From Alphaproteobacteria bacterium (GTDB taxonomy: Bacteria; Pseudomonadota; Alphaproteobacteria; JAPYRI01): a stretch of 64,000 bases of DNA. The stretch spans positions 6,275 to 70,274 of the forward strand of contig JAPYRI010000001.1 of assembly GCA_029941135.1 (NCBI GenBank), read 5' to 3'. The notes below the pieces were generated by a model, which was given only the letters and a program-made list of their open reading frames with translations, was not told the origin of the DNA and did not search any database. Numbering within the stretch: the stretch's first letter is position 1; each line of letters begins with the position of its first letter. Positions 1 through 64,000 of the stretch are shown piece by piece. The translations under genes were made by a program, and so were the position numbers.

Positions 1-279
<279 letters not shown>

Positions 280-380
280 TCAACAGCCATCCCCAACCCG
301 GAAGCGGTGTATATCAAGCGTATTTCGATTCGTACAGGATAAACATAAAGAAATCTTTATATATTTATCAAGCCCTTGAA

Positions 381-737
381 TTAGAGGATAGTGAGCACGT
401 CTTCCGGCGGGCGTCCAAGGGCGGCTTTGCCATTTGCGAGGACGACTGGACGCTCAATTAAAATCGGGTTGGCAACCATGAGTGCAATCAGCGCGGCTCG
501 ATCAAGCGCCTGGTTATCAGCGCCAGAATTTTTGTATGCGGCTTCTTTGCGACGCATTAATTCCCGAGGTTCCTTGCCGAGCAACCCAAGAATCTGATCC
601 AGAGTTACGGCGCTAGGTGGGATCTTCAAATACTCAATAACAGACGGCTTGATGCCTCTACTCTGCAATAAAGCTAGGGTCTGCCGAGACTTGCTACATT
701 TCGGATTATGGTAGATGACGACCTCTGACAACTGCAC
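381..737 (-). CDS. arsC: Arsenate reductase, glutaredoxin-dependent ArsC family (Spx/ArsC/YffB fold).
   Basis: 118 aa. The N-terminal stretch VVIYHNPKCSKSRQTLALL aligns with the E. coli R773 ArsC catalytic Cys12 region (IYHNPACGTSRNTL). The C-terminal ILIERPVV...LGRPPEDVLTIL also matches ArsC. Confidence 0.75.
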   Translation of the reverse strand: MQLSEVVIYHNPKCSKSRQTLALLQSRGIKPSVIEYLKIPPSAVTLDQILGLLGKEPRELMRRKEAAYKNSGADNQALDRAALIALMVANPILIERPVVLANGKAALGRPPEDVLTIL

Positions 738-773
738 CTCCTGAAAAGAATTCTTTGGCGTGCCGTGTTTGCC

Positions 774-1823
774 TCAGCGCCAGTCCGCCCGGTCAAACAC
801 TTTGATGGCATCGGCGTTATGGCGAGCCAGTACGGCAATGTCTAGGACATCAGATTTAAAGTCCCCCAAGGCCGCCAACGACTCTGCAATAGGAACACCA
901 TCTTTGATGGGGTACTCGAACGTACTCTCGGCATATATGCGTTGAGCCTCGTCGCTTACCAGAAATTCGATGAGTTTAATTGCGTTGTCGCGATTTTTGG
1001 CACTGGATGTAACCCCGGCACCGCTAATGTTCACATGGGCACCGCGCCCGTTCTGGTTAGGCCAGAATAGAGTGACTTTGGAGGCGGCTTCCGCTTCCTC
1101 GGGCTTTTTCGAATTCAACATGCGAGCATAATAGTATGTATTGGCGATGGCGATATCGCACTGCCCGGCGGCCACCGCTTTAATCTGATCCCGGTCTCCG
1201 CCTTGCGGCTTGCGCGCCATGTTGGCCACCACACTCCGGGCCCAGTTCTCAGCCGCCTCGGCACTCGAATGGGCGATCATGGAAGCGAGCAGGGATTGGT
1301 TGTAAACGTTGGACGACGACCGGACGCAAATACGTCCGCGCCATTTCAGATTGGTTAGGTCTTCGTAAGTGGAAAGGTCGTCTGTTGACGCACGATTCGG
1401 GGCGAAAAATATGACCCGGGAGCGCATTGACAGCCCAAACCAAAAGCCTTCCGGGTCCCGGTATCGGGCGGGGATCATTTTTTCCAATAGGAGCGACTTG
1501 ACCGATTGAAATACGCCGGCATCCTTGGCCCGAATTAGACGACCCGCATCAACGGTCAAGAGCACATCAGCCGGGCTATTAGCGCCTTCACTTTTCAATC
1601 GCTCGAGCAAAGCATCAGCCCTGCCGCTAACCAAATTAACCTTAATCCCACTTTGTTCAGTGAAAGCGTCCAGCAAAGGCCGGATCAATATTTCTTGCCG
1701 GTAAGAGTAAATGTTTACTTCGCCGTTACGTGCGTGACCATTCTCCATGACCACGGGCACGACGTAAGTCGCAATCCCGATGACAACAAGACCGAAGAGT
1801 GCAGCAAGTAGACTCTTTTTCAT
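774..1823 (-). CDS. Fe(3+) ABC transporter periplasmic substrate-binding protein (FbpA/AfuA family).
   Basis: 349 aa with an N-terminal signal/TM segment (MKKSLLAALFGLVVIGIATYVV). The mature part has typical ferric-binding-protein-family composition (…IYSYRQEILIRPLLDAFTEQSGIKVNLVSG…). No permease or ATPase partner is in the window. Confidence 0.7.
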   Translation of the reverse strand: MKKSLLAALFGLVVIGIATYVVPVVMENGHARNGEVNIYSYRQEILIRPLLDAFTEQSGIKVNLVSGRADALLERLKSEGANSPADVLLTVDAGRLIRAKDAGVFQSVKSLLLEKMIPARYRDPEGFWFGLSMRSRVIFFAPNRASTDDLSTYEDLTNLKWRGRICVRSSSNVYNQSLLASMIAHSSAEAAENWARSVVANMARKPQGGDRDQIKAVAAGQCDIAIANTYYYARMLNSKKPEEAEAASKVTLFWPNQNGRGAHVNISGAGVTSSAKNRDNAIKLIEFLVSDEAQRIYAESTFEYPIKDGVPIAESLAALGDFKSDVLDIAVLARHNADAIKVFDRADWR

Positions 1824-1856
1824 GCTTTCCCCCTTATTTGCCCGACTTGACGACTT

Positions 1857-2951
1857 TCACGCCACGTCTAGGCCAACCGCGTCGCCTACATTTGCGAATC
1901 CGTCTTGCGCCAGCAATTTTTCCAGTTCGAGTTTAATCCGGTGCGCGAGTTGCGGTCCCTCAAATATTAATGCCGAATAGAGCTGTACCAATGAAGCACC
2001 AGACCTGATTTTACAATAAGCCTCCGCGCCGTTGGATATTCCGCCTACTCCCACTAGAGGCACCCGTCCTTCGGTTAGCTGATACATCTCGCGCAACAAT
2101 TCGTTCGAGGTTTCGAACAAGGGCGCTCCGCTTAAGCCCCCTTTTTCTCCGGAATGCGGACCATGAAGACGCTCGCGACCATCGGTTGTTGTGTTGGAAA
2201 TGATCAGCCCATCAACGCCTCGGCTTAAAACCACTGTCGCGATATCCTGCCGGGCTGCAAGGTCTAAGTCGGGTGAAATTTTGATCAGCACTGGCGTTGG
2301 CACACCATCCGCCGCCAGCCTTGAGCGCGCGTCAAGTAACCGCAAAACCAGACCATCCAATGCCGCTCGTGCCTGCAAATCTCGAAGGCCCGGTGTATTC
2401 GGCGAGGACACATTAACGACAAAATAGTCTGCATCACCATAGAGACCGACAAATCCACTGACGTAGTCGGCCGTAGGATCCCGGCTGTCGCGGTTGGCGC
2501 CGAGGTTAATACCGACAATACCGTGCGACTTTATCGGCCGCGCCCGCAAACGAGCGCGCATGGCATCGACACCCAGATTGTTAAATCCCAGTCGGTTGAT
2601 AATCGCCCTGTCCGCATCCAACCGGAAAAGTCTCGGTTTGGGGTTACCTGGTTGAGGCTGAGGCGTCACACTACCCACTTCAACAAATCCAAACCCTTGT
2701 TCGAGCATCCTGTCGGGGACTTCGGCGTTCTTGTCGAATCCCGCCGCCAAGCCAATCGGGTTATCAAAATTTAGCCCGAAAACCTTGGTCTGTAGGCGAG
2801 GCAAATTACATTGAGGCGCGCGCGGTAACAGACCTGTCGCCAGCGCAGTCAGCGCCAATTTGTGGGCGCGCTCCGGATCCAAAGACCAGAAAAGGAGCCG
2901 GGCAAGGGGGTAAAAGTTCGCCATATGAATTGGTCGTCCTTTTGGTCGCAC
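1857..2951 (-). CDS. pyrD: Dihydroorotate dehydrogenase (quinone), class 2.
   Basis: Contains the class-2 PyrD N-terminus (FYPLARLLFWSLDPERAHKLALTAL), then GLNFDNPIGLAAGFDKNAEV… and the C-terminal FMN-binding block (GLIISNTT…GGLSGAPL…LVGVGGISNGAEAYCKIRSGASLVQLYSALIFEGP). The true start is probably the internal ATG at 2924 (MANFYPL…). Confidence 0.85.
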   Translation of the reverse strand: MRPKGRPIHMANFYPLARLLFWSLDPERAHKLALTALATGLLPRAPQCNLPRLQTKVFGLNFDNPIGLAAGFDKNAEVPDRMLEQGFGFVEVGSVTPQPQPGNPKPRLFRLDADRAIINRLGFNNLGVDAMRARLRARPIKSHGIVGINLGANRDSRDPTADYVSGFVGLYGDADYFVVNVSSPNTPGLRDLQARAALDGLVLRLLDARSRLAADGVPTPVLIKISPDLDLAARQDIATVVLSRGVDGLIISNTTTDGRERLHGPHSGEKGGLSGAPLFETSNELLREMYQLTEGRVPLVGVGGISNGAEAYCKIRSGASLVQLYSALIFEGPQLAHRIKLELEKLLAQDGFANVGDAVGLDVA

Positions 2952-2980
2952 CTAAATGCGTCTTTCTCCTCAATCGCGAT

Positions 2981-4573
2981 TTAATCCGCCTTTGGGTCCT
3001 TGGTCATATCGTCCCCCGCCAATGCCCGGCGTATCAAAGCCATAGATTCTTCAACCCCATACAGGGCAAAAAACGAGCCTATACGGGGACCCTGGCTTTG
3101 TCCGAACAGAACTTCGTATAGCGCCCGGAACCAATCCCTCAGGTTGTCGAAGCCGTTCTCCTTACCGACCTCATAAACCTCGTGCTGCAGGGTTTCGCCA
3201 TCTTCGCCTTTCAGTCCTTCCATTCGAAGGACGAGATCTTCCATTGCTATCCGCTCCTGATCTGTCGGCGCACGGTACTTCTTGTTCGGCTTCACAAAAT
3301 CCTGATAGTAGGAAATTGCATTGCCGAGCAAGTTATCAAGTATCCGATGGTTTTCGGGTGTCGCGTTGGGATCGTAACGGCTGATGAATCCCCAAAGAAC
3401 TGCCTTATCCTCTGAATTACAAGCACTCGCCAGATTAAGCAGGATCGAAAAGCTTAGCGGCACTTTTTCGCTCGGCGGGCTACCGCGATGTATATGCCAA
3501 ACCGGATTGCCTAAGTGTTCCTTGTCGTCCTGGTCCGGATAACGGTGGAGATGGGTGATGTACTCGTCCACATTTTTGGGGATGACGTCAAAGAAAAGGC
3601 GTTTGGCTTTTTTGGGATTTTGAAACATGTAAAGCGAGAGACTTTCCGGCGGCGCGTGCCGCAACCATTCGTCAATGGTGAGGCCGTTGCCCTTAGACTT
3701 CGATATTTTAGCGCCTTCTTCGTCCAAGAATAACTCGTAGGCGAAACCGTCCGGTGGATTGCCTCCAAGGATGCGGCATATGCGGTTGGATAGGCGGACC
3801 GAGTCAATTAAATCCTTGCCGTACATTTCGTAATCCACATCCAAAGCCGCCCAGCGCATGGCCCAGTCTGCCTTCCACTGGAGCTTGCAATGGCCGCCCG
3901 TGACCGGCACTTCAACTCGGTTACCCTGATCTTCGTAGACGATCGTGCCGGCATCCACATTGCACTCAACAACCGGCACCTGGAGCACTACCCCGGTGTT
4001 CGGACAGAGCGGCAGAAAAGGGCTGTAAGTCGCCTGCCGTTCCGCGCCCAGCGTCGGTAAAATAACCTCGATCACCTCGTCATAGTTGGCAAGGACGTTA
4101 AGCAGTGTTTCATCAAGGGCGCCGGATCGATATTGCTCGGTCGCACTCTTAAACTCATAGTCAAACTCGAAGGCATCTAAAAACGCACGCAGACGCGCAT
4201 TGTTGTGGTGTCCCAAACTTTCGTGAGTGCCAAAGGGGTCAGGAACCGCCGTCAATGGTTTACCCAGGTGTTGCGCCAGCATCTCCTGATTGGGCAGATT
4301 GTCTGGAACCTTGCGAAACCCATCCATATCGTCCGAATAGGCAAACAAACGAGTAGGAATATCGCTCATAAGCGAAAACGCGTGCTGTACCATGGTCGTT
4401 CGCGCAACTTCGCCGAAAGTTCCAATGTGGGGCAAACCACTGGGCCCATAGCCGGTTTCAAGCAGCGCATAGCCTTTGGTAGGCGGGCTTTTGGTCAAGC
4501 GCTGAACCAATTTGCGGGCCTCGATAAAGGGCCAGGCCTTTGCATCATCAGGAATAATCATGGGAGCAGACAT
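2981..4573 (-). CDS. lysK: Lysine--tRNA ligase, class I (archaeal-type LysRS found in alphaproteobacteria).
   Basis: HIGH-type motif PHIGTFGE and a KMSKS-type motif KISKSKGN. Reading from the internal start [16 protein letters not shown] (ATG at 4571-4573) gives about 530 aa, which fits class-I LysRS. The ORF-track call 2981..5053 adds 160 non-conserved N-terminal residues that run into the divergent intergenic region. Confidence 0.8.
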
Positions 4574-4751
4574 GGACAAACCTTTTTGGGGCACCGCGTG
4601 GCCAAGTGCCGGAAACCTAGGCTGCCAGCGGAGTATCGTCAACTTGGCCAGAACAATCAAATGGGAACATTGAGCGAACCTTGCATGGCGGGCCGACAAT
4701 CGCGCCGTTATACTCCAGCGCCATGACATCCAATCACCGGTTTTCACCAAC

Positions 4752-7514
4752 ATGACCCCGTCGCAGATCACAATGCCGGATGCCCCGGTTCTGGTAGCTG
4801 GGCACAAACGCGCGATCTTGATCAGTCTTGATGGTGAGGTACAAGAGCTCGACGCCGGCGCCGCAGCCAAAATTGTTGCCGGCAAGCAAATCATTGTCTG
4901 CCATGGTGCGGTTACCGTCAGGCGGCTGGGCGTGACTTCGGCAAAGGCTCCAGAAACACTGATTGACGTCCTGCAGTTGTTCGCGTTCGTACGCCCAGCG
5001 GCCTTTTGTCTGCCCACGCCAGGAGGAGTTTCTTTGGCCCTTGGGCTCAACATCGGCCCATCTCTTGAAGACCAAGCGATGGGAATTTTGGCAACCGCGC
5101 GCGCCTTGCTTGCCGAACTTACTCAACCCCAATATCCCGACCGCGAAGCAACGGCCCGCCTTGCCATGACCATGGCACAAGCAGGCTGGCCCTGGGGTAC
5201 GTCGGTTTTGGCCGCTTTGGGGGTACCTCAAAAATCGACCGGTGCCTTAGGCGGACTCGACGTATGGCTTCGACTACCAGAATGGGAGGAACGCCCGCCT
5301 GAGCCGGCAGTCGCGGAACACCCCGTCAATCCTGATGAAACCCGCCTGAGACTGCAAGCCCTGCTCGACCCCACCGCTGAGTTGCGCCCGCAACAATCGA
5401 ACTACGCCGCCGGAATAGCGTCTGGTTTCTCGCCGCGCGACGATACGGACGCTCCCAATATTGTTCTCGCCGAAGCCGGGACCGGCATTGGCAAAACTCT
5501 TGGATACATTGCCCCGGCCAGCCTATGGACCGAGCGTAATCAGGGGGCGATTTGGTTTTCTACTTACACCAAAAACCTACAACGGCAAATTGATCAAGAA
5601 TTGAGCCGTTTGTATCCGGATCCAACCGAAAAAGCCCGTAAAGCTGTTATTCGTAAGGGCCGGGAGAATTATTTGTGCCTGCTCAATTTTGAGGAAGCAG
5701 TGGCCCGCAATCGCGCTAGCGGCAACACGATTACTTTGGCCCTTTTAGCACGCTGGGCCGGTTACAGCCGGGATGGTGACATGGTCGGAGGTGACTACCC
5801 TGCATGGCTCGAGAACTTGGGTGAGGGCACGCGATTGGGCGGGCTTACTGACCGGCGTGGAGAATGCATCTATTTCGCCTGCGCTCACTATCGAAAATGC
5901 TTCATTGAGCGCGCCGTACGCCGGGCGCGAAAGGCCGACATTGTGGTCGCCAACCATGCCTTAGTCATGACCCAGGCGGTTGCTCGCGCGCGCGATTTAG
6001 AAGAAGGCACTGAGCGCGCTGATCTCCCTACGCATTATGTGTTTGATGAAGGCCACCACGTGTTCGATGCCGCCGACAGCGCTTTTTCAGCTTGTTTAAG
6101 TGGTCAGGAGACGGCCGAACTGCGGCGCTGGATCCGAGGTCCGGAAGGCCGCCGTGCCCGCCGGGGCCGAGGTCTGGAAAAGCGGGTTGGTGATCTGGTC
6201 GCGGGCGATGGCGAAGCGGAATACGCCCTAAATCAGGCCACGCTGGCCGCTGCCAAGCTACCTGGTGAGGGATGGCTTGCCCGTGTCGCAGGAGAGGGAT
6301 CACCCACTGGACCAGCGGAGAAATTTTTGCATGCGGTCCACAATCTGGTACGCGCTCGAAATCCGGATGACGGTTCATTCTATGGCCTCGAGGCTGCCAA
6401 CACCGAACCGCCCGAGGATTTAATCGATGCCGCTGCTTTGTTAGGTGACACATTACTCTCACTCGCAAAACCGCTTGGGGACCTCGCAAAAGCGCTCCAC
6501 GAAAAGTTAAACGATGACGCTGCTCAATTGGATGCCGCAACTCGGGGACGGATTGATGCCGTAGCTCGCAGTTTGCGGAAAAGGATTGAGTTCGGCCTGA
6601 CACCTTGGCGGGACATGCTGTCCGATCTCGGCGCTACTACTCCGGACGCTTTTGTTGACTGGTTTTCGGTACAACGTCGTGCGGGACGGGACACTGACAT
6701 CGGATTTCACCGTCACTGGATTGACCCTACACAGCCCTTCACCACGGCTGTATTGGATCAATGCCACGGGGCGGTAATAACTTCCGCTACATTGCGCGAC
6801 CGGAGCCCCGATGCGGACGACGATTGGGCCAGCGCCGAAGTGCGCACCGGCGCCTTGCATTTGGTAAAACCCCCGGTTCGATTGGCCATCCCATCTCCGT
6901 TTGACTATGCAGCGCAAACCCGGGTTCTGGTCGTGACCGACGTGCGCGGTGGCAGTTCAGATCAGTTGGCTGCCGCCTATCGCGAATTATTTAAGGCTGC
7001 AGGCGGCGGAGCGTTAGGCTTGTTCACCTCTATTGCCCGGCTACGGGCGGTCCACGAACGCATTGCGTCGCCGTTGGATGAAATGGGCTTGCCGCTTTAC
7101 GCACAGCACGTTGATGCCATGGATACCGGCACCTTGGTGGACATATTCCGCGCCGAAACGGATGCCTGTTTGTTGGGAACAGATGCGGTTCGCGACGGTG
7201 TTGACGTCCCGGGAAGGTCGCTGCGGCTTATCGTTTACGACCGTGTGCCCTGGCCGCGTCCGGATTTGCTGCATCGAGCACGGAAAAAAGCGTTTGGCAG
7301 CCGCGCCTACGACGACATGATAACTCGTTTACGCCTTAAGCAAGCTTTTGGACGATTGTTGCGGCGCGCCACCGACCGGGGAATGTTTGTCATGCTGGAT
7401 TCGCGCATGCCGTCACGGCTGGCCACAGCCTTTCCCGAAGGGCTGACGATTGAACGCGTGGGATTAGCGGAAGCAATTGCCGAAACGGCGACATTCTCGG
7501 CGGTTGGCTCATAA
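4752..7514 (+). CDS. ATP-dependent DNA helicase, DinG/XPD (Rad3) family, with a roughly 230-aa N-terminal extension of unknown function.
   Basis: 920 aa. Walker A ([13 protein letters not shown]), a DEAH-like box ([10 protein letters not shown]) and a four-Cys Fe-S module (CLLNF…[13 protein letters not shown]) sit between helicase motifs I and II. The C-terminal helicase domain is conserved (VITSATL…, GLFTS…). Confidence 0.75.
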
Positions 7515-7632
7515 TCTGAAATCCTATGGTCCCTCCGCCAATTCAGGTACATTGGGGTTCTTGTTCTTGGCAATCATAAGCGAGCAAATAATGAGCTAAT
7601 CGGTTTCGCCGCAAACGGCGCTAATCTATCTC

Positions 7633-8004
7633 ATGGTCACGACTTCGGCGGCTGACTCCAATATGACCGATCGCGAACTCATGACCATGGGAGATATGGT
7701 CCGCATGTTACCCGTGTTCGAGGGCTTTGATCACGAGAGCATCGTCTCCGTCGCCGAAGAATGCGCGACCTTGCTGGACACCGATGACGGGTTGGATCAA
7801 GTATTGGATATGGTCGCAAATAGTCTCGCCGCACGCTTGCACGAAACCGCCTATGCGATTTGCTGCGATATTGTCGCCGCCGATGGCAACGCCGACCAAG
7901 AAGAACTGCGCATTCTTGAAATGGTTCGACACCGGCTGGACGTAGACCGTTTAGCGGCTGCCGGGATTGAGCGCGGGGCCCGCGCCCGCCACATGAAACT
8001 CTAG
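7633..8004 (+). CDS. TerB-like (tellurite-resistance TerB / DjlA N-domain family) small protein.
   Basis: 123 aa, acidic and helical. Shows the TerB-like pattern …TAYAICCDIVAADGNADQEELRILEMVRHRLDVD…. Confidence 0.5.
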   Translation: MVTTSAADSNMTDRELMTMGDMVRMLPVFEGFDHESIVSVAEECATLLDTDDGLDQVLDMVANSLAARLHETAYAICCDIVAADGNADQEELRILEMVRHRLDVDRLAAAGIERGARARHMKL

Positions 8005-8010
8005 GCCCGA

Positions 8011-8673
8011 TCAGCCCAACTCAGCAACAAATTCGGCAATTCCAGCAATCGCCTGCTGCCAATTTTGGTCCTGGGTGCGGCCAGATTTCTTGCGCGGCTT
8101 TAAATCGTGATCGCCGTCCTCGAGCCACAAAAAGTGGATGTGGGAGCTAAGGTCATACTCAGCAACTTGATCACATGTGCCGAAGGGGTCGCGGCTGCCT
8201 TGCACCACCAACATGGGCGTTTGCAGAGCCTTAAGATGTTCGGTCCGTAGTTTCTCCGGCTTTCCCGGCGGATGAAAAGGATAGCCCAGACAAACGACCC
8301 CCGCGACCGGCACACCAGAGTCAGATGCAGTTGCTGCGGCCATGGAGGCAATTCGTCCCCCCATGGACTTGCCACCGATAACCAGTCGATCCGCCGGGCC
8401 AAGGACGTCGATCACCCGAGCCCAGGCATCCAGCAAAACCGGCGGGCGGTCAGGACCACGTTTTTTTCCATCTACGCGGCGCCCGGCCATATAAGGAAAC
8501 TCGAAGCGCGCCACACGTACCCCGTGCGCACCGAGCGCACCCGCAAACGTTGTCAAAAATGGACTGTCCATGGGAGCGCCCGCCCCATGGGCCAAGACCA
8601 GTGTGCGTCCGGAATTAAACCCCGACCCGCCACCTGGTCCGTCAAACAGGAAATTCACCCCCTGTTCACTCAC
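8011..8673 (-). CDS. Alpha/beta-fold hydrolase (dienelactone-hydrolase / KANL3-Tex30-like predicted hydrolase).
   Basis: 220 aa. G-x-S-x-G nucleophile elbow (IGGKSMGGRIASM), an HGAGAPMDSP motif, and late Asp/His residues (…QGSRDPFG…GDHDLKP). Confidence 0.6.
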   Translation of the reverse strand: MSEQGVNFLFDGPGGGSGFNSGRTLVLAHGAGAPMDSPFLTTFAGALGAHGVRVARFEFPYMAGRRVDGKKRGPDRPPVLLDAWARVIDVLGPADRLVIGGKSMGGRIASMAAATASDSGVPVAGVVCLGYPFHPPGKPEKLRTEHLKALQTPMLVVQGSRDPFGTCDQVAEYDLSSHIHFLWLEDGDHDLKPRKKSGRTQDQNWQQAIAGIAEFVAELG

Positions 8674-8834
8674 ATAGGCCTCTCAATCGTTCAATTTTCC
8701 ACACGCCACCAGACCCTGTATAACCCAATCTCGGTAAGACAGTATAAGCGCACGGGGAGGACGGCAGGACAGGCTGCTAAATCAGCATTATTCTACGTAC
8801 TCCCTAAAAACTCGGAAACAGAAAACGTAATTCT

Positions 8835-9698
8835 ATGTCACCCGCTTCCCCCAGTTATGTCCTTAAATTGTTGTGCCCCGACCGCATGGGAATTGTCGCC
8901 GGGGTTTCCGGTTTTTTGGCCGAACAGGACTGTAATATTGTCGAATCGTCGCATTTCGGCGATGAAAATACTGAAAAATTCTTCATGCGTGCGGTGTTTG
9001 TGTCGGGGAACGGAACGCCCATTCTTGAACATTTACAGGCCGCTTTTGCGGCGATTGGCAATTGCTTCAAAATTGATTGGGCAATGCACAGTCAGTCCAC
9101 GACACAACGCGTGATGATCCTGGTGTCCAAGATCGATCACTATCTGAACGATCTTCTATACCGTTATCGGACCGGCAAGATCGCCATGGAGATCCCGGCA
9201 GTCGTGTCAAATCATCCGGATCTAAAACCCCTTGCGGACTTTCACGGCATACCCTTTCACCATTTGCCGGTGACAGCCGACACCAAGCCCGAGCAAGAAG
9301 CCAAACTCATGAATCTGGTTGAAGAAACCGGCACGGAGCTGCTGGTGCTGGCCCGCTATATGCAAATATTGACCGATGATTTTTGCAGCAAACTCTCCGG
9401 GCGCATCATCAACATTCATCACTCGTTTCTACCGAGCTTCAAGGGGGCAAAACCTTATCACCAAGCCCCCGACAAAGGCGTAAAGCTGATCGGTGCCACC
9501 GCCCATTACGTAACCCCATCATTGGACGAAGGCCCGATCATTGAGCAAGATACAGTGCGGGTCAGCCACGTTCACACGGCCGAGCAAATGGTCACGCTCG
9601 GCAGTAACGTGGAAAATATCGTTCTTGCGCGGGCGGTCTCCTACCATTTGGAGCATCGGGTGTTATTGAACGGCAGCAAAACTGTGGTGTTCGCATGA
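8835..9698 (+). CDS. purU: Formyltetrahydrofolate deformylase.
   Basis: 287 aa. N-terminal ACT domain (YVLKLLCPDRMGIVAGVSGFLAEQDCNIVE) followed by a formyl-transferase domain (…INIHHSFLPSFKGAKPYHQA…GATAHYVT…LDEGPIIEQD). Confidence 0.9.
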   Translation: MSPASPSYVLKLLCPDRMGIVAGVSGFLAEQDCNIVESSHFGDENTEKFFMRAVFVSGNGTPILEHLQAAFAAIGNCFKIDWAMHSQSTTQRVMILVSKIDHYLNDLLYRYRTGKIAMEIPAVVSNHPDLKPLADFHGIPFHHLPVTADTKPEQEAKLMNLVEETGTELLVLARYMQILTDDFCSKLSGRIINIHHSFLPSFKGAKPYHQAPDKGVKLIGATAHYVTPSLDEGPIIEQDTVRVSHVHTAEQMVTLGSNVENIVLARAVSYHLEHRVLLNGSKTVVFA

Positions 9699-10684
9699 TC
9701 CGCTGTCTGTCGAATATTTTGCTCATCGTTGGCTGGATTTCAACCTCTGCATTGGCTTATGCGGAGACAACGGATCTCCCCGATGTTCGCGTGGGTGTGC
9801 TCAGATTTGGCACCGTAAACTGGGAAACAGATGTCATCGCCCACCACAAATTGGACCAAGCCAACGGCTTCTCCCTCACCGTCCTCCCTTATGCGTCGAA
9901 TCAGGCCAGTCATGTTGCTCTGCAAGCCGGGGAAGCCCAAGTGATTGTCGCCGATTGGTTGCTGGCCGCACGCATGCAAGCAAGTGGCGCCGACATGACA
10001 TTTGTGCCTTATTCAACCGCCATCGGCTCGATGATGGTGCCCGGCGATACGGCAATCAAGAGTCTTGCCGATCTGAAAGGCAAGCGTGTGGGGATTGCCG
10101 GCGGTCCGCTCGACAAAAGCTGGTTGCTGTTGCGCGCGGAGACGCAGGCAAAGTTAGGATTTGATTTGGCCGATGAAGTTGAAGCAGTGTTTGGAGCACC
10201 GCCCCTGTTGAATGAGGAGCTGAAAGCAGGGCGATTGGACGCGCTGCTGACCTATTGGCACTATGCAGCAAAACTCCAAGTCGCCGGGATGCGCCGAATG
10301 GTGTCGGTCGCAGACGTGGCCCGTCAAATGGGCGGCGGGGCCGTGATGCCTTCCCTGGGGTTTGTGTTTTCCAACGCCTGGGCCAAAGCCAACCCAAAGG
10401 CAATTGCCGGTTTGATCTCGGCTTCGCGGGCAGCCAAACAAATTATGGCCCAGTCGGATACTGAGTGGGACCGACTGCAACCGCTGTTGAAGTCCGACGA
10501 TGCCGCAACCCGCGATGCCCTGCGGGATAGCTTCCGAACCGGCATTCCAAAAAGCTGGGGGCCAGCGGAAAGGCGCGGCGCCGCCAAAGTGTTTATGATC
10601 ATGCGCCAAATGGGCGGGGACACATTCACCGGACGGGTCCTCTCTCTGCCAGACGAAACGTTTTGGCTTAACGCCGATTTCTGA
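9695..10684 (+). CDS. ABC transporter substrate-binding protein, NMT1/THI5-like (nitrate/sulfonate/bicarbonate SsuA/TauA family).
   Basis: 329 aa with a signal peptide (MIRCLSNILLIVGWISTSALAYA). The start ATG overlaps the purU stop (ATGA at 9695-9698). It is followed by a cognate permease and ATPase. Confidence 0.7.
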   Translation: MIRCLSNILLIVGWISTSALAYAETTDLPDVRVGVLRFGTVNWETDVIAHHKLDQANGFSLTVLPYASNQASHVALQAGEAQVIVADWLLAARMQASGADMTFVPYSTAIGSMMVPGDTAIKSLADLKGKRVGIAGGPLDKSWLLLRAETQAKLGFDLADEVEAVFGAPPLLNEELKAGRLDALLTYWHYAAKLQVAGMRRMVSVADVARQMGGGAVMPSLGFVFSNAWAKANPKAIAGLISASRAAKQIMAQSDTEWDRLQPLLKSDDAATRDALRDSFRTGIPKSWGPAERRGAAKVFMIMRQMGGDTFTGRVLSLPDETFWLNADF

Positions 10685-10693
10685 ACCCAAACC

Positions 10694-11434
10694 ATGGCCA
10701 AACCAGACTTGATGAGATTGTTATCTATCGCGGGGCTCCTCGCGATTTGGTGGCTGGCCGCGACCGTCGCCGATAGTCGATTACTGCCGGGGCCGGGTGC
10801 GGTTGCCTCCGTTATGTGGAGCGAAGCGGCGAGCGGCCGATTAGGGCTACATCTGACCGCGACTCTGCTCCGCGTCGCCGCCGGTTTCGTTCTCGCGTTC
10901 TTCATTGGCACCGCAATCGGCATCGCCATGGGTCGGACCAAATGGTTCGACCGTTGGTTTGATCCGTGGTTGGTGATCCTGCTCAATATGCCGGCGCTGG
11001 TGACCATCATCCTCGCCTATGTTTGGTTTGGCCTTATTGAGGTGGCAGCCATTGCCGCGGTCGCGCTTAATAAAGTCCCGAACGTCGTGGTCACCGTGCG
11101 CGAAGGTGTGCGCACGCTCGATCAAGGATATTTCCGGCTCGCAGAAATCTATCGTCTGTCGCCGGCAACCCGATTGCGCCGCATTGTCCTGCCCCAGCTC
11201 TACCCCTACCTGATGGCGACGACCCGGTCGGGCCTCGCTCTCATCTGGAAAATTGTGCTGGTGGTCGAACTGCTGGGGCGCAGTAATGGAGTTGGCTTTC
11301 AACTGCAAATTTATTTTCAATTGTTCGATGTGGCTGGAATTCTAGCCTATGCGGTTGCCTTCATTGTGGTTGTGCAAGTGATTGAACTTGGCGTTTTGCG
11401 GCCCATTGACCGGCGGCTGGAGCGGTGGCGGTAA
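10694..11434 (+). CDS. ABC transporter permease (binding-protein-dependent inner-membrane component, SsuC/TauC-like).
   Basis: 246 aa and multi-TM. Carries the EAA-like loop region (…GVRTLDQGYFRLAEIYRLSPATRLRRIVLPQL…) typical of this permease family. Confidence 0.8.
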   Translation: MAKPDLMRLLSIAGLLAIWWLAATVADSRLLPGPGAVASVMWSEAASGRLGLHLTATLLRVAAGFVLAFFIGTAIGIAMGRTKWFDRWFDPWLVILLNMPALVTIILAYVWFGLIEVAAIAAVALNKVPNVVVTVREGVRTLDQGYFRLAEIYRLSPATRLRRIVLPQLYPYLMATTRSGLALIWKIVLVVELLGRSNGVGFQLQIYFQLFDVAGILAYAVAFIVVVQVIELGVLRPIDRRLERWR

Positions 11435-12198
11435 TGACCAGTTTGTCGCTTCATATTCGCACTAAAAACTTTCCCGGCCATGACGGGGAAGCCGCTCAAA
11501 ACATATTGTCCGACCTCAAGTTCGAGGTGGGCAACGCCGAATTTGTCTGTCTGGTCGGACCTTCGGGCTGCGGTAAAACAACATTGCTCAACATCATTGC
11601 AGGCGTCGATCTTGAATACGACGGGACATGTGAGCGCACCGGCAATCGACTGGGCTTTGTGTTTCAAGAACCTCGCTTGCTACCGTGGTTAACAGTGCGC
11701 GAAAACATCGAACTGGTTTTGGACCAGACCGGAGATGCTGACACGGCTAACGTCGCCGGTAATTTGCTCGCAACCATGGACTTAACATCGGTCGAACAAG
11801 CTTACCCCCGCCGCCTGTCGCTCGGGATGGGACGCCGGGTGTCGCTCGCCCGCGCACTGGCGGTCGATCCCGTTTTGCTGCTGTTGGACGAGCCGTTTGT
11901 GTCCCTGGACAAGCCCACGGCCGAGCGATTGCGGGGTGTCCTATTAGACAGTTGGCGCGCGCGCGAAGTTAGCGTCCTGATGGTCACCCATGACCTGGAC
12001 GAAGCCCTGCAATTAGCTGACCGGATCGTGTTCTTATCGCAACAGCCAACTCACGCCATGTTGGAGTGGAGCGTCCCCACACCGCGCGCCAACGCGGCCA
12101 CCGTCGATCAAATGCGCAGAAACCTGCTGGATCAGCATCCCGAATTACTGAGCGGCCAGGGCGCCGGCGGCGGTGCGGGCGCAATCGAGCCCGGTTAG
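11425..12198 (+). CDS. ABC transporter ATP-binding protein.
   Basis: Walker A (LVGPSGCGKTTLLNIIAG), signature motif (LSLGMGRRVSLARAL), Walker B (LLLDEPFVSLD) and H-loop (MVTHD). It overlaps the permease by 10 nt. The C-terminus has a low-complexity Gly/Ala tail. Confidence 0.85.
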   Translation: MAVMTSLSLHIRTKNFPGHDGEAAQNILSDLKFEVGNAEFVCLVGPSGCGKTTLLNIIAGVDLEYDGTCERTGNRLGFVFQEPRLLPWLTVRENIELVLDQTGDADTANVAGNLLATMDLTSVEQAYPRRLSLGMGRRVSLARALAVDPVLLLLDEPFVSLDKPTAERLRGVLLDSWRAREVSVLMVTHDLDEALQLADRIVFLSQQPTHAMLEWSVPTPRANAATVDQMRRNLLDQHPELLSGQGAGGGAGAIEPG

Positions 12199-12217
12199 CG
12201 GTACCCTGAAAGCGGCA

Positions 12218-13312
12218 TCAGTTTGCCCCGCCAATGCGCCGATACAGAAATTCTGGTGGCGATTCACCTGATTCTTTTTTCGCAATCTGCTTGACCTGAT
12301 CGTGATGCGGCGACAACTCGCAAACCGGGTCGGTCACTGCTGCATCGCCAGTAAGCGCGAAAGCCTGACACCGGCATCCCCCCCAATCCAGTTCGCGCCG
12401 ATCACAAGACTGACACGGTTCAGGCATCCAGTCGATACCGCGAAAATGATTTAGGGCGGCGGACTTTTGCCAAATATCTGCAAGCGTACGATCGCGCAGG
12501 GAGTCAAAAGTGAGCCCCGGCAAATCCTCGGCCGCGTGGCACGGTAAAACCTTACCATTGGGTGTCACATTTACAAATTGCCGTGCCCACCCCCCCATGC
12601 ATGACTTAGGACGCCGGGCGTAGTAATCCGGCACCACATAGTCAATCACAAGACGGCCCTTTAAACGCTCACGGGCCGCCTCAACAATATTTGTCGACCG
12701 ATCCAGTTGCGCGCGAGTCGGGATGAGAGCCGCCCGATTCCGGAGCCCCCAGCCGTAATACTGCACATGCGCCACCTCAAGCCGCTGGGCGCCAAGCTCT
12801 ACCGACAGGTCGATCAGCGCTTCCAAATCATCCAAGTTTTGACGATGCATGACGGCGTTCACAGTCAAAGGCAAGCCGATTTCACCAACCAAGCGACCAA
12901 TTTCGATTTTTTTCTCAAGACTGTTTGGGTAGGCGCTGATGCGATCGGCGTTATCAGCTTGCGCCGCTTGAAAACTCAACTGCACATGTTGAAGTCCGGC
13001 CGCCGCCAGCCGGATCAACCGATCTTTGTTCAGCAGCACCCCAGATGTGATCAGATTGCAGTAGAGATCAAGCCCCTCGCAATGGGCCACTAGTTTTTCC
13101 AAGTCCTGGCGCACGGTCGGCTCACCACCGGAAAAATGTATCTGCAGCACACCCATCTCTGCTGCCTGGCTAAATATTGATTTCCAGGTCTCCGTATCCA
13201 TTTCCTGGCTGGCGGTTAGCAGCTGCAGCGGGTTGGAACAATAGGGGCACTGCAACGGACAGCGGTGGGTCACCTCGGCTAGCATGGCAAGGGGCGGGTC
13301 TATTGAGGTCAT
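12218..13312 (-). CDS. pqqE: PQQ biosynthesis radical-SAM peptide cross-linking enzyme PqqE.
   Basis: 364 aa. CxxxCxxC (CPLQCPYCSNP) near the N-terminus and a C-terminal SPASM-type Cys-rich region. Gene order is pqqABCDE. Confidence 0.9.
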   Translation of the reverse strand: MTSIDPPLAMLAEVTHRCPLQCPYCSNPLQLLTASQEMDTETWKSIFSQAAEMGVLQIHFSGGEPTVRQDLEKLVAHCEGLDLYCNLITSGVLLNKDRLIRLAAAGLQHVQLSFQAAQADNADRISAYPNSLEKKIEIGRLVGEIGLPLTVNAVMHRQNLDDLEALIDLSVELGAQRLEVAHVQYYGWGLRNRAALIPTRAQLDRSTNIVEAARERLKGRLVIDYVVPDYYARRPKSCMGGWARQFVNVTPNGKVLPCHAAEDLPGLTFDSLRDRTLADIWQKSAALNHFRGIDWMPEPCQSCDRRELDWGGCRCQAFALTGDAAVTDPVCELSPHHDQVKQIAKKESGESPPEFLYRRIGGAN

Positions 13313-13599
13313 GCGTCAATAACACCCTTATCGGCAAAATCCTGCAACATATGAACGACATCCCCGCCGATCTGCGCGCGCGGCGCCGCGAAATCTTCGG
13401 CTAGAGCATCGATGATCCCGCCCACGTTCGCCACACCGTCACATTCGCGCACAATGGCCAACGCCACCTGGTCGAGCACATACATGCGCTCTGGCGCCAG
13501 TATCACCCACTGATCCCGTGGATCATCAAATTTAAGCCGCACTCCTGTGGGCAATCGGGGAACGCTAGTTTCATCAATAATGCGCCGATCGGTCATCAT
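13309..13599 (-). CDS. pqqD: PQQ biosynthesis peptide chaperone PqqD.
   Basis: 96 aa. Position, size and ATGA overlaps with both pqqC and pqqE fit PqqD. Confidence 0.85.
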   Translation of the reverse strand: MMTDRRIIDETSVPRLPTGVRLKFDDPRDQWVILAPERMYVLDQVALAIVRECDGVANVGGIIDALAEDFAAPRAQIGGDVVHMLQDFADKGVIDA

Positions 13600-14366
13600 T
13601 CCTTATCCGGAACAAATGCACCGGGTGGGATGTGCCCAGGCTCCACATACGCGTGATAAAGCGCATCCAACTGCGCCCATAGTACACCCGTCTTGAAAAC
13701 CAAGGCGTCGATCACCCCCTGTTGCTGGCTGGGTTCTCGTGCATGGCGAAGCACATAGTCGAGACCAAACTCTACGTCCTTTGGTGCTTCCTCTAACCGT
13801 TTCCGAAAATAGGAGAGAGTATCGTCATTAGCAAACGCGTAGTGCTCCAGTAATCCGGCAATACGTTGGCGGTGAATGTTGGGGGCAAACAATTCGGTCA
13901 AAGACGATGCGATAGCTTCGAGCAATGGCCGCTCACGCACGAAGCGTACATAGGCCTCAACGGCAAATTTGGTCGCCGGCAGCGCGCCATCGGTCGACGA
14001 AACATAATTGCGATCAAGACCCACGCCTTCCGCCAGCACCAGCCAGCGCTCGAGGCCGCCTTCGCCCGAGCGGTTGCCATCATGATCCTCGATTCGGCCG
14101 CGCCATTCCCGCCGCAGGTCGACGTCGGTTATTTGCGACATCAACGCTGCGTCCTTGCGCGGTATGGCGTTCTGATAGCAAAACCGATTTAACACCCAGG
14201 CTTGAACTTGTCCCTGGTTGAGCGCGCCGCCATGAAGTTTCTGATGGAAGGGATGTTTGTCGTGGTAGCGCTCGGCGCCGATCGTGTGGAGCCGCCGCTC
14301 CAGTTCTTCGGACGTCAGCGCTTTGGTCAGAGGCATATTTCCATCCCGTCGAAGGCAATCTCCCAT
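13596..14366 (-). CDS. pqqC: Pyrroloquinoline-quinone synthase PqqC.
   Basis: Conserved PqqC core (…HPFHQKLHGGALNQGQVQAWVLNRFCYQNAIPRKDAALMS…). The ATG at 14334-14336 (MPLTKAL…) is the more likely start, because the annotated start would overlap pqqB by 40 nt. Confidence 0.9.
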   Translation of the reverse strand: MGDCLRRDGNMPLTKALTSEELERRLHTIGAERYHDKHPFHQKLHGGALNQGQVQAWVLNRFCYQNAIPRKDAALMSQITDVDLRREWRGRIEDHDGNRSGEGGLERWLVLAEGVGLDRNYVSSTDGALPATKFAVEAYVRFVRERPLLEAIASSLTELFAPNIHRQRIAGLLEHYAFANDDTLSYFRKRLEEAPKDVEFGLDYVLRHAREPSQQQGVIDALVFKTGVLWAQLDALYHAYVEPGHIPPGAFVPDKE

Positions 14367-15253
14367 CCCAATGCCTCAACCTTATGACGCTCGGGTGAGT
14401 CGGCCAGCAGGGTGGGATTCGTATTATTAATATGCACGAACACCTTGCGGACAACATTCAATCCTTCGAGCGCCGCAATTGCGCCCTCTGGCCCCGACAT
14501 GCTGATGTGCCCCATGCGCTGTCCGGTCTTGATCCCTACTCCCGCCACCTGCATCTCGTCGTCTTGCCACAAAGTTCCGTCGAAAAGTACGAGGGGTGCG
14601 CTTTGGAGACGCGCGGCTAGTTCCGGCGGCACCGACGCACAGCCGGGAATATAGAAAAAATATTCTCCCCCTTCCATCGACTGAATTCTGAGACCAATTG
14701 TATCCTCGCTCTGGGAGCCAAAATTGGGTCCAGCATCCGGGTTTTCCAGGTAAAGGGCAACTTTTCCGGGGACGACAAATGGCTCTATAATCATGCCGCC
14801 GCTTTTGCCTTCGGGTGTTTTGAGCTCGAACGATTGCCCTAATGTCATGGGAAGACGCGCAACCAATTCCGAGTTAAGCACGTTAAAGACACTGTTCGCG
14901 CGCAGGGTGCCATGCACCCGCTCGGTTGCGTAAAGCACCAATGGTGCGGATTCCCGCAAAGTCAGCAGACCTGCAATGTGGTCAACATCCGCATTGGTGA
15001 CAATGACGCCACTGATAGGACTGTGACGTAACCCATTCTTCGGATGAAGAGCGGGTGTGCTGTTAATTTGATGGCGAAGGTCAGGGGATGCGTTAAACAA
15101 ATACCAGTGTTCGTCGTCGGCGGTGACCGCCAAAGAGGACTGGGTGCGCGCGAGCGCGTCCCCGGTCCGGGCTTGGTTACAAGCGTCGGTACTGCAGTTC
15201 CACTGGGGAAAACCGCCGCCCGCGGCCGATCCTATGACGACAATGCGCAGCAC
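14327..15253 (-). CDS. pqqB: PQQ biosynthesis protein PqqB (metallo-beta-lactamase fold).
   Basis: 308 aa. Starts MLRIVVIGSAAGGGFPQWNCSTDACNQAR…, the characteristic PqqB N-terminus. Confidence 0.85.
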   Translation of the reverse strand: MLRIVVIGSAAGGGFPQWNCSTDACNQARTGDALARTQSSLAVTADDEHWYLFNASPDLRHQINSTPALHPKNGLRHSPISGVIVTNADVDHIAGLLTLRESAPLVLYATERVHGTLRANSVFNVLNSELVARLPMTLGQSFELKTPEGKSGGMIIEPFVVPGKVALYLENPDAGPNFGSQSEDTIGLRIQSMEGGEYFFYIPGCASVPPELAARLQSAPLVLFDGTLWQDDEMQVAGVGIKTGQRMGHISMSGPEGAIAALEGLNVVRKVFVHINNTNPTLLADSPERHKVEALGWEIAFDGMEICL

Positions 15254-15340
15254 AATAGATTAGGTCTTAAATGAGAGTTCATCCACCGAGCCCTCCCGGT
15301 GCCAGGTTACAGCATCGCTAAAAATCATAGCGGCGCTCAG

Positions 15341-15373
15341 AAATGTAAAACGCCAGCCGACAAAAGGCTGGCG
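15341..15373 (-). terminator. Stem-loop with U-tract between pqqA and pqqB, an attenuator/partial terminator.
   Basis: On the minus strand the RNA reads CGCCAGCC-UUUUGUC-GGCUGGCG followed by UUUUACAUUU. That is an 8-bp GC-rich stem plus U-run, 20 nt downstream of the pqqA stop. pqq operons in other bacteria have a comparable pqqA-pqqB terminator. Confidence 0.45.
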
Positions 15374-15394
15374 CTTCCACAAATTGAAATCTTT

Positions 15395-15472
15395 TTACAG
15401 CTCGGCGCAGACGTAGCAGTTGATTTCCATGCCGATGCAAACTTCTTTAACTTTCGGGGTGGTCCAAGCCAT
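15395..15472 (-). CDS. pqqA: PQQ precursor peptide PqqA (25 aa).
   Basis: I translated this by hand from the reverse strand: ATG at 15470-15472, TAA at 15395-15397, giving MAWTTPKVKEVCIGMEINCYVCAEL. The conserved Glu…Tyr pair (E-I-N-C-Y) is the cross-linked PQQ backbone. It is too short for the 60-aa ORF track. Confidence 0.8.
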   Translation of the reverse strand: MAWTTPKVKEVCIGMEINCYVCAEL

Positions 15473-15514
15473 GTCCCTAACTCCTATCAATTCCCAATAA
15501 ATCCCATCGTGTGC

Positions 15515-15543
15515 AGTATCTGCATATAAAGGTTAAATTGCAA
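15515..15543 (-). promoter_or_regulatory. Candidate sigma70-type promoter for pqqA.
   Basis: Minus strand: TTGCAA (15538-15543), a 17-nt spacer, then GATACT (15515-20), about 42 nt upstream of the pqqA ATG. A small inverted repeat TGCAG-ATA-CTGCA overlaps the -10. Confidence 0.3.
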
Positions 15544-15567
15544 GTCACGGCTCTAAACCCCTTGGAT

Positions 15568-16503
15568 TCAGCCGCCAAACAGATGGCCGGGAGATATTCG
15601 ATCCAATATTTCCGGCTCGTTCGGTGGAATGAAGGTCATGCCGACCGAATCGGCTAAAGGCGCAAATTTTTCCTCCGTGACCAAAGAATCAATCACGTCA
15701 TTGACCTGCGCCAAAAGATCTGGACGGCTTTTGAGGCCGACGAATCCCATATTAAATCCCAACGCATGGCGATAATTTGTTGCGCGCAATTGTGTATCCG
15801 GATGTTTCCGGCGATAGGCGTCAAACCGGTGCAGTTCGATCAAAATGGCATCGAATGCACCCTCTTCCAGGCGCGAAAGTATACCGCTTTGTGGCACCAC
15901 ATGAATGACCCGGCTGGCCATATAACCAGCCCGATAGGCCATGAAAATCGTGTCGGTCAAGGTTCCCTGTTCGGCGCCAAGACTCAATCCATTAAGGTCA
16001 CTCAAGGTTTCAATCAGCCGTCCCCATCCCTTTGGGCCGACAATGACCTGCAAGGGAGCATGATGGTAAGGTCGGCTGGGCGCCAAGACACCAAGTTCAA
16101 CAAACTGGTGCCGGGTAGCAGGATTTTGACCTTCATGTCCCGGCAGCAGCGCAGTTTCGGACGCAGGCTCCGCCAATGCACCACCGAACATGGGATAGCC
16201 GGCAACCAGGTCGCACAGTCCGGCAGATATCAGAGCGTTGGCCTCACGGTCAGGGAAGCTTTCTTCTTCGTTCTCGGTTTCAAACCATTGAATTGTCAGT
16301 TTCTTGCCAAGTGCTGCGGCCACGGCCGCGGCCACTTTCAAATCGAATCCACCTTGCTCAGAACCGTGCTTCCACGAATACGGGTCGCTGTTTTCTTCCA
16401 AACAAACTGAAAGTGTGTCGGCCAAAGCAGCCTTCGGAAGGGCAAACATCAGTCCACATACTGCCAAAGCCAGATGGGTGAAATAGCGCGCGTTCGATGT
16501 CAA
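15568..16503 (-). CDS. Quinoprotein-dehydrogenase-associated periplasmic substrate-binding-like protein (MoxJ/XoxJ family, SBP_bac_3 fold).
   Basis: 311 aa with a signal peptide. The N-terminal motif LSVCLEENSDPYSW…GFDLKVAAAVAAALGKKLTIQWFE matches the MoxJ-like pattern (L-x-V-C-x-D-x-N-x-P-F-S … GF … LG). It lies beside a cytochrome c and the pqq operon. Confidence 0.6.
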   Translation of the reverse strand: MTSNARYFTHLALAVCGLMFALPKAALADTLSVCLEENSDPYSWKHGSEQGGFDLKVAAAVAAALGKKLTIQWFETENEEESFPDREANALISAGLCDLVAGYPMFGGALAEPASETALLPGHEGQNPATRHQFVELGVLAPSRPYHHAPLQVIVGPKGWGRLIETLSDLNGLSLGAEQGTLTDTIFMAYRAGYMASRVIHVVPQSGILSRLEEGAFDAILIELHRFDAYRRKHPDTQLRATNYRHALGFNMGFVGLKSRPDLLAQVNDVIDSLVTEEKFAPLADSVGMTFIPPNEPEILDRISPGHLFGG

Positions 16504-16844
16504 TTTCTACCTCCCGAGCGCACATAGGCCCACAGGCTTTCGAGCTCGCCCGGGAGCAGCATATCGCCCCATGCCGGCATGTCTCCTGTGCCGTCGGTCA
16601 CCGATTTCTTAAAACGATCAAACTGATCCACTGGGAATTTACGCAGGTCGAAGCTGGAGTTTCCAGCGTTGACCATATTTGGGCCGTGACATTGGGCGCA
16701 AAGCTGTTGATATGCGGGCTTGCCTTTGGCGGCTTCGGTATCCACATGACTGCCCGCTCCTGCCGGTGACGCCAAAACTGCGAAAACAACGGCCACCGCA
16801 AACATATTGTTCAACCACTCTTTTTTCACAAACACTTTACTCAT
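16500..16844 (-). CDS. Mono-haem class I c-type cytochrome (likely electron acceptor for a quinoprotein dehydrogenase).
   Basis: 114 aa with a signal peptide. Single CxxCH (CAQCHG) and a downstream Met ligand region (GTGDMPAWG). It overlaps the MoxJ-like gene by 4 nt. Confidence 0.7.
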   Translation of the reverse strand: MSKVFVKKEWLNNMFAVAVVFAVLASPAGAGSHVDTEAAKGKPAYQQLCAQCHGPNMVNAGNSSFDLRKFPVDQFDRFKKSVTDGTGDMPAWGDMLLPGELESLWAYVRSGGRN

Positions 16845-16861
16845 ATGGATTACTCGGAAGA

Positions 16862-16935
16862 ATTGAGATTGGAGCGGGTGAAGGGAATCGAACCCTCGTC
16901 GTAAGCTTGGGAAGCTTCTGCTCTGCCATTGAGCT
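16862..16935 (-). tRNA. tRNA-Gly (anticodon CCC).
   Basis: Minus-strand read: GCGGGTGTAGCTCAATGGCAGAGCAGAAGCTTCCCAAGCTTACGACGAGGGTTCGATTCCCTTCACCCGCTCCA. The anticodon loop is TTCCCAA, the T-arm is GGTTCGATTCC, and the CCA is genome-encoded. The cloverleaf was folded by eye. Confidence 0.8.
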
Positions 16936-17145
16936 ACACCCGCCCGATGTCCTCAACAAAAAGTGGGCACTCAGCGTCGTATCTTGCCGCGATTCCGTTG
17001 CCGCTGCCGAACATCATATCGGCTCATATGGTCGCCGCAAGGGAACTATTGCATCTCGCAACAACGTGCTTGGTTTGGCTGGACCTCTATAAAAGAGCCC
17101 AATTTTAGCCGTTTTACTCTCTTGTCTGAATATGTGACAAAATTT

Positions 17146-17172
17146 TTAGCACTTTCGGCCCTTAAGTGCTAA
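17146..17172 (+). promoter_or_regulatory. CIRCE operator (HrcA binding site) of groESL copy 1.
   Basis: TTAGCACTT-TCGGCCCTT-AAGTGCTAA. It matches the CIRCE consensus TTAGCACTC-N9-GAGTGCTAA apart from one symmetric substitution pair in the arms (C to T in the left arm, G to A in the right). Confidence 0.75.
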
Positions 17173-17458
17173 TCCTTGCTGGTGAGCACAAAAAATGTGT
17201 GATATAGCACCGCTTCTGTTTGGGGCGGCGCTCGATTGGGGACCAAAAAGAAGGTCGCTATTGGAGCACCAACCGGGAAACCTAGAGATCACTCCGATAC
17301 CTGGAATTAGTCTCAGGCCGGTGTGCGGGAAACCGCAATGGAAAATGCCACCTGGTGCTGGCCTGAATACTGAAACGAGAACTTGGGGTGCCGTTAAAGG
17401 GCACACTTTTTAGGGACCTACATACGACGCAATAACATTGTGTGACGGAGGACAAGAC

Positions 17459-17773
17459 ATGAAATTTCGACCACTTCACGACCGCGTATTGGTGCGGCGC
17501 ATCCAAGAAGAAGAGAAAACGGCTGGTGGCATCATCATCCCTGATACGGCAAAAGAAAAGCCCAGCGAAGGCGAAGTTATCGCCGTCGGCCCGGGCAAAC
17601 GGAATGACGCCGGACAACAGGCCCCGTTGGACGTAAAAGCCGGCGACCTCGTTCTGTTCGGCAAATGGTCAGGGACGGAAGTGAAGCTCGAAGGAGAAGA
17701 ACTTCTGATTATGAGCGAGGCCGACATTATGGGCGTCGTCACTGGGAATGGAAAAAAGAGTAAGCGTAAATAA
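17459..17773 (+). CDS. groES: Co-chaperonin GroES (copy 1).
   Basis: [14 protein letters not shown]…[14 protein letters not shown]… The true start is the internal ATG at 17459, not the ORF-track start at 17438. Confidence 0.95.
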
Positions 17774-17796
17774 ACGCTGAGCCAGGAGGACATTGA

Positions 17797-19449
<1,653 letters not shown>

Positions 19450-19510
19450 GCCCCACACCTCGGTAACCGATAAAGGCGGTGGGTAACCACAGCTTCAAGC
19501 CACAACCAAA

Positions 19511-19540
19511 CCCCGCCGATTATTCGGCGGGGTTTTTTCT
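19511..19540 (+). terminator. Rho-independent terminator after groEL1. Sits between convergent genes and is possibly bidirectional.
   Basis: AAACCCCGCCG-ATTATT-CGGCGGGG-TTTTTTCT: an 8-bp GC stem followed by a T6 run, 60 nt past the groEL stop. Confidence 0.6.
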
Positions 19541-19564
19541 TGAAATTATGCGCTTGGGAGAGTG

Positions 19565-20383
19565 TCAGCCAAGTGCCGAGATTGCCTGCAACACGGCATC
19601 GGGTTTTTCCAAAGTGACCATATGTCCGGCGTCAGGAATGTTCACCAACGTGGCGCCTTCGATACCGGCCTGAAAAGCATTGCCGTATTCAGGCACAATC
19701 AAAGTGTCTTCCGCGCCCCAAATAATCGCGGTTTTTGCCGATATTCGGTACAGGCGTTCAGACAGTCCTCGTTCCGGTATGGGGAACAGTATTTTTCCCG
19801 CCATGCCAAACTGGCGGGCGTTGGTAATGAGAAACTCCTTCAGAAACTCTTCGTCATCAAGGTCTAACCCGGCAGTCAGTAGTTGGGTCCCCATGTCCAC
19901 ATTGTGAAACAACAGTGCCGGAAACTCGAAGGGCAGCTTGGCAAAAATGTCAGGGATTGGGTGTTCGTCGAGCCACAATCCAGCGGGGGCAATCAAGGCC
20001 AGCCGATCGATGGCATGGGGTGCGGTCGCCGCCATTTCAGCCGCGATCATACCGCCCATGGAGTGGCCGACGACGATCGGTCGATGGAGAGCCAAGGCAT
20101 CCATGGCGTCAAAAGTGTGGAGCGTAAAGCCAAGCATATCGCGAATGTTTTCTCCGCCTTCCGAATCTTCATAGCCGGGGAGGAGGGGCGCATACACGTG
20201 ATACCGTTCGCCCAATTTTGTCACGAAAGGATCATCGGGAAACAAGCCGCCGGCGCCATGTAGAAACAGCAGGGGTTCACCTTCTCCAATTTCGTATACA
20301 CGTATTTTGGTGCGGCCACCCGCAACCTCAATGAGCTTGGATTTCATTATTTTTGCAGCCTCCACCACTTGGTTGTTCACCAA
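19565..20383 (-). CDS. Alpha/beta-fold hydrolase.
   Basis: 272 aa. HGAGG oxyanion region (LLFLHGAGG), nucleophile elbow GHSMGGMIA, and a late His (PDAGHM). Confidence 0.7.
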   Translation of the reverse strand: MVNNQVVEAAKIMKSKLIEVAGGRTKIRVYEIGEGEPLLFLHGAGGLFPDDPFVTKLGERYHVYAPLLPGYEDSEGGENIRDMLGFTLHTFDAMDALALHRPIVVGHSMGGMIAAEMAATAPHAIDRLALIAPAGLWLDEHPIPDIFAKLPFEFPALLFHNVDMGTQLLTAGLDLDDEEFLKEFLITNARQFGMAGKILFPIPERGLSERLYRISAKTAIIWGAEDTLIVPEYGNAFQAGIEGATLVNIPDAGHMVTLEKPDAVLQAISALG

Positions 20384-20417
20384 AGAATATTTGGTCGCAT
20401 GAACCGTCTGCTTACCT

Positions 20418-21047
20418 TCAGGCCTCGATGCTCATGGACATGAGACCGCTGAGCAATAAATCGCTGACGGTTTTTACGACCATGCCCGGGTCGTCTTGCC
20501 GGGGATCATAGCCACTGTAATTTCGCCGCACCCGATGAAACTCAAAATGACCGATAATTGAGCACGTGACCAAACTGGCTAGCAGTTCAGGATCGCGGCC
20601 GGTATTAAATTCGGCCATCAAATCGACAATCTGCCCGAACGAGACCTGAAGAACACTTTTGGTCACGAACTCGAGCCGTGCATCATCGCCATCAAGGAGT
20701 TCCCGATGGAGAAGACGGGCAAAAATTTCCTCTTCGGTAAAAAGTTCAACTGTCGCCGCGACGAGGGCCCGAAATCGCTGCTCGAGCGGCAAGCCAGCAC
20801 CCAGGCCTTCGGTTAGACCGCTCATTCGGTCGCCGAGCGCGTGCTCCATGGTGGCGGCGTAGAGGTCGGATTTGTCCTTGAAATGGTTGTACAAGGCGCC
20901 TGGTGTGATTCCGGCTCCTTGTGAAATGTCGCGCATGGACACGCTGGAATAGCCGCCGCTCGCGAAAAGGCTGGCGGCCGAGGTCAAAATAGCCTCCCGC
21001 GTTTCGGATCCCCGTTGCATACAATTTGTACCTATTCTGCCTGGCAT
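20418..21047 (-). CDS. TetR/AcrR family transcriptional regulator.
   Basis: N-terminal HTH (REAILTSAASLFASGGYSSVSMRDISQGAGITPGALYNHFKDKSDLY). It lies 34 nt upstream of the hydrolase on the same strand, so a likely operon. The start is either 21047 or the internal Met at 21017. Confidence 0.8.
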   Translation of the reverse strand: MPGRIGTNCMQRGSETREAILTSAASLFASGGYSSVSMRDISQGAGITPGALYNHFKDKSDLYAATMEHALGDRMSGLTEGLGAGLPLEQRFRALVAATVELFTEEEIFARLLHRELLDGDDARLEFVTKSVLQVSFGQIVDLMAEFNTGRDPELLASLVTCSIIGHFEFHRVRRNYSGYDPRQDDPGMVVKTVSDLLLSGLMSMSIEA

Positions 21048-21280
21048 CTTAGCCGCCGCAACTTATCATCCTTGATCTTGATTTGGCTATGGCCCTAAGC
21101 TGTTGCCCTAGGCTATGACCCTGATATCCTGTAGGGGGACGGCGAAGACGGCAATTCGGGCCTGCCTGTTGATCGCCGAGCCATAGCTGAAGAAAGATGG
21201 AGACTTGAGTAAAGGTGGGGAAAGCCGACAGATCCGGCAAAAAATGATCGCTTGATCTGTGCTGTTTCTAGTGGGGTCCA

Positions 21281-21949
21281 TTGTCAATGCTAACCCGGGA
21301 GCTGATCCTTAACGGCTACGTTAAAGAGATCTTCGCCAAAAGCGATGGCAGCACACCCTTGCTTTCGGACGAAGAGATTGATGCATCGTGCCGGGCGAGT
21401 TTGGCCGATGCACCCCCTGGCGATATCTGGTTGTTCGGGTATGGATCGCTGATTTGGAACCCGACCATCCATTTTGCTGAAAAGCGTATCGGTAAGGTTG
21501 CCGGCTACCATCGGCGCTTTTGTCTGTGGACACATTTGGGGCGCGGGTGCCCGGAATGCCCGGGATTATTGCTGGGGCTGGAGCATGGCGGGTCCTGCGG
21601 CGGGGTGGTGTTTCGCATTCCGGCCGCGCAAGCCGATCATGAATGCCGCATCGTTTGGCACCGGGAGATGGTCAGCGGCTCCTATATCCCGCGCTGGGTT
21701 GACGTTCAAACCGACGATGGCCCCGTGCGCGCCATCGCCTTTATCATCAACCGGGATCACGTGCGCTACGCCGGACGGCTCTCAGACGAGCGCGTGGCGG
21801 AAACGCTCGCCAATGCCGAGGGCCCCTTGGGCAACTGTGCGGATTATTTGATCAACACCGCCGACCACTTGGAAGAACTTGGCATTTTGGACGCGCCGCT
21901 GCAGCACTTGCGCACGGAAGTACAGCGCCTGTGCGCGGCTAAAAATTAA
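21281..21949 (+). CDS. ChaC-family gamma-glutamylcyclotransferase (glutathione-specific gamma-glutamyl cyclotransferase-like).
   Basis: 222 aa. The ChaC signature GYGSLIWNP near the N-terminus. It is divergent from the TetR gene. Confidence 0.7.
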   Translation: MSMLTRELILNGYVKEIFAKSDGSTPLLSDEEIDASCRASLADAPPGDIWLFGYGSLIWNPTIHFAEKRIGKVAGYHRRFCLWTHLGRGCPECPGLLLGLEHGGSCGGVVFRIPAAQADHECRIVWHREMVSGSYIPRWVDVQTDDGPVRAIAFIINRDHVRYAGRLSDERVAETLANAEGPLGNCADYLINTADHLEELGILDAPLQHLRTEVQRLCAAKN

Positions 21950-21990
21950 GCAAGGCCAATAAATAGGAGCGCGGGAAGCCAATCCCAGGA

Positions 21991-22548
21991 TCATGCTTTG
22001 GCGTTTAAAGCCTGAACGATCTGCAGGCCGCCGGGGGCATCAACATCCACCCCGCTCACTTCCATGAATCGCGCCATCATCATGTAAAAGCCAATGGCTG
22101 CCGTGATTTCCATCACCTCGCGGTCGGATAAATGTTCCCGCAACGCGGCCAACACCTGATCGCTGGGCCGGACGTTCTGCACCACCTCGTCGGCGAACGC
22201 GAGCACGAGTGCCTCCAGTTCCGTGAAGCAATCACCCGTGCGCTCGCCCTTTTGCAAGGCGTCGATCTGCGCTTGGGTGACCCCAACATCGTTGGCAAAC
22301 GCCTCGTGCTGAACCCATTCGTATTCAGCGTCCGACAATTGGGCGACCCGCAATATGACCAGCTCACGCAACACCGGCGACAGTTTCTGAACGGTCAAAA
22401 TTTTGGCGCCCAGTTGCAACATGGCCGGACAGGCTTCATCCAGATGGCTGACCATGCGCAGAATGTTCAACGATACCGGCATGGAGTGGAGCGTGTGCCG
22501 CGTGGCATCCGAAAGCGTTTCCACATCGGGATAAGGCAGTCGAGACAT
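21991..22548 (-). CDS. Carboxymuconolactone decarboxylase (CMD/AhpD-like) family protein.
   Basis: A 185-aa product from the internal ATG at 22546-22548 (MSRLPYPDVETLSDATRH…). The ORF-track product (312 aa) has a 127-aa non-conserved N-extension. The AhpD-like helical core is present. Confidence 0.65.
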   Translation of the reverse strand: MSRLPYPDVETLSDATRHTLHSMPVSLNILRMVSHLDEACPAMLQLGAKILTVQKLSPVLRELVILRVAQLSDAEYEWVQHEAFANDVGVTQAQIDALQKGERTGDCFTELEALVLAFADEVVQNVRPSDQVLAALREHLSDREVMEITAAIGFYMMMARFMEVSGVDVDAPGGLQIVQALNAKA

Positions 22549-22737
22549 TGTAATTTCCCCCAGAATAATATTTACGGCGCTGACCCTAACACGTTGGCCG
22601 ACGCAGGTGTATTCGCGGCTGCCCGTGCAACGCCGGGGACCAGCCCGTGCAACGCCGTTGGAATGTCTTGCAGTGCCCCCGGGAATGGGGACAATGCGCC
22701 CAACATTTAGGAAATTGAAAACGAAGGAGATCCCTCC

Positions 22738-23157
22738 ATGACGACTGTCAATGTAAGCGAAACCGTGGCCGCCTCCGCCGACGACGTGTGGCGGATCATC
22801 AGCGACTTTGGCGGTGTTGAGCCCAATGAAATGATCGCCGGCTGCACGGTCGACGGCGAGGGGGTTGGCGCTGTGCGCACCATTACCTTGAACGGCGGCG
22901 GCGAAATCATTGAAAGCCTGGAGAGCCATGACAACAGTGCCCAGGTATTCAGTTACGCAATCATCAACGACTGCCCGTTGCCGGTGAAAAACTACCTGTC
23001 CACGGTGAAAGTTTCGGACGACGGCAACGGCGGGGCGACCGTCGATTGGTCGAGCACGTTCGAGGCCGCAGGCGCGCCGGAAGACACTGTCGTTGATCTC
23101 ATCAAAGGAGTCTACAAGGGCGGCATCGCGCGGGTGCGCAGCAAGCTCGGCCTCTGA
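22738..23157 (+). CDS. SRPBCC-superfamily (Bet v1/polyketide cyclase-like) protein.
   Basis: 139 aa. Shows the Polyketide_cyc2-like pattern (VSETVAASADDVWRIISDFGG…), and the RBS GGAGA sits 8 nt upstream of the start. Confidence 0.6.
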   Translation: MTTVNVSETVAASADDVWRIISDFGGVEPNEMIAGCTVDGEGVGAVRTITLNGGGEIIESLESHDNSAQVFSYAIINDCPLPVKNYLSTVKVSDDGNGGATVDWSSTFEAAGAPEDTVVDLIKGVYKGGIARVRSKLGL

Positions 23158-23182
23158 TACTCTTTAAATAGTCAGCCCAGGT

Positions 23183-23830
23183 ATGGCGGGGACCGATCTC
23201 ACACAGGACGCCTTCAAGCGCATGGACGAGGGCGAGGACCGGTTGTTTTACGAGGTTCCCCGCTTGGTGACCCACATCGACGAGGGCGCCATTGCGGCAC
23301 TTACCTCTTGTTTTAAAGACCACCTTCCGGCAAGCGGCGACATCTTGGATCTGATGTCCAGTTGCGTGTCCCACTATCCGGACGATGTTGAGTTTGCCTC
23401 GGTGACCGGCCTCGGGATGAACCGGGTCGAGCTGGACGCGAACCCGCGCCTCACCACACGGGTCATTCACGACCTCAACCACGACCCCATCTTGCCTTTC
23501 GATGACGGGACGTTCGATGCTTGCACTCTCAGTGTGTCGGTCCAATATCTGACCCGGCCAAGCGCGGTCTTTACCGAGTTGGCGCGGGTGTTGAAGCCCG
23601 GGGCCCCCTGCATCATCAGTTATTCAAACCGCTGCTTTCCGACCAAGGCGGTGGCCGTTTGGCAGGCGCTCGATGACCACGGACATGGCGAGCTCATCGC
23701 CCAATATTTTGCCGGCAGTAAGGAGTTCGCGCCTGCGCGGGTCCTCGACCTGTCGCCTGCACGCGGGCGCACGCGCGTACACAGAGACCCGCTCTACGTC
23801 GTCGTCGCCGACGCCGCCTTGCCGCTCTGA
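23183..23830 (+). CDS. Class-I methyltransferase-fold protein with a non-canonical motif I (paralog 1).
   Basis: 215 aa. Methyltransf_11-like core (…DILDLMSSCVSHYP…VTGLGMNRVELDANP…DLNHDPILPFDDGTFDACTLSVSVQYLTRP…ARVLKPGAPCIISYSN). The Gly-rich SAM loop is replaced by LMSSCVSH. Confidence 0.55.
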   Translation: MAGTDLTQDAFKRMDEGEDRLFYEVPRLVTHIDEGAIAALTSCFKDHLPASGDILDLMSSCVSHYPDDVEFASVTGLGMNRVELDANPRLTTRVIHDLNHDPILPFDDGTFDACTLSVSVQYLTRPSAVFTELARVLKPGAPCIISYSNRCFPTKAVAVWQALDDHGHGELIAQYFAGSKEFAPARVLDLSPARGRTRVHRDPLYVVVADAALPL

Positions 23831-24023
23831 GCACGGTACATTACCTTCAGCCCGCACAACCTCAAGCGGGGCGACGGTGACTGAACACAGCAACAAGTTG
23901 CGGAAGTTGGGATTTGGGTTGCTGGGGGCAGTGGCGGTTGGCGGTTGGCGGGCTCGTGGTCTCACTGCTGACTGGGGCCTACTACGCCTTCATGGTCTAT
24001 GGCGATCACAGCGACAGAAAAAT

Positions 24024-24797
24024 ATGGCGAAATTTGAACTGATTCCGAATTACTTTGAGCACGCGAACACCTACGCAGACACTAAATATTACCGGACGCC
24101 CTGCATGGCGCCGTTTATGGACAAGCGGGCGCGTGGGGCCTTGACGACCTTCTTATCCGGCGAACTGCCGCGGGGTGGAGATATGCTGGATTTGATGTCC
24201 GGACGCTACTCCCACTACCCTCGCAACCTGGCGCCGCAATCGGTCACGGGCCTCAATATGAACTTAGTTGAGCTGGAGGCAAACCCGTGGCTCACGGCTC
24301 GGATCGTTCATGACCTTTACCGCGAACCGAGACTGCCCTTTGCGGACGCAAGTTTCGATGGGTGCTCGGTGAACCTGGCGGTCGAATATTTGACTCAACC
24401 AGTCGCGGTGCTGGCCGAGGTGGCACGGGTATTGAAGTCCGGCGCCCCGTTCATCATCAGTTATTCAAACCGTTATTTTATGGCGAAAGCAATTGCGCTG
24501 TGGCGCCTCCTGGACGACCTTGGCCGCGGCGAGCTGGTGCGCCACTTTCTCAATATGAACGGCGGGTTCGAGTTCGAGGGTGCCCAGGTTGTCGACCTAT
24601 CGCCCGCCGCAGGGCTCGCCCAGCCGCTGTTCGCCGTCACTGCCCGCAAGCAACCTCGCTTGCCGCTTGACCGGACATGGGGGTTTTCACGCGCCCCAAG
24701 TGCGGAAATTTATGCGCCTATGGGATCAGTGCCGTTATGTAGCCGGGCAAGTCAAACGCCGCCCGATGGACATGCGGTGTGTAGTAGCGGGTGGTGA
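24024..24797 (+). CDS. Class-I methyltransferase-fold protein with a non-canonical motif I (paralog 2 of 23183..23830).
   Basis: Starts at the ATG at 24024 (MAKFELIP…). It aligns with paralog 1 along the whole core (DMLDLMSGRYSHYP…VTGLNMNLVELEANP…DLYREPRLPFADASFDGCSVNLAVEYLTQP…ARVLKSGAPFIISYSN). A roughly 45-aa C-terminal extension overlaps the 3′ end of convergent speE. The ORF-track N-extension (23673-24023) is spurious. Confidence 0.5.
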   Translation: MAKFELIPNYFEHANTYADTKYYRTPCMAPFMDKRARGALTTFLSGELPRGGDMLDLMSGRYSHYPRNLAPQSVTGLNMNLVELEANPWLTARIVHDLYREPRLPFADASFDGCSVNLAVEYLTQPVAVLAEVARVLKSGAPFIISYSNRYFMAKAIALWRLLDDLGRGELVRHFLNMNGGFEFEGAQVVDLSPAAGLAQPLFAVTARKQPRLPLDRTWGFSRAPSAEIYAPMGSVPLCSRASQTPPDGHAVCSSGW

Positions 24798-25560
24798 TCT
24801 CTAGCGCCGCAAACCGCGCGGCCAAAACATCGGTGCCGAGCCGGTGCAAGTCTGGATTGTCGGTCGAAAAGCCGAGGGTCATGGGCCCGCCTACGTAGGT
24901 GGGCACCGGCACCGTATAGAAGCCCACGTCGCTGAACTCTTGCCTGAGACGCCGCCCCGCGCGGGTGAGTTCATCGGCTTGGAAAAACGGCACGCCATTT
25001 TGCGTGACCAGCACACCACCCGGGCTGAGGCAGCGTTTGCAATCCCCATAGAACGCTTGCGTAAACAACGCCTCGCCCGGGCCCATGGGGTCGGTCGAAT
25101 CGACAATGATCACGTCGAATTTTTGTTCGGTGTCGGCCATAAACCGACCCCCGTTCCCGATGTGCACCTGGGTGCGCGGATCGTCGAATGCGCCTTGGCT
25201 TAACCCCGGCAGGTGCTCGGTGCACAGGTCAATGACCGTGCGGTCGAGCTCGACCAAGGTCGCGTGCTCGACGGGGTGACGCAAAACCTCGCGTAACGAG
25301 CCGCCATCGCCACCGCCGATAATGAGCACATTTTGCGCGGCCCCATGGGCCACAAGCGGCACGTGCACCAGCATTTCATGGTAGAAAAATTCGTCCCGCT
25401 CGGTGGTTTGAACGATGCCGTCCAAGGCGAGCACCCGGCCAAAGATCGGGTTGTCGAACAGGATCAGGTGCTGATGCTCGGTTTTGTCTTCGAACACCAC
25501 GTGGCCGATCTCCAAGTGCTGGCAGTACCCCGGGTGCAGGGTCTCACTGAACCAAGTCAA
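24718..25560 (-). CDS. speE: Spermidine synthase (polyamine aminopropyltransferase).
   Basis: 280 aa. GGGDGG motif (VLIIGGGDGGSLREV) and DSTDP motif (IIVDSTDPMGPGEALF). Confidence 0.9.
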   Translation of the reverse strand: MTWFSETLHPGYCQHLEIGHVVFEDKTEHQHLILFDNPIFGRVLALDGIVQTTERDEFFYHEMLVHVPLVAHGAAQNVLIIGGGDGGSLREVLRHPVEHATLVELDRTVIDLCTEHLPGLSQGAFDDPRTQVHIGNGGRFMADTEQKFDVIIVDSTDPMGPGEALFTQAFYGDCKRCLSPGGVLVTQNGVPFFQADELTRAGRRLRQEFSDVGFYTVPVPTYVGGPMTLGFSTDNPDLHRLGTDVLAARFAALEITTRYYTPHVHRAAFDLPGYITALIP

Positions 25561-26009
25561 CGAACGATGCCCCGCTTGTGTTCGCTCACCTCGAGCTGTG
25601 TGGGAGCAAAAACGCGGCGCAGAACGGGCAGGCAGTGATGGGGGTTACACCCACCGCACATGAAGATATCAAGCGCCGCGAATTTGCGTTCGGGCCAGGT
25701 GTGGATGGTGATATGTGATTCGGCCAATACGGCAACGCCGGTCACGCCGGTTGACGCGTCAAACTGATGCACGTGAACTTGCAGCACCGTTGCCCCCGCT
25801 GCCTCGGCGGCCTCACACAGCGCCGATTTCACAGCTTCCGGGTCGGTGAGGTTGCGGCCCCCCCACAACTCCACCAACAGGTGCGTGCCGGCAAAGCAAA
25901 CCCCCTCGTGCTCAACAAAATAGTCGTCACTTACAGAGGTGGTCGACGTGCCGCCATCATTTACTAAATTCTGGTTTTTGTCAGTCAAAGCATCTTCCTC
26001 GCGGGTCAT
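25557..26009 (-). CDS. speH: S-adenosylmethionine decarboxylase proenzyme (class 1b, pyruvoyl-dependent).
   Basis: About 150 aa (…GVCFAGTHLLVELWGG…ESHITIHTWPE…). The self-cleavage Ser lies in …VLAESHITIHTWPE…. The stop overlaps the speE start (ATGA-type coupling), giving a speH-speE operon. Confidence 0.8.
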   Translation of the reverse strand: MTREEDALTDKNQNLVNDGGTSTTSVSDDYFVEHEGVCFAGTHLLVELWGGRNLTDPEAVKSALCEAAEAAGATVLQVHVHQFDASTGVTGVAVLAESHITIHTWPERKFAALDIFMCGGCNPHHCLPVLRRVFAPTQLEVSEHKRGIVR

Positions 26010-26030
26010 CGGTTACGCGCCTGTCGCCGC

Positions 26031-26708
26031 TCACAGTTGCGGTGCGAGAGAGAACCGCTGAGCAACTTCTATCCAGTTTCCATCCGGGTCGCGTATAAAG
26101 CCAATGCGCGCGATGTCACCGATGGTAAAGGGGGCTTCGCCCACTTCCGCGCCGCGTTCCACCAAACCTGCGAACGCCGCATCCACATCCGTCACATGAA
26201 GGGTCACATAAGTCACCCCCTCGGCGATCCAATGACCGGCTTGGCCAGCGCCACTATTTTGCTCAACAAAAAATAGGGCCGCGCCCGAACGATACCGCCC
26301 TTCACCCAGATCCTCAAACTGCAGCACGCGGGTCATAAAATCCCGGTGCGCCCCCAGATCCCTAACCCCCAACCGCACACCCAGACCGGTGAGCCCTTCC
26401 CAACCCATTGGAACCAAAGTGACCGCGTTGCCGTCGGGGTCCGCGCGATTGTCTGCCTTTCCAACCGCCTTCCGTGGGCAAAACAATTCCTGGTAGCCCG
26501 TGGTAGCCCGATTGAGCGTTCCATTCGCATGCCGGGTATTGATTTTGAGGATCGATTCGCCCGCCGCGTAACGGTATTGGCACAAGATGTCCTCAATCTC
26601 CGCCTTGGCAGCAAACGGAAAGCCAATTTCGTCCTGCCAAAAGGCTTGTTGAGGTTTCAATTTGCCCGTGAACAAGCCGACATCTATCTGAGGTTTGGAA
26701 AGAAGCAT
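26031..26708 (-). CDS. VOC-family protein (glyoxalase/bleomycin-resistance/dioxygenase fold, two tandem modules).
   Basis: 225 aa. Two beta-alpha-beta-beta-beta-like halves, typical VOC composition. Confidence 0.55.
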   Translation of the reverse strand: MLLSKPQIDVGLFTGKLKPQQAFWQDEIGFPFAAKAEIEDILCQYRYAAGESILKINTRHANGTLNRATTGYQELFCPRKAVGKADNRADPDGNAVTLVPMGWEGLTGLGVRLGVRDLGAHRDFMTRVLQFEDLGEGRYRSGAALFFVEQNSGAGQAGHWIAEGVTYVTLHVTDVDAAFAGLVERGAEVGEAPFTIGDIARIGFIRDPDGNWIEVAQRFSLAPQL

Positions 26709-26767
26709 GGATGCCTAACGTCCTTCAGGGTAGCAATGGATCAAGTCTGCACCGCCAGCACAGCGAT

Positions 26768-26805
26768 AAGAAAAAGGGGCAGCCCTGAAGCCACCCCTTG
26801 TCCTT
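26768..26805 (-). terminator. Rho-independent terminator downstream of groEL2.
   Basis: Minus-strand RNA: GGGGUGGC-UUCAGG-GCUGCCCC followed by UUUUUCUU. An 8-bp stem with two G·U pairs. Confidence 0.5.
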
Positions 26806-26829
26806 GTAACCGCGGTAAGACGACAGGCG

Positions 26830-28858
<2,029 letters not shown>

Positions 28859-28932
28859 GTTTCGATCCTCCTCTTAAAAAACCAAGCCTTCGCCTCCGTG
28901 GGCGCCAGCTTACTGAAATTGGGAACGTGCTT

Positions 28933-28959
28933 TTAGCACTTCATGTCCGAGAGTGCTAG
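28933..28959 (-). promoter_or_regulatory. CIRCE operator of groESL copy 2.
   Basis: TTAGCACTT-CATGTCCGA-GAGTGCTAG, 75 nt upstream of the groES2 start. It is a near-perfect CIRCE inverted repeat. Confidence 0.75.
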
Positions 28960-28974
28960 CCCCTTCCGAACACT

Positions 28975-29003
28975 GATTTAAGAAGTCAAAATTGGCAGTT
29001 CAA
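28975..29003 (-). promoter_or_regulatory. Candidate sigma70-type promoter of groESL2, immediately upstream of CIRCE.
   Basis: Minus strand: TTGAAC (28998-29003), a 17-nt spacer, then TAAATC (28975-28980). CIRCE starts 16 nt downstream of the -10. Confidence 0.4.
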
Positions 29004-29075
29004 GTACCTTTCCAGGGCTATTTTGACAAAGCCCGACCGTGCTACGCTTCTATGTCGTCATTTACGGAGAAAACT

Positions 29076-29615
29076 ATGTCCCGCATCCCCCTCGCCGAAC
29101 CCGAGACATTGCCGCCATATTTGAGGAAAATGCACGATGAAGCCCGTCCTGACGATTGGTCAACACGCAATTGCGCGCGTGCATTCGCCGCCCACCCCGA
29201 TCTTTTGGAGCAGTATTTAGGCTTTTATTACCCCTACCACTCCAACGACGGCGTGGAAGGCAAACTCGACCCGCGTCTGAAAGAACTGGTGCGGCTGCGC
29301 ATCGCCACCCTAAACGGCTGCAAGTCATGCAAAGCCGCGCGGCTCGCGCCTGGAAAAGTGACCGAGCATGAAGCGATTGTGGGAGTCGACCAGCGCGACA
29401 AAGGGCCATTTAGTGCTCAGGAACGGGCTGCCATTGAGCTCGCCGAAGCCATGGCGCTGACCCATCACGACATCGATGACGACGCCTTTCGCCGGGCCAA
29501 AGAACATTTCTCGGACGCGGAACTACTTGAATTGATGATGATGGCGGGTCAGTACATTGGCCTCGGCCGAATGCTGGCGATACTCCAGTTGGAAACCGTC
29601 ACCTGCCCCATCTAG
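29076..29615 (+). CDS. Carboxymuconolactone decarboxylase (CMD/AhpD-like) family protein.
   Basis: 179 aa from the ATG at 29076 (MSRIPLAEPE…), with GGAGA 7 nt upstream. AhpD-like core containing …LNGCKSCKAARLAPG… The ORF-track start at 28992 would run into the groES2 promoter. Confidence 0.65.
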   Translation: MSRIPLAEPETLPPYLRKMHDEARPDDWSTRNCARAFAAHPDLLEQYLGFYYPYHSNDGVEGKLDPRLKELVRLRIATLNGCKSCKAARLAPGKVTEHEAIVGVDQRDKGPFSAQERAAIELAEAMALTHHDIDDDAFRRAKEHFSDAELLELMMMAGQYIGLGRMLAILQLETVTCPI

Positions 29616-29649
29616 ATAGGACAATTCATAGAAACCGCAGGCTTTGGTC

Positions 29650-30693
29650 TTAAAACCCGTAGGCTTCGGCCAATGCCGGATCTTTTTGCGCCACCATTTT
29701 CGCCAGATCGACCATCACCTTGGCCTGTTTCCATGTCGCATCATCTTGCATCTTACCATCGATTAGGACGGCGCCGGTGCCATCCGGCATGGCCTCCAGG
29801 ATACGTTTCGCAAACAAAACCTCGTCCACATCGGGGCTAAACACTTTCTTCGCGATAGCGATTTGCGACGGATGCAGGCTCCATGTGCCCAAGCACCCCT
29901 GCAGAAAAGCATTGCGGAATTGGGCTTCACATGCGGCGGGGTCGGAGAAGTCGCCGAAGGGACCATAAAACGCCTTCAACCCATTCGCCATGCAGGCATC
30001 GACCATGCGTCCGACCGTGTAGTGCCACAGGTCCTGCTGATAGAAATTGCGCTCGTCGACTCCTTCACGGGCATCTTCAAGCACCCCATAAAACGGATGT
30101 CCACCGCCCACGCGGGTGGTCTTCATGCCGCGTGAGGCCGCCAAATCGGCGGGGCCCAAACTCATGCCATGCATGCGCGGGCTGGCCGCTGCAATGTCAG
30201 TTACGTTATTTACACCTTGCGCGGTTTCCAATAGGGCATGAATGAGGATCGGCTTCTTGATGTTATGCTTCGCCTCCAATTGGGCGAGCAATTGATCGAG
30301 GTAATAAATGTCCCAAGGACCCTCCACCTTGGGCAGCATCATCACATCGAGCTTGTCACCGATGTTGGCGACAATTTCGTTTATGTCATCCAGCACCCAG
30401 GGGCTGTTCAGGGCATTTATCCGGGTCCACAGGCCAGTTGACCCGAAGTCTGTCGCTTTGGCGACCTCAATAAAACCAGTCCGCGCGGCTTCCTTGGCGT
30501 CGGCTGGAATGGCATCTTCCAGATTGCCCAGTAGCACGTCCACCTGCTCGATCATGTTGGGTACTTTGGCGCAAATTTTTGCGATGTGCGGCGGGAAAAA
30601 GTGAATCATCCGCTCAGGCACAACCGGCAGTTCGCGCACCGGCGCTGGCGCACCGATAGCCAAGGGTTTGTAGAAATTAATTGGCAGTTTCAT
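29650..30693 (-). CDS. mcl: L-malyl-CoA/beta-methylmalyl-CoA lyase (HpcH/HpaI aldolase-citrate lyase family).
   Basis: 347 aa. From memory it is co-linear over the full length with the characterised Chloroflexus/Rhodobacter-type Mcl ([36 protein letters not shown]…[14 protein letters not shown]…[27 protein letters not shown]…[15 protein letters not shown]). Confidence 0.8.
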
Positions 30694-30830
30694 GAAAACT
30701 CCAAAGCGAGATCAGAAGTTTGATATTATGGGCGCCGAAGGAAGTACACGGCTCATGACCCGCCGTCAAATTCGAACACTTGTTTTCTAAGCGCGCTTCA
30801 GGTGACAGTGGCACGGATTGAGGAGGAACT

Positions 30831-31826
30831 TTGACGATGACTTTCAAAACGCCACTGTGTGATCTTTTGGGCATTGCCCATCCCGTGCTACAAGCGGGCA
30901 TGGGCCAAGTGGCGCACGGCGCTTTGGCGGGGGCGGTATCGGCGGCCGGCGGCTTGGGCGTTATTGGCGCCGGCTACATGTCGGCCGACGAATTGCGCGC
31001 CGAAATCGCGGTCGTTCGGGCCCACACCGCGAATCCCTTTGGCGTCGATATTCTGTTTGGTAAGGTTGAGACAGACGACCAAGGGTCGGTGCGCTATGCC
31101 CAGCGTGTTCAGGATCAGATTGCGGTTTCATTGGACGCTAAAGTACCGGTGCTCATCTCCGGGCTTGGCAATCCGCAAGGCATAGTCGACGCCGCACACC
31201 AGCAGGGCATCAAAATCATGTCGGTGGTGGGCAATGTGCGGCAGGCGAAGCGCGTGGTCGATATAGGGGTCGATGTGGTGATTGCATCTGGCGCCGAAGG
31301 CGGCGGCCACGTGGGCCGCGTGGGTACGGTCAGCCTGGTGCCCCAAGTGGTTGATGCCGTTCGGGTGCCAGTGATCGCGGGCGGCGGCCTTGCCGACGGA
31401 AGGGGGTTGGTCGCGTCTCTGGCCATGGGTGCCCAGGGAATATGGCTCGGCACCCGCTTTATCGTCACCAATGAGGCGCGCGGCCACATTAACTACAAAA
31501 ACAAGATCGTCGCCATCGACGAAGAAGGCACCATCATCTCCCGGGGTCACAGCGGCAAACCCTGCCGCCTTATCAGGAACGAATTCACGACGTATTGGGA
31601 AAGCCACGCATCCGACATTAAACCCTACCCCCAGCAGCTGGTCGAAGTGGGCGAACCGGCAACTCTGTTGGGACGGATTGAAGGCGACGCCGACAAAGGT
31701 GTTTTGCCCGCCGGCCAGAGCAGTGGTCTCATAGACAGCGTGAAAGGGGCGGGCCGCGTGGTGACCGACATCATGGCCGAAGCCGAACAGGTTTTATCGG
31801 CCCTGGCTAAATTGGCAGACGCCTAA
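30831..31826 (+). CDS. Nitronate monooxygenase family protein (NMO/2-nitropropane dioxygenase, FMN-dependent).
   Basis: 331 aa. N-terminus LGIAHPVLQAGMGQVAHGALAGAVSAAGGLGVIGAGY and the later GG motif (…VIAGGGLADGRG…). Confidence 0.75.
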   Translation: MTMTFKTPLCDLLGIAHPVLQAGMGQVAHGALAGAVSAAGGLGVIGAGYMSADELRAEIAVVRAHTANPFGVDILFGKVETDDQGSVRYAQRVQDQIAVSLDAKVPVLISGLGNPQGIVDAAHQQGIKIMSVVGNVRQAKRVVDIGVDVVIASGAEGGGHVGRVGTVSLVPQVVDAVRVPVIAGGGLADGRGLVASLAMGAQGIWLGTRFIVTNEARGHINYKNKIVAIDEEGTIISRGHSGKPCRLIRNEFTTYWESHASDIKPYPQQLVEVGEPATLLGRIEGDADKGVLPAGQSSGLIDSVKGAGRVVTDIMAEAEQVLSALAKLADA

Positions 31827-31847
31827 TCTCCCACCGCTTTCTTAGCT

Positions 31848-32726
31848 TCACGCCTCGGGGGCGAGCGCTTCCAAAGCATTCCAGTCGGGCCCCGGCTGAC
31901 CATCGGGGCGGATCGGCTGGATAACCACCTGGCCCGCGCCGCTATCAAAATGAGCCTGAAGCTTCGCCTGTATGTCATCGGTATTGCCCCATATGACCAT
32001 GGCGTCCATCAAACGATCACTGCCGCCATTTTCAAGATCGCTTTCATCGAACCCGAGCCTGAACCAATTTTTAAAATAATTGGGCAGGGGCAAATACGGC
32101 GTCATGGCGTCCCGCGCAGCGGCGCGCGCCTCGTCCCCGTTTGTGGTCAGGCAAATTTTCTGTTCCGTGCAGACAAAATTATCGGCGCCGACTTGCTGGC
32201 GCGCGATCCCCGCATGTTCCGGGGTCACATTGTAGGGCAGCGCGCCCAAAGTGCGTTCGCCGGACAATTTCAGCATATTGGGGCCGAGGGCCGCGAGCAT
32301 AACTTGCTTCACCGCAGGCGCGCCGCCAAACGCCTCCCACGCCTGATCCATGGCGTCTAAGTATGCGCGCATGGTTGAGACAGGTTTTCTGCTGTATTCG
32401 TGCCCACGCACGTCCGCTACCAACGGCGAATGCGAGACCCCCAGTCCGAGAATGAAGCGCTTGTCATAAAGGCCGTTCAAAGTGTTGTGCCCCATCACCG
32501 ACGCCGCAGCATCGCGGGCATAAATATTAGCAATACCGCTGGCGACAATCAGTTTCTCCGAATGCTGGAGCAGATAGCCGCCCAATGCCATGGTTTCGTA
32601 GTTAAACGCCTCCGGATACCACAAAGTCGAGTAACCCAGTTCCTCAACGCGACGGGCCAAATTGGCGAGCTCGTCAGGCGCCATAACATCGGTAAATGTG
32701 AAGACGCCGTATTTTCCGAGTTTCAT
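31848..32726 (-). CDS. LLM-class (luciferase-like) flavin-dependent oxidoreductase, tandem paralog B.
   Basis: 292 aa from the ATG at 32724-32726 (MKLGKYGVFTFTD…). About 55% identical to the upstream paralog over the full length. Confidence 0.7.
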   Translation of the reverse strand: MKLGKYGVFTFTDVMAPDELANLARRVEELGYSTLWYPEAFNYETMALGGYLLQHSEKLIVASGIANIYARDAAASVMGHNTLNGLYDKRFILGLGVSHSPLVADVRGHEYSRKPVSTMRAYLDAMDQAWEAFGGAPAVKQVMLAALGPNMLKLSGERTLGALPYNVTPEHAGIARQQVGADNFVCTEQKICLTTNGDEARAAARDAMTPYLPLPNYFKNWFRLGFDESDLENGGSDRLMDAMVIWGNTDDIQAKLQAHFDSGAGQVVIQPIRPDGQPGPDWNALEALAPEA

Positions 32727-32758
32727 AAATATTCTCCCAAGGTCTATAAAAACTACCC

Positions 32759-33637
32759 TTATCCAGGCGCAAGGGCTTCCAGTGCGTTCCAATCAGGGAC
32801 CCCTGCTCCGTCCGGACGGAGCGATTGAATACCGACGTGAGTGGCGCCGGCATCCAGGTGAGCTTTCAGGCGGGCAAGAATGTCATCCTCCGTGCCCCAG
32901 GCAACCATGGCGTCCATCAGCCGGTCACTGCCACCGTTGCTCCAGTCTTCTTCGTTGAACCCAACACTCGACCAAATATCGTGGTAGCGCGGAAACTCCA
33001 AATAAAAGCTGAGAGTCCGACGCGCAGTCGCCCGGGCTTCGGCGGGATTGGTGGTGAGACAAACGTTCTGCACGGCCACCAGCGTTGAATCGGCTCCAAT
33101 TCTTTCTCGCGCGCGCGCCGTCAATTCAGGTGTATTGTTGTAGGGTATCGGCCCGAGGGTGCTCTCAGCCGCCAGTTTCTGCATGCCTGGGCCCAATGCC
33201 GCCAGCATCAATCTCTTTTCCCCATTGAATGGGCCGCCCAACACCTCCCAGGCGGCATCCATGTCGTCTAAATATTTACGCATGGTCGAAAGCGGCTTTT
33301 CGAACACATGCCCCCCGCCGCGAATATCGAGAATGCCAGGGTGGGACACGCCAAGGCCCAAAACGAAACGGTCACCATAAAGCTTGTTAAGAGAGTTATA
33401 GCCCTGGGCTGCCGCCATAGGATCACGGGCAAAGATGTTGGCAATACCGTTGGCGATAATCAAACTCTCGGTTTGGCTCAGTAAAAAGGCGCCCTGAGCC
33501 ATGGCCTCGTAGTCGAAGACCTCCGGATACCACAAAGTTTTGTAGCCGAGTTGTTCGGTGCGCGGGCCGAGCTCGGCCATTTGCGCCGGGCTGAGGCCGT
33601 CGGTAAACACGACCACGCCGAGTTCGCCAAAATCCAT
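32759..33637 (-). CDS. LLM-class (luciferase-like) flavin-dependent oxidoreductase, tandem paralog A.
   Basis: 292 aa from the ATG at 33635-33637 (MDFGELGVVVFTD…). It starts 67 nt downstream of the paaE stop on the same strand. Confidence 0.7.
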   Translation of the reverse strand: MDFGELGVVVFTDGLSPAQMAELGPRTEQLGYKTLWYPEVFDYEAMAQGAFLLSQTESLIIANGIANIFARDPMAAAQGYNSLNKLYGDRFVLGLGVSHPGILDIRGGGHVFEKPLSTMRKYLDDMDAAWEVLGGPFNGEKRLMLAALGPGMQKLAAESTLGPIPYNNTPELTARARERIGADSTLVAVQNVCLTTNPAEARATARRTLSFYLEFPRYHDIWSSVGFNEEDWSNGGSDRLMDAMVAWGTEDDILARLKAHLDAGATHVGIQSLRPDGAGVPDWNALEALAPG

Positions 33638-33704
33638 GAAGTTCCTCCCATGTAAGCGCCGCAGCATAACCGGTTGAGAGGCCGGCGAGTAGACCCTACG
33701 GAGA

Positions 33705-34787
33705 TTACATTTCGTCGAAGTCCAATTCGACGGTATCGGTCAATGGCCGTGACTGGCACGTGAGCACAAAACCCGCGTCCAGCTCCCATGGCTCAAGGCT
33801 ATAATTGACCGGCATGTCAACCTTACCTTTGGTCACCTTAGCCCGGCACGAGGTGCACATCCCGCCCATGCAGGAATAGGGGATATCGACACCTTCAGCG
33901 ATGGCGCTATCGAGGATATTGCCGTCGGCCACCGGCACGGCAAACTCGGATCGCACCCCATCGACCACGACAGATACGCACGCGTCATCCCCGGCAGTTT
34001 CGGCTTTGGCTTTCGGCTTTGGCGAGAGAGTGGGCACGTCGCCGTCATCAGTCGCGAACCGTTCGAAATGAATGCACTCATCCGCGACACCTAAATTCTT
34101 CAAAGCTTTTGTCACATCAGAGATCATGGAGCCAGGACCGCACACAAACACGCCGTCAAGCGCGGAGGCCGGACATGCGGTTGCCATCAGGCCGGCAACT
34201 TTCGTAGCATCAATGCGACCATTCAGCAGATCCGATTCCTGATCTTCGCCGCTAAGAATATGAAAAATACTGAGCCGCCCCATATGACGGTTCTTAAGAT
34301 CGTCGATCCGGTCGCGGAAAATCACTGACGCCGTATTGCGGTTGCCATAGAACAAAAACACCTGAGCATTCGACTCGGAGTCCAACAGTGTCGCAATAAT
34401 TGAAATCACCGGCGTAATGCCGCTGCCGGCGGCAAACGCCGCATATGTCTTGCGCGTAGCTGGTTCTGGGATCACCCGAAACTTGCCGGTCGGAGTCATG
34501 ACTTGAACCCGACTGCCAACCCGAAAATCTTCGTGGGCATAGGTCGAATATGCGCCGTCGGGCACTTTTTTGATGGCGACGCGCAGTTCACCATCGCCAG
34601 CGCCGCTGCAGATAGAGTAGCACCGGCGCACATCTTCGCCATCAATATCGGCGCGCAAGGTCAGGTGCTGGCCAGCATCAAACTTGTACGCGTCGGCCAG
34701 ATCGTCCGGCACCTCAAAAGCGATTGAAACCGCGTCGTCGGTCTCAAGCCGCACGTCGGCAATCGTCAGTTCATGAAAGCGGGCCAT
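33705..34787 (-). CDS. paaE: 1,2-phenylacetyl-CoA epoxidase reductase subunit PaaE (ferredoxin-NAD(P)H reductase with a C-terminal plant-type 2Fe-2S domain).
   Basis: 360 aa. FAD/NAD-binding FNR-like N-domain, then a C-terminal 2Fe-2S ferredoxin (…YSCMGGMCTSCRAKV…). Confidence 0.85.
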   Translation of the reverse strand: MARFHELTIADVRLETDDAVSIAFEVPDDLADAYKFDAGQHLTLRADIDGEDVRRCYSICSGAGDGELRVAIKKVPDGAYSTYAHEDFRVGSRVQVMTPTGKFRVIPEPATRKTYAAFAAGSGITPVISIIATLLDSESNAQVFLFYGNRNTASVIFRDRIDDLKNRHMGRLSIFHILSGEDQESDLLNGRIDATKVAGLMATACPASALDGVFVCGPGSMISDVTKALKNLGVADECIHFERFATDDGDVPTLSPKPKAKAETAGDDACVSVVVDGVRSEFAVPVADGNILDSAIAEGVDIPYSCMGGMCTSCRAKVTKGKVDMPVNYSLEPWELDAGFVLTCQSRPLTDTVELDFDEM

Positions 34788-34790
34788 CAA

Positions 34791-35267
34791 TCAAATGCAC
34801 TTAAAGTGATCGAAGGGTTCGCGGCAGGTAATGCAGCGATAGAGCGCCTTGCAGGCGGTTGAGCCGAACTCACTCAGGCACTCGGTCTCAGATGAACCGC
34901 ATTGCGGGCACCGCACTTCTCCGGGTGGGGAAATGCCGTAATCTTCAAGTTTGCGACGGCCATCCGCGCTCATCCAATCCGTGGTCCAGGCGGGCGACAC
35001 CACCGTTTCAACCACCGCGGAATTAAAGCCATGATCGCACAAGGCGGTCAGTATATCGGCCTTGATGGTGTCCATGGCCGGACAGCCGGTGTACGTGGGC
35101 GTGATAGACACTATCGCCCGGTCGCCATCCATCCGCACGTCCCGGGCAATCCCCAGATCGACGATGGTCAATACTGGGATTTCCGGATCCACCACGGTCT
35201 CCAATACCTGCCATATTTTGGCTGATACCTCGTTCTGCGCTTGCGCGGGGGCAGTTTCGGTCACCAT
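34791..35267 (-). CDS. paaD: 1,2-phenylacetyl-CoA epoxidase subunit PaaD (DUF59/SufT-like).
   Basis: 158 aa. DUF59 core (VWQVLETVVDPEIPVLTIVDLGIARDV) and a C-terminal four-Cys segment (CPQCGSSETE…CITCREPFDHFKC). Confidence 0.85.
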   Translation of the reverse strand: MVTETAPAQAQNEVSAKIWQVLETVVDPEIPVLTIVDLGIARDVRMDGDRAIVSITPTYTGCPAMDTIKADILTALCDHGFNSAVVETVVSPAWTTDWMSADGRRKLEDYGISPPGEVRCPQCGSSETECLSEFGSTACKALYRCITCREPFDHFKCI

Positions 35268-36043
35268 GTTGCGTCCGGATGGGTACGCGGCAGGATTTGC
35301 ATGTCGGCCAGCATATGGCGCAATCCTTCGCCGTGATCGCCGGTGATACCGCCGATGGCAAACTCATTGTCATCAGGTCGGATTAAGGTTGCTTCAGCTA
35401 GGACGTCAACAACCCGTTGGTCCCATAAGGGTTTCAATGCCGCGCGATCCACGCCAATGCCCGCCGCTACAACAACTTGATCGATGTCATCCACTGCAAA
35501 CATTTCGCCCGTGTAGCGCCACAATTCATCAAGCGCGGTTTGCGTCCGCCGCTGGCTTTTGGCGGTGCCATCGCCAAGCCGCACGACCCAGCCCGCGCTA
35601 AACCGGAAGTGATAGGTGATTTCTTTGACCACCTTAGTGGCAATCGCCGCCAGTCGAGCGTCGCTCGAATGTTGCAATTGAGTATAAAATTCCAGGTTGA
35701 AGGCATCATATAAAAACTGCCGCACGATGGTCACGGCAAAGTCGCCGTTCGGTTGCTCGACCAGCAGCAAATTCCTAAATCCCTCCGCGTCGCGCAAATA
35801 GGCAAGCGCATCTTCGTCTTGACCTGTGCCTTCCACTTCGCCCGCGTAGGTGAGCAGTAATCGCGCCTGGCCGATCAAGTCGAGACCCACATTGAGGAGG
35901 GCGATCTCAACTTCCAGTTCGGGGCCATGGGCGCACCACTCTCCCAGCCGGTGGCCGAGCACCAGGCTGTTGTCACCCAGACGCAAGATGTATTCGAACA
36001 GTGGGTCAGGGTCTGCAGTTAGCGCAATGTCAGTTGAAGCCAT
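35261..36043 (-). CDS. paaC: 1,2-phenylacetyl-CoA epoxidase structural subunit PaaC.
   Basis: 260 aa, ferritin-like fold. Gene order places it between paaB and paaD. Confidence 0.85.
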   Translation of the reverse strand: MASTDIALTADPDPLFEYILRLGDNSLVLGHRLGEWCAHGPELEVEIALLNVGLDLIGQARLLLTYAGEVEGTGQDEDALAYLRDAEGFRNLLLVEQPNGDFAVTIVRQFLYDAFNLEFYTQLQHSSDARLAAIATKVVKEITYHFRFSAGWVVRLGDGTAKSQRRTQTALDELWRYTGEMFAVDDIDQVVVAAGIGVDRAALKPLWDQRVVDVLAEATLIRPDDNEFAIGGITGDHGEGLRHMLADMQILPRTHPDATW

Positions 36044-36060
36044 GATCGGTTCATCCGCCC

Positions 36061-36351
36061 TTACATATTCTCGACGCCGTCCGGCACTTTATAAAAGGTG
36101 GGGTGCCGATAAATTTTATCCGCCGTGGGCTCAAAAAACGCGGCTTTATCCGCCGGGTCCGACGCCGTGATCTCGACCGAAGGCACAACCCAAATGCTGG
36201 TTCCTTCAGCCCGCCGGGTATAAACGTCGCGCGCATTCTCAAGCGCCATTTTGGAGTCGGCCGCATGCAGACTGCCCGCATGCTTATGGCTGAGACCATT
36301 GCGACCGCGGATAAATACTTCATACAGCGGCCAATCAGATTGCAGCATCAT
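36061..36351 (-). CDS. paaB: 1,2-phenylacetyl-CoA epoxidase subunit PaaB.
   Basis: 96 aa (…WPLYEVFIRGRNGLSHKHAGSLHAADSKMALENARDVYTRR…). This family is highly conserved. Confidence 0.9.
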   Translation of the reverse strand: MMLQSDWPLYEVFIRGRNGLSHKHAGSLHAADSKMALENARDVYTRRAEGTSIWVVPSVEITASDPADKAAFFEPTADKIYRHPTFYKVPDGVENM

Positions 36352-36402
36352 TTGATCCTTCCCAATAAGGCCCTATTCGGCTGCTTCGCGGCTGCGTTGG
36401 CG

Positions 36403-37368
36403 CTATTTCTCCGCATGCGCGGCAGCAGCTTCTCGCACCCAGGCGCCATTTTCATGCGCTGCCGTACGGATTTCCATCCGCTCCACATTGCACGGGCCAT
36501 CGCCGTTCAACACGCGCTTAAATTCTTCCCAATCAATCTCGCCATAATCGTAGTGACCTTCGCTCGCATTCCACTTGAGATCAGGGTCCGGCAATTTCAG
36601 TCCGATGCGGTCACCCTGAGGCACCGTTGCATCAATAAATTTCTGCCGGAGTTCGTCGTTGGTGAAGCGCTTGATCTTCCATTGCATGGATTTGGACGAA
36701 TGGGCCGAGTCTTTATCCGAAGGCCCAAACATCATCAAAGCCGGCCACCACCATCGGTCGAGCGCGTCTTGCGCCATTTGATGCTGTTCCGGTGTCCCGT
36801 TGGCCATATCCGAAATGAGCTCGTAACCCTGACGCTGATGAAAACTCTCTTCCTTGCAGACTCGGATCATCGCACGGGCGTACGGCCCATATGAACACCG
36901 GCACAGGGGGATCTGGTTCATGATCGCCGCGCCATCAACCAACCAGCCTACGGCGCCTAAATCGGCCCAATTCAAAGTCGGATAATTAAAAATGCTTGAG
37001 TACTTCGCTTTGCCACTCAGCAATTGGTCAACTAAATCACTGCGCGCAACACCAAGTGTTTCCGCCGCGCTATACAGATAAAGGCCGTGACCGGCCTCGT
37101 CTTGGATTTTCGCCATCAACACGCCCTTGCGTTTAAGCGTAGGGGCACGGCTCAGCCAGGCGCCTTCGGGCTGCATGCCGATCACTTCCGAGTGGGCGTG
37201 CTGGGATATTTGCCGGACTAAGGTTTTCCGGTAAGCCGCCGGCATCCAGTCGTTGGGCTCAATTTTTTCGTCCCGGTCGATGCGGGCTTGAAAACGGACG
37301 AGCGCTTCCCGATCATCCTGGCTGAGATCGCTGTCGGTAGGCGTTCCGTTTAAGCTCTGGGTGTACAT
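36403..37368 (-). CDS. paaA: 1,2-phenylacetyl-CoA epoxidase catalytic subunit PaaA.
   Basis: 321 aa, di-iron ferritin-like oxygenase (…[51 protein letters not shown]…). Confidence 0.9.
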
Positions 37369-37422
37369 CCGTTCTCCCTAGCCAATTTGTCGTGGCAGTT
37401 ACCGAGACCTAATGTCCAATCA

Positions 37423-37467
37423 ATATATCACATAAATACAACAAATCGATAATTTTATGTAATATAT
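37423..37467. promoter_or_regulatory. AT-rich 14-bp imperfect inverted repeat in the paaA promoter region, a candidate PaaX operator.
   Basis: ATATATCACATAAA (37423-36), a 17-nt spacer, then TTTATGTAATATAT (37454-67). One mismatch between arms. It lies 55-100 nt upstream of the paaA start and just downstream of the paaX stop. Confidence 0.4.
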
Positions 37468-37472
37468 CATAT

Positions 37473-38411
37473 TCATTGCGTCAAACCACCAAATCTTTGC
37501 CAAAATGCCCCTTCAGGCGGCGGCAATGAACTGTCCCCGCGCTCGAAATGGTCAGATATCCATTGTTCGGAGAGCGTAACCACTTGCCCATAAAAGTGGC
37601 GGGCCAGACGCCGGGCTTGGGTTCCTGCCCAGTCTTGCGGCAGCAGTTCAGCCGGTAATAATGGATCGCGCAATATGATGCGGCGATAATCGTGGATGAG
37701 CATGATCCGCGCCAGCATACACTCCCAAGCGGACAGTTCAGCGCCATTGTTTAAAGCCCGGCCAAGTGCCCCAAATCTCGCGACAAAATCGTCGTAGTCA
37801 TGGGCGAGATCTTGCAACGCCCAACAGTCGTCGACCAAACGAGACAGCGATGTGGCCGATGCCGCCGGATCACCGCCACCACGAATGATGATCGGCCGAG
37901 ATGCGGTTGGCGACACCTTGGATAAAACCTCCTCCAGCGCGGCACCATCCGGATCCGGGTGAATGAGCACGCCGGACGCGAGTGACCCAAAACCGATCCA
38001 ACCCAATTCTTTGCGCAATTGGTCCCGCCATGCGCTCGCACCACCCGGCGTAATGACCAGGCAAAACGCGCCTGACCATGCGGGCGGCGCACTTGAGTAA
38101 ATACGCCGAGTCGCCGCATCAAAGCGCCCGCGTCCAGAACGGGTCAGAGTGTAAAAGCTTTTGCGTCCCCGCCGCTCGGCCACAAACCATTTGTCATCAG
38201 TGAGGCGCGACATGGCGGTGCGCGCCTGACTATCGTTAATGCCAAACGCATGCAAAAGCGGCAACAGGCTGCCGAGCCACAGCGTGCCGCCCCGGGGCGC
38301 GACCGCGTCGCCAAAGACCGTGGTGATCAATGAGCCCGCGCGACTCGGTTTACGGCTGGCAAATTCGGCGGTCAGGTTGGTGACCCATTCATTGGGGAGC
38401 GGTTCCGGCAT
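37473..38411 (-). CDS. paaX: Phenylacetic acid degradation operon negative regulator PaaX.
   Basis: 312 aa. N-terminal winged-helix region typical of PaaX (…SLITTVFGDAVAPRGGTLWLGSLLPLLHAFGINDSQARTAMSRLTDDKWFVAERRGRKSFYTLTRSG…). Confidence 0.85.
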   Translation of the reverse strand: MPEPLPNEWVTNLTAEFASRKPSRAGSLITTVFGDAVAPRGGTLWLGSLLPLLHAFGINDSQARTAMSRLTDDKWFVAERRGRKSFYTLTRSGRGRFDAATRRIYSSAPPAWSGAFCLVITPGGASAWRDQLRKELGWIGFGSLASGVLIHPDPDGAALEEVLSKVSPTASRPIIIRGGGDPAASATSLSRLVDDCWALQDLAHDYDDFVARFGALGRALNNGAELSAWECMLARIMLIHDYRRIILRDPLLPAELLPQDWAGTQARRLARHFYGQVVTLSEQWISDHFERGDSSLPPPEGAFWQRFGGLTQ

Positions 38412-38550
38412 GGCAAAATCGTTAAGCCCTTGGCGGCCAATTGTCCATGGGCAGTGGGGCCCAAAGTCGCGTTGCTGTCATCTTTACTAAACATTTGTTA
38501 GGATACCGGCACACGATATTGGCAAAATCACAAACGAATCGGGGCCACGC

Positions 38551-39669
38551 ATGCATGTCGGATACAGCGCGTTTTTTCAAAATCTCACCGGGGACCTGAC
38601 CGACCATCAGGTCTATCAAAACGCTATTGAGCTCGCCGATATGGCTGAGCCTCTAGGTTTCGAGTCGATCTGGGCGGCCGAGCACCATTTTACCGAATAC
38701 ACCATGTGCCCGAACGTCACTCAGTTCCTCACCTACATGGCGGGGCGCACCAAAACCGTAAAATTGGGCGCCATGGCTTATATCGTGCCGTGGCACGAAC
38801 CGATCCGGCTGGCAGAAGAAATTTGTGTGTTGGACAACGTATCAAACGGACGCGCAATTCTGGGCTTTGGTCGCGGCTTGGGCCGGGTCGAATTCGATGC
38901 CTTCCGCCTCGAGATGGGGGAGAGCCGGGAGCGGTTCGTTGAATTTACCGACGCCATCCTGACCGCCCTCGAGACCGGCTACATCGAATATGACGGCAAG
39001 CATTACCAGCAGCCCAGAGCCGGCATCCGACCCGCCCCCTTCAAGTCTTTCCGTGACCGCAGTTATGCCGCCGCCGTGTCCCCCGAATCAGCGCGCATCA
39101 TGGCCCGCCTCGGCATCGGCATCCTCGTCATTCCACAGAAACCCTGGGAAATTACCAAGCAAGAAGTGGCCATGTACCGGGAGATTTTTCGCGAAGAAAA
39201 CAATGGCGCCGAAGCGCCCAAGCCGATCATCGCCGCATTTGTCGCCTGCCACGAAGACGAAAGCGTGGCCAAAGAAATGCACGAGAAATATATCCGGCGC
39301 TACAGCCGCTCGGCGCTTGAACATTACGAATTTGCCAATGCTGAATTGGCCAACATCAAGGGTTACGAGTACTACGGCGGGATCGCCAAAAACATCGAAA
39401 AACACGGCGTCGATGCCTTCGTCAATTTCCTCGCCGACCTGCAGATCTGGGGCACCCCCGATCAGGTGTTCGAGCAGATGATGGAACATCAAAGTATGAT
39501 CGACAGCGGCGCCTCGGTCGGTATGTTCAGTTATGGCGGCATGCCCCACGACATGGCAACCGGCAATCTGAAACTGTTCGCGGAAAAAGTCCTGCCACGC
39601 CTAAAAGCGCAAGACGTGGGCGAAACCATTGGCGGCGCGGGCACGCCTCTGACAGTCGCCGCCGAGTAG
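38551..39669 (+). CDS. LLM-class flavin-dependent oxidoreductase (luciferase-like monooxygenase, bacterial luciferase/SsuD-like subgroup).
   Basis: 372 aa. Starts MHVGYSAFFQNL…GFESIWAAEHHFTEYTMCPNV…, a characteristic LLM N-terminus. It is divergent from paaX. Confidence 0.7.
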   Translation: MHVGYSAFFQNLTGDLTDHQVYQNAIELADMAEPLGFESIWAAEHHFTEYTMCPNVTQFLTYMAGRTKTVKLGAMAYIVPWHEPIRLAEEICVLDNVSNGRAILGFGRGLGRVEFDAFRLEMGESRERFVEFTDAILTALETGYIEYDGKHYQQPRAGIRPAPFKSFRDRSYAAAVSPESARIMARLGIGILVIPQKPWEITKQEVAMYREIFREENNGAEAPKPIIAAFVACHEDESVAKEMHEKYIRRYSRSALEHYEFANAELANIKGYEYYGGIAKNIEKHGVDAFVNFLADLQIWGTPDQVFEQMMEHQSMIDSGASVGMFSYGGMPHDMATGNLKLFAEKVLPRLKAQDVGETIGGAGTPLTVAAE

Positions 39670-39788
39670 ATTTTCTCGCACTTTTAAGGTCCTTCCATAT
39701 GGGAGGCCCTTTTTTGTGGGTATATTGCGTTTAGAAGTTGGTTGTGGGCGCCGGTGATCGCAGTTTGGTGAAGTTTGTCGTCTAGCCG

Positions 39789-40814
39789 TTGCAAAACCAC
39801 CGCCAAAACATACCATCGGGCAGCATTCGAGTAATCTACCCTTTTGACCATGTTTTTTGTATGAACATACACCCGCCAATAAAGTTTCTGGACCCGCGAA
39901 CGACTGTTGACGGCAGTCCTCGCGCGACAGTCAAGCTCATGCATCTGGAAACCTTGTGGTTCAATACTGGCACGCTCTGCAATCTTGAATGCAAAGATTG
40001 CTATATCGAGTCGAGCCCCAAGAATGATCGCTTGGTTTACCTGACCGCCAACGAAATCTCGGTTTTTTTGGATGAGATCGAACGCGATCATTTGGGCACA
40101 CGGGAAATTGGCTTTACCGGCGGCGAGCCTTTCATGAACCCCGATATCGTCGCCATGATGACAGATTGCCTCGAGCGCGGGTTCGAAGTGTTGGTGTTGA
40201 CCAACGGCATGCGGCCGATGATGAAGCTCGATACTCAATTGTTGGCGCTGAACTGCCGATTCGGTGCCAAACTTAGGTTGCGTGTGTCCCTCGATCACTA
40301 CAGCAAATCGCGCCACGAAGAGTTGCGCGGTCCACACTCGTGGGCGCCGACCATTACCGGCTTGACGTGGTTGTCAGATCAAGGATTCCGTGTCCACATG
40401 GCCGGCCGTACGGTTTGGGGCGATGACGAAGCCACAATTCGCAATGGGTTTGCCCATCTATTTTCGCAGATGAACCTCAACATCGACCCTCACAGCCCAA
40501 CACAATTGATATTGTTTCCGGAAATGGACGAAGCTGCGCCGGTGGCCGAAATAACCACCTCCTGCTGGTCTCTCCTCAGCGTCGATCCAAATTCTCTCAT
40601 GTGCGCAAGCTCACGCATGGTTGTGAAACACAAGGGCGCCGACCGGCCTACCATACAGGCCTGCACCCTGCTGCCCTACGACCCGCGCTTTGCGCTCGGA
40701 TCCTCTTTGCGCGCCGCCACTTCCGACCCGGTTGCCCTTAATCACCCCCATTGCTCCAAATTTTGCGTGCTTGGCGGCGGCGCCTGCAGCGTTTCAGAGG
40801 TCTCCTCGACTTGA
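39789..40814 (+). CDS. Radical SAM/Cys-rich-domain protein (TIGR04167/ArsS-like family).
   Basis: CxxxCxxC (TGTLCNLECKDCY) in the first 70 residues. The C-terminal roughly 100 aa holds six further Cys (…CWSLL…CASS…ACTLL…HCSKFCVLGGGACS). The stop codon is TGA. The likely start is the ATG at 39861 (MNIHPP…) or 39939 (MHLETL…). Confidence 0.6.
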   Translation: MQNHRQNIPSGSIRVIYPFDHVFCMNIHPPIKFLDPRTTVDGSPRATVKLMHLETLWFNTGTLCNLECKDCYIESSPKNDRLVYLTANEISVFLDEIERDHLGTREIGFTGGEPFMNPDIVAMMTDCLERGFEVLVLTNGMRPMMKLDTQLLALNCRFGAKLRLRVSLDHYSKSRHEELRGPHSWAPTITGLTWLSDQGFRVHMAGRTVWGDDEATIRNGFAHLFSQMNLNIDPHSPTQLILFPEMDEAAPVAEITTSCWSLLSVDPNSLMCASSRMVVKHKGADRPTIQACTLLPYDPRFALGSSLRAATSDPVALNHPHCSKFCVLGGGACSVSEVSST

Positions 40815-40934
40815 CCAGGAACAAAGGAGGGTATACGAATTAAATCTCGTGGTGATTTGAGCCGACCGGCTTGCGGCCACGTAAAATAAACCGCTAAAAG
40901 GTCGAGATGGCACCCAGCCCCCCCCGACCGCCCC

Positions 40935-40989
40935 GGTCGATTTTTTTGTGGCCGGGTATAATTTGGCCGACCAAAAGGGAGCCAATGCC
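40935..40989 (+). promoter_or_regulatory. Candidate SAM-II (metA-element) riboswitch in the metZ leader.
   Basis: CGAUUUUUUUG–UGGCC-GGGUAUAAUUU-GGCC–GACCAAAAGGGAGCC directly precedes the metZ ATG. A 5′ U-tract, a short hairpin, then a 3′ A-tract plus SD is the SAM-II pseudoknot/triplex architecture. SAM-II is known upstream of metA/metX/metZ in alphaproteobacteria. No covariance model was run. Confidence 0.4.
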
Positions 40990-42198
40990 ATGTCGCCCTC
41001 AAATGAGAGCAACAACAAGACCGCAATGCGGCCGCGCACGGCCCTGGTCCGCGGCGGTCTTCACCGATCGCCGTTGGGGGAAACCTCGGAAGCGATATTT
41101 CTCACTTCGGGCTTTGTTTACGACGACCCGGAAGTGGCCGCGGCGCGCTTTAGTGGCGATGCGGATGGCTATACTTATTCCAGATTGCGCAACCCAACAG
41201 TCGCCATGTTCGAAGAACGCATGGCTCTGATCGGTGGCACTGAGATCGCCCGCGCGACCGCGAGCGGCATGGCTGCCGTAGCGGCATCTTTCCTGTCGCA
41301 AGTGAAAGTGGGAGATCATGTGGTTGCGGGTGAAGCTTTATTTGGCTCTATCCGGGTGATCCTGGAAGATGTCCTGCCCCGATTCGGCGTTGACCTCACC
41401 ATGGTCAATAATACGGACCTCGAGGCTTGGAAACAGGCGGTCCAGCCGGAAACCACATTGTTTTTTTTGGAATCCCCTTCCAATCCCACATTAGGGATCA
41501 CGGACCTCCAGGCCGTGGCCGATATTGCCCATAATGCCGGGGCAAAAATCATTTTGGATAATGTGTTCGCCACCCCTGTTCTGCAACGTCCGGTCGAATT
41601 TGACATCGATATCACGATTTATTCGGCAACCAAGCACATTGACGGCCAAGGCCGCTGTTTGGGTGGCTGCATATTATCCGATCAAAAGTTTCTGGATGAT
41701 TTTCTTGATCCCTATTTGCGTCACACCGGACCTGCTCTCAGTCCCTTTAACGCCTGGGTGCTGTTGAAAGGAATTGAAACGCTGGAACTTAGAGTTGAGG
41801 CCGCCTGCCAGAATGCGCAGCATGTTGCGGATTTTCTCGCAGAACAGCCAGGGGTCACAAAGGTATTATACCCGGGGCGGCAAGATCATCCCCAGCACAC
41901 GCTTGCCATGCGCCAAATGAGCGCCGGCGGGACACTCGTTTCATTCGAGTTACCCGGGGGTCGCGAGCGTGCGTTTGCGTTTTTAAAGGCGCTCAACTTG
42001 ATCGATATTTCCAACAACCTGGGCGATACTAAGAGTCTGATCACCCATCCGGCCAGCACCACCCATCAACGCCTGTCACCCGAAGATCGCGCCGCCCAGG
42101 GTATTGGCGAAGGTCTGGTTCGCCTGTCAGTCGGATTGGAAGATGCGGATGATCTGACTGACGATATTGGCCAAGCGCTAGCGGTGGCGGCGCTCTAA
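40990..42198 (+). CDS. metZ: O-succinylhomoserine sulfhydrylase (Cys/Met-metabolism PLP-dependent enzyme).
   Basis: 402 aa from the ATG at 40990 (SD GGGAG 8 nt upstream). The ORF-track start at 40948 is a GTG inside the putative riboswitch. The PLP-lysine region is …IYSATKHIDGQGRCLGG…. Confidence 0.8.
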   Translation: MSPSNESNNKTAMRPRTALVRGGLHRSPLGETSEAIFLTSGFVYDDPEVAAARFSGDADGYTYSRLRNPTVAMFEERMALIGGTEIARATASGMAAVAASFLSQVKVGDHVVAGEALFGSIRVILEDVLPRFGVDLTMVNNTDLEAWKQAVQPETTLFFLESPSNPTLGITDLQAVADIAHNAGAKIILDNVFATPVLQRPVEFDIDITIYSATKHIDGQGRCLGGCILSDQKFLDDFLDPYLRHTGPALSPFNAWVLLKGIETLELRVEAACQNAQHVADFLAEQPGVTKVLYPGRQDHPQHTLAMRQMSAGGTLVSFELPGGRERAFAFLKALNLIDISNNLGDTKSLITHPASTTHQRLSPEDRAAQGIGEGLVRLSVGLEDADDLTDDIGQALAVAAL

Positions 42199-42295
42199 AC
42201 ACTGGACAAGCCGAGAAGCAAATTAGATATTCGCATGATTCCAACAATGCTACAGCAGGCTCTTTCTTCTTTGACCTAAATGCACAGACCAACTT

Positions 42296-42688
42296 ATGTA
42301 TGAAGCCGTTACCAGATCAATTTCAGTCCAAGTAGAGCCCCGTTATATGGACGATAAGTCGGCACCCGAAGAAGACTACTTCGTGTGGGCTTATCGCGTT
42401 TATATCGAAAATCAGGGTGGGGAGACAGTACAACTCCGCAGCCGCCATTGGCATATCACAGATGCGCTGGGGCGTGTTCAAGAAGTGATGGGCGAAGGCG
42501 TGGTTGGCGAGCAACCGGTGCTCGCGCCCGGCGAAACCTTTGAGTACACGAGCGGCACGCCGCTATCGACCCCGTCCGGTGTCATGATGGGCAGCTATCA
42601 AATGGAAACTGATAGGGGCGCGTCTTTCGATGTGGTTATTCCGGCATTCTCGCTGGACAGCCCCTATGAAGACCGGGCCCACAATTAA
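42296..42688 (+). CDS. apaG: ApaG (DUF525) protein.
   Basis: 130 aa. The family-defining central stretch is …[43 protein letters not shown]…. Confidence 0.85.
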
Positions 42689-42818
42689 CCGTCAACTTTG
42701 TCGTCGACGTTAATAACTGGATTTGGCAATAATTCCTCATTGGGGTATTTTGGGCAATTCCACGCATTAATATGGTTGTTGTGCCCGGGCAAGCTCGGGA
42801 AAATTCAGGAGACGGCAT

Positions 42819-43460
42819 GTGACGGCACCATCTGATTCGAATTTGGCCAAAGCAAACTTGAAAACTGTTGGCGGTCGCCCTTCCCGTGAGGAGGCCGAAC
42901 GCGCGGTTGAAACTTTGATCCGCTGGGCCGGGGACAACCCGGAACGGGAAGGACTGCTTGAAACGCCCGCACGCGTGATCCGTTCTTATGAGGAATTTTT
43001 CGACGGATACAACCGCGATCCGGTAACTTATTTGCAACGCACCTTCGAGGAAATCAACGGCTATGACGAAATGGTCGTGTTGAAGGACATTCGTTTCGAA
43101 TCCCACTGTGAACACCATATGCTGCCGATCATCGGCCGCATTCATGTGGGGTATTTACCCAAAAAGCGGGTCGTCGGAATCAGCAAACTTGCCCGCGTTG
43201 TCGAAGCTTATGCCCGGCGCCTACAAGTACAAGAAAAAATGACCGCGCAAATTGCGAAGTGTATTCAGGACGTTCTTGACCCCAAGGGTGTCGCAGTCAT
43301 GGTCGAGGCCACACACCAATGCATGACAACTCGCGGGGTTCACAAGGCCGGGGTCACCATGGTCACGAGCCAAATGCTGGGCGCACTACGAGAAGACCCT
43401 AAGACGCGCCGGGAGTTTTTGGCGGCCGTGGGCAGTCCGTCGAGGACTTTCGACGGCTGA
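42819..43460 (+). CDS. folE: GTP cyclohydrolase I.
   Basis: 213 aa. Conserved blocks …[22 protein letters not shown]… and …[13 protein letters not shown]…. Confidence 0.9.
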
Positions 43461-43572
43461 GCGAAAAGGTGCCGATCCATCGACGGAGTGGACACAGACC
43501 TCCGTTCACCGGATACTTACTCTGCTCGGCTTGCCGGGTCTGATTTAGTCATGTTCCTGAACGGGCATCGTT

Positions 43573-45021
43573 TTGATCGATTTCCGGCCGATTTTTTTAG
43601 TACTGGGCTTGTTGCTGTCTACCCTCGGGGTAGGCATGTTGCTACCGGCTCTGGTTGATGCCGCGTCCGGCAACCCGGATTGGAGGGTCTTTCTCGCGTC
43701 GGCCGCCGTCAGCCTGTTCATCGGCATTGCCCTTATTCTGACCAACCGCTTTGGCAGCTCTGAAATAAATGTGCGTCAGGCTTTTTTGTTGACCACGCTG
43801 AGTTGGGTGGTCACCGCAGCCTTTGGCGCCCTGCCTTTTATGTTTTCTGACCTGGGTCTCACCTATACCGATGCTTTTTTTGAGAGCATGTCTGGTGTCA
43901 CAACGACCGGCTCAACTGTTATTGTCGGTTTGGACGACGCGCCGCCCGGCATTCTTTTGTGGCGATCGCTGCTGCAGTGGATGGGTGGCATCGGCATCAT
44001 TGTCATGGCGGTCGCAGTTTTGCCCATGCTGCAAGTGGGCGGCATGCAATTGTTCCGCATGGAAAGCGCCGATTCGTCTGAAAAGATCCTGCCCCGGGCC
44101 GCGCAATTCGCCGGCGCGATTGGGTTTTTGTATCTCGGCTTAACGATCATATGTGCGGCGGCACTTTGGATCGCCGGCATGAGCCCCTTTGAGGGCCTCG
44201 CCCACGCTATGACTACCATCGCCACCGGCGGATTTTCCACATCAGACCAATCAATTGGGCATTTTGACAATGCCGCCATCGATTACATACTCGTCCTCTT
44301 CATGATCGTCGGCAGCCTTCCCTTTGTCCTGTATCTGCATGTCCTCCGCGGCCATCACCGGCCCTTGTGGCATGACAGCCAAGTCCACTGGTTCCTGATT
44401 ATTGCCCTGGGGTCGGTCATCGGCATCGCGCTCTGGCGTTGGAATACCGGCGACGAAGCGTTCTCCGACGCGTTTCGCTACACATCATTTAACGTAGTGT
44501 CGATCATGACCGGGACGGGCTATTCCACCGCCGACTATAATCAATGGGGCGGCATTGCCATTCCCGCCTTCTTTTTCTTGATGTTTGTCGGTGGATGCGC
44601 GGGTTCGACGTCATGCGGCGTTAAAATTTTCCGCCTGCAAGTGCTATATGCGGCGATCAATGTCCAAATGCATCACCTATTGCAGCCCCATGGGGTATTC
44701 ATTCCACGCTACAATAAAAAGCCAATACCGGATCCGGTCATATCTTCAGTAATGAGCTTCTTCTTTTTATTCGCCGTATGTTATGCGGGCTTGGCCCTCG
44801 GGCTGGGCGCTCTCGGCCTTGATTTTATCACCGCCACGTCAGGTGCGGCGACGGTGATTGCCAATGTTGGCCCGGCCCTCGGCGATGTGATCGGGCCTGC
44901 GGGTACCTTCGCAGATTTACCATCCAGCGCAAAATGGCTGCTCTCGTTCGGCATGCTGCTTGGCCGACTGGAGCTTTTTACCGTGCTGGTTCTATTCAGC
45001 CCCAGTTTCTGGCGGGGGTGA
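43573..45021 (+). CDS. trkH: TrkH-family potassium uptake protein.
   Basis: 482 aa, polytopic, with repeated M-P-M selectivity-loop-like segments (…TTGSTV…, …ATGGFS…, …TGTGYS…, …GLDFITATSG…). Confidence 0.85.
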   Translation: MIDFRPIFLVLGLLLSTLGVGMLLPALVDAASGNPDWRVFLASAAVSLFIGIALILTNRFGSSEINVRQAFLLTTLSWVVTAAFGALPFMFSDLGLTYTDAFFESMSGVTTTGSTVIVGLDDAPPGILLWRSLLQWMGGIGIIVMAVAVLPMLQVGGMQLFRMESADSSEKILPRAAQFAGAIGFLYLGLTIICAAALWIAGMSPFEGLAHAMTTIATGGFSTSDQSIGHFDNAAIDYILVLFMIVGSLPFVLYLHVLRGHHRPLWHDSQVHWFLIIALGSVIGIALWRWNTGDEAFSDAFRYTSFNVVSIMTGTGYSTADYNQWGGIAIPAFFFLMFVGGCAGSTSCGVKIFRLQVLYAAINVQMHHLLQPHGVFIPRYNKKPIPDPVISSVMSFFFLFAVCYAGLALGLGALGLDFITATSGAATVIANVGPALGDVIGPAGTFADLPSSAKWLLSFGMLLGRLELFTVLVLFSPSFWRG

Positions 45022-45978
45022 ATTTTTTCTATCCGCTGGGATTTGGTCCAGCGTGAAATCGTAGCGCGTGTTACAAAAATCGCAGGTAGTTTCGACATTG
45101 CCCGCCACCACCGATTGTTCCAGTTCCTCGCGGGGCAGGCGCTTCAAGACATCCCTCACACGATTACGACTGCATCGGCAACCGGCTGCCATGGCGCGCG
45201 CATGGAATACGCGCACACCAGCTTCGTGATATAGCCTGTAGATCAATTGACCTGGCGCTAGCGAGGCTTTGGTCAACTCATCCGCCCGCACAGTGTCGAA
45301 TAAAGTCACCGCCTCAGTCCAATTTTCTTGTTCGTGTTCATCGGCAAATATCAGCAGTCCTGGAGTGGTCGTCCGATCAGGCAAATACTGGATAAGTGCG
45401 GCGCCGGCACGCCATCCTCCTCCGGTTTCTTCAGTGCCGGCGCGTTCAGCGGCCACTGTTACCACTGTGGGAATTTGCTCCGACGATTTAAAATAGGCAT
45501 TGATGCTGTCCGCGAGATTTTCGCCCTCCAGGGCAACGATCCTCTGATAGCGTTCCGTATCGGGCCCTTGATCGACCGTCATGACCAAGTGGCCTTCCCC
45601 CAGCAGCGCACGCAATTGGTATTCGCCGGCTGCTTCCCGGGCCCAGACTTTCTCCACATCAAAGCGTGCGTAGCCGCGCAATGTCCCGGGAGTAGCAAAA
45701 TCCACCACCACCAACGATACCACTCCGTCTCCCGACATTTGCAGTGAGAAAACGCCTTCGAATTTAAGCGCGCACCCGAGCAGCGCGGTAAGTGCCAAAG
45801 CTTCTCCCAACAACCGGCTCACGGATTCTGGATAGTCGTGCCGATGCAATATTTCATCGACCGCGGCACCCAAACGCGCCACCCGGCCGCGCACGTCCAT
45901 CCCTTCAATTTGGAAAGGGAGAACAACATCGTCCGCGTCAACCGGATCCAGCGAGGCATCCGGCCCCTGATTAGTCAT
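44992..45978 (-). CDS. hslO: Redox-regulated chaperone Hsp33.
   Basis: 328 aa. C-terminal zinc centre CxC…CxxC (…AAGCRCSRNRV…TTCDFCNTRYDF). Confidence 0.85.
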   Translation of the reverse strand: MTNQGPDASLDPVDADDVVLPFQIEGMDVRGRVARLGAAVDEILHRHDYPESVSRLLGEALALTALLGCALKFEGVFSLQMSGDGVVSLVVVDFATPGTLRGYARFDVEKVWAREAAGEYQLRALLGEGHLVMTVDQGPDTERYQRIVALEGENLADSINAYFKSSEQIPTVVTVAAERAGTEETGGGWRAGAALIQYLPDRTTTPGLLIFADEHEQENWTEAVTLFDTVRADELTKASLAPGQLIYRLYHEAGVRVFHARAMAAGCRCSRNRVRDVLKRLPREELEQSVVAGNVETTCDFCNTRYDFTLDQIPADRKNSPPPETGAE

Positions 45979-45999
45979 GTGTTGATCTTGCCCAGTCGC

Positions 46000-46941
46000 T
46001 CAGGCCGGGAGCCCAGCCATAGCCCAGACGAGAATCGCCTTTTGAGCGTGGAGCCGGTTTTCGGCCTCATCCCAAACGACCGAGCAGGAACTGTCAATCA
46101 CTTCGGCAGTGACTTCCTCACCCCGGTGCGCTGGCAAGCAATGCATAAAAATGGCGTTGGAAGCCGCATGTGACATCAGTTTCTTATCCACTTGATAAGG
46201 CGCCAGCATCTCACATCGGGCATCGATGTCGGCGTCTCCCATGGAGACCCAAGTATCGGTTACCACACAATCGGCTCCGGCGACTGCCTCAATCGGGTTA
46301 GCGCTTACTGACATGTCTATCGTCTCGTAGCGCGCCCATTCCAGCGCCGCCGTCAAGCCACCCCGCAAGTCCTCGGGACAGGCAAGGCGCAATGAGAAAC
46401 CGAATTTTGCTGCCGCGTGGATCCAAGAAGCAGCCACGTTATTGCCATCTCCCACCCAGGCTATTGATTTGCCCCGAATGGGCCCAACGTGTTCTTCAAA
46501 AGTCAGCACGTCGGCCATCAATTGACAGGGATGAGAATCGTCGGTCAATCCATTGATCACCGGAACTGTTGCGTGACTGGCCAAATCGAGCATGTTTTGA
46601 TGCCGATTTGACCGGATCATTATCGCGTCCACGTACCGCGACAACACGCGTGCCGTGTCGACAATGGTTTCGCCCCGGCCCAGCTGCAGGTCGTCTGCGT
46701 TGAGCACGACCACTTGCCCGCCCAATTGGCGCATGCCCACATTAAAGGACATCCGCGTCCGCGTTGACGGCTTCTCAAACAGCATCGCCAGCATCATGCC
46801 GTCCAACGGCGCACCTTCGTCCAGACTGACTTTTCCACGTGATGGCCGCGCCGCTTTCAGTGCTTTGGCGTGCTCAAGGATAGCGCGCAGCACGCCTGCA
46901 TCCAATTCATGGAGGTCGAGGAAATGCCGGGGGGTGTCCAT
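46000..46941 (-). CDS. argF: Ornithine carbamoyltransferase.
   Basis: STRTR motif ([14 protein letters not shown]), HPCQ ([14 protein letters not shown]) and HCLP ([13 protein letters not shown]). The likely start is the ATG at 46941 ([10 protein letters not shown]…). The ORF-track start at 47016 adds 25 aa. Confidence 0.9.
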
Positions 46942-46945
46942 AACG

Positions 46946-48181
46946 CTATCCGGTTTTAGCTTCGACGCCAAGGTCGGCACACGCTTGATCCAAAATCTCG
47001 ATCGCGTCACGCACATGGTCTTTGGTGATAATCAGTGGAGGCAGCCAGCGCACCACGTTTTCGGCGCCGCCGACCGTCAGCATGCCACGTGCGCGCAGCG
47101 CATTAATGAGATCTGTATTGGGCACTTTGCATTTTAATCCGATCATCATGCCAATACTGCGCACTTCTTCGATTACGCCGCTGTAGCGCTCGAGAATCAT
47201 TCCCAATTGCTGATTGAGAAAATTTGCGGTATCGCGAACTTGCTCAAGGAAACCATCCTCAAGAATTATGTCCAAGGCCGCATTGCCGACCGCCATGGCC
47301 AGCGGATTGCCGCCATAAGTAGAGCCATGAGTACCCGGGACCATACCGACGGCCGCGTTTTCAGTCGCCAAACATGCGCCCAATGGAAAACCTCCACCGA
47401 TCGCCTTGGCGATCGGCATAATGTCCGGCGTGATATCGGTCCATTCATAGGCGAACAATTTTCCGGTGCGGCCCATGCCACATTGAATTTCGTCAAAAAT
47501 GAGTAACAATTCGTGTTCATCCGCCAGCGCCCGAAGGCCTTCCAAATAGGCCCGCTCGACAACGCGGATGCCGCCCTCGCCTTGAATGGGTTCGATCAGC
47601 AAACCCGCTGTTTCGGGCGTAATCGCCGCCCGCACTGCGTTCAGGTCACCCAAAGGCACCTGGTCGTAACCTTCCATAGGAGGTCCAAATCCGCCCAACA
47701 GCTTTTCTTTACCGCCAGCGGCGATGGTCGCCAGTGTGCGGCCGTGAAAAGCGCCGTCAAAGGTGATGATTCGATAGCGTTCCGGGTGGCCAGTGTCATG
47801 ATGGTATTTACGGCACATCTTCAGCGCACACTCGACCGCTTCGGCGCCTGAGTTGGTGAAAAACACGGTGTCCGCGAAGGTCGCGTCTATAAGACGCGTG
47901 GCCAAGGTTTCCTGACCAGGTATCCGAAAGACATTCGATGTGTGCCACAGTTTGCCCGCCTGAGTGACCAGAGCATCAAGCAATTGGGGATGACCGTGGC
48001 CAAACGACGAGACTCCGATACCGCTTAGGAAATCCAAATATCGGGTGCCATCGGCGGCGATAAGATACGGACCTTCACCGCGCTCAAACTCGAGATCTAC
48101 TCGGGCGTAGGTCGGCAAAACTGGTGTTATCACTGTCTCCTCCCGTGGCCGTGGCCTGCATTGTATTACTGGACAATGCAT
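46946..48181 (-). CDS. argD: Acetylornithine aminotransferase (class-III PLP aminotransferase).
   Basis: 411 aa (…[25 protein letters not shown]…[22 protein letters not shown]…). It is immediately upstream of argF. The true start is possibly a GTG about 17 codons into the ORF. Confidence 0.85.
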
Positions 48182-48286
48182 GATCGAGTTCGGATTTCCC
48201 TTCTCCGACGCTGGCCTAAAACATGGAACTGATGAAAGAAGCCGGGGAGTATCGAGACCTCGGGTAAGCCTGTCAACGGGAAACGC

Positions 48287-49105
48287 CTAAGCCTTTAATT
48301 TGTACCCACTGCGCAATATCCGATGGCAAATCATCCACAGGCCAATGTTAAGGAGGAAGGATACCGCCACACCAACAGCAAGGGCACCTTCTGCGTGATC
48401 GATGAAGCCGTAGCGCAAGCCATCAATCAGGTAGAAAAAGGGGTTCAATTGGCTAATCGTATGCCACGGGTCGGGCAGCAGGTCGATCGAGTAAAACGTG
48501 CCCGATAAAAACGACAGGGGCATAATCACAAAATTGGTAACCGTCGCCATGTGATCAAACTTTTCCGCGCAAATGCCGGTCAGTAATCCCATCAATGAAA
48601 GTGTAAGCGCCGCCGACAAAGCAAAGTAGAGGACGGCCCAAAAGTGGGCAATCGACATGGGAGCAAACGGCAGCAAAGCCAGCCATATGGTTACAGCAAC
48701 CAAGGCCCCGCGGGTAACGCCGCCCATAGCGAGCGCGAAAGTCAACTCGCCCGCGCTCAACGGCGGCATCAAAATATCGACAATATTTCCTTGAATTTTC
48801 GACACCAGCACTGAGGAAGCTGTATTGGCGAAACTGTTCTGCAGGATCGCCATCATAACTAGACCTGGCGCCAAAAACTCGAGAAACGGTAGGCCATTTA
48901 CAGTGCGATCTTGACCGCCCAGCACAAGCGCAAAAATGGCAAGAAATATGAGCGTCGTTACCGCTGGCGCTACAATTGTTTGCAGGAACACTTTGAAAAA
49001 TCTTTGTACTTCTTTCAAATACAAAGTACGTACGCCGAGCCAGTTGACGGTACCAAACTGGCGGGATTGGAGATGACCATATGGGGCGGAGGTGTTTGAT
49101 TCCAT
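48287..49105 (-). CDS. ABC-2 type transporter permease (YadH/NodJ-like). No adjacent ATPase.
   Basis: 272 aa with six predicted TM segments. ABC-2 family composition. Confidence 0.6.
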   Translation of the reverse strand: MESNTSAPYGHLQSRQFGTVNWLGVRTLYLKEVQRFFKVFLQTIVAPAVTTLIFLAIFALVLGGQDRTVNGLPFLEFLAPGLVMMAILQNSFANTASSVLVSKIQGNIVDILMPPLSAGELTFALAMGGVTRGALVAVTIWLALLPFAPMSIAHFWAVLYFALSAALTLSLMGLLTGICAEKFDHMATVTNFVIMPLSFLSGTFYSIDLLPDPWHTISQLNPFFYLIDGLRYGFIDHAEGALAVGVAVSFLLNIGLWMICHRILRSGYKLKA

Positions 49106-49267
49106 GATGATCAGCTTTACCTAGAAATTCCAAAGGTGTATTAACCGGGCTGTCCGGGATCGAGACAGGAAAGAGTTTGTACGCGAGCGTGCCAATTGTT
49201 TCAAGATTCCCCCGGTGCGAGCCTTGGCAAAAAGGCTTTTACTTAATCCTGAGCCGAGAGGTTAATT

Positions 49268-49690
49268 ATGGCGTGGACCGATGAACGCATCGCCGATCTT
49301 AAAAAGATGTGGGAGAAAGGGCTCTCTGCTAGTCAGATTGCCGAACAATTGGGTGATGTAACCCGTAACGCTGTCATCGGTAAGGCGCACCGGCTTGGTC
49401 TCTCAGGCCGACCATCGCCGGTTAAAAGCACGGAAAAGAAAAAGGCGAAGCCCAAACCCTCCCCAAAGAAAGTTAAAAAGGAAGAAGAAAATAAGCTGAT
49501 TACCTTGCTGATGTTAACCGACCGCATGTGCAAATGGCCGATTGGTCATCCGGGCGAGGAAAACTTCCAATTTTGCGGGGTAAAATCAGTTCCCGGGCAA
49601 CCTTATTGCGCTGAACATTCGTCCCAAGCGTACCAGGAACGGTCGAGCAAGAAAGACCGGCGCGACCGGGCCAATGCAATGAGAAAATAG
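49268..49690 (+). CDS. gcrA: Cell-cycle regulator GcrA.
   Basis: N-terminus MAWTDERIADLKKMWEKGLSASQIAEQLGDVTRNAVIGKAHRLGLSGRP and C-terminus …CKWPIGHPGEENFQFCG…PYCAEHS…. Both are diagnostic for alphaproteobacterial GcrA. Confidence 0.85.
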   Translation: MAWTDERIADLKKMWEKGLSASQIAEQLGDVTRNAVIGKAHRLGLSGRPSPVKSTEKKKAKPKPSPKKVKKEEENKLITLLMLTDRMCKWPIGHPGEENFQFCGVKSVPGQPYCAEHSSQAYQERSSKKDRRDRANAMRK

Positions 49691-49864
49691 CCGAAAGATC
49701 TTTTTTTGGGCGGGTTTTGCGAGCGCCTAATTCCCGCCGCAATTCTTTCGAACTGAAACTTTTATTAATCGTTTTGGATCACAATGGTTACCAGGCGGAC
49801 TTTGGCTTGGCGATCTACCGCGCTTTTTTTCCACGTTTCCGCAGCCCCAGGGAGATCTTCCGGA

Positions 49865-51089
49865 ATGACTTCATTCCAAAATGATCGCAATAGGACAGGC
49901 GTGGGCAACCCAATCTGGTTTTCGCCCGACCCCTATGTCTTAGGCGAAGCGTTTGAAGGCATGGAACATGCGCTGCTGATCTTTGACGCGCGAAAAATCT
50001 TGATTTCCGCCAATGCGCGTGCCCGCAAAATACTTAATTTGCAAGGGGGATACCGTACATCAAGAAAATGTGTGGCCGGACAAGGGTGCTGCCGGTATTC
50101 ACCATTCCCTCGATCGGCTGGCAATGGCGTCAGGGCCCGCAGCCGGGGACCAATTTGTCTGGCCCTCGGCCCGCGGTATCCTGGATGGGTTTCACAATGT
50201 GCTCCCTGGAGGCAGCTGTGTCATTAGTTTGATTGAACGGCAAACGGACATAAGAGCCCCGGAAAAGCCGCAACAATTTCTTCAACCGAGCAATTTCTCA
50301 CCTGAATTGATTTCACTGGCCCAGGACCTGGTGATCGCACGTGACGAGGCCCGAGCCACCAGCAGCGAGGCGGCGGAAAGCCAAACCCGGGTGGAAGCCA
50401 TTGTCGAAAGCGTTGTCGACGCAATTATTACCACCGATAGTAGAGGTTCAATACATACTTTCAATTGTGCAGCTGAACGGATATTTGGCTACAGCCCCGA
50501 CGAGATTATTGGCAAGACCTTGGGCAGCCTGTTCCTGCCCCACGTATTGGATGCAGATGTCGACCTGTTCTCCGGTGATGTAGCGGCTAAGATTCAGTCG
50601 GTATTGGGTCGATCGCTGGATGAGGTTGGGTTAACTAAAGCGGGGATTATTTTTCCCGTCCGCTTTACCGCAACCGAAATGCAGTTGGCGAGCCAGCAAA
50701 TGCTCAATTGGGTGATTCGTGACGTTACCGATGACCAGCGAACCCGTGAAGCATTGCAGCACAAAAGTGACTTGATTCAACTCCTTCATTCGGTCACCGA
50801 AGCGGCATCGGAAGCGGAGACCATTGCCGAAAACATCGAGATCGGTCTCAAATCGGTTTGTTCTCATATTGGCTGCCATGGAGCGCAAGGGTACCTTTTT
50901 TCAAAACCCCCTGGCTGCGAACGATTTCGCCCGTTGGTTAGCGGACCGCTAGAACGTGCATCTGCCAGCACGGCACCGCAGCCGGAAGAAGTTTTTGATT
51001 TGATTATGCCGCCGGCTAAGCAGCTTCGGGTGCCGCCGCCACCACTTTTTCGTCCACATGGCCTTCAAACTGGACAAAATTATCTTTAA
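49865..51089 (+). pseudogene. PAS-PAS signalling protein, apparently frameshifted at a G5 run (50045-50049). It retains only the last roughly 35 aa of an EAL domain.
   Basis: Frame A (49784..50227) encodes the start of a PAS fold (…LLIFDARKILISANARARKILNLQGG). Frame B (50013..51089) continues with a second PAS (…ITTDSRGSIHTFNCAAERIFGYSPDEIIGKTLGSLF…) and then …IAENIEIGLKSVCSHIGCHGAQGYLFSKPP, which is the conserved terminal motif of EAL domains. The 3′ end overlaps pckA antisense. Confidence 0.5.
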
Positions 51090-52797
51090 AGCGGCCTACC
51101 AGATCACGTGCCTGATCGTCGAAGGCGCTTTTGTCCACCCAAGTATCCCTTGGGTTTAATACGTCGGTCGGCACCCCTTCGCAACTTACCGGTACGGCAA
51201 AACCAAAGTTTGGATCTGTCCGCTTTTCAATCTTGTCAAGCGTACCGTCCAACGCCCCATGGAGAAGCGCACGGGTGATTTTGATCGGCATGCGGTGCCC
51301 GACCCCATACACCCCACCGGTCCAGCCGGTGTTAACCAGCCAGCATTTGACGTCATGTTCGGCCACTAAATCACGCAGCATATTGCCGTAGACCGATGGA
51401 TGACGCGGCATAAAGGGGGCGCCGAAACAGGTAGAGAATGTGGCTTGCGGCTCATTGCCCAGTCCTTTTTCTGTCCCGGCTAGTTTGGCCGTATAACCAG
51501 ATAAGAAGTGATACATGGCTTGCTCCGGCGTAAGCCTGGCGATCGGGGGCAAGACGCCGAACGCGTCAGCGGTCAGCATGATGATATTTTTAGGATGTCC
51601 GGCAATTCCAGCTTCAGACGCGTTCGGAATAAAGGACAGCGGGTAGGCGCCCCGCGTATTCTCCGTCAAACTGGCATCGTCCAAATCAAGTTTATGGGTG
51701 TTGGGGTCAAGAACCACATTTTCGAGCACGGTGCCGAAGCGCTGGGTGGTGGCATAAATTTCAGGCTCGGCTTCGGCGGATAGGCGGATCATTTTGGCGT
51801 AGCACCCGCCTTCAAAATTGAATACTCCGTCTTCACCCCAACCATGTTCGTCGTCACCGATCAGCGTTCGCGCCGGATCTGCGGACAGCGTGGTCTTTCC
51901 AGTGCCCGAAAGGCCAAAGAAAATAGCCGAGTCACCCGCTTCACCCAGATTGATTGAACAATGCATGGGCATAATCTGCTTGGCCGGCAGCAAGTAATTC
52001 AAAATGCTGAAAACTGATTTCTTGATTTCGCCGGCGTAAGACGTGCCGCCAATCAAAACCATCCGGGCACCAAAATTAACAACAACAAAAACTTCAGATC
52101 GAGTGCCGTCCAACTCGGGCGACGCCTGAAATCCGGGCGCGTGCAGGATGGTGAACTGGGGTTCGAAATCGCTGAGTTCTTCGCCAGAGGGCTGAATTAG
52201 CATGTGGCGGGTAAATAACGAATGCCATGCGGTTTCGGTAACCACCCGGACAGGCAGGCAATGGTCTCGATTGGCCCCGGCAAAGCTGTCTTGGACGAAC
52301 AATTCGCGCCCCTGCATGTAGGCGAGCATTTTTCTGTGCAATCCGTCGAATTTATCGACGGAAATCGGTTTATTAACTACGCCCCACCAGATGTCATTTT
52401 CACTGGAAGGTTCCTTGACAACAAATTTGTCGTTGGCGGATCGGCCGGTATGCTGGCCGGTCAGGACCACCAGCGGACCATTGTCGGCGACCTCGCCTTC
52501 ACCGCGCAGGATCGCCTGCTCATAAAGTGCTGCGTCGCCTAAATTCCAATAGGCCGTAGCAACATTATGAATGCCGTGTCTATCCAAGCCGTAACGACTT
52601 ACATGAGATCCGAAATTGTCCACCGCCCTGCTCTCCCTCGGTACTTGGCCGTTGTTTGATGTTACTGTTTTTACGACAACTACAAGACACCGGTCCCGTA
52701 ACATCTCTGGGTCACTATCTATGATATTTTTTGCCGTCGAGACCACTCGAAGAGAATATAACGAATACGATCCGGGCTCATGCCCAAGTGTTACCAT
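51016..52797 (-). CDS. pckA: Phosphoenolpyruvate carboxykinase (ATP).
   Basis: Kinase-1a P-loop ([13 protein letters not shown]), the [13 protein letters not shown]-terminal block, and a PckA-specific core. The true start is probably internal, either the TTG at 52585-87 (…LDRHGIHN…) or the ATG at 52702-04. The ORF-track start adds 65 or more residues. Confidence 0.9.
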
Positions 52798-52965
52798 CCA
52801 GGCTCTTGCACGGGCCGCCTATCTCCGACCCAAACTCAACCGGAAAATACGAGTGTTCAACGCGACTCGCAATAGTATAGGTACAAAAATTTAAGTATTT
52901 TTAAACAGTTGTCCCAACTCGCCCTTGAATGTGAGTTAACCCTGGTCCAGGCACTCAAATCACCC

Positions 52966-53724
52966 CTAATTTGAAGGGTTTAGCGCGGCTTGCGCTAATT
53001 TTACCAAAGCCGCCCTCATTTCGCCGGGTGTAGTCGCGATATGCTCGAAATCGAGTCGCGCATATTCGCTCCGGTGAGACTCCTTTAAATCTAGACCATC
53101 GGGATCACACCCCGTAAGCCGCCAATCGCCCGGCGGCCGATCCAGCTGACGAGTGGCATACCCGGAGACCGCATCTCCATGCTCCGTGTTCATGTGTTCC
53201 ATTATGCCCTGCCCCGCCGTCGAGATTGTGTCGGCGATGTCGGCTGGGAGTATCACCTGCGATCCATCAACCCAATGAATACGGCCGAATCCCGCCACCA
53301 AATGGGCGCGCATCACTTCCATTCGGTAGAAAGAGAAATCGGCAAAGTCAGCATATTCAGCCGCTTCCGGGTGCCGGGCGAGAAACCGGGTCCGATGAGC
53401 GGCGACAGAAGATGGCCGCGCATGACCGAACAAGGTAACGCGGGATTGAGCCAAAGGGTCCGGCGCAGCATCTGTTGAAGCCGATACGAGGAGTGAAACC
53501 CGGGAATCGCTCGCGATGTTATTTGTGTGCTCGGCCAAGGTCGAAATGAGCAGCAAAGGCGCGCCGTCGTGGTCTGCGGCTATCTCAACCAATGATGTAT
53601 AGGGCCACCCTTCCCCACCGATGTTTGGGTTCGCCGACAATGTCCCCAAAGCCGCCGTGCCTTGGCGGCGGATCAACAGCCGCACATCCCGGCCGGTTTC
53701 GTCTGTCTGATCGTCCATAATCAA
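52966..53724 (-). CDS. HugZ-like / pyridoxamine-5′-phosphate-oxidase-fold protein with a DUF2470-like C-terminal domain (possible haem-utilisation or flavin-binding role).
   Basis: 252 aa. N-terminal PNPOx-like split-barrel (…RQGTAALGTLSANPNIGGEGWPYTSLVEIA…APLLLISTLAEHTNNI…) followed by a C-terminal DUF2470-like domain. Confidence 0.45.
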   Translation of the reverse strand: MIMDDQTDETGRDVRLLIRRQGTAALGTLSANPNIGGEGWPYTSLVEIAADHDGAPLLLISTLAEHTNNIASDSRVSLLVSASTDAAPDPLAQSRVTLFGHARPSSVAAHRTRFLARHPEAAEYADFADFSFYRMEVMRAHLVAGFGRIHWVDGSQVILPADIADTISTAGQGIMEHMNTEHGDAVSGYATRQLDRPPGDWRLTGCDPDGLDLKESHRSEYARLDFEHIATTPGEMRAALVKLAQAALNPSN

Positions 53725-53814
53725 TTAAAAATTCTCGGTCTTACCGGCCTGTTGGCCTAATATTCGAACAAAGGTAAGCTTACAGAGCAAACTGCCACAT
53801 GGGAGCGGCACGTT

Positions 53815-54519
53815 ATGGCGGCCACCATCGCCCTCGTCGACGATGATCGCAATATACTCGAATCAGTCAGCATGGCACTGGACGCTGAAGGATTTGAGGT
53901 TGTGACCTTTAACGACGGCGCGTCAGCGCTTTCTACACTGTCAGACAAAACTGTGGACCTCGTGGTTTTGGACATAAAGATGCCCCGGATGGACGGTATC
54001 GAAGTCCTGCAGCGCCTGCGCAAAGTTCAGGATATGCCGGTTATTTTCCTCACGTCCAAAAATGACGAGATTGATCAACTCCTGGGATTAAAAATTGGCG
54101 CCGACGATTACATCCCCAAACCTTTTTCCCAACGCATATTGATCGAGCGTATCCGCGCCGTATTGCGCCGGACAAACGGGACGCCGCCAGCCGCTGGCGC
54201 ACTCTCTGACACCGCCGGCAGCATAGTACAGGGTGCACTGGTTCTGGATCCAGCCCGCCACTACTGTGAATGGCAAGGCAGCGCCGTACAATTAACCGTA
54301 ACCGAGTTTCTCATATTGCAATCTCTGGCCTCGCGACCCGGGCTGGTTAAAAGCCGCGATCAATTGATGGATGCCGCTTATGGCGAGCAAATTTATGTGG
54401 ATGATCGCACGATCGACAGCCACATTAAGCGGCTACGCAAAAAAATAAGGGCCGTCGACCAAGATTTCTCCAGCATCGAAACCCTTTATGGCCTTGGATA
54501 TCGGTTCAATACCGCCTGA
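53815..54519 (+). CDS. chvI: OmpR-family response regulator ChvI.
   Basis: 234 aa. Near-collinear with ChvI of Sinorhizobium/Agrobacterium ([25 protein letters not shown]…[67 protein letters not shown]). Confidence 0.85.
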
Positions 54520-56086
54520 CCCAGGCCGATTCCGCCCGCGGGGACCGTTTTCATCCCTGACTCGTCGGATTTTCGCCATCAATGCAATCGCGCTCGGAAT
54601 TTTGGTGGCTGGGGTTTTGTATCTTGATCGTTTCGAAGCCGGATTGATCGAAGCCCGTGGCCAAGGGCTTAAAACCCAAGGCGAAATTATTGCCGGCGCC
54701 CTAGCGGAAGCCGCCACATCCGGCCCTGAATCAGCGCGGATCAAACTCGACCTGGCCAATCAAATTTTGCATCGTCTCGTGGTCCCAACCAATACTCGGG
54801 CGCGCTTGTTTGGGACCGGCGGACAACTGGTGGCGGACAGCCGGCGCTTACTGCCGACCCAGCAAGTCATTGTCCGAGAGCTGCCGGCCCCAGGCGCTTG
54901 GAGCGAACAGTGGTCCAATGTTTTGTACGACAGAATTGCGTCATTGCTGTCATCGCGCGCAACACTTGATCTTTATCGCGAAAGCCCGCGGCAAAGTGCG
55001 CGCGACTACGAGGAAGTTGTTCAAGCCCTCCTGGGCAACCCCACATTCAAGGTGCGTAGAACCCGAGAAGGCTCCTTGCTCCTCAGCGTTGCCTTGCCCG
55101 TCCAGCGCTTGAAACTGGTGCTTGGTGCCTTCATGCTATCGGCGGAAGCCATTGATATTGATCAGTCTTTGCGGGAACAACGGTTAGCGATCCTGGGGAT
55201 TTTTGGCACATCCCTGGTGGTCACGGTGCTTCTGTCCTTGTTCTTAGCAGGCACCATCGCGCGACCGGTGCGGCAGTTGGCCGAAGCCGCTGACCGGGTG
55301 CGAAGTGGGATAAGCCGGCGTATTCCGGTACCAGACTTCACCTTGCGCCGGGATGAAATCGGCGACTTGTCGGGTGCGTTGCGGGACATGACCCAAGCGC
55401 TGTATAGGCGCATGGATGATATCGAAAAGTTTGCCGCCGACGTGGCTCACGAAATTAAAAATCCGCTCACTTCATTGCGTAGTGCCGTCGAAACTTTTGA
55501 TCGTACGGACGACCCGGTAAAACAGCGTCGGTTGATTGAAATTATTGGCAATGACGTGAAGCGACTGGACCGGTTGATCACCGAGATATCGGACGCGTCA
55601 CGTTTAGATGCGGAATTATCGCGGGCAGAGAAAGAAACAATTGATCTGCCTAAACTCCTCGCTGAGCTGATTGGGTTTTACCAAGATCGGGATCAAGCCT
55701 ATGCCGGTCAGGTATCCCTGCGGCTCCCGAGTGCGATAAATATGGAGCTATCCGGCATTGCCGGACGGCTGGGCCAGGTATTTCGCAATTTGATCGACAA
55801 CGCGCTCTCATTCAGCCCAGCCGAGGCACCTGTTGTCGTGACATGCTTTCGTGATGATGGGTGGGCGGTGGTAACCATCGAAGATAGGGGGCCGGGTATA
55901 CCTAATGAAAACCTGGAAACCATATTTGAACGTTTTTATTCCGAGCGACCATCAACCGAGACTTTCGGCACTCATTCCGGGTTGGGGCTCAACATTGCCA
56001 AGCAAATCGTAGAAGCCCATGGGGGGTCCCTTCGTGTTCAAAATTGCAATCCAGGCGCCCGTTTTGAAGTCAGGCTGCCATTCTAG
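54488..56086 (+). CDS. chvG: Sensor histidine kinase ChvG (ExoS).
   Basis: 532 aa. Two TM segments, a HAMP domain, an H-box ([18 protein letters not shown]) and an HATPase_c domain (…[16 protein letters not shown]…). It overlaps chvI by 32 nt. Confidence 0.8.
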
Positions 56087-56142
56087 ATGTGACGGTTCCA
56101 CTGCTGCCTAAATATTGACACAACTCAGCGAGTAGCGCAGGT

Positions 56143-56586
56143 TTGGCGATCATGGACTTAATGCACGCGACTTGTGTCGAAGTGGACGGCGTTGGTGTCC
56201 TGCTGCGGGGACCATCGGGAAGCGGCAAATCAGACTTGGCTTTGCGGCTGATGAACGAAGGCGCGCGCCTGGTTTCAGATGATCAGGTGGCGATCCGGGT
56301 GGCTGGCGGACACCTTATCGCGGCGGCGCCGGATGCCCTTGATGGCATGATAGAAGTGCGAGGTATGGGGGTCATCTCGGTTCCCAGTGTGGCCCAGGTC
56401 AGAATTGAATTGATGGTTGATTTAGTGCCCGCAGAGGACCTTAGCCGCCTGCCGGAGCCTACGCATCTGGATATTGGAGGTATTGCGTTGCCCTTGTTTT
56501 TCATGGCGCCGTTCGAGGGCTCAGCAACAGCTAAATTACGCCTTGCGGTAAGAGCAGTGCGGCATGACATCGTACACAACGGCTAG
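56143..56586 (+). CDS. hprK: HPr kinase/phosphorylase, C-terminal-domain-only alphaproteobacterial form.
   Basis: 147 aa. P-loop GPSGSGKSDLALRL. This is the typical short HprK found downstream of chvG in alphaproteobacteria. Confidence 0.8.
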   Translation: MAIMDLMHATCVEVDGVGVLLRGPSGSGKSDLALRLMNEGARLVSDDQVAIRVAGGHLIAAAPDALDGMIEVRGMGVISVPSVAQVRIELMVDLVPAEDLSRLPEPTHLDIGGIALPLFFMAPFEGSATAKLRLAVRAVRHDIVHNG

Positions 56587-57541
56587 CCGAAGCAAAGTGA
56601 CACCCATGGTCGATCAAGCCCCCGTGTCCACCTTCAATACTTCTGCCCGGCGGCGGGTGTTACTGGTGACCGGGTTGAGCGGCTCAGGCCGGTCCACTGC
56701 GCTAAGAGCGCTGGAAGACCTGGGCTATGAGGCGATCGACAATTTGCCTTTATCGTTGCTGTATTCTGCTCTGGGATTGGACGCAACAGGCGCGAGTACC
56801 AGTCCGGCACCTAGCCGCGCTCCGCGCAAACCTATGGCCATCGGTCTCGACAGTCGAACGCGCGGTTTTGATCCGATCGCGTTCAGTCGCCGGGTCGACG
56901 TATTGCGTGCGATTCCCGATCTCAAAACCGAAGTTTTGTTTTTTGATAGCGAAGATGACGTTATTGCCCGCCGCTATACCGAGAACCGGCGGCGACACCC
57001 CTTAAGCCCAGACCGGTCATTGGCCGACGCCATATGCGAAGAGAGAGCGTTGCTCACCCCAGTGCGAAATCTAGCCGATTACGTCCTGGACACGTCCGCC
57101 CTTTCGTTGAACGATACCCGGCGTCTCATTTCAGGCAATTTCACGCTCGATGAAGATGCCGGTCTTGCACTTGCAGTCACCTCGTTTTCATATGGCAAGG
57201 GACTGCCGCGCGAATCAGACCTGGTTTTCGATGTGCGCTTCTTGTCCAATCCCCATTATGTTGACGAATTGCGCGACCATACAGGTCTTGACCCGCAAGT
57301 TTGCAGCTATATAACCGCCGACCCGGCGTTCCCGCCGTTTTTCGGAAGTGTCGGTGAATTATTGCTTTCCCTGCTTCCTCAGTATCGCCGCGAAGGCAAA
57401 AGCTATTTGACCGTCGCCTTTGGGTGCACCGGCGGGCGGCACCGATCTGTGTTTGTGGCTGAAAAGTTGGGTACCCTTTTGCGCGACGAAGGGTATCATG
57501 TCAGTGTCCTGCATCGGGATATGTCCTTAGGAACCCTCTGA
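56564..57541 (+). CDS. rapZ: RNase adapter protein RapZ (YhbJ) P-loop NTPase.
   Basis: Walker A VLLVTGLSGSGRSTALRALEDLGYEAIDNLP and the C-terminal …GCTGGRHRSV… motif. The likely start is the ATG at 56606. Confidence 0.8.
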   Translation: MTSYTTASRSKVTPMVDQAPVSTFNTSARRRVLLVTGLSGSGRSTALRALEDLGYEAIDNLPLSLLYSALGLDATGASTSPAPSRAPRKPMAIGLDSRTRGFDPIAFSRRVDVLRAIPDLKTEVLFFDSEDDVIARRYTENRRRHPLSPDRSLADAICEERALLTPVRNLADYVLDTSALSLNDTRRLISGNFTLDEDAGLALAVTSFSYGKGLPRESDLVFDVRFLSNPHYVDELRDHTGLDPQVCSYITADPAFPPFFGSVGELLLSLLPQYRREGKSYLTVAFGCTGGRHRSVFVAEKLGTLLRDEGYHVSVLHRDMSLGTL

Positions 57542-57565
57542 TCATCTGCCGGGAGTAAATGGATT

Positions 57566-57982
57566 ATGGCGGACGCCATTGGTCTTGTACTGGTCACCCA
57601 TGGAGGTTTGGCCGAACAATTTGTCGCGGCGATGGAGCACGTTGTTGGTCCCCAGGAGGGCGTGCGGGCCGTGTCCATTGGACCCGACGATGATATGGAG
57701 CAGCGCCGCAAAGATATTATGAAAGCGGTCGAGGACTTGGATCGGGGGAGTGGCGTTATAGTCCTGACTGATATGTTTGGCGGCACGCCCTCCAACTTGG
57801 CGATCTCGATTATCGGCAACGCGAACGTCGAAGTTTTGGCCGGGGTTAATCTGCCAATGCTGATTAAGCTCGCGAGTGTGCGCCAGTCTTTAACCCTTGC
57901 AGAAGCGGCGCAGGCCGCACAGGATTCGGGACGGAAATATATAAACTTGGCTTCCCGGTTATTGGCTGGTGAAGAAACGTGA
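57566..57982 (+). CDS. PTS EIIA component, mannose/fructose family (EIIA-Man, ManX-like).
   Basis: 138 aa. LVLVTHGGLAEQF… carries the phospho-His (His10) characteristic of EIIA-Man. Confidence 0.8.
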   Translation: MADAIGLVLVTHGGLAEQFVAAMEHVVGPQEGVRAVSIGPDDDMEQRRKDIMKAVEDLDRGSGVIVLTDMFGGTPSNLAISIIGNANVEVLAGVNLPMLIKLASVRQSLTLAEAAQAAQDSGRKYINLASRLLAGEET

Positions 57983-58260
57983 CGGCGGCCGAGGCCGCCA
58001 GCGCCGACGTTAAAATCCTCAACCGGCGTGGGTTACACGCCCGCGCCGCCGCCAAGTTCGTCCGCGCCGCCGAGCAGTTCGACGCCGACATCCAAGTATC
58101 GAAAGACGACCAAACCGTTCCCGGCACTTCCATCCTCGGCCTGATGATGCTGGCCGCATCCATGGGAACTCTCATACACATCGAAGCTACAGGCGATGAA
58201 CGGGATGCCGCCGTGGCGGCGCTGGTAACGTTGATCGAAAAGCGCTTCGACGAAGATTAA
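57979..58260 (+). CDS. HPr-family phosphocarrier protein (NPr/HPr).
   Basis: 93 aa. ILNRRGLHARAAAKFV contains the phospho-His. The start is a GTG overlapping the EIIA stop (GTGA). Confidence 0.75.
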   Translation: MTAAEAASADVKILNRRGLHARAAAKFVRAAEQFDADIQVSKDDQTVPGTSILGLMMLAASMGTLIHIEATGDERDAAVAALVTLIEKRFDED

Positions 58261-58269
58261 ACCCGCCGC

Positions 58270-59256
58270 CTAGCGAAAAGGATCGTCCGTGCCCAAGTAA
58301 TTGCCGATGTAATTGGCAACCCCGTCTTCTAGGGAGGTGAAGGGGTTGTCGTAGCCCGCTGCCCGCAGACGGTCCATGGGGGCTTCGGTGAAATACTGAT
58401 AGCGATCGCGTATACCCACCGGTGTGTCGACAAAATCGATATTTGGCGCGCATTCAACAGCGCGGTAGACCGCGTGGGCGAGGTCCAGAAACGTGCGCGC
58501 GGCGCCGGTGCCTAAATTGAACAGGCCGTTGACGGTGGCCTGGTCGAGCAGCCACAACACCACGTCGACGCAGTCGTCAACATAGACAAAATCGCGCCGC
58601 TGCTCCCCGTCTTTGCAATCATTCCGGTGCGAGCGGAACAGGCGCACAGGATTGCCGGCTGCCACGTCCGGGTAGATTTGCGCGACCACGCTTTTCATTG
58701 GCCCTTTGTGACCTTCATTGGGGCCATAAACGTTGAAGAACTTCAAACCCGTCCATCGACGCGGCGTGGGGTCCTTGCGGGCCACCAGGCGGGCAATCCG
58801 GCGGTCGAACAGATGCTTACTCCAACCGTAGGGATTGAGCGGTCGGAGGGGACCCAGACCATCGACCGAGCCGTCATCATCGAAACCGCGCGTCCCATCC
58901 CCATAGGTGGCAGCGGACGACGCATAGATAAACTGCGCACCCCTCTCCGTGCACCAATTCCAGAGCGCGAGCGAAAATCTGAAGTTCGTGTCGATGATCA
59001 GGTCGGCGTCGCGCTCGGTGGTGGCGGATATCGCTCCCATGTGAATGATAGCCTCAACCGCGTTGCCATGATCGCTTAAATACTCAAACAATTGTTCGGG
59101 CGCGACGATATCGGCCACTTCCGACTTGGCGATATTGCGCCATTTGTCTCCCTTGCGCAGACGATCGCAGATAACCACGTCGGCGGTCGCGCGGGTACAG
59201 AGCGCGTTGACGATGTTGGAGCCGATGAAACCCGCCCCCCCGGTCACAATGATCAT
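58270..59256 (-). CDS. hldD: ADP-L-glycero-D-manno-heptose 6-epimerase.
   Basis: 328 aa. N-terminal Rossmann fold MIIVTGGAGFIGSNIV and an SDR catalytic YxxxK (…SSAATYGD…). Confidence 0.85.
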   Translation of the reverse strand: MIIVTGGAGFIGSNIVNALCTRATADVVICDRLRKGDKWRNIAKSEVADIVAPEQLFEYLSDHGNAVEAIIHMGAISATTERDADLIIDTNFRFSLALWNWCTERGAQFIYASSAATYGDGTRGFDDDGSVDGLGPLRPLNPYGWSKHLFDRRIARLVARKDPTPRRWTGLKFFNVYGPNEGHKGPMKSVVAQIYPDVAAGNPVRLFRSHRNDCKDGEQRRDFVYVDDCVDVVLWLLDQATVNGLFNLGTGAARTFLDLAHAVYRAVECAPNIDFVDTPVGIRDRYQYFTEAPMDRLRAAGYDNPFTSLEDGVANYIGNYLGTDDPFR

Positions 59257-59265
59257 GGTTGCTCC

Positions 59266-60741
59266 CTATTTTCCGCCAACGCCGGAACCGCTTTTGGTCC
59301 CGGACAGGCGCGCGATGGTGTCCGTAGTGCTGTGGCCGGCTGTCAATTCAGCGAGCAGCACCTGGCCGCCATAACTTTGCACCATGTCACCGCCGACCAC
59401 CTGATCGACCGTGTAGTCAGCACCCTTGACCAGCACGTCGGGGCGCATGGCGTCAATCAATGCGAGCGGCGTGTCGTCCGCGAACAGCACCACCATATCG
59501 ACCGGACCCAGCGCCGCCAGCACGGTCGCCCGCGCGCGCTGGTTCTGCACGGGACGTTCAGGACCTTTGAGGCGCGCAATGGACTGATCGGTGTTCAAAC
59601 CGACCACCAAACGGTCGCAGGCGGCCCGCGCCTGGGTGAGTAGGGATATATGCCCGGGGTGAATGAGATCAAAGCAGCCGTTGGTAAATCCGATGCGGTC
59701 GCCTGATCGGCGCCAGCGTTCTATCCGGTCAAGAGCCGGTTGAAGGGCGCAGACTTTATTGCCGCTCGCGCGCAATTCGTCCCTATGGGCGGCGGCAACC
59801 AACTCCTCGGCATGCACTACCGCCGTGCCCGCCTTGCCAACGGCCACCCCGGCGGCCAAGTTTGCCGCCCGTGCAGCTGCCGTCAATTGCGCTCCTGTCC
59901 CTAAGGCCAGAGCCAAGGTGGCGACCACGGTATCGCCCGCGCCGGAAACATCAAACACATCCCGCGCTTCGGCTGGCAAATGAACGACGTCACCCTCGCC
60001 TGCGACCAAAGTCATACCGTCCGCGCTGCGGGTCACCAATAGGGCGCCGAGGTTTGCGCGTTCGATCCACGCGCGCGCCGCTGCGACCACATCATCGTCC
60101 GTCGCGCACGCTTGCTCACTGGCGGCAGTCAATTCCAAACGATTTGGGGTCAACAGCGTGACCCCGGCATATCGAGTGAAATCCGTGCTTTTGGGGTCGG
60201 CAATGACTGGTTTACCCGCTGCCGCCGCCGCATCGATCAATTGCCGCAAGAGAGCGTCCGACAAAACACCCTTGGCGTAGTCAGATAAAATGATCGCATC
60301 ATGGTCTGGTAAAGCTACCTCAAACGCGGCTTTAATGCGCACGGCGGCATTGTCCGATAGCGGATCTGTGATTTCCATGTCCGCTCGCAATAATTGCTGG
60401 GAGCCCGACACAAAACGGGTTTTCTGCGTGGTCGGGCGCCCCGGCGCCACTACCAGTGAGGCCGTAATATGGGCATCCGCCTCCACGAGCGCGGCTATCT
60501 TCCGCCCCGCTGGATCGTCGCCGACGACCGCTAGAACCGTTGCTTGGGCGCCAAATCCGGCCACATTGCGGGCCACATTGCCAACCCCGCCAAGCATTTC
60601 TGTTTCGCGCTCCACCCGCAAAACAGGGATCGGCGCCTCGGGCGATATCCGCGCCACCGCGCCCGCTACAAACCGATCGAGCATGATGTCGCCCACACAC
60701 AGAATGCGCGCACGCGCCAAACTCTCAACCAGCGCCGTCAT
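59266..60741 (-). CDS. hldE: Bifunctional D-glycero-beta-D-manno-heptose-7-phosphate kinase / heptose-1-phosphate adenylyltransferase.
   Basis: N-terminal PfkB sugar-kinase domain plus C-terminal cytidylyltransferase (…GFTNGCFDLIHPGHISLL…). Likely start at 60739-60741 (MTALVESLARARILCVGD…). The ORF-track start at 60900 adds 53 aa. Confidence 0.9.
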   Translation of the reverse strand: MTALVESLARARILCVGDIMLDRFVAGAVARISPEAPIPVLRVERETEMLGGVGNVARNVAGFGAQATVLAVVGDDPAGRKIAALVEADAHITASLVVAPGRPTTQKTRFVSGSQQLLRADMEITDPLSDNAAVRIKAAFEVALPDHDAIILSDYAKGVLSDALLRQLIDAAAAAGKPVIADPKSTDFTRYAGVTLLTPNRLELTAASEQACATDDDVVAAARAWIERANLGALLVTRSADGMTLVAGEGDVVHLPAEARDVFDVSGAGDTVVATLALALGTGAQLTAAARAANLAAGVAVGKAGTAVVHAEELVAAAHRDELRASGNKVCALQPALDRIERWRRSGDRIGFTNGCFDLIHPGHISLLTQARAACDRLVVGLNTDQSIARLKGPERPVQNQRARATVLAALGPVDMVVLFADDTPLALIDAMRPDVLVKGADYTVDQVVGGDMVQSYGGQVLLAELTAGHSTTDTIARLSGTKSGSGVGGK

Positions 60742-60941
60742 ATCCTCTAATCCGATTTCCGTCACCGTTTGCCGCCCCGTGCTTTCCGAGACCCCCATAA
60801 CCCTGATAAACCAGGTAAAAATACCGACATCCGGCGACAAAGCCAGCTTGTTCCCTCTAAGATACCCAACCATATTCCGAGTAGCGCCCAAAAATGTCAC
60901 CGGAAAATGCGCGTATCACTTTGAAATTAATGAGGTAATCC

Positions 60942-61706
60942 TTGTCGACCCCGGTTATAGAAGTTTCGAATCTTCGCAAGACATTTGATCAGGTTACCGC
61001 CGTGGACGACCTCAGTTTGCGCGTGGAAAGCGGTCAACTGGCGGGATTGCTGGGCGGCAACGGCGCCGGCAAAACCACCACCATAGGCATGATTTTGGGT
61101 CTGGTTTTGCCCGATGAGGGGTCTATTTACGTGCTCGGCCACGACATGGCTCGCCATCGCTACCGGGCACTGCCGCGGATGAATTTCTCCTCGCCCTACG
61201 TCGACCTACCAAGGCGATTGACGGTCGCCCAAAACTTGGGTGTTTATGCCCGCCTGTACGGCTTAAGCGACATCCCCGGGCGCATTCGCCGTTTCGCCCG
61301 CGAACTCGACTTGGGCGCGTTTATTGACCGGCCGGTGGGCACCCTGTCGGCCGGCCAAAAAACCCGGGTTGCGATTGCCAAAGCGCTCATCAACGACCCC
61401 TATTTATTGCTCCTGGACGAACCCACGGCATCGCTTGACCCGGACACGGCGGATTGGGTGCGGGGCTACCTGGAGCAGTATCAGGCGCGCACAGGGGCGG
61501 CTATTCTGCTCGCCTCCCACAACATGGCCGAAGTGGAACGCATGTGCTCGAACGTGTTGATGATGCGCGAAGGCAAACTGGTCGACGAGGGCACCCCAAG
61601 CGCACTGATAGCGCGCTATGGCCGCGCCAACATGGAGGAGGTATTTTTGGATATCGCCCGGGGCCAAGGCTGGGATCAGGTCGCCACCAAGAAGAGCGGA
61701 TCATGA
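60942..61706 (+). CDS. ABC transporter ATP-binding protein (ABC-2 exporter type).
   Basis: Walker A GLLGGNGAGKTT, signature LSAGQKTRVAIAKAL and Walker B LLLLDEPTASLD. The stop overlaps the permease start (ATGA). Confidence 0.85.
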   Translation: MSTPVIEVSNLRKTFDQVTAVDDLSLRVESGQLAGLLGGNGAGKTTTIGMILGLVLPDEGSIYVLGHDMARHRYRALPRMNFSSPYVDLPRRLTVAQNLGVYARLYGLSDIPGRIRRFARELDLGAFIDRPVGTLSAGQKTRVAIAKALINDPYLLLLDEPTASLDPDTADWVRGYLEQYQARTGAAILLASHNMAEVERMCSNVLMMREGKLVDEGTPSALIARYGRANMEEVFLDIARGQGWDQVATKKSGS

Positions 61707-62524
61707 GTGCCCCATCGTATTGGGCCTTGCGGCCGTCGGTCACTCGCATATATGCGATGATATTGCGGTACACGTATTTGCTCAAAGGCTCGTGGCCGCG
61801 CATTCTCGAACTGGTCTATTGGCCGACCGTGCAATTGGTGATGTGGGGTTTTATCTCACAGTTTCTGGCATCGACGTCGAGCATCATTGAACAAGCGTTT
61901 GGCTTATTTTTATCGGCGGTGCTGTTGTGGGATGTCCTATTTCGCGGGCAACTCGGGGTGTCGCTGTCGTTCTTTGAGGAAATGTGGTCGCGTAATTTGG
62001 GCCATCTGATGGTGAGCCCGCTGCGGCCGTCCGAGTTCATCGCAGCGCTCCTCACCATGAGCCTCGCGCGCACGTTGATCGGTATGGTACCGGCATCGTT
62101 CTTAGCCTTGTGGTTCTTCGGCTACTCGGTTTATGACCTGGGATTGTCGCTGATCGCCTTTTTCATCAACCTGATTGTCATGGGCTGGGCCATCGGCATC
62201 GCCGTATCGGGCCTTGTCCTGCGCTGGGGGTTGGGGGCGGAAAGCCTTGCTTGGGGGCTGGTGTTCGCGATTTCTCCCCTATGCGGCATCTATTATCCAA
62301 TTGAAGTTATGCCCGCGTGGGTGCACCCCATATCCCATGCCCTGCCCGCGTCCTACGTATTTGAAGGCATGCGCGTCATCTTGTTGGAACATACCGTAAA
62401 GTGGGACCTAATGCTGACCGCTGCTTTACTAAATGGGGTCTATTTGACCGTCGGCGTCGGCATCTACTTCGCGTTTTTGAAATCTGCCCGACGCCGGGGC
62501 TCTTTATTGCAAATGGGCGAGTGA
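61703..62524 (+). CDS. ABC-2 type transporter permease.
   Basis: 273 aa from the ATG at 61703 (MSAPSYWALRP…), six TM segments. The ORF-track start at 61454 lies inside the ATPase gene in another frame. Confidence 0.8.
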   Translation: MSAPSYWALRPSVTRIYAMILRYTYLLKGSWPRILELVYWPTVQLVMWGFISQFLASTSSIIEQAFGLFLSAVLLWDVLFRGQLGVSLSFFEEMWSRNLGHLMVSPLRPSEFIAALLTMSLARTLIGMVPASFLALWFFGYSVYDLGLSLIAFFINLIVMGWAIGIAVSGLVLRWGLGAESLAWGLVFAISPLCGIYYPIEVMPAWVHPISHALPASYVFEGMRVILLEHTVKWDLMLTAALLNGVYLTVGVGIYFAFLKSARRRGSLLQMGE

Positions 62525-63661
62525 CGGCGCGGCGGTTTTTTCGACGAACGCCTTAGGCGCCGCAATCAAACGGGTCTCGCCAATTTTCATCACCCACGTC
62601 TGTTCATCTGCATAGCCCACCGACCTGGCTGCTGTCCGAAATCGTTCCGGGGGTTCAAAGGGCGGCTCGTCGGTCAAAACGATCGTGCCCCAATGCATGG
62701 CGACAATGGTTTCCGCGCCCATGTCCCGACCCAATTGCGCAGCTTCTTCCGGGGTCAGATGGCTCGCGCGCATGATCGGTTGGGGTTCATAAGCGGCAAT
62801 GGGAATGAGCGCCGTATGGATAGGGCCGAAACGTGCCCCCATGTCCTTAAACACCGGCCCATAACCGGTGTCGCCAGCAAAATAGAGCCGACGGCCTTCG
62901 GCTTCGAGTATGTAACCGCTCCACAATACTTCGTTGAAATCGGTGATCCCACGCCGGCAAAAATGAACCGCCGGCACACTCGTGACGTTAAGCCCGTCCA
63001 AAGCTTGTTCTTGGTACCAATCCAGATCGTAGACATGCGTGTATCCGCGTTCGCGGAAAAAATCTCCGATGCCCAGCGGCGCAAATACAGTGATTCGATC
63101 CTTATTGGGCAGAGCTTCCACGGTGCGTGCGTCCAAGTGATCATAATGGTTGTGCGACACAATAATCGCATCAATGGGGGGCAAGTTTTGGATAGAGATC
63201 GCTGGTGGTACGTACCGCTCCGGCCCAAACCAATCGACCGGACTAGCACGGGCCGTCAAAAACGGATCCGTCAAAATTGTTTTCCGTCCCATGCGCACAA
63301 GAAATGCCGCATGGCCTAGCCAAGTTATAGAATCATCTTTCGCATGGGCGTTGAACTGCGCCAGCGCCGTTTGTTCGTCAAGCACATGTCCATCGGGAAC
63401 AATCGGGTCCGGGCCGCCGACCACAATACGGCGGGCCAAAAAGGGAATGAAATCTTTAAGGACACTTGCCGTGCGCGGCGGACTGCCCGGTGGATTGCGA
63501 AACCCACCCTCCACGTGATGCCATGGTTTGCCCGGGACTTGTTCGGTGTCGCTGCTGGCACAGGATTGAATGGCCAAGACCAAAATCGCCAAAACAGCAA
63601 GCCCAAGACCTCCGCGCAGGACAAATACGGGTTGGCTTTTTCCAGAACTAGATAATCTCAT
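62504..63661 (-). CDS. MBL-fold metallo-hydrolase (NAPE-PLD-like Zn-dependent hydrolase), secreted or lipoprotein.
   Basis: 385 aa. Signal peptide followed by Cys (…LAIQSCASS…), the HxHxDH motif (VSHNHYDHLD) and downstream His/Asp ligands. Confidence 0.7.
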   Translation of the reverse strand: MRLSSSGKSQPVFVLRGGLGLAVLAILVLAIQSCASSDTEQVPGKPWHHVEGGFRNPPGSPPRTASVLKDFIPFLARRIVVGGPDPIVPDGHVLDEQTALAQFNAHAKDDSITWLGHAAFLVRMGRKTILTDPFLTARASPVDWFGPERYVPPAISIQNLPPIDAIIVSHNHYDHLDARTVEALPNKDRITVFAPLGIGDFFRERGYTHVYDLDWYQEQALDGLNVTSVPAVHFCRRGITDFNEVLWSGYILEAEGRRLYFAGDTGYGPVFKDMGARFGPIHTALIPIAAYEPQPIMRASHLTPEEAAQLGRDMGAETIVAMHWGTIVLTDEPPFEPPERFRTAARSVGYADEQTWVMKIGETRLIAAPKAFVEKTAAPSLAHLQ

Positions 63662-63766
63662 GTCGCAACCTCGATACGGTAATCGCCCGCCTGCCTACTG
63701 GCCTTCCGGGCGGCGTCTCTCTATATACAGGCAACCGCAATCTACCTATTTGGAACGCTTACGCCT

Positions 63767-64000
63767 ATGTCGCAAATCACCAGATGGCATTTTGTCCGCC
63801 ACGCACCCGTTGTCAATTCGGATGGGGAAGCCGCGTTTTATAAATCCAACGATGAGCCCTCGGACGTGTCCGACACCGAAGCCTTTAAGGGCCTCGCCCG
63901 GCACTTGCCGAAAGACGCCGTGTGGTTGCGCAGCCACTTGCAGCGGACCAAACAAACCGCTGACGCAATTCGCGCCGCCGGGCTTGATTTTCCGGAGCCG
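63767..64000 (+). CDS. Histidine-phosphatase-superfamily (phosphoglycerate-mutase-like) protein, N-terminal fragment truncated by the window edge.
   Basis: Starts MSQITRWHFVRHAPV…, matching the RHG-type catalytic motif position. It runs off the right end of the window. Confidence 0.45.
   Translation, partial: MSQITRWHFVRHAPVVNSDGEAAFYKSNDEPSDVSDTEAFKGLARHLPKDAVWLRSHLQRTKQTADAIRAAGLDFPEP

Follow-up and report, generated by a model that had tools for sequence, protein, structure and literature searches.

The cytochrome c gene and the periplasmic binding protein (PBP)-like gene that lie between tRNA-Gly(CCC) and pqqABCDE are probably the detached back half of a PQQ alcohol dehydrogenase-cytochrome c-PBP operon, the enzyme gene of which would lie elsewhere in the genome. 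The cytochrome would draw its electrons from the enzyme's reduced PQQ, and the PBP-like protein would be the counterpart of MxaJ, XoxJ and PedG, binding the dehydrogenase for entry of PQQ and metal or for docking of the cytochrome. Through the start/stop overlap of their genes, the two proteins would be made in fixed proportion and act as one unit. As the pair sits between the tRNA and the pqq genes, cofactor synthesis, insertion or docking, and electron output would be encoded together, with the enzyme apart. We infer the biochemical roles of both proteins by analogy with known systems.

Organization of the locus

The window, that is, the whole 64-kb stretch of DNA that was analysed, comes from a marine bacterium. 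Its minus strand carries tRNA-Gly(CCC), the cytochrome c gene, the PBP-like gene and pqqABCDE in succession, and the coordinates first given for these genes hold (Table 1). The initial annotation placed the cluster directly after tRNA-Gly and the pair directly upstream of pqqA on the same strand, which is correct in both respects: the gap from the tRNA to the cytochrome gene is 25 nt and that from the PBP-like gene to pqqA is 95 nt. On the far side of the tRNA, still within the window, lie groES/groEL. The five pqq genes stand in canonical order, each above its equivalog cut-off, forming a pqqABCDE operon, and an identical PqqA peptide occurs in L002, L003, L088 and L089. The hairpin that follows pqqA may be a terminator- or attenuator-like element.

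Table 1. Features of the cytochrome c-PBP locus and the adjoining pqq operon (positions within the window)
Feature	Position	Strand	Basis or properties
Promoter-like element CTTGCG-17 nt-TATGAT	17013..17041	-	Read from sequence; ~70 nt 5' of tRNA-Gly
tRNA-Gly, anticodon CCC	16870..16943	-	ARAGORN; Rfam RF00005, 66.8 bits
Class I periplasmic cytochrome c, 114 aa	16500..16844	-	Signal peptide, CAQCH heme site, MPxW Met-ligand region
PBP-like protein, 311 aa, type II periplasmic binding protein fold	15568..16503	-	
pqqA, PQQ precursor peptide (MAWTTPKVKEVCIGMEINCYVCAEL)	15395..15472	-	TIGR02107, 40.4 bits (cut-off 20)
Hairpin and U-rich tract just 3' of pqqA	15344..15381	-	RNA fold -25.1 kcal/mol, z -2.6 vs shuffles
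pqqB	14327..15253	-	TIGR02108, 395 bits (cut-off 245)
pqqC	13596..14366	-	TIGR02111, 365 bits (cut-off 240)
pqqD	13309..13599	-	TIGR03859, 79.9 bits (cut-off 46)
pqqE	12218..13312	-	TIGR02109, 566 bits (cut-off 381)

The same arrangement of groESL, tRNA-Gly, cytochrome c and PBP genes with the dehydrogenase absent is found in at least five distinct lineages (64-78% amino-acid identity), hereafter the orphan clade. Comparison of synteny near tRNA-Gly, as had been proposed, shows that the tRNA-cytochrome junction is conserved throughout this clade, and in L001, L002 and L087 the tRNA itself recurs at this place with 100% identity. The suggestion that the tRNA marks a rearrangement point thus gains no direct support, there being no second copy of its 3' end in the window and no GC anomaly. 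A horizontal island at the tRNA was rejected for the same absence, within the window, of a GC shift and of a repeated tRNA 3' end.

Both hexamers of the promoter-like element upstream of the tRNA are largely invariant across four aligned orphan-clade loci; a consensus promoter scanner did not flag the element. Since the cytochrome gene starts so shortly past the tRNA, the element appears to be its sole plausible source of transcription, and the short gap together with the conserved motif suggests that tRNA and cytochrome gene are co-transcribed. The pair would then probably be read from the tRNA promoter, just ahead of the pqq genes.

The dehydrogenase linked to orthologous pairs

As the initial annotation had it, a quinoprotein dehydrogenase is lacking here: a tblastn search of the 64-kb window with two Bradyrhizobium PQQ dehydrogenases gave a best E of 0.39, and a Pfam scan of 20 of the larger ORFs of the window (325-920 aa) returned no PQQ domain. 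Nor does the far side of the tRNA, where such a gene might have been sought, provide one, as groES/groEL take that place inside the window. In other genomes the picture is uniform, and the view that these are accessory genes of a PQQ-dependent dehydrogenase is well founded: orthologous pairs come after a PQQ alcohol dehydrogenase gene in 78 of 78 loci with readable upstream DNA (one genome scan). Loci of Sneathiella and Sneathiellaceae likewise hold dehydrogenase, cytochrome c and PBP in the same order, and the triad of Stellaceae-type loci and of L091 has pqq genes beside it.

The linked dehydrogenase belongs to the methanol/ethanol family (TIGR03075, 714 bits) and carries the D-Y-D (Asp-x-Asp lanthanide) signature. 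Among solved structures, 6zcv, 6zcw and 1flg come nearest to it; of these, we take 6zcv to be PedE and 1flg to be ExaA. The remaining structure, 6zcw, is PedH (PMC11996626). Judged by sequence, the partner enzyme is ExaA/PedE/PedH-like and not XoxF/MxaF, scoring 441-465 bits to 6zcv/6zcw/ExaA vs 333-370 bits to XoxF.

It is therefore very improbable that the pair is a true xoxG/xoxJ serving an XoxF-type lanthanide methanol dehydrogenase. The order of enzyme, cytochrome and PBP does resemble xoxFGJ, but the linked enzyme is nearer to the ethanol-type structures than to XoxF, and Bradyrhizobium has the triad as well as xoxF-xoxG, each as a unit of its own. Beside the Bradyrhizobium xoxF stands an XoxG-type cytochrome that clears the TIGR03874 cut-off (272 bits) and is distinct from the family cytochrome. 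The two proteins of the pair bear on this reading as well, as set out below.

The small cytochrome c

The window cytochrome is a class I c-type protein by PF13442 (46.9 bits vs a gathering score of 27) and keeps all 23 invariant columns of its family, including C49, C52, H53 and M89. The HMM class check that had been proposed placed it neither with cL nor with PedF under the curated models, and it is better described as a c6/CcoP-like domain of about 90 residues. For cytochrome cL (MxaG/XoxG), the window protein has no match to TIGR03872 or TIGR03874 at E <= 0.01, a Bradyrhizobium member of the family reaches 23.5 bits vs the TIGR03872 cut-off of 147.8, and the family profile aligns to the cL structure 2d0w with an E of only 7e-4, which counts against a xoxG/xoxJ identity. 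PedF/ExaB c550 was rejected too, as the window protein scores 25.7 bits and other family members 43.2 and 37.8 bits under TIGR04494 (cut-off 122 bits). The family profile does match the heme domain of the quinohemoprotein alcohol dehydrogenase 1kv9 (E 3e-13), and therefore the same kind of cytochrome serves there as the immediate acceptor of a PQQ alcohol dehydrogenase. The window cytochrome is predicted to be the electron acceptor of the PQQ alcohol dehydrogenase.

The PBP-like protein

Read from its TTG start, the PBP-like ORF has a GGGAGG Shine-Dalgarno sequence 6 nt upstream and yields a complete Sec-type signal peptide (MTSNARYFTHLALAVCGLMFALPKAALA/D). In L094-L097 (DNA 99.9-100% identical) the annotated gene begins at an internal ATG instead, so that the product has 293 aa and the overlap with the cytochrome gene disappears. 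The protein exceeds the usual length by about 60 aa and carries both an insertion peculiar to the family and an invariant Cys pair; the family has no curated model and is found only beside genes for a PQQ alcohol dehydrogenase and cytochrome c.

The initial annotation assigned the protein to the MoxJ family and named the pair xoxG/xoxJ, an assignment that does not hold given that the curated cut-offs are missed by far, the cytochrome is not cL and the enzyme is not XoxF/MxaF. TIGR03871 (MoxJ_2) is nominally the top NCBIfam match of the window protein, which is the second point for a xoxJ identity, but it scores 27.1 bits vs a cut-off of 212.15 and covers residues 31-104 alone; MoxJ itself (TIGR03870) scores 22.5 bits vs 258.1. 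The LAO-binding model gives 25.2 bits, about equal to the MoxJ-type scores. Among 83 family members, 77 match LAO, 55 match TIGR03871 (weakly, best E 1.4e-8) and six match MoxJ at E <= 0.001. The fold is like that of the solved MxaJ and XoxJ structures, being of the type II PBP kind; the comparison did not single these two out, and the best fold matches are amino-acid binders. In a PDB profile search, amino-acid binders reach E 5e-12, followed by XoxJ (0.006) and MxaJ (0.008). Because this search puts amino-acid binders ahead of XoxJ and MxaJ, and LAO is matched by most of the family, the protein formally groups with ordinary amino-acid binders, an outcome that had been named in advance as counting against the MoxJ assignment.

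These matches raise the possibility of ordinary transport, in which the protein would bind substrate for an ABC importer of the amino-acid type, the cytochrome would be a general respiratory carrier and the proximity to pqq would be accidental. The source annotations ("ABC-type amino acid transport substrate-binding protein") and the best sequence and fold matches in the PDB speak for it, as does an ABC transporter beyond pqqE. That transporter, however, resembles those for sulfonate, nitrate or taurine and comes with an NMT1-type binding protein of its own; as a generic member of that type in an operon with purU, it was also rejected as a Ped-type or PQQ-linked system. Across gene lists or gene order from about 90 loci, neither permease nor ATPase genes accompany the pair, and the protein falls short of amino-acid ABC-binder membership under Pfam SBP_bac_3 (PF00497, 23.6 bits vs gathering 26.4). 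In an hhalign alignment to E. coli GlnBP, the Gly68 and Arg75 positions are conserved and the Asp157 position is Leu; in GlnBP, Gly68 and Arg75 form the carboxylate clamp and Asp157 binds the alpha-amino group, and the Leu at that place counts against amino-acid transport. Strict synteny with a PQQ dehydrogenase and fusion to cytochrome c (below) would be unexpected for a transport protein, and there is only a slim chance that the pair serves ordinary transport. The PBP-like protein is instead predicted to act on the dehydrogenase as a maturation chaperone, a docking partner or both.

Cytochrome and PBP-like protein as one unit

Given the TTG start, the two ORFs of the window overlap by 4 nt (TTGA at 16503..16500), and this reading is supported because an in-frame start overlapping the cytochrome stop by 4 nt recurs in 92 of 97 family loci. 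The initial view that the overlapping genes form an operon is thus upheld, and they are translationally coupled. In addition, 14 of 149 family representatives are cytochrome-PBP fusions, in which the PBP domain is preceded by one cytochrome domain or by two. Together, the overlaps and the fusions show that the cytochrome and the PBP-like protein function as a unit.

Fusion to a cytochrome fits stable docking better than transient chaperoning of the MxaJ type, and the PBP-like protein may be either a docking partner or a chaperone. One tentative possibility, which we would not favour at present, is that the module docks on the mature dehydrogenase as an electron-output adaptor and is not merely a transient insertion chaperone, being two-part (in some bacteria a single polypeptide), obligate and encodable anywhere. 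Were this so, the freedom of location would follow from the module being self-contained: in this clade the pair would have come under a tRNA promoter, next to the genes for cofactor supply, with the enzyme gene lying among substrate-related genes.

The orphan clade and its TonB-dependent receptor

The orphan clade is monophyletic in both the cytochrome and the PBP-like gene tree and bears the name Sneathiellales in one NCBI record; a metagenome scan for further close relatives returned one locus only. Each orphan locus retains both ORFs intact, over synonymous divergence that has reached saturation, and all family-invariant residues are kept. The dN/dS of the pair is 0.17-0.18 in the sole unsaturated comparison and <= 0.22 elsewhere (0.06-0.22 for the cytochrome within the clade), and both genes are, by these sequence comparisons, under purifying selection.

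The slot after the PBP gene in this clade holds either pqqABCDE or a TonB-dependent receptor. In the sister lineages that carry it, the receptor has the PQQ importer PqqU as its best PDB match (E 4e-15, full length). It was rejected as a PqqU orthologue, scoring 63 bits vs a cut-off of 1200 under NF041535. The residues of PqqU that contact PQQ are K274, R304, R365, N477 and R536 (PMC12124388), and in a pairwise alignment K274 is matched (as Arg) while four of the five are unmatched.

The content of this slot is one reason to consider a general PQQ-handling module, in which the pair would hold or deliver PQQ for any periplasmic quinoprotein and would travel with pqqABCDE because it is tied to cofactor supply. 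PQQ is a tricarboxylate, and the carboxylate-clamp positions Gly68 and Arg75 of GlnBP are kept in the PBP-like protein with Asp157 replaced by Leu; the pqq genes that flank the triad in Stellaceae-type loci and L091 would also fit. Outside the orphan clade, however, the pair is always tied to one dehydrogenase clade (78/78), and the receptor falls far below the PqqU cut-off with most of the PQQ contacts (PMC12124388) unmatched, so that we regard general PQQ handling as unlikely, and a detached half-operon remains the preferred reading.

A solo dehydrogenase on another contig

Contig DUDI01000148 of the metagenome-assembled genome (MAG) GCA_012959345.1 matches the window at 99.9% identity. Another contig of that MAG, DUDI01000039, encodes a PQQ dehydrogenase without an adjoining cytochrome or PBP gene, and both loci, solo and orphan, recur in the metagenome assembly GCA_029935995.1. 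In tetranucleotide composition the solo-dehydrogenase contigs correlate with the window at 0.94-0.96. The solo enzyme is a member of the TIGR03075 family (636 bits vs a cut-off of 480), with RIVCCG (vicinal Cys-Cys) and PYDYDG present. It keeps DYD, the second Asp lying two residues past the catalytic Asp, and would be of the lanthanide type by this signature (discussed in PMC11996626). In its tree it branches with the operon-linked enzymes of Sneathiella, Minwuia and Kordiimonadales, matching the trees of the pair, and dehydrogenases 80-84% identical to it are ascribed to other orphan lineages.

MAG binning, co-occurrence and composition suggest that the solo dehydrogenase is the client of the pair. 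The initial annotation had offered loss or relocation of the dehydrogenase as alternatives; with a solo orthologue on another contig of the same MAG, the evidence supports relocation and not loss. It is scarcely credible that the pair is a decaying remnant, heading for loss after deletion of the dehydrogenase. The missing enzyme gene at the locus would suit such decay, but intact ORFs throughout the orphan clade, dN/dS of at most 0.22, retention of the invariant residues, intact PQQ synthesis genes and an intact orthologous dehydrogenase in the same MAG all stand against it.

Comparison with known systems

The closest likeness is to the ped cluster of Pseudomonas putida, in which pedE-pedF-pedG have the same architecture of dehydrogenase, small cytochrome c and PBP-like gene, with an enzyme of the same kind as here (nearest 6zcv, 6zcw and 1flg). 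Both pedE and exaF, the latter in Methylorubrum extorquens AM1, have PedG- and PedF-like genes on their flanks, and the cluster of P. aeruginosa is without pedG (PMC12997753); an accessory PBP of the ped system may thus be encoded apart from the enzyme, as is the case here. The family differs from the ped system in both proteins: its cytochromes score 25.7-43 bits vs the 122 bits of PedF, and its PBP-like members, longer than usual and bearing the insertion and the Cys pair, lie far under the TIGR03871 cut-off even at their best.

With MxaJ and XoxJ the PBP-like protein shares the type II PBP fold and a gene position beside a PQQ dehydrogenase and a cytochrome. MxaJ has been shown experimentally to be a chaperone for PQQ insertion into MxaF and binds the enzyme directly (PMC12276312), and by analogy an MxaJ-like chaperone is the most likely kind of function for the PBP-like protein. 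In contrast to MxaJ/XoxJ, it fails TIGR03870 (22.5 vs 258) and is no nearer to them than to amino-acid binders; unlike mxa/xox clusters, the cytochrome is not cL, the enzyme is ethanol-type and an mxaF/xoxF gene with a cL gene is not found in the neighbourhood. PBP-cytochrome c fusions also set this family apart, as we know of none for MxaJ/XoxJ.

The role of the J/G genes (MxaJ, XoxJ and PedG) was unclear for decades, and the chaperone role of MxaJ was assigned only in 2025; a role of the J proteins in electron transfer has so far been just one among several suggestions. If the adaptor reading were true, the J proteins of quinoprotein clusters would share in electron transfer. As a sister family, the present one offers three natural experiments, which together say that the PBP-like protein and the cytochrome are one unit: a pair parted from its enzyme and yet selected, near-universal coupling, and fusions. 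There is a lesson for annotation as well, with the family proteins labelled as amino-acid transport proteins, and the hunt for a "missing" dehydrogenase beside accessory genes can go astray, as the enzyme may be encoded elsewhere. A further parallel is seen in the type II quinohemoprotein alcohol dehydrogenases (for example ADH IIB, 1kv9), whose C-terminal heme domain is the one matched by the cytochrome family profile: in those enzymes dehydrogenase and cytochrome are joined in one protein, whereas here the cytochrome is separate or fused to the PBP-like protein.

Gene order at the window locus

A cytochrome c gene and a periplasmic-binding-protein-like (PBP-like) gene were initially described as lying next to tRNA-Gly and the pqq genes without a quinoprotein dehydrogenase, and this arrangement is confirmed by gene order, by tblastn of the window with two PQQ dehydrogenases (best E 0.39), and by Pfam scans of 20 of the larger window ORFs, in which no quinoprotein dehydrogenase was found. 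On the other side of the tRNA lie groES/groEL with a CIRCE element, whose inverted repeat sits in the divergent intergenic region common to groES/groEL and tRNA-Gly and is kept in the related loci L001, L002 and L087. The roughly 20 kb separating groEL from a radical-SAM gene include alpha/beta hydrolase, TetR, ChaC, CMD, polyketide cyclase, methyltransferase and spermidine synthase genes and a second groEL; L002 and L087 lack this segment and have groEL directly beside the radical-SAM gene, and L001 shares the part of it next to groEL. The window also holds a SAM-II riboswitch upstream of a Cys/Met-metabolism PLP enzyme, which fits an alphaproteobacterial origin.

Features of the window and of fetched loci (window coordinates unless a locus is named)
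Feature	Location	Strand	Remarks
tRNA-Gly(CCC)	16943..16870	minus	
Cytochrome c, 114 aa	16844..16500	minus	CAQCH; passes Pfam PF13442
PBP-like gene, 311 aa	16503..15568	minus	
pqqA	15472..15395	minus	passes curated NCBIfam cut-off
Strong hairpin	15381..15344	minus	between pqqA and pqqB
pqqB, pqqC, pqqD, pqqE	to 12218	minus	each above curated NCBIfam cut-off
CIRCE inverted repeat	17146-17172		TTAGCACTT-N9-AAGTGCTAA; upstream of groES/groEL
First groEL	17800-19449		
Segment between groEL and radical-SAM gene	about 19500-39700		
Second groEL	26830-28503	minus	69% identical to first groEL
Radical-SAM gene	at 39789		
SAM-II (SAM_alpha) riboswitch	40839-40917	plus	Rfam RF00521, 72.8 bits
Cys/Met-metabolism PLP enzyme	40948-42198		
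TonB-dependent receptor	L001:11082-13154		
TonB-dependent receptor	L086:10820-12889		
TonB-dependent receptor	L087:7759-8379		cut by contig end; tblastn match 7843-8379
Lanmodulin	L004:7267-7653	minus	NF053806, 180 bits; four DPDxDGT EF hands
Second PQQ dehydrogenase	L026:10750-12393		DWD replaces DYD
Second PQQ dehydrogenase	L050:5188-6867		
Solo dehydrogenase, start	L098:10001-10070		MKFSIASRVSAAIAAMVFLTGCEQ; lipobox LTGC

Family assignment of the accessory pair

The names xoxG and xoxJ, under which the pair was first annotated, proved wrong: the PBP-like protein scores far below the cut-offs of TIGR03871 (27.1 bits, cut-off 212) and MoxJ (TIGR03870; 22.5 bits, cut-off 258), and by curated HMMs the cytochrome is neither cL nor PedF. 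The protein likewise falls below a LAO-binding model (25.2 bits, cut-off 256) and Pfam SBP_bac_3 (23.6 bits, cut-off 26.4). Weak matches among 83 family members were to the LAO model in 77, TIGR03871 in 55 and MoxJ in 6, and in the PDB the family profile matches amino-acid binders with E 5e-12, against 0.006 for XoxJ and 0.008 for MxaJ. When this profile is aligned to E. coli GlnBP, whose ligand residues include Gly68, Arg75 and Asp157 (the last binding the alpha-amino group), the Gly68 and Arg75 positions are kept and the Asp157 position is Leu; Cys 34 and Cys 97 are invariant in the family. Searching 1.84 billion representatives exhaustively with the profile gave 155 proteins at E <= 1e-30, rising to 340 at E <= 1e-10. 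Judged by such profiles, the family has few members and a sharp boundary, and none of the curated models covers it; its source label is 'ABC-type amino acid transport substrate-binding protein'. For the cytochrome, the family profile has matches to CcoP domains, to cytochrome c6 and, with E 3e-13, to the heme domain at the C terminus of 1kv9, a quinohemoprotein alcohol dehydrogenase.

The initial annotation was right about the nature of the pair as accessory genes of a PQQ dehydrogenase. A scan with one genome per species gave 302 relatives, and among the best 80 of these, which were fetched, all 78 loci with readable upstream DNA have the order PQQ dehydrogenase, cytochrome c, PBP-like gene (the triad), in taxa including Bradyrhizobium, Stellaceae, Vineibacter, Minwuia, Kordiimonadales, Xanthobacteraceae, one Burkholderiales MAG and one Acidobacteria MAG. 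By TIGR03075 (714 bits) the linked dehydrogenase is a methanol/ethanol-family enzyme, and it is nearest to 6zcv, 6zcw and 1flg, the first and last of which we take to be PedE and ExaA, with XoxF and MxaF further off. It carries a D-Y-D motif. The entry 6zcw is PedH, and the second Asp of a D-x-D-type motif marks lanthanide enzymes (PMC11996626). As far as sequence can tell, the pair is thus an accessory pair of the ethanol-dehydrogenase kind, forming its own family and not xoxG/xoxJ.

Several neighbours of the triad recur. A lanmodulin gene lies divergently upstream of it in the Bradyrhizobium-type locus L004 and at the equivalent position in 32 others, and 3-6 kb downstream Bradyrhizobium also has xoxF as a separate unit together with a genuine XoxG-type cytochrome. 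L004 resembles the ped cluster in having SoxYZ-like and metallo-beta-lactamase genes further upstream. Loci L026 and L050 each have another, divergent PQQ dehydrogenase (about 40% identity) near the triad. Linkage to pqq is recurrent, as it is seen in Stellaceae/Rhodospirillales-type loci (pqqCDE and pqqB flanking at 3-5 kb in L016, L021, L032, L033, L046 and L068), in L040 (broken-looking pqq genes, with split tblastn hits, after the PBP-like gene) and in Sneathiellaceae (L091-L093, pqqEDCB(A) divergently adjoining the dehydrogenase).

The orphan clade

Contigs whose PBP-like protein is 64-99% identical to that of the window carry groEL-groES and then, divergently, tRNA-Gly, cytochrome c and the PBP-like gene, and the dehydrogenase is absent from all of these loci; the next relatives (<=51% identity) all have it. 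Neighbour-joining trees of the two proteins each recover this orphan clade as a monophyletic group, with Minwuia/Kordiimonadales as its sister. Most comparisons between members are saturated at synonymous sites; in the single unsaturated pair dN/dS is 0.18 for the cytochrome and 0.17 for the PBP-like protein, and no other estimate exceeds 0.22. All invariant residues of both families are kept, which together with these ratios rules out a reading of the pair as a remnant; by these measures the orphan genes are in use. In four aligned orphan loci the tRNA-Gly is 100% identical and a CTTGCG-17-TATGAT motif is conserved about 70 nt upstream of it. Since only 25 nt separate the tRNA from the cytochrome start, the simplest reading is that the cytochrome gene would be transcribed from the tRNA promoter.

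Downstream of the PBP-like gene, pqqABCDE follow in the window, L002, L003, L088 and L089. In L001, L086 and L087 this slot, ahead of a convergent ABC transporter, holds a 690-aa TonB-dependent receptor whose closest match of known structure is PqqU/YncD, a PQQ importer (E 4e-15, full length), but which fails the PqqU HMM (63 bits, cut-off 1200) and matches one of five named PQQ-contact residues, the other four differing. PqqU is reported to be nearly absent from Alphaproteobacteria (PMC12124388). Possibly, PQQ synthesis has been swapped for PQQ import in the receptor-bearing lineages.

A solo dehydrogenase in the same MAG

The window's PBP cluster includes HIF09222.1, and a dehydrogenase cluster found with the Kordiimonadales enzyme includes HIF08594.1, both from MAGs named 'Sneathiellales bacterium'. 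Their contigs, DUDI01000148 and DUDI01000039, belong to the same assembly, GCA_012959345.1; the former is 99.9% identical to the window, and the latter is piecewise 98.7-100% identical to the longer contigs L098-L101. Both loci also occur together in metagenome assembly GCA_029935995.1. The tetranucleotide correlation of the dehydrogenase contigs with the window is 0.94-0.96, a value within the range of the orphan loci that same-strain contigs and L001 slightly exceed and that no dehydrogenase-linked locus reaches.

The solo enzyme (556 aa) scores 636 bits on TIGR03075, with the Cys-Cys pair and DYD both retained. Around it on its contigs lie genes for an RND pump, a DUF1330 protein, a small cupin, an MMPL transporter, an FAA hydrolase and a thiolase; neither a cytochrome c nor a PBP-like gene is among them. 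It is a predicted lipoprotein, unlike the operon-linked Bradyrhizobium and Kordiimonadales enzymes, which have ordinary signal peptides. It branches with operon-linked Sneathiella/Minwuia/Kordiimonadales enzymes, mirroring the trees of the pair, and its nine cluster-level relatives at 80-84% identity, followed by a gap to <=70%, echo the nine orphan PBP clusters. In named Sneathiella and Sneathiellaceae genomes the triad is intact, in one with pqqEDCB(A) divergently adjacent.

These findings are best read as the splitting of an ancestral dehydrogenase-cytochrome-PBP operon, with pair and solo enzyme linked in one genome on the evidence of MAG bin, co-occurrence and composition. An enzyme lost, an enzyme relocated and an accessory-only module had all been proposed; absence from the locus stands, and relocation is the alternative supported, by the solo enzyme in GCA_012959345.1.

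Cytochrome and PBP-like protein as a unit

In the window the cytochrome TGA stop and the PBP-like TTG start overlap as TTGA; a GGGAGG stands upstream of the TTG, and translation from there yields a full signal peptide. DNA 99.9-100% identical (L094-L097) is publicly annotated with an internal ATG, giving 293 aa, a choice that cuts into the signal peptide and obscures the 4-nt overlap. Of 97 related loci, 92 have an in-frame start with this overlap, which makes the coupled arrangement characteristic of the family.

A CxxCH motif precedes the PBP region in 14 of 149 listed family representatives (P0353, P0366, P0377, P0392, P0394, P0400, P0402, P0408, P0410, P0417, P0418, P0425, P0444 and P0466). 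The seven read consist of one or two cytochrome c domains of the pair's family (two in P0392 and P0400), a low-complexity linker and the PBP domain. These fusions argue that the two proteins may work together physically, and would be at least as compatible with docking or an adaptor function as with a chaperone acting only transiently; that the pair is in fact a docking/adaptor unit rather than such a chaperone is a tentative idea, which we regard as somewhat unlikely. The split operon and the fusions inform on the long-unclear binding-protein-like partners of quinoprotein dehydrogenases. The pair has a published parallel in pedE-pedF-pedG and in the PedG- and PedF-like genes beside exaF (PMC12997753), and a mechanistic one in MxaJ, a chaperone shown to bind MxaF and allow PQQ entry (PMC12276312).

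Follow-up and report, generated by a model that had tools for sequence, protein, structure and literature searches.

The two adjacent methyltransferase-fold genes in this 64,000-nucleotide stretch of DNA (the window), here termed MT1 and MT2, are explained with moderate confidence as the orthologue of a class I methyltransferase-fold family (MT1) and a diverging tandem paralogue (MT2), set among neighbors whose order is inherited. The tandem pair itself represents an ordinary lineage-specific duplication in a marine alphaproteobacterium, and local gene order alone accounts for its apparent link to the polyamine genes. More useful is the broad family behind MT1, which carries a generic methyltransferase label and combines a strictly conserved non-glycine loop with a predicted loss of helix A.

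Locus organization

The first gene of the locus (22738..23157, + strand) encodes a 139-residue SRPBCC (Bet v1-like, Polyketide_cyc2) protein, which matches Pfam PF10604 (4.1e-23) at 82.7 bits against a cut-off of 27.4 over residues 1-137 of 139; a GAAGGAG ribosome-binding site lies 7 nt upstream. MT1 (23183..23830, + strand, 215 aa) follows after 25 nt and encodes a class I methyltransferase-fold protein with a DLMSSxVSHxP loop where GxGxG is expected. It is separated from MT2 by a 193-nt spacer (23831..24023), in which no resemblance was detected either to relatives or to other parts of the window. MT2 (24024..24797, + strand, 257 aa) sits within a longer open reading frame (23673..24797, + strand), and homology begins at the ATG at 24024. 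A 7-bp TGGCGGT indel in the spacer (23932-23938) is polymorphic between same-species contigs; because it shifts the upstream extension of the MT2 frame out of register in most of them, ATG 24024 is the strain-consistent start. No obvious Shine-Dalgarno sequence for MT2 was found. The MT2 product consists of a 215-codon core (24024..24668), the fast-evolving paralogue found in this species only, and a 42-residue C-terminal tail (24669..24797) that is covered by no homologue in the alignment.

Two polyamine genes lie on the opposite strand. The first, speE (24718..25560, - strand), encodes a 280-residue spermidine synthase (polyamine aminopropyltransferase), is convergent with MT2 and overlaps it by 80 nt at its 3' end (24718..24797). 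The second, speH (25557..26009, - strand), encodes a 150-residue S-adenosylmethionine decarboxylase proenzyme, and 4 nt at its stop are shared with the start of speE. SpeE exceeds the NCBIfam equivalog cut-offs of NF002010 (358.2 bits against 260) and TIGR00417 (319 against 249.55) and matches Pfam Spermine_synth (1e-60), while SpeH exceeds that of TIGR03330 (123.8 bits against 75.65) and matches Pfam AdoMet_dc (2.8e-34). The flanking genes are thus as the preliminary description had named them, with the SRPBCC gene upstream and speE-speH beyond MT2. An Rfam search of 22300-26200 for riboswitches found nothing.

Paralogy of MT1 and MT2

The reading of MT1 and MT2 as tandem paralogues, proposed from the sequence at the outset, is confirmed. 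Their products share 48% identity over 211 aa (BLASTP, E 9e-67), far beyond chance, and the genes, adjacent and co-oriented, are 73% identical over nt 217-449 of both in the same register (blastn). A single MT gene occupies the equivalent position in all four syntenic relatives (L081, L089, L091 and the P0004 contig). No MT2 orthologue was found outside this species among 5.8 billion proteins, and all matches above 51% identity are same-species. In the phylogenetic tree, MT2 groups with the clade formed by MT1 and its closest orthologues (65.5% bootstrap), with a terminal branch of 0.56 compared with 0.13 for MT1, and it shares with this clade a rare Y65 that occurs in 0.5% of distant members. 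MT2 most likely originated as an extra copy when the MT gene that relatives carry between the SRPBCC gene and speE was duplicated in tandem.

A recent duplication specific to MT1 found no support, as the clade-wide Y65 is the only rare residue (present in less than 10% of distant members) that the two proteins have in common. Because, in addition, MT2 is never the direct sister of MT1 in the bootstrap trees, an older duplication followed by losses, or transfer from a relative, may lie behind MT2. The synonymous divergence (dS) is 1.14 for MT1-MT2 and 1.64 for MT1-L081, both values exceeding 1 and being near saturation.

A large family with a conserved non-glycine loop

The family of MT1 comprises more than 7,988 protein clusters and at least 598 genomic stretches (species) from many phyla. 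Eighty loci were kept from it, including those of Chloroflexota, Deinococcus, Rubrobacter, Cytophagales, Alphaproteobacteria, Acidobacteriota, Armatimonadota and other groups. Members are about 210 aa long and bear generic database names only ("class I SAM-dependent methyltransferase"). HMM alignment to MitM places ILDLMSSCVSH (MT1) and MLDLMSGRYSH (MT2) at the position of GxGxG. The loop D-L-M-S-S-[WC]-[VI]-S-H-x-P is almost invariant across 222 aligned relatives, in which D56, S60, S63 and H64 are each found in 222/222 and M58 in 220/222. All three GxGxG glycines are replaced in the family by M, S and V, with M58 and V62 occupying two of these positions; DLMSSCV of MT1 contains no glycine and DLMSGRY of MT2 contains one, so that neither protein has the canonical glycine-rich motif I. 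The preliminary description was therefore right that motif I is non-canonical in both proteins, with LDLMS..SH in place of GxGxG, but the term "degenerate" does not suit a replacement loop that few other segments of this very large family equal in conservation. Its near-invariance in the 222 relatives marks it as a derived, selected feature rather than a product of decay.

The view that these proteins are uncharacterised likewise stands. In addition to their generic names, a scan against NCBIfam models (UbiE/MenG, BioC, MetW, DVU_1556, MduS and others) reached at best 27.1 bits against a cut-off of 327 for MT1 and 24.5 against 380 for MT2, partial and sub-threshold matches that assign neither protein to a family. 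Single-sequence and profile searches of the PDB returned distant generic methyltransferases only, with identity to solved structures of at most 19%, and no paper on the DLMSSxVSHxP family emerged from literature searches for its motif or for comparable atypical methyltransferases. Fused variants of about 400 aa also occur, whose N-terminal domain has homologues in the fused form only; an FKBP/SlyD-like identity for this domain, guessed from "DLNHPLA", was unsupported by Pfam or PDB.

Fold and cofactor site

The Methyltransf_11 (PF08241) profile comparison proposed in the preliminary description places both proteins above the gathering score of 21.2 bits (37.3 for MT1 and 34.9 for MT2). The matches extend over profile positions 48-94 (MT1) and 18-95 (MT2) of 95; they start after motif I, which thus falls outside the matched region. 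Both proteins have the seven-strand Rossmann-like methyltransferase fold, and the top fold matches include the cyclases SpnF and SpnL. In place of helix alphaA, residues 58-72 are predicted as coil or loop, at a pLDDT of about 90.

Kozbial and Mushegian 2005 (PMC1282579) describe what GxGxG, motifs II-IV and the acidic residue of strand 1 do. The strand-1 residue reaches SAM through water, whereas an acidic residue at the end of strand 2, "partially conserved" among methyltransferases, binds the ribose hydroxyls; some active methyltransferases have replacements of motif I glycines (PMC1282579). The strand-1 acidic residue is D56 in MT1, MT2 and all 222 members. Where strand 2 ends, MT1 has G78 (GLGMN) and MT2 has N78 (GLNMN); the closest PDB relatives, RebM and MitM, reading GISxS, also lack an acid there. 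It might be that the invariant E83 stands in for the strand-2 acidic residue. The family keeps E83 after strand 2, D/N after strand 3, an LP motif and D112 at strand 4. Many invariant polar residues lie off the standard methyltransferase motifs, namely H31, D33, H64, S63, N80, E83, N87, R150 and K155.

Rapid change and remaining constraint in MT2

MT2 keeps 38 of 52 family-conserved columns, while each of the other 222 members keeps at least 46. The 14 losses are R13H, D15N, F22Y, R27C, V29A, H31F, I32M, S60G, G78N, V118L, S119A, P153M, T154A and D202Q; among these positions, D15, F22, R27, H31, S60 and G78 are invariant in the 222 others and D202 is kept in 99%. The losses cluster in the N-terminal cap (p 0.005). 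Conserved columns are nevertheless retained preferentially, at four times the frequency of the remaining columns (p 3e-5). The dN/dS ratio is about 0.35 for MT1-MT2, compared with 0.12-0.14 for orthologue pairs, and in a drift simulation with indels not counted, 1.3% of unconstrained copies were still open at the divergence of MT2. The core has a GC content at codon positions 1/2/3 of 0.62/0.43/0.71, typical of coding sequence here; it is predicted to fold with a pLDDT of at least 90 and with the same secondary structure as MT1. The tail, in contrast, is unlike coding sequence (0.56/0.72/0.49) and predicted to be disordered, with a pLDDT below 50 at residues 227-244 and 252-257. Read-through into sequence antisense to the 3' end of speE is its probable origin. 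Eight MT2-carrying contigs were read, and in all six same-species contigs that were fetched the core is open and the 257-aa product identical; contigs L083-L088 match the window at more than 99.6% identity, which leaves too little variation for pN/pS. MT2 is fast-evolving yet constrained.

Genomic neighborhood

The preliminary description had also suggested that the SRPBCC, MT and polyamine genes form a small module. The adjacency of MT and speE is confined to a clade of close syntenic relatives (66-73% identity), which share a wider block, TetR-ChaC-CMD-...-speE-speH-groEL, and the adjacency is therefore simply synteny; moreover, MT and speE are convergent and so not co-transcribed. SRPBCC orthologues in L081 and L089 are 77-78% identical, while the other two syntenic relatives, L091 and the P0004 contig, lack an SRPBCC gene call upstream of MT. 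The trio SRPBCC-MT-MT was seen in this species only, its relatives having a single MT gene. In relatives at 61-65% identity MT has unrelated neighbors, for example HIT/Band_7 or histidine kinase/HSP20, and no SRPBCC, speE or speH was detected by tblastn within 6 kb of MT at any of the 80 more distant loci. Neither a Pfam census of immediate neighbors, which peaked at 5/75 and 4/74 loci with unrelated families, nor ORF clustering of the 80 neighborhoods revealed a recurrent partner, and Polyketide_cyc2, Spermine_synth and AdoMet_dc are absent from the recurrent families of the census. DinB_2, NUDIX and ABM neighbors are in slight excess (4-5/75 loci), too weak for use. The module thus finds no support, and the placement beside the SRPBCC gene and speE-speH is the inherited local gene order of one clade.

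Proposed explanation and alternatives

In the preferred reading, MT1 would be the resident orthologue, in which the glycine-rich loop has been swapped for D-L-M-S-S-[WC]-[VI]-S-H-x-P and helix alphaA is predicted to be a loop. Tandem duplication between the SRPBCC gene and speE would have given rise to MT2 in this Sneathiellales species only, after which MT2 would have changed about four times faster than MT1, chiefly in the N-terminal cap, and acquired its putatively disordered read-through tail. In such enzymes the N-terminal cap lies over the active site. Because MT2 has kept an intact and folded product, the gene is most likely not dead but encodes either an enzyme with an altered substrate or a non-catalytic partner. 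The retention of D56, E83, the LP motif, D112 and the D/N that follows strand 3 suggests that binding of an adenosyl cofactor has probably been kept in the family, with SAM the likeliest candidate. The family probably methylates a small, possibly anionic compound, which the conserved R27, H31, R135, R150 and K155 would hold. A ligand-bound structure or an activity for one member would test both the generic annotation and the extent to which the SAM loop has been rebuilt in this fold, and MT1 and MT2 offer a natural comparison between a conserved copy and one with a remodelled cap.

The most probable alternative, though on balance an unlikely one, is that the whole DLMSSxVSH family carries out no SAM-dependent methyl transfer and instead uses another ligand or cofactor, performs SpnF-type cyclase chemistry or acts as a scaffold in the manner of Dre2/anamorsin. 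The invariant replacement of the three glycines by M, S and V across 222 members, the confidently predicted coil in place of helix alphaA (pLDDT about 90), the exclusion of motif I from the Methyltransf_11 matches, the presence of two cyclases, SpnF and SpnL, near the top of the fold matches and the many invariant polar residues outside the standard motifs are all consistent with it, as are precedents of non-methylating proteins with the same fold (PMC1282579, PMC3440578). However, the SAM-contacting D56 is invariant, the motif III/IV positions and the Methyltransf_11-typical LP motif are kept, and some active methyltransferases have substituted motif I glycines (PMC1282579). It is also quite improbable that the family is an unconventional enzyme with a rebuilt cofactor site (for another adenosyl cofactor or non-methylating chemistry), MT1 and MT2 forming a catalytic/non-catalytic heteromer like Trm61-Trm6.

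The remaining alternatives concern MT2 and its neighbors. A reading of MT2 as a pseudogene in decay, a tandem copy without function, would fit its loss of 14 of 52 family-conserved residues, several invariant elsewhere, the loss of the ancestral stop position with gain of a 42-aa non-coding-like tail, the lack of an evident Shine-Dalgarno sequence and of orthologues, and an MT1-MT2 dN/dS above that of orthologue pairs. Yet this is quite improbable in view of the open core and the identical product in 6/6 fetched contigs, the 1.3% of simulated unconstrained copies that stay open, a dN/dS (0.35) below 1, the fourfold preference for conserved columns (p 3e-5), the coding-like codon-position GC of the core and its confidently predicted fold (pLDDT at least 90). 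A functional module of SRPBCC-MT1-MT2 with speE-speH, for small-molecule tailoring or a polyamine-related task, is very improbable. The SRPBCC and MT genes are co-oriented with gaps of 14-26 nt here and in L081 and L089, MT adjoins a convergent speE in four related lineages, of which L089 adds an ornithine decarboxylase gene, and SpeE has a methyltransferase fold too. Against these stand the shared block that accounts for the adjacency as synteny, the convergence of MT and speE, which precludes co-transcription, the missing SRPBCC gene 5' of MT in L091 and the P0004 contig, the unrelated contexts of the relatives at 61-65% identity, the 0/80 distant loci with any of these genes within 6 kb and the absence of Polyketide_cyc2, Spermine_synth and AdoMet_dc from the recurrent neighbor families.

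Comparison with known systems

TcmN-type systems pair an SRPBCC polyketide cyclase with an O-methyltransferase. The locus resembles them in having a Polyketide_cyc2/SRPBCC gene directly upstream of a methyltransferase-fold gene; however, its surroundings contain neither a polyketide synthase nor any other biosynthetic gene, and the pairing is limited to a few close relatives and absent family-wide.

MT1 and MT2 are like the Methyltransf_11-type class I enzymes RebM (3BUS), MitM (8ZC8), SpnL (7V6H) and the Trm112-associated Hvo_0019 (6F5Z) in passing the PF08241 threshold and in keeping the strand-1 aspartate and the "LPF..sFD" and "ArvLkpGG" segments, and the GLGMN of MT1 parallels the GISxS of RebM and MitM at the end of strand 2. 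They differ from such enzymes in the invariant M-S-S-[WC]-V followed by S-H-x-P in place of GxGxG, in the predicted loop at helix alphaA, and in a family-specific N-terminal cap ("F.R.DE..D..FY..PRLV.HID") and C-terminal "SNRxFPTKAxxxW" motif. They are no more than 19% identical to any solved structure, and no family member has a known substrate.

Methyltransferase-fold proteins without methyl transfer include sc-mtTFB, Gcd10/Trm6 as the non-catalytic paralogous member of Trm6-Trm61 and the N-terminal domain of Dre2/anamorsin (PMC1282579, PMC3440578). As in these proteins, the fold is retained and the glycine-rich loop altered, and the predicted loss of helix alphaA resembles non-SAM-binding domains such as Dre2/anamorsin (PMC3440578). 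A divergent MT2 next to a conserved MT1 also bears a formal likeness to a catalytic/non-catalytic paralogue pair. However, MT1 and MT2 have an intact strand 1 with its acidic residue, whereas in Dre2 this strand is missing altogether, together with helices Z and A (PMC3440578). Unlike in the non-methylating proteins, moreover, the altered loop of this family is under strong purifying selection, which, being family-wide, suggests a role in the active site rather than a loss of function.

Tandem duplication and locus organization

The two methyltransferase-fold genes of the window, MT1 (23183..23830, + strand, 215 aa) and MT2 (24024..24797, + strand, 257 aa), represent a tandem duplication specific to this lineage; they belong to a large uncharacterised family whose fold is a variant of that of class I methyltransferases. 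Their products share 48% identity over 211 aa (E 9e-67), and nt 217-449 align at 73% DNA identity with the register unchanged. MT1 follows an SRPBCC gene (22738..23157, +; Pfam Polyketide_cyc2 match, 4e-23) and is separated by a 193-nt spacer from MT2, which converges on and overlaps by 80 nt the speE gene (24718..25560, −; NCBIfam, 358 bits vs a cut-off of 260); speH (25557..26009, −; NCBIfam, 124 bits vs 75.65) comes next. The paralogous pair, its flanks and the overlap are thus confirmed as the preliminary description gave them; of its interpretation, the tandem duplication stands, while a 'degenerate' cofactor motif and a functional module do not. The source organism is a Sneathiellales MAG (HIF10153.1 is identical to MT1), and at least six further contigs of the same species, each >99.6% identical to the window, have the same arrangement. 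An Rfam search of 22300-26200 revealed no riboswitch and no other element.

Upstream, the divergent intergenic region between a CMD-family gene and the SRPBCC gene carries a 15-nt perfect direct repeat, two copies of GCCCGTGCAACGCCG with 22-nt spacing (22621-22657), a candidate binding site for a regulator. The 312-aa ORF at 21991-22929 (−) is over-extended: its CMD family match is confined to the C-terminal ~185 aa (Met near 22548), which also match 185-aa genes called in three conspecific contigs (L083-L085), and its N-terminal part runs antisense across the SRPBCC gene start. Two CMD paralogues lie in tandem at the corresponding position in the syntenic relative L081. Two groEL genes flank the region, at 17800-19449 (+) and 26830-28858 (−), in a block kept in relatives; the downstream gene encodes the usual GGM-repeat tail and the upstream one a proline-rich tail.

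Within the MT1-MT2 spacer, a GGCGGTT-like run contains a 7-bp TGGCGGT copy-number polymorphism (23932-23938), the extra copy being present in the window, L086 and L087 and absent from L083, L084, L085 and L088, all contigs of this species. In most contigs the indel puts the long upstream part of the MT2 ORF out of frame, which makes the ATG at 24024 the consistent start and accounts for the gene callers' 257 vs 306 aa for MT2.

Origin and constraint of MT2

Close relatives share a block of groESL, hydrolase, TetR, ChaC, CMD, (SRPBCC), MT, convergent speE, speH and groEL, with a single MT gene lying between CMD or SRPBCC and speE; its product is 73% identical to MT1 in L081, 66% in L089, 67% in L091 and 66% in the P0004 contig. 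Outside the species itself, MT2 found no match above 51% identity among 5.8 billion proteins, the next best being orthologues of MT1. Neighbour-joining placed MT2 as sister to a group made up of MT1 and the orthologues nearest to it (65.5% bootstrap), never as sole sister of MT1, with a terminal branch of 0.56 vs 0.13 for MT1. MT2 also has Y65, a rare residue of the MT1 clade present in 0.5% of distant members; of the residues that are rare (<10%) among distant relatives in the family, it is the only one the two paralogues have in common. The single syntenic gene, the search, the tree and Y65 together point to a duplication inside this clade, which is well supported as to its place but not as to its date.

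Across 52 family-conserved columns (each ≥90% conserved), MT1 keeps all 52, each of 222 other members at least 46 and MT2 38. The losses (R13H, D15N, F22Y, R27C, V29A, H31F, I32M, S60G, G78N, V118L, S119A, P153M, T154A, D202Q) cluster in the N-terminal cap, the part covering the active site in such enzymes (7/11 conserved columns vs 7/41 elsewhere, p 0.005). That MT2 is simply a pseudogene is nevertheless quite improbable. Conserved columns are kept preferentially (38/52 vs 159 others, of which 63 are kept; p 3e-5), GC per codon position in the core is typical of coding sequence, and dN/dS between the paralogues is 0.35 vs 0.12-0.14 for orthologue pairs, an estimate that is approximate because dS exceeds 1. 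Furthermore, the 215-codon core is uninterrupted in all the contigs read, a state retained by only 1.3% of unconstrained copies simulated to the same divergence, and its predicted fold is that of MT1. The last 42 residues have no homologue, a composition unlike coding sequence and predicted disorder; they resemble a read-through product of the speE antisense strand, gained once the ancestral stop was lost. MT2 is accordingly read as a paralogue whose constraint has relaxed but persists, and which would have either a changed specificity or a non-catalytic role.

Genomic neighbourhood

The proposed SRPBCC-MT-speE/speH module finds no counterpart in the wider family. In 80 loci from other species, comprising Dehalococcoidia and other Chloroflexota, Deinococcus, Rubrobacter, Hymenobacter, Fibrella, Rhodospirillales, Acetobacteraceae, Gemmatimonadales, Acidobacteriota, Armatimonadota and other groups, tblastn detected SRPBCC, SpeE or SpeH within 6 kb of the MT gene in none (0/80), and when adjacent ORFs were clustered, no real family emerged in more than 12 loci. 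Among the genes directly next to MT on either side, the highest Pfam family counts were 5/75 (DinB_2) and 4/74 (MFS_1), with Polyketide_cyc2, Spermine_synth and AdoMet_dc not among the recurrent families. Relatives with 61-65% identity already have the gene in unrelated contexts, and SRPBCC is missing from 2/4 lineages of the syntenic clade. MT and speE are convergent and therefore not co-transcribed; the adjacency to SRPBCC, speE and speH is inherited synteny.

Polyamine cluster content differs between relatives: in L089 a gene for a PLP-dependent ornithine/DAP/arginine decarboxylase (5640-6767, −) is inserted in the MT-speE interval, and L081 retains only a 108-aa remnant (9989-10315, −) of a glyoxalase-fold gene whose window counterpart follows speH (26031-26708). 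Stress/detoxification-type neighbours recur weakly in the flanks of the 80 loci (DinB_2 in 5, NUDIX in 4-5, ABM in 4, and spore photoproduct lyase, OsmC and GST in 2 each), too sparsely for functional inference, though they may be of use as a lead.

Family and cofactor loop

MT1 homologues form >7,900 clusters at 90% identity, and at least 598 stretches matched in a scan for the pattern that took one genome per species. The segment aligned to the (D/E)xGxGxG of MitM, a methyltransferase of known structure (8ZC8), reads D-L-M-S-S-[WC]-[VI]-S-H-[LFY]-P in the family. Rather than having decayed, this motif I loop ranks with the best-conserved segments of the protein: D56, S60, S63 and H64 occur in 222/222 aligned members and M58 in 220/222. 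Pfam Methyltransf_11 passes its gathering score with a match that starts downstream of motif I, and an NCBIfam scan placed no family model near its cut-off for either MT1 or MT2.

Members of ~400 aa from outside the window (P0156, P0170, P0221, P0228, P0229 and P0231) have an extra ~190-aa N-terminal domain with 'NxWRDxLP', 'GRxYP' and 'DLNHPLA' motifs and no match in Pfam or the PDB. This domain was found only fused to the present methyltransferase-like domain, mostly in Gammaproteobacteria MAGs.

The chances that a family member is a SAM-using enzyme appear roughly even or slightly better. The invariant strand-1 aspartate D56 is kept, as are E83, the D/N after strand 3, the LP motif and D112 at strand 4, and these positions, whose functional roles were described by Kozbial and Mushegian (PMC1282579), argue for continued adenosyl cofactor binding. 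Bulky M and V at the glycine positions and the predicted absence of helix A argue against such binding and are reminiscent of methyltransferase-like domains lacking SAM binding, Dre2 among them (PMC3440578). A non-methyltransferase role of the family is rated rather unlikely, and use of SAM is the reading preferred here. The sole point of wider interest is the rebuilt loop at the predicted cofactor site.

Follow-up and report, generated by a model that had tools for sequence, protein, structure and literature searches.

A phenylacetyl-CoA epoxidase operon followed by two F420-type luciferase-like genes in an uncultured marine alphaproteobacterial lineage

Among the closest known counterparts of the locus analyzed here are the canonical paa catabolons of Escherichia coli K-12 and Pseudomonas putida (paaABCDE(FGHIJK), paaXY, and paaZ), with which it shares PaaX and the five epoxidase subunits, encoded in the same order. 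The paaABCDE genes are the sole invariant paa operon (PMC2653477). In the fragmented paa pathways known from marine Alphaproteobacteria (Roseobacter group, Labrenzia, and others), paaABCDE likewise stands on its own next to a regulator gene, apart from the rest of the pathway genes (PMC13186573). In the window, i.e., the whole 64-kb stretch of DNA that was analyzed, the minus-strand gene order from 5' to 3' is paaX, paaA, paaB, paaC, paaD, paaE, LLM1, LLM2. Unlike in the E. coli K-12 and P. putida catabolon, paaF-K, paaZ, paaI, and paaY are not adjacent, and two luciferase-like (LLM) genes of the TIGR03620 family follow paaE; genes of this LLM/F420 type are found inside the epoxidase operon in none of the fragmented configurations described in the literature. 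The features of the locus are as follows.

38551..39669, plus strand: LLM372, LuxA-like LLM, 372 aa (Pfam Bac_luciferase, 235.6 bits), divergent from paaX
37473..38411, minus strand: paaX, gene for the phenylacetyl-CoA (PA-CoA)-responsive repressor, 312 aa (TIGR02277, 281.9 bits; cut-off, 264.55)
37369..37472, minus strand: paaX-paaA spacer, AT-rich, presumed paaA promoter/operator
36403..37368, minus strand: paaA, catalytic di-iron subunit of 1,2-phenylacetyl-CoA epoxidase, 321 aa (TIGR02156, 524 bits; cut-off, 280)
36061..36351, minus strand: paaB, 95-96 aa (TIGR02157, 140.9 bits; cut-off, 85.45)
35261..36043, minus strand: paaC, 260 aa (TIGR02158, 288.9 bits; cut-off, 133.35)
34791..35267, minus strand: paaD, 158 aa (TIGR02159, 165.1 bits; cut-off, 108.15; Pfam FeS_assembly_P and Zn_ribbon_PaaD)
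33705..34787/34790, minus strand: paaE, reductase subunit, 360-361 aa (TIGR02160, 440 bits; cut-off, 420.8)
33638..33704, minus strand: paaE-LLM1 spacer, 67 nt, conserved between lineages
32759..33637, minus strand: LLM1, TIGR03620 F420-type luciferase-like oxidoreductase, 292 aa (259.1 bits; cut-off, 219.8)
31848..32726, minus strand: LLM2, TIGR03620 F420-type luciferase-like oxidoreductase, 292 aa (266.5 bits; cut-off, 219.8)
30831..31826, plus strand: nitronate monooxygenase (NMO)/FabK-like FMN enzyme (Pfam NMO, 228.7 bits)
29650..30693, minus strand: malyl-CoA/beta-methylmalyl-CoA/citramalyl-CoA lyase homologue (HpcH/CitE), Chloroflexi type, 347 aa, divergent from the NMO gene

This layout agrees with the initial annotation in nearly every detail: the complete paaA-E set with paaX, at unchanged coordinates; the two tandem 292-aa LLM paralogues 3' of paaE on the same strand; the 67-nt gap between paaE and LLM1; the third LLM gene divergent from paaX; and the nearby NMO and malyl-CoA lyase genes. 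The gap between the two paralogues, given there as 33 nt, measures 32 nt. All six Paa proteins exceed their NCBIfam equivalog cut-offs.

The PaaA subunit aligns with E. coli PaaA (3PVR) at 483 bits and ∼70% identity, is 72-75% identical to its Stappia and Azospirillum counterparts, and retains both EXXH motifs (DEAGH and EESFH). PaaE combines FAD_binding_6, NAD_binding_1, and Fer2 domains (FAD, NAD, and 2Fe-2S), and PaaX, with its PaaX, PaaX_M, and PaaX_C domains, is 61-73% identical within the lineage versus 43% to the outgroup PaaX. The paaX-paaA spacer contains a 14-nt inverted repeat, ATATATTACATAAA-N17-TTTATGTGATATAT (37467-37423), and a TTTTGTG(A/C)(T/C)ATAT block that is found again in the related loci L004 and L007. 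Judged by the sequences of their products, paaX and paaA-B-C-D-E are a genuine PA-CoA ring-1,2-epoxidase operon with its repressor gene, located on the chromosome. As in E. coli, PA-CoA would free the paaA promoter from PaaX, and electrons from NAD(P)H would pass via PaaE to the di-iron center of PaaA for ring epoxidation of PA-CoA.

A scan of essentially all open reading frames of at least 150 aa in the 64 kb found no paaK, paaG, paaZ, paaJ, paaF, paaH, paaI, or paaY, which bears out the claim that the first six are absent from the window. The other recognized genes are alphaproteobacterial housekeeping genes (groESL, speDE, metZ, folE, trkH, hslO, argFD, pckA, chvIG, pqq, and others). The PaaA locus of the nearest outgroup has the canonical arrangement paaZ-paaK / paaX-paaI-paaA-paaB; compared with it, LLM372 stands here in place of paaK-paaZ and nothing in place of paaI. 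Because the outgroup cluster is canonical and paa pathways of marine Alphaproteobacteria are fragmented, the other paa genes are probably located elsewhere. A split of the paa genes across the genome, which the initial annotation offered as its own alternative, is thus more likely than its headline view that LLM genes take the place of the other phenylacetate pathway genes.

The same annotation had united all three LLM genes in one module, which the comparison does not support. LLM372 is of a different type: it aligns full length to the alpha chains of LuxA-like FMN-dependent LLM monooxygenases, its best match in PDB is the homodimeric luciferase of Enhygromyxa salina (8CBB, 126 bits), and none of the NCBIfam subfamilies scores above its cut-off. 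Unlike these monooxygenases, it has no flavin reductase or lux genes nearby. Its orthologues occur in varied catabolic contexts, and those with 84%, 75%, and 71% identity lie in unrelated neighborhoods that contain no paa genes, which suggests that LLM372 is probably outside the paa system and merely adjacent to it. The NMO gene and LLM2 are convergent, with 21 nt between their ends (in sister lineages, a Rieske and a MarR gene intervene); its TIGR03151 (FabK) score of 277 bits is below the cut-off of 453. The malyl-CoA lyase homologue is ∼76% identical over all 347 residues (626 bits) to the trifunctional enzymes of Roseiflexus (6KIN) and Chloroflexus (4L7Z), although the host here is an alphaproteobacterium and the window has no other genes of the 3-hydroxypropionate bi-cycle. 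LLM372, the NMO gene, and the lyase gene are transcription units separate from the paa operon and are probably its unrelated neighbors.

LLM1 and LLM2 are 57% identical to each other. The subfamily search proposed in the initial annotation places both of them above the cut-off of TIGR03620 (MSMEG_4141 family), and they are only 13-20% identical to any solved enzyme. The top PDB matches of the AlphaFold2 model of LLM1 (pLDDT, 92) are F420-dependent LLMs, and among the F420 hydride transferases (Mer, Adf, Fgd, FGD2/fHMAD, and KvPepI) its predicted TIM barrel is closest to F420-bound structures. The nearest are those of KvPepI, Mer, and FGD2, with KvPepI, an enzyme of pepstatin biosynthesis, in first place at only 18-20% identity. 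To our knowledge, TIGR03620 has no characterized member; its invariant motif here is W-Y-P-E, probably at the position that carries a catalytic histidine in Fgd and Adf. LLMs that depend on F420 transfer hydride directly, with alcohol, hemiacetal, and carbonyl groups oxidized or reduced by those that have been characterized, and some Alphaproteobacteria are documented to produce F420 (PMC8498797). Because LLM1 and LLM2 belong to this F420-type hydride-transferase branch, they are not expected to act as oxygenases, which does not support the hybrid aryl-CoA oxidation system proposed in the initial annotation. A literature search found no paper on TIGR03620 and none that links paa genes to LLM or F420 enzymes.

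Nor is the family as such tied to paa: outside the clade described below, it occurs in many unrelated contexts, with no paa gene at 18 genome loci or at locus L006 and no common neighbor gene among the 18. Gammaproteobacterial LLMs that likewise lack paa genes and any common neighbor are 65-70% identical to LLM2, and in the tree LLM1 branches outside the group that they form with LLM2. Every member of the LLM1 clade with a known context is encoded directly 3' of paaE, and by its place in the tree LLM1 is a lineage-specific paralogue.

The non-textbook arrangement, with two LLM genes behind paaABCDE, is real and has been kept through considerable divergence. Four lineages of a single uncultured marine alphaproteobacterial clade retain the whole paaX-paaABCDE-LLM1-LLM2 block (the window with L001-3 and L009-10; L004/5; the L007/8-L029-L030 group; and the P0004 contig), and NCBI labels the clade as Sneathiellales or Rhodospirillales; a metagenome-assembled genome (MAG) with proteins identical to those of the window is named “Sneathiellales bacterium.” Between these lineages, the left flank varies, insertions of Rieske and MarR genes follow LLM2, and an additional, third LLM copy turns up; the paaE-LLM1-LLM2 junctions outlasted rearrangements on either side of the block. 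Protein identity across the lineages is 74-92% despite saturation of the fourfold-degenerate sites (42-47% identity), which indicates that the genes of the block are under purifying selection. Since all of this comes from a single clade with synteny in the wider neighborhood as well (LLM372 through groESL and speDE), the conserved adjacency of paa and LLM genes is only a weak indication that they share a function.

The 67-nt paaE-LLM1 spacer is 72-74% identical among three lineages, compared with 42-47% at the fourfold-degenerate sites of the flanking genes and 20-66% in the remaining spacers of the block; by this comparison, it is under purifying selection. Its invariant blocks are GGGTCTACTC, CCTC, TATGCT, and GGGAGGA-N4-ATG, the last with a strong ribosome-binding site (GGGAGG) for LLM1, and the motif occurs once in the whole window. 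LLM2 has a GGGAGA ribosome-binding site in the 32 nt that precede it. RNAalifold pairs CCUCYC with GGGAGG (anti-SD/SD) with a probability of ∼1.0 in L004, L007, and L029 and 0.11 in the window's own spacer, which folds no better than shuffled sequence (z = +0.4); covariation for the hairpin is weak and not significant, and an Rfam search of the spacer gave no matches. According to this model, the hairpin may mask the Shine-Dalgarno (SD) sequence of LLM1. A weak terminator-like hairpin lies over the LLM1 stop codon (32776-32755), and in L004 a hairpin is found 3' of LLM2, not of paaE. As for a terminator or promoter between paaE and LLM1, which the initial annotation had named as a sign of mere adjacency, neither a terminator nor a sigma-70 site was predicted in the spacer. 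With the block and its spacer conserved, a terminator absent, and the LLM1 ribosome-binding site possibly sequestered, co-expression of paaABCDE with LLM1 and LLM2 appears likely.

The explanation that we favor, with a probability of about 0.5, is that the epoxidase operon gained a co-transcribed LLM1-LLM2 pair at its 3' end, that the remaining paa genes are elsewhere, and that the other neighbors are incidental. It is possible, if doubtful, that paaX-paaABCDE is simply one module of a fragmented pathway and that LLM1-LLM2 form a unit of their own, with a promoter or operator in the spacer and an adjacency maintained by vertical inheritance. The association of TIGR03620 genes with paa in this clade only, the clade-wide synteny around the block, and the lack of significant RNA structure in the window's spacer all agree with this, and the strongly conserved noncoding block with its invariant TATGCT could equally be a promoter or operator of the LLM genes. 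However, the best -35 candidate, from a manual reading of the alignment, matches at two of six positions, and neither the persistence of the junctions through rearrangement on both sides nor the confinement of the LLM1 clade to the position after paaE speaks for chance proximity.

An unlikely alternative is a hybrid pathway in which PaaG and PaaZ, perhaps with other lower-pathway enzymes, are absent and LLM1 and LLM2, possibly together with LLM372, act in their place on the ring epoxide, the oxepin, or the aldehyde formed by ring opening; if true, the products of aryl-CoA ring oxidation would here be processed by a new route. It would accommodate the 64 kb devoid of other paa genes, the replacement of the paaK-paaZ and paaI genes of the outgroup by LLM372 and by nothing, the specialization of LLM1, and the tuned co-expression that the spacer conservation suggests, and the alcohol, hemiacetal, and carbonyl chemistry of F420 LLMs (PMC8498797) would fit the paa pathway at its aldehyde or 3-oxo steps. 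Yet the reactions of the isomerase PaaG and of the PaaZ hydratase domain are non-redox, so their replacement by a hydride transferase would be unexpected; the unprocessed epoxide is toxic (PMC9493321); LLM372 has orthologues as close as 84% without paa genes; and marine Alphaproteobacteria commonly have their paa clusters split (PMC13186573). It is highly improbable that the epoxidase serves the synthesis of a natural product derived from PA-CoA, of the tropone type or another, with the LLM pair as tailoring reductases like KvPepI: tropone precursors do come from the upper paa pathway in marine Alphaproteobacteria (PMC9493321, PMC9075582) and KvPepI is the closest structural match of the LLM1 model, but that match is distant, the block has no tda-like, thioesterase, PKS/NRPS, or transporter genes, the flanking genes are housekeeping ones, and control by PaaX suggests catabolism.

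On the favored explanation, the operon would have acquired two diverged F420-type LLM genes at its 3' end in this lineage only, most probably transcribed together with paaABCDE, with LLM1 translation set by the strong SD and the complementary anti-SD of the 67-nt spacer. By analogy with the characterized members of their branch, the pair would carry out hydride transfer, the likely targets being the carbonyl/alcohol, C=C, or C=N groups of an intermediate or a reactive by-product formed while the epoxidase is active, and paaK, paaG, paaZ, paaJ, paaF, paaH, and paaI would most probably be encoded elsewhere in the genome. The combination of paaABCDE with LLM1-LLM2 represents a modest new operon variant, found in one uncultured marine alphaproteobacterial lineage.

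By every feature testable here, the epoxidase part of this locus belongs by sequence to the PaaABCDE/PaaX family. Its genes open a minus-strand run that ends in two luciferase-like oxidoreductase genes (LLM1 and LLM2), and this block (paaX-paaABCDE-LLM1-LLM2) has a third such gene (LLM372) on one side and, beyond LLM2, a nitronate monooxygenase-family gene (NMO), a malyl-CoA lyase-type gene (HpcH), and two chaperonin loci on the other, as follows:

38551-39669, plus strand: LLM372, 372 aa, divergent from paaX
37473-38411, minus strand: paaX, first in transcription order of the eight-gene run (31848-38411, minus strand)
36403-37368, minus strand: paaA, product above the TIGR02156 cut-off
36061-36351, minus strand: paaB, product above the TIGR02157 cut-off
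35261-36043, minus strand: paaC, product above the TIGR02158 cut-off
34791-35267, minus strand: paaD, product above the TIGR02159 cut-off
33705-34790, minus strand: paaE, product above the TIGR02160 cut-off
32759-33637, minus strand: LLM1, 292 aa, TIGR03620
31848-32726, minus strand: LLM2, 292 aa, TIGR03620
30831-31826, plus strand: NMO-family gene, after LLM2
29650-30693, minus strand: HpcH/CitE-type lyase gene, after the NMO-family gene
26830-28858, minus strand: groES-groEL pair
17800-19449, plus strand: stand-alone chaperonin-60 paralogue

The paaA-B-C-D-E genes form a single co-directional cluster, abutting or overlapping one another, and all five products exceed the NCBIfam equivalog cut-offs. 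PaaX scores 281.9 bits against TIGR02277 (cut-off, 264.55) and contains all three PaaX Pfam domains, so that the complete paaA-E set and repressor proposed in the initial annotation are confirmed at curated cut-offs; the third LLM gene divergent from paaX and the NMO and malyl-CoA lyase genes just beyond the block are also present, as it stated. The 67-nt paaE-LLM1 gap that it gave also stands, while the LLM1-LLM2 gap is 32 nt, not 33. PaaA aligns with E. coli PaaA (3PVR) over residues 25 to 321 with 483 bits, is 72 to 75% identical to its Stappia and Azospirillum counterparts, and retains both di-iron E-x-x-H motifs (DEAGH and EESFH), which argues for an orthodox epoxidase. The AT-rich paaX-paaA spacer carries a 14-nt inverted repeat with one mismatch, ATATATTACATAAA-N17-TTTATGTGATATAT (37423-37467, minus strand), and a related TTTTGTG(A/C)(T/C)ATAT block is present in the related contigs L004 and L007; the repeat is a candidate PaaX operator or extended -10 element.

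The two proteins encoded 3' of paaE score 259.1 (LLM1) and 266.5 (LLM2) bits against TIGR03620 (cut-off, 219.8), an uncharacterised subfamily named "F420-dependent LLM class oxidoreductases," which supplies the HMM-based subfamily assignment that the initial annotation had suggested. Their only solved sequence relatives are F420-dependent Mer enzymes, and the AlphaFold2 model of LLM1 (pLDDT, 92.1) has as its top Foldseek matches KvPepI-F420, Mer-F420, and FGD2-F420, with TM-scores of 0.60 to 0.77 at 18 to 20% identity. Score and fold both place LLM1 and LLM2 in TIGR03620, with F420 as the predicted cofactor. The "three LLM flavin oxidoreductases" of the initial annotation are thus indeed three LLM genes, but two of them encode F420-type paralogues and the third encodes an unrelated LuxA-like protein. 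Members of the F420 branch of LLM enzymes act as direct hydride transferases on alcohol, carbonyl, C=C, or C=N groups and are not oxygenases (PMC8498797).

The same layout, LLM372 / paaX-paaABCDE-LLM1-LLM2 / NMO / HpcH / (CMD) / groESL, is shared by a number of metagenome and MAG contigs. Carriers of the block, identified from LLM1, LLM2, and PaaA matches that are exact or near, fall into four lineages of one clade of marine alphaproteobacteria. The first comprises the window and contigs L001 to L003, L009, and L010, with identical proteins HIF11393.1, HIF11398.1, and HIF11399.1 (labeled "Sneathiellales bacterium" by NCBI); LLM1 is 84% identical to that of the window in the second lineage (L004 and L005), ∼77% identical in the third (L007, L008, L029, and L030, where L029 is the NCBI MAG GCA_013204005.1, labeled "Rhodospirillales bacterium"), and 76% identical in the fourth (the P0004 contig). 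A metagenome scan for further relatives returned only L005 again, and recurrence of the paa-LLM neighborhood in independent lineages was not found. The flanks are rearranged around an intact block, the left one consisting either of a radical SAM gene and metZ or of sensor kinase and response regulator genes. At the LLM2/NMO junction, genes for a Rieske ring-hydroxylating oxygenase alpha-subunit and a MarR protein are inserted in two lineages (L007, positions 10898 to 12788, and the P0004 contig), and in one lineage the tandem LLM genes number three, the additional one being TIGR03620-like. This junction is an insertion hot spot, in an area that accretes genes related to aromatic compounds.

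The geometry of the block is that of an operon, with paaE, LLM1, and LLM2 on the same strand, separated by spacers of 67 nt (with a GGGAGG site) and 32 nt (with a GGGAGA site); a weak hairpin at the LLM1 stop codon is a caveat. The scan predicted neither a terminator nor a sigma-70 promoter in the paaE-LLM1 spacer (33638-33704, minus strand), where such a signal, together with the remaining paa genes in a canonical arrangement elsewhere, would by the initial annotation indicate mere adjacency; elsewhere in the scan, such predictions came at about the level of shuffled sequences. In L004, a hairpin 3' of LLM2 likely marks the end of the transcription unit. The paaE-LLM1 spacer is 72 to 74% identical among the window, L004, and the L007/L029 group, compared with 42 to 47% at the fourfold-degenerate sites of paaE and LLM1, which are saturated, and 20 to 66% in the other spacers of the block in the same lineages. 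Its invariant blocks are GGGTCTACTC, CCTC, TATGCT, and GGGAGGA, and the GGGAGG ribosome-binding site lies upstream of the LLM1 ATG. RNAalifold pairs an anti-SD CCUCYC with the SD sequence GGGAGG, and GGGUCUA with the start-codon region; in partition-function folding, the SD pairing probability is ∼1.0 in L004, L007, and L029, 0.74 in L030, and 0.11 in the window, where the spacer folds no better than its shuffles. Covariation among the five spacer sequences is not significant; the hypothetical RNA structure is plausible for L004, L007, and L029 while not being significant overall.

Several other readings of the spacer were rejected. It is not a repeat, as its motif is unique in the window, and not a shared operator, as no 10-mer is consistently common to the paaA promoter and the LLM372-paaX, paaE-LLM1, and NMO-HpcH spacers across lineages. 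An Rfam scan of the 29.5- to 40-kb region at E ≤ 1 gave zero matches, which discards a known RNA family. Nor does it encode an N-terminal extension of LLM1: the 302-aa form starting from an upstream in-frame ATG, as annotated by NCBI (HIF11398.1), is excluded by a 1-nt indel that breaks the frame in L007, L029, and L030. With these candidates removed, and given the lack of a predicted terminator or sigma-70 promoter, the high conservation, and the predicted SD pairing, the leading reading of the spacer is a putative translational control element inside a polycistronic mRNA, the alternative being an independent promoter or operator.

The third LLM protein is of a different kind. LLM372 passes only the general Pfam Bac_luciferase model and no NCBIfam subfamily cut-off, its top NCBIfam match (luciferase alpha) reaching 138 bits (cut-off, 600); luciferase alpha chains are its best match (8CBB, 126 bits), and the window has no flavin reductase gene. 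The initial view of all three LLMs as one unit does not hold, as LLM372 is divergently transcribed and its orthologues on contigs L037 (84% identical), L034 (75%), and L035/L036 (71%) lack paa genes. Because these orthologues sit in unrelated contexts, the placement of LLM372 beside paaX looks incidental. On L035/L036 (positions 1 to 9116), the orthologue ends a co-directional run of genes for an SDR, enoyl-CoA hydratase, acyl-CoA dehydrogenase, enoyl-CoA hydratase, and Rieske alpha-subunit, with divergent TetR, SDR, and acyl-CoA ligase genes upstream, a context that hints at activity of this LuxA-like family in CoA-dependent catabolism. A link between LLM372 and NMO was dismissed, since the NMO close to the L034 orthologue, at just 28% identity, is not itself an orthologue.

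Some neighbors deserve mention in their own right. The HpcH protein, with ∼76% identity across its full 347 residues to the Roseiflexus/Chloroflexus trifunctional malyl-CoA lyase (6KIN/4L7Z, 626 bits), is a Chloroflexi-type Mcl in an alphaproteobacterial host; its gene is 87 to 94% conserved throughout the clade, and no other genes of the 3-hydroxypropionate bi-cycle are found in the window. The divergent NMO-HpcH spacer (30694-30830) contains a TTTGACGGC...GTGTA(A/C)TTCCTT block, kept in all three lineages compared, that resembles a promoter of the lyase gene. The radical SAM gene between LLM372 and metZ (39789-40814, plus strand) is a weak Rv1681-family match (93.6 bits; cut-off, 380), occupies the same position in L004 and L009, and does not occur in the L007 or P0004 left flank. 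Near the block are also two CMD/YciW-like peroxidase-related genes (28992-29615, plus strand, and 21991-22929, minus strand); most lineages have the copy beside the lyase gene, but L004 lacks it. Finally, two chaperonin-60 genes are found ∼7 kb apart, one a Cpn60 paralogue that stands alone (Pfam score, 271 bits) and the other that of the canonical groES-groEL pair.

Gene identity, geometry, and conservation are direct observations, and the mechanism that we propose to account for them has, in our estimate, a probability of about 0.5. PaaX would hold the paaA promoter off until PA-CoA accumulates, and PaaABCDE would then epoxidise PA-CoA, as the E. coli enzyme does. LLM1 and LLM2 would be translated from the paaABCDE mRNA, presumably by cotranscription, with the conserved spacer setting LLM1 translation through the predicted hairpin. 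The two enzymes would transfer hydride, probably with F420, to or from some intermediate or side product present during epoxidase activity; candidate substrates include the semialdehyde produced by ring opening, a 3-oxo- or 3-hydroxyacyl-CoA, and dead-end cyclic by-products.

That the LLM pair is an independent unit, merely adjacent to the paa genes, is possible, if on balance unlikely. LLM2 is 65 to 70% identical to gammaproteobacterial LLMs without paa neighbors; none of 18 LLM-family loci in species-representative genomes (LLMs 43 to 55% identical) has paa genes within 10 kb, nor does the L006 locus, and no neighbor family is common to the 16 non-paa LLM loci, so that context gives no hint of function. 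LLM1, on the other side, has 52 to 57% identity to all proteins beyond its own clade and branches outside the group of LLM2 and the gammaproteobacterial LLMs, a divergence and position that mark it as an apparently specialised paralogue, whose sole known location is directly 3' of paaE.

A bolder version of the proposed mechanism, in which LLM1 and LLM2 form a new deazaflavin (F420-type) redox branch of PA-CoA epoxide metabolism, are kept at a fixed ratio to the epoxidase by SD sequestration in the spacer, and either stand in for some of the PaaG/PaaZ route or remove its reactive aldehyde or epoxide intermediates, is doubtful. No F420 biosynthesis genes (cofC/D/E/G/H or fbi) are found within the 64-kb window.

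More doubtful still is a true hybrid pathway, in which the LLMs replace the lower paa steps. As initially stated, no other paa genes (including paaK, paaG, paaZ, paaJ, paaF, and paaH) were detected in the 64-kb window when essentially all ORFs of at least 150 aa were scanned. Indirect evidence favors a pathway split across the genome. The PA-CoA-responsive repressor PaaX still adjoins the epoxidase genes, and PaaG and the PaaZ hydratase domain catalyse non-redox chemistry, for which a hydride transferase is an unlikely substitute. In addition, paaABCDE is the sole invariant paa operon, the placement of all other paa genes being variable (PMC2653477), "extensive pathway fragmentation" of paa is described for marine Alphaproteobacteria (PMC13186573), and the ring epoxide is toxic if unprocessed (PMC9493321). 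Beyond the clade, the nearest PaaA (74% identical; contig L031, positions 1 to 6660) lies within a canonical paaZ-paaK / paaX-paaI-paaA-paaB cluster, whose PaaZ, PaaK, PaaI, and PaaX all exceed equivalog cut-offs; compared with it, the window has LLM372 in place of paaK-paaZ and no paaI between paaX and paaA. From this cluster, the ancestor of the window's lineage plausibly had the full paa set. The remaining neighbors in the window are alphaproteobacterial housekeeping genes (groESL, speDE, metZ, folE, trkH, hslO, argFD, pckA, chvIG, pqqBCE, hldDE, and others), and a secondary-metabolite role for the LLMs is highly improbable. A horizontal-transfer island was ruled out by the lack of a compositional break, the GC content being 0.55 to 0.58 over the block and its flanks.

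The individual genes have already been annotated by the NCBI pipeline; the operon extension and conserved spacer appear to be undescribed, as a literature search found no paper on TIGR03620 and none that ties paa genes to LLM or F420 enzymes. The arrangement is restricted to a single uncultured clade, and its function is putative. Should the LLMs be mere neighbors, the locus would be one more fragmented paa cluster of a marine alphaproteobacterium. Among aerobic routes for aromatic compounds the paa pathway is a central one, and both its epoxide and its aldehyde intermediates are toxic; an accessory LLM pair built into the epoxidase operon would represent a new way to handle them, and the F420-branch reading, if true, would connect the paa pathway to F420-type LLM enzymes for the first time, and in a proteobacterium. 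The conserved spacer would offer a compact case of translational tuning in a catabolic operon, and the locus would provide the first physiological context for TIGR03620, an uncharacterised family that is abundant in marine Proteobacteria.

Follow-up and report, generated by a model that had tools for sequence, protein, structure and literature searches.

A widespread radical-SAM family with a six-cysteine C-terminal domain, distantly related to ArsS and found in arsenosugar-type gene clusters

Introduction

The synthesis of arsenosugars and related organoarsenicals is attributed mainly to ArsM and ArsS. ArsS transfers a 5'-deoxyadenosyl group to DMAs(III) to give DDMAA (bioRxiv 10.64898/2026.04.29.721666; PMC13598754). 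ArsL (NF040542), a radical-SAM enzyme of arsinothricin biosynthesis with an RCCLKC tail, has a Cys-rich tail that binds As(III), not an Fe-S cluster.

In this study, a radical-SAM gene in a 64-kb window (the whole stretch of DNA that was analysed) was compared with these systems. The gene belongs to a large, unnamed, highly conserved family with ArsS as its distant sister. PGAP names its members only "radical SAM protein". The family resembles ArsS in its length of about 320 aa, in a homologous CX3CX2C core, in what may be a similar C-terminal Cys skeleton, C-x12-14-C ... H-C-x2-3-C-x6-7-C-S (in an alignment without statistical support), and in its accessory genes: ArsM, TIGR04282, a GT2/TIGR04283-type transferase, a MerA-like FAD oxidoreductase, and a VTT membrane protein. 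It differs from ArsS in falling below the TIGR04167 cutoff, in the absence of PF12345/DUF3641 and of statistically detectable C-terminal homology, in an extra stretch of about 19 residues, which folds as a β-hairpin and includes the sixth invariant Cys (C268), in having no Sec form in 86 loci, and in a phosphoesterase partner that matches no NCBIfam model. With ArsL it shares a CX3CX2C radical-SAM core, an ArsM partner, and a Cys-rich C-terminal tail, and the HC-x3-C-x6-CS tail of the family might work in the manner of the ArsL tail. Unlike ArsL, the family has no RCCLKC motif, and its partners suggest nucleoside or ribose chemistry and not transfer of 3-amino-3-carboxypropyl (ACP), another fragment of SAM. 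The twitch/SPASM enzymes BlsE, SkfB, SuiB, anSME, and MoaA are 13–19% identical to the radical-SAM protein and differ from it in Cys spacing and genomic context.

Results and Discussion

Gene structure and cysteine motifs

The features of the gene are listed below.

39861..40814, + strand: radical-SAM CDS, 317 aa, from ATG 39861 to TGA 40812-40814
39978..40001, + strand: CX3CX2C motif, radical-SAM [4Fe-4S] cluster site; C40, C44, and C47, all TGC; PF04055, 58.5 bits
40563..40787, + strand: C-terminal Cys-rich domain; C235, C248, C268, C298, C302, and C309, all TGC
40812..40814, + strand: TGA stop codon of the radical-SAM gene, within a conserved TTGACC hexamer

The reading frame is a real ORF, which extends over 39789..40814 (+) and gives 341 aa if begun at TTG. 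The start was almost certainly ATG 39861, giving 317 aa, as judged from the alignment, because the homologs (311–325 aa) cover 96–99% of the 317-aa form and the N-terminal residues are kept. This coverage was found for homologs with 57–74% identity to the protein. Residues K8, F9, D11, P12, T15, G18, and R21 were conserved and lie upstream of ATG 39939, which speaks against ATG 39939 as the start (291-aa annotation, P0001). In the NCBI MAGs GCA_029935955.1 and GCA_029936055.1, a separate gene call also gave 317 aa. The gene is a standalone, intact member of the family, and GC composition gave no sign of recent transfer.

The LCNLECKDCY motif holds C64, C68, and C71 of the TTG form, which are C40, C44, and C47 of the 317-aa form. 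The CX3CX2C motif was invariant in 110 sequences of the family. Six further Cys lie within the last ~85 residues, and since all six were invariant in the 110 homologs, they were not due to chance; all nine Cys of the family were thus invariant. The C-terminal domain closes with the motif H-C-x3-C-x6-C-S, and the C-terminus reads ...HPHCSKFCVLGGGACSVSEVSST. A sequence-only reading of this DNA had proposed a radical-SAM protein with a CxxxCxxC cluster and six more Cys in a C-terminal domain, and both the enzyme class and the cysteine pattern were confirmed. A Pfam search of the C-terminal 117 aa gave no match even at E ≤ 10, and DUF3641/PF12345 was absent in this search.

The three-dimensional structure of the protein was predicted with AF2 (pLDDT 90.6). 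The model suggested a partial TIM barrel of the twitch/SPASM type and placed a β-hairpin (strands 251–255 and 264–266) between C248 and C268. The closest solved folds included the RiPP maturases SkfB, SuiB, ChlB, and CteB. A sequence search of the PDB gave weak matches only, in the core region, to BlsE and MoaA.

Comparison with ArsS and other radical-SAM families

The number of species-representative genomes with a relative was at least 600. The sequence space of the family was compact, with only 416 representatives at 50% identity (E ≤ 1e-30). The best matches, at least 120 from many phyla, scored at least 438 bits with 59–74% identity and a length of about 316 aa.

TIGR04167 scored 60.3 bits with the protein against a cutoff of 300, and only residues 50–203 aligned, to model positions 4–151 of 303. 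Other family members tested were likewise below this cutoff, and TIGR04167 ranked second among the NCBIfam models for all of the members tested. The best was the Rv1681 model NF049973, yet its score was 93.6 bits against a cutoff of 380, with the core alone aligned (model positions 73–238 of 326); it scored 50–165 bits in 11 other members. PF12345, which the protein lacks, was present in all of the at least 120 true ArsS listed. Profile comparison with hhalign aligned the family to ArsS over residues 24–209 with a probability of 98.1%, E = 7.7e-14, and 24% identity. Between the C-terminal domains, hhalign aligned 7 columns at E = 0.056, which the reversed control matched, and alignment of the whole profiles likewise showed no C-terminal homology. 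MAFFT paired C235, C248, H297-C298, C302 (offset by one), and G306..C309-S310 with the Cys of ArsS, in an alignment without statistical support. The C-terminal domain has no detectable DUF3641 homology, and therefore substrate binding could differ from that of ArsS.

Among the other models, PF13186 (SPASM) gave no match in the protein, and NF033640 (twitch) reached 45.9 bits against a cutoff of 170, in the core region only. NF040542 (ArsL type) was not among the 25 best NCBIfam matches of the protein, which has no RCCLKC motif. None of the known housekeeping radical-SAM models in NCBIfam approached its cutoff with the protein. Matches to PF12710 in the family were sub-threshold (13.5 bits vs. 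27). The proposed membership in the ArsS/TIGR04167 family was therefore not upheld, as TIGR04167 covers only the N-terminal core at a fifth of its cutoff and PF12345 is absent. The HMM searches suggested for that assignment left TIGR04167 and the SPASM and twitch models below threshold, whereas the homology of the radical-SAM core to the ArsS core stood.

Two candidates were set aside. In P0003 (455 aa), with a precomputed "HAD" hit, part of the radical-SAM core is duplicated internally, and the protein was rejected as an informative fusion. A Marinobacter plasmid match (H2; 31.5% identity, two pieces, unannotated) looked like a pseudogene with uninformative context and was dropped.

Transcription units around the gene

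The flanking features are as follows.

38551..39669, + strand: LLM-class (luciferase-like) oxidoreductase, upstream neighbour; PF00296, 235.6 bits
39691..39716, + strand: terminator-like hairpin and T-run after the LLM gene; CCTTCCATATGGGAGG then CCCTTTTTTG
40811..40837, + strand: putative metZ promoter (tentative); TTGACC, 15-nt spacer, TATACG
40839..40917, + strand: SAM-II (SAM_alpha, RF00521) aptamer in the metZ leader; 72.8 bits against a gathering threshold of 36, model positions 1–79 of 79
40925..40946, + strand: terminator-like hairpin with T7 run 3' of the aptamer, the probable expression platform of the riboswitch; CGACCGCCCCGGTCG then ATTTTTTTGT
40990..42198, + strand: metZ, O-succinylhomoserine sulfhydrylase; TIGR01325, 550 bits against a cutoff of 510

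metZ was called as 402 aa from ATG 40990 in the MAGs GCA_029935955.1 and GCA_029936055.1. The hexamer regions of the putative promoter were conserved in the closest relative (L005), while the spacer had diverged; a consensus promoter scan missed the site because the spacer is 15 nt. The aptamer was nearly identical in L005. It was found upstream of metZ in 9 loci, in 8 of them directly between the radical-SAM gene (or an adjacent metallophosphoesterase gene) and metZ, and was kept in L005, L015, L023, L034, L050, L053, L055, and L066. As read from these elements, the SAM-II riboswitch controls metZ. The radical-SAM gene is, on the same reading, its own transcription unit with metZ regulated separately, because a terminator-like hairpin lies on the LLM side and metZ has its own probable promoter, SAM-II riboswitch, and terminator-like platform.

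The LLM oxidoreductase and metZ were named correctly as neighbours by the sequence-only reading, but the association that it drew between them and the radical-SAM gene was not borne out. A unit of the three genes, for example in sulfur or selenium amino-acid chemistry, would fit their adjacency on one strand, the fact that metZ directly follows the radical-SAM gene in about 10 of the 84 loci of the family, and the release of methionine by radical-SAM turnover. This unit is very unlikely in view of the hairpin after the LLM gene and of the riboswitch and terminator platform that belonged to metZ itself in all metZ-adjacent loci examined. L055 and L086 have a phosphoesterase gene between the radical-SAM gene and the riboswitch. 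The LLM gene was adjacent only in the closest relative (L005/L006), and relatives at 66–70% identity had groES-groEL in its place. The LLM oxidoreductase is not functionally linked to the radical-SAM gene, and the link is lineage-specific. In the clade of the window, the synteny runs on to unrelated genes in a housekeeping block of groESL/rSAM/metZ/apaG/folE/trkH/hslO/argF/argD. This block in the lineage of the window would also fit a constitutive role without arsenic.

Stop codon and UGA recoding

The TGA at 40812-40814 is an ordinary stop codon. Of 86 family loci, 47 end in TGA. In 62 of the 86, 2–3 aa follow the last Cys, against 8 aa in the window protein; the C-termini of homologs were thus shorter and not longer. 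In L005, the stop is a TAA that comes earlier than the window TGA.

The sequence-only reading had raised selenocysteine recoding at this TGA or a small partner peptide. A true ArsS/TIGR04167 selenoprotein, or a product extended by read-through, would find some support in a UGA shortly after the Cys-rich tail and in the Sec of ArsS ("GxxU") near its C-terminus. Read-through would, as had been stated, add 24 codons up to a TAA at 40887-40889. This frame passes through the SAM-II riboswitch at 40839-40917, and the TAA of L005 lies upstream of that block. The position equivalent to the ArsS Sec is C309, encoded by TGC, and no in-frame stop at a conserved Cys was found in the 86 loci. The proposed SECIS-like element was not found, as the 49 nt 3' of the UGA hold no hairpin (ΔG −5.5 kcal/mol, z = +0.8). 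There was no tRNA-Sec in the 64-kb window. With the TIGR04167 score and the absence of PF12345, these sequence comparisons refuted UGA recoding, and a selenoprotein of either kind has almost no probability left. A partner peptide was not found either, since no conserved small ORF lies nearby and the downstream "peptide" frame is the riboswitch. In the span of 39789-40889 first given for the gene, the TGA was placed correctly, the start almost certainly moves to ATG 39861, and 40815-40889 is noncoding, overlapping the probable metZ promoter and the aptamer. For annotation, a conserved stretch just 3' of a stop can be mistaken for a recoded CDS, and here it is a riboswitch.

Genomic neighbourhood and gene fusions

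ArsS-type partners were found within 7 kb of the family gene in 27 of 84 non-redundant loci (24 of 86 in another count), while fewer than one locus was expected by chance. The partner set comprised TIGR04283, TIGR04282, ArsM-like, MerA-like FAD oxidoreductase, VTT, and MTAP proteins, which also occur beside true ArsS. PGAP-annotated true ArsS loci carried VTT, "mercuric reductase", ArsM, GT2, and TIGR04282, and the Roseomonas family locus had the same accessory set. At family loci, TIGR04283 scored 221 bits (cutoff 182), TIGR04282 133.9 bits (cutoff 134), and MTAP 479 bits (cutoff 437; in L010, L041, and L042), and the five best matches of the ArsM-like methyltransferase were all ArsM-type models. 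ArsM was near the family gene in only 6–7 of 84 loci; the transferases and the phosphoesterase were commoner. Eight loci had a metallophosphoesterase gene close to the radical-SAM gene and on its strand; in 7 of these, the two genes were direct neighbours. No true ArsS was found in any family locus.

Cultured carriers of the family gene are Ruegeria sp. 6PALISEP08, Nitrococcus mobilis Nb-231, Parasphingorhabdus sp. DH2-15, and Roseomonas haemaphysalidis, the last two with the full cluster. The Roseomonas cluster also contains a phosphonate-type ABC transporter, and L001 a PHO4 transporter. For the metallophosphoesterase and DUF547 proteins of Roseomonas, NCBIfam gave no match. The "arsenosugar biosynthesis" roles that NCBIfam gives to TIGR04282 and TIGR04283 were themselves deduced from the co-occurrence of these proteins with ArsS. 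In the literature, no functional study was found for TIGR04282, TIGR04283, DUF2064, or Rv1681. Recurrent-neighbour clusters 1, 9, 27, 28, and 47 were discarded as antisense artefacts of high-GC DNA from crude ORF calling.

Some family members were fused to partner domains. Metallophosphoesterase (MPE) was fused ahead of the radical-SAM domain in P0244, P0245, and P0273, and DUF2064 in P0246 and P0316; P0247 is a fusion of the radical-SAM domain with HD_3, an HD 5'-nucleotidase-like domain. P0244–P0247 were the four top-scoring representatives, and P0273 and P0316 scored strongly too. A radical-SAM–ArsM fusion was found in Deferribacter thermophilus (P0388, WP_423302845.1). It is a divergent relative and not a close ortholog, with 33% identity to the window protein across residues 10–310. 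This bridging protein aligns to TIGR04167 positions 2–300 of 303, but at only 60 bits. Most fusions were seen again in independent assemblies.

About two-thirds of the family loci had no ars-type partner within 7 kb, and no ars-type pathway partner was found within the 64-kb window. A tblastn search of the window for arsM gave only a 38-residue methyltransferase-motif match at 23492-23605, in agreement with the earlier statement that no arsM is adjacent. In the family tree (NJ, star-like, no bootstrap), ars-linked and metZ-linked copies were interleaved, which favours their orthology. The comparison of neighbourhoods in orthologs brought out a recurrent set of ArsS-type partners, while the LLM link proved lineage-specific and metZ part of a housekeeping block.

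Proposed function and alternatives

The enzyme probably forms carbon-arsenic bonds like ArsS, because the family adjoins or is fused with arsenic-methylation and arsenosugar-type genes elsewhere. The functional assignment of the family is one of guilt by association. We give a probability of about 55% to the reading that the family takes the place of ArsS in arsenosugar-type organoarsenical clusters of Proteobacteria and other phyla, with an ArsS-equivalent adenosylation of a methylated arsenical. The N-terminal [4Fe-4S] cluster would cleave SAM reductively to a 5'-deoxyadenosyl radical. As in ArsS, the radical would add to the trivalent As of a methylated arsenical supplied by ArsM and yield 5'-deoxy-5'-arsinoyl-adenosine. 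The C-terminal Cys may hold at least one auxiliary Fe-S cluster through the hairpin flanked by C248 and C268, or may bind the metalloid through the HC-x3-C-x6-CS tail. Removal of adenine or phosphate would then fall to the partner enzymes MTAP, HD, and MPE, and transfer of the ribosyl unit to transferases of the DUF2064 and GT2 types. A bolder version is tentative: the family would be a second, Sec-free, widespread lineage of radical-SAM adenosyltransferases that form C-As bonds, with a six-Cys domain that binds the metalloid like the ArsL tail and is not only an auxiliary Fe-S site.

The same pathway neighbourhood could also house another chemistry, such as ACP transfer (as in ArsL, releasing MTA), H abstraction from a nucleotide or sugar, or action on a Se, Sb, or P substrate. 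The C-terminal domain unlike that of ArsS, the scarcity of ArsM relative to transferases and phosphoesterase, and the transporters in Roseomonas and L001 are consistent with this, and ArsL sets the precedent of a canonical CX3CX2C enzyme that makes an ACP radical; the MTAP neighbour would fit salvage of MTA from ACP transfer as well. Such a chemistry is less likely, as the RCCLKC tail is missing, NF040542 is outside the 25 best matches, and true ArsS is surrounded by the same partner set. The nucleoside- and ribose-processing partners (MTAP, HD 5'-nucleotidase-like, MPE, and nucleotidyl- or glycosyl-transferase-like proteins) are more in keeping with an adenosylated product than with one resembling an amino acid.

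It is rather improbable that the protein is a housekeeping radical-SAM enzyme without an arsenic role, for example in cofactor or nucleotide modification, with the ars-type clustering secondary. Identity of ~60% across phyla, the compact sequence space of the family (only 416 representatives), the synteny block in the clade of the window, and the absence of an informative neighbour at most loci would agree with that role. It is opposed by the frequency of ArsS-type partners far above chance, by six in-family fusions with three partner domain types, all from the ArsS-type partner set, and by the lack of any known housekeeping model near its cutoff. A twitch/SPASM-type RiPP maturase with a small partner peptide recalls the nearest solved folds and the Cys-rich C-terminal domain, but the absence of PF13186, the low NF033640 score, and the lack of a conserved small ORF make it highly improbable; the neighbours and fusions are small-molecule enzymes, and 60% identity across phyla is atypical of RiPP maturases.

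Implications

Under the favoured reading, an ArsS-equivalent adenosylation, the fusions and neighbours nominate MTAP, the HD domain, the metallophosphoesterase, DUF2064, and GT2 for the steps after adenosylation. If true, this would matter for arsenic cycling and for the reading of arsM/arsS gene surveys, because the TIGR04167 and PF12345 HMMs miss the family entirely. If the ArsS step is carried out by this family, the candidate producers of adenosyl- or ribosyl-arsenicals would include many heterotrophs from the sea and from soil, among them Ruegeria, sphingomonads, Reyranella, Nitrococcus, and Latescibacterota. If a second Sec-free lineage exists, arsenosugar-type synthesis would not be confined to phototrophs and anaerobes, as the carriers are largely aerobic heterotrophic Proteobacteria together with other phyla.

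Gene structure and cysteine residues

The radical-SAM (rSAM) gene and its flanking features were as follows.

39691-39716: terminator-like hairpin 3' of the luciferase-like oxidoreductase (LLM) gene
39789-40814, + strand: rSAM ORF read from TTG, 341 aa, TGA at 40812-40814
from ATG 39861, + strand: corrected rSAM CDS, 317 aa
C40/C44/C47, + strand: CX3CX2C of the rSAM protein, invariant, TGC codons
C235, C248, C268, C298, C302, C309, + strand: C-terminal cysteines, invariant, TGC codons
40839-40917, + strand: full-length SAM-II (SAM_alpha, RF00521) riboswitch, 72.8 bits, gathering score 36
40925-40946, + strand: terminator-like hairpin and T7 run after the aptamer
from ATG 40990, + strand: metZ, 3' of the riboswitch; TIGR01325, 550 bits, cutoff 510

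The sequence-only reading had placed the gene at 39789-40889. The frame was real, with 341 residues from the TTG to the TGA, and the start was moved to ATG 39861. The 317-aa form was covered to 96–99% by homologs of 311–325 aa; gene calls made independently for two NCBI MAGs gave it, as did annotation P0242. The public annotation P0001 (291 aa) starts at ATG 39939 and loses 26 residues; this start was ruled out because the conserved N-terminal residues K8, F9, D11, P12, T15, G18, and R21 lie before it. GC content was uniform across the region. The LCNLECKDCY motif and the six cysteines near the C-terminus were present as described, and all nine cysteines were invariant in 110 homologs, every codon being TGC in the window gene.

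The idea of a selenoprotein or of read-through at the TGA was refuted by the C-termini, the codon at the Sec-equivalent site, the missing hairpin, and the riboswitch downstream. The tail after the last cysteine had 2–3 residues in 62 of 86 family loci, against 8 in the window. TGA was the commonest stop codon (47/86), and no in-frame stop at a conserved cysteine was found among the 86 loci. The Sec motif of ArsS is 'GxxU' (PMC13188914); its Sec position corresponds to C309, encoded by TGC. The 49 nt after the UGA showed no fold more stable than that of shuffled controls (−5.5 kcal/mol, z = +0.8), and the sole stem in this stretch began 36 nt downstream and was P1 of the SAM-II riboswitch. No tRNA-Sec was found in the window, where tRNA-Gly(CCC) (16870-16943, minus strand) was the sole tRNA.

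Relation to ArsS and spread of the family

By every criterion testable here, the window protein is not a member of ArsS (TIGR04167), the family to which it had been likened. Its TIGR04167 score in the NCBIfam HMM search was 60.3 bits (cutoff 300), with the N-terminal core alone matched. The top NCBIfam model was the Rv1681 family (93.6 bits, cutoff 380), and the Pfam matches were Radical_SAM and Fer4_12 only. For the C-terminal 117 residues, a Pfam search relaxed to E ≤ 10 gave no match; PF12345/DUF3641 was present in each of the 120 homologs listed for a PGAP-annotated ArsS. In profile-profile comparison of the family (110 sequences) with ArsS (43 sequences), the cores aligned over residues 24–209 with 98.1% probability (E = 7.7e-14, 24% identity). 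The isolated C-terminal domains gave E = 0.056 over 7 columns, no better than the reversed control. MAFFT aligned C-x12-C ... H-C-x3-C-x6-C-S of the family with C-x13/14-C ... H-C-x2-C-x7-C-S of ArsS, whereas C268 fell in a family-specific insertion of ~19 residues; the common cysteine skeleton is suggestive only. In the window, the gene stands alone and intact as a member of an unnamed family that is sister to ArsS.

This family was large and tightly conserved. The best 120 database matches (all at least 438 bits, 59–74% identity, ~316 aa) came from Alpha- and Gammaproteobacteria, Gemmatimonadota, Latescibacterota, and others, and were named at most 'radical SAM protein', as was a 56% identical copy on a Roseomonas haemaphysalidis plasmid (PGAP). 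A relative was encoded in at least 600 species-representative genomes, and when 1.84 billion representatives were searched exhaustively by HMM, 416 clusters at 50% identity were obtained (E ≤ 1e-30). Cultured carriers included Nitrococcus mobilis Nb-231, Ruegeria sp. 6PALISEP08, and Parasphingorhabdus sp. DH2-15. In an NJ tree, star-like and without bootstrap, ars-linked and metZ-linked copies were interleaved (locus L066 sister to L070 and L072, L027 sister to L042), which points to one orthologous family with varying genome position. In family member P0003 (455 aa), the rSAM core was duplicated internally and gave two matches; an assembly artefact or a partial duplication in tandem may lie behind this.

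Gene neighbourhoods and fusions

Neighbours were clustered over 86 loci and counted by tblastn, and representatives were checked against NCBIfam. Some counts are ranges because the two tblastn censuses differed in query sets.

Partner genes at family loci
TIGR04283 'arsenosugar biosynthesis glycosyltransferase': 16-20 loci; representative 221 bits, cutoff 182
TIGR04282: 14-16 loci; representative 133.9 bits, cutoff 134
ArsM-like methyltransferase: 6-7 loci; representative's top five NCBIfam matches all ArsM-type models
MerA-like FAD oxidoreductase: 9 loci
VTT/TVP38 membrane protein: 9 loci
S-methyl-5'-thioadenosine phosphorylase (MTAP): 5 loci; representative 479 bits, cutoff 437
Metallophosphoesterase (MPE): 8 loci (L020, L024, L030, L042, L048, L055, L086, L089; e.g. 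L055:7954-8775); no NCBIfam match

The 'arsenosugar' labels of TIGR04282 and TIGR04283 themselves derive, as far as is known, from co-occurrence. At least one ArsS-type partner lay within 7 kb in 27 of 84 non-redundant loci, against a chance expectation of less than one locus, assuming roughly single-copy genes. In about two thirds of the loci, the neighbours were uninformative. The same accessory set occurred at two PGAP-annotated true ArsS loci, in Pseudanabaena (VTT, 'mercuric reductase', ArsM, VTT, ArsS) and Thiodictyon (GT2, desaturase, ArsS, TIGR04282). No true ArsS was found in any family locus, so the family gene occupies the ArsS slot. The MPE gene always shared the strand of the rSAM gene and lay near it, directly adjacent in 7/8 loci; its product has ~275 aa and is 53–60% identical among loci.

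The score ranking of the exhaustive HMM search was headed by four representatives that are fusion proteins, with more below them. They comprised MPE-rSAM (P0244, P0245, P0273), DUF2064-rSAM (P0246, P0316), and rSAM-HD_3/YfbR-like (P0247). In a more divergent relative, P0388, the fusion partner is an ArsM-type methyltransferase (best match NF008823, 193 bits). P0388 has the same sequence as RefSeq WP_423302845.1 from Deferribacter thermophilus, and it shares 33% identity with residues 10–310 of the window protein, C-terminal domain included (E = 7e-47). Most fusions were seen again in independent assemblies. The fusions are independent support for the partner association.

Within the 64-kb window, tblastn found no pathway partners. 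A 38-residue match at 23492-23605 to the SAM-binding motif of an ArsM-cluster methyltransferase (E = 1.6e-5) probably belongs to an unrelated gene for a class I methyltransferase. On plasmid p546-1 of R. haemaphysalidis, a second radical-SAM gene (L089:6601-7980, 459 aa), weakly TrsS/Tes-like (100 bits, cutoff 490), overlapped the family gene start by 4 nt; this cluster also held TIGR04282, DUF547, a phosphonate-type ABC transporter, and MPE. In two sphingomonad ars-type clusters, an SDR/thioester-reductase-like gene lay between the GT2-type transferase and ArsM (L070:3326-4363, L072:1526-2542) and may encode a further pathway enzyme.

LLM and metZ neighbours

The neighbours were confirmed as LLM (PF00296, 235.6 bits) and metZ. 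The association suggested for them is not functional, in view of the separate regulation of metZ, the terminator-like hairpin after LLM, and the lineage-limited LLM adjacency, which was seen in the closest relative only. Wherever a checked locus contained metZ, a SAM-II aptamer lay 5' of it, and in L055 and L086 the MPE gene separated the rSAM gene from the riboswitch. Relatives of 66–70% identity had groES-groEL upstream and the same downstream block, metZ-apaG-folE-trkH-hslO-argF-argD; the metZ adjacency is therefore clade-level housekeeping synteny.

The non-coding block after the rSAM gene was almost identical in L005, the closest relative locus, where the rSAM protein was only 74% identical, the proteins on either side of the block only ~74%, and the rSAM stop was a TAA upstream of the block. 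The window TGA lay inside a conserved TTGACC, with a conserved TATACG 15 nt further 3'. These elements, overlapping the stop codon, are a tentative metZ promoter, tentative because a consensus scan did not flag them.

Upstream, at ~29861-38411 (minus strand, mapped from L091), were the paaABCDE phenylacetate-CoA oxygenase cluster, paaX, two further LLM genes, and NMO-type and HpcH/HpaI-type genes. Compared with the groES-groEL relatives, this entire block and the adjacent LLM gene look like a lineage-specific insertion. A tRNA gene on the opposite strand just 5' of the rSAM gene, seen in many metZ/apaG-type loci (L016, L023, L027, L050, L053, L055, L066; e.g. L053:6734-6804, minus strand), could mark an integration hotspot, which would account for the differing gene content upstream.

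Proposed function

The reaction of ArsS is redox-neutral: the 5'-deoxyadenosyl radical is joined to dimethylarsenite, and the product is 5'-deoxy-5'-dimethylarsinoyl-adenosine (bioRxiv 10.64898/2026.04.29.721666; PMC13598754). The window family would carry out this step. The nucleoside- and ribose-processing partners fit the steps after the ArsS reaction: adenine or phosphate would be taken off by MTAP, HD, or MPE, and the DUF2064-type and GT2-type transferases would move the ribosyl unit. In ArsL, the C-terminal cysteine tail binds As(III) and not an Fe-S cluster (bioRxiv 10.1101/2024.02.01.577332). By analogy, the HC-x3-C-x6-CS tail of the window protein may bind As(III). The RCCLKC motif of ArsL is absent from the window protein.

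An ArsS-equivalent activity was judged slightly more likely than not (probability about 0.55). Beside the accessory genes shared with ArsS loci stands the unmatched C-terminal domain, and a different chemistry or substrate in the same pathway was considered rather unlikely. A housekeeping role unrelated to arsenic, weighed with both the uninformative loci and the excess of partners over chance, appeared improbable, and the other ideas of the sequence-only reading kept small residual weights. The ArsS-equivalent reading is a concrete hypothesis, and several cultured bacteria lend themselves to testing it.
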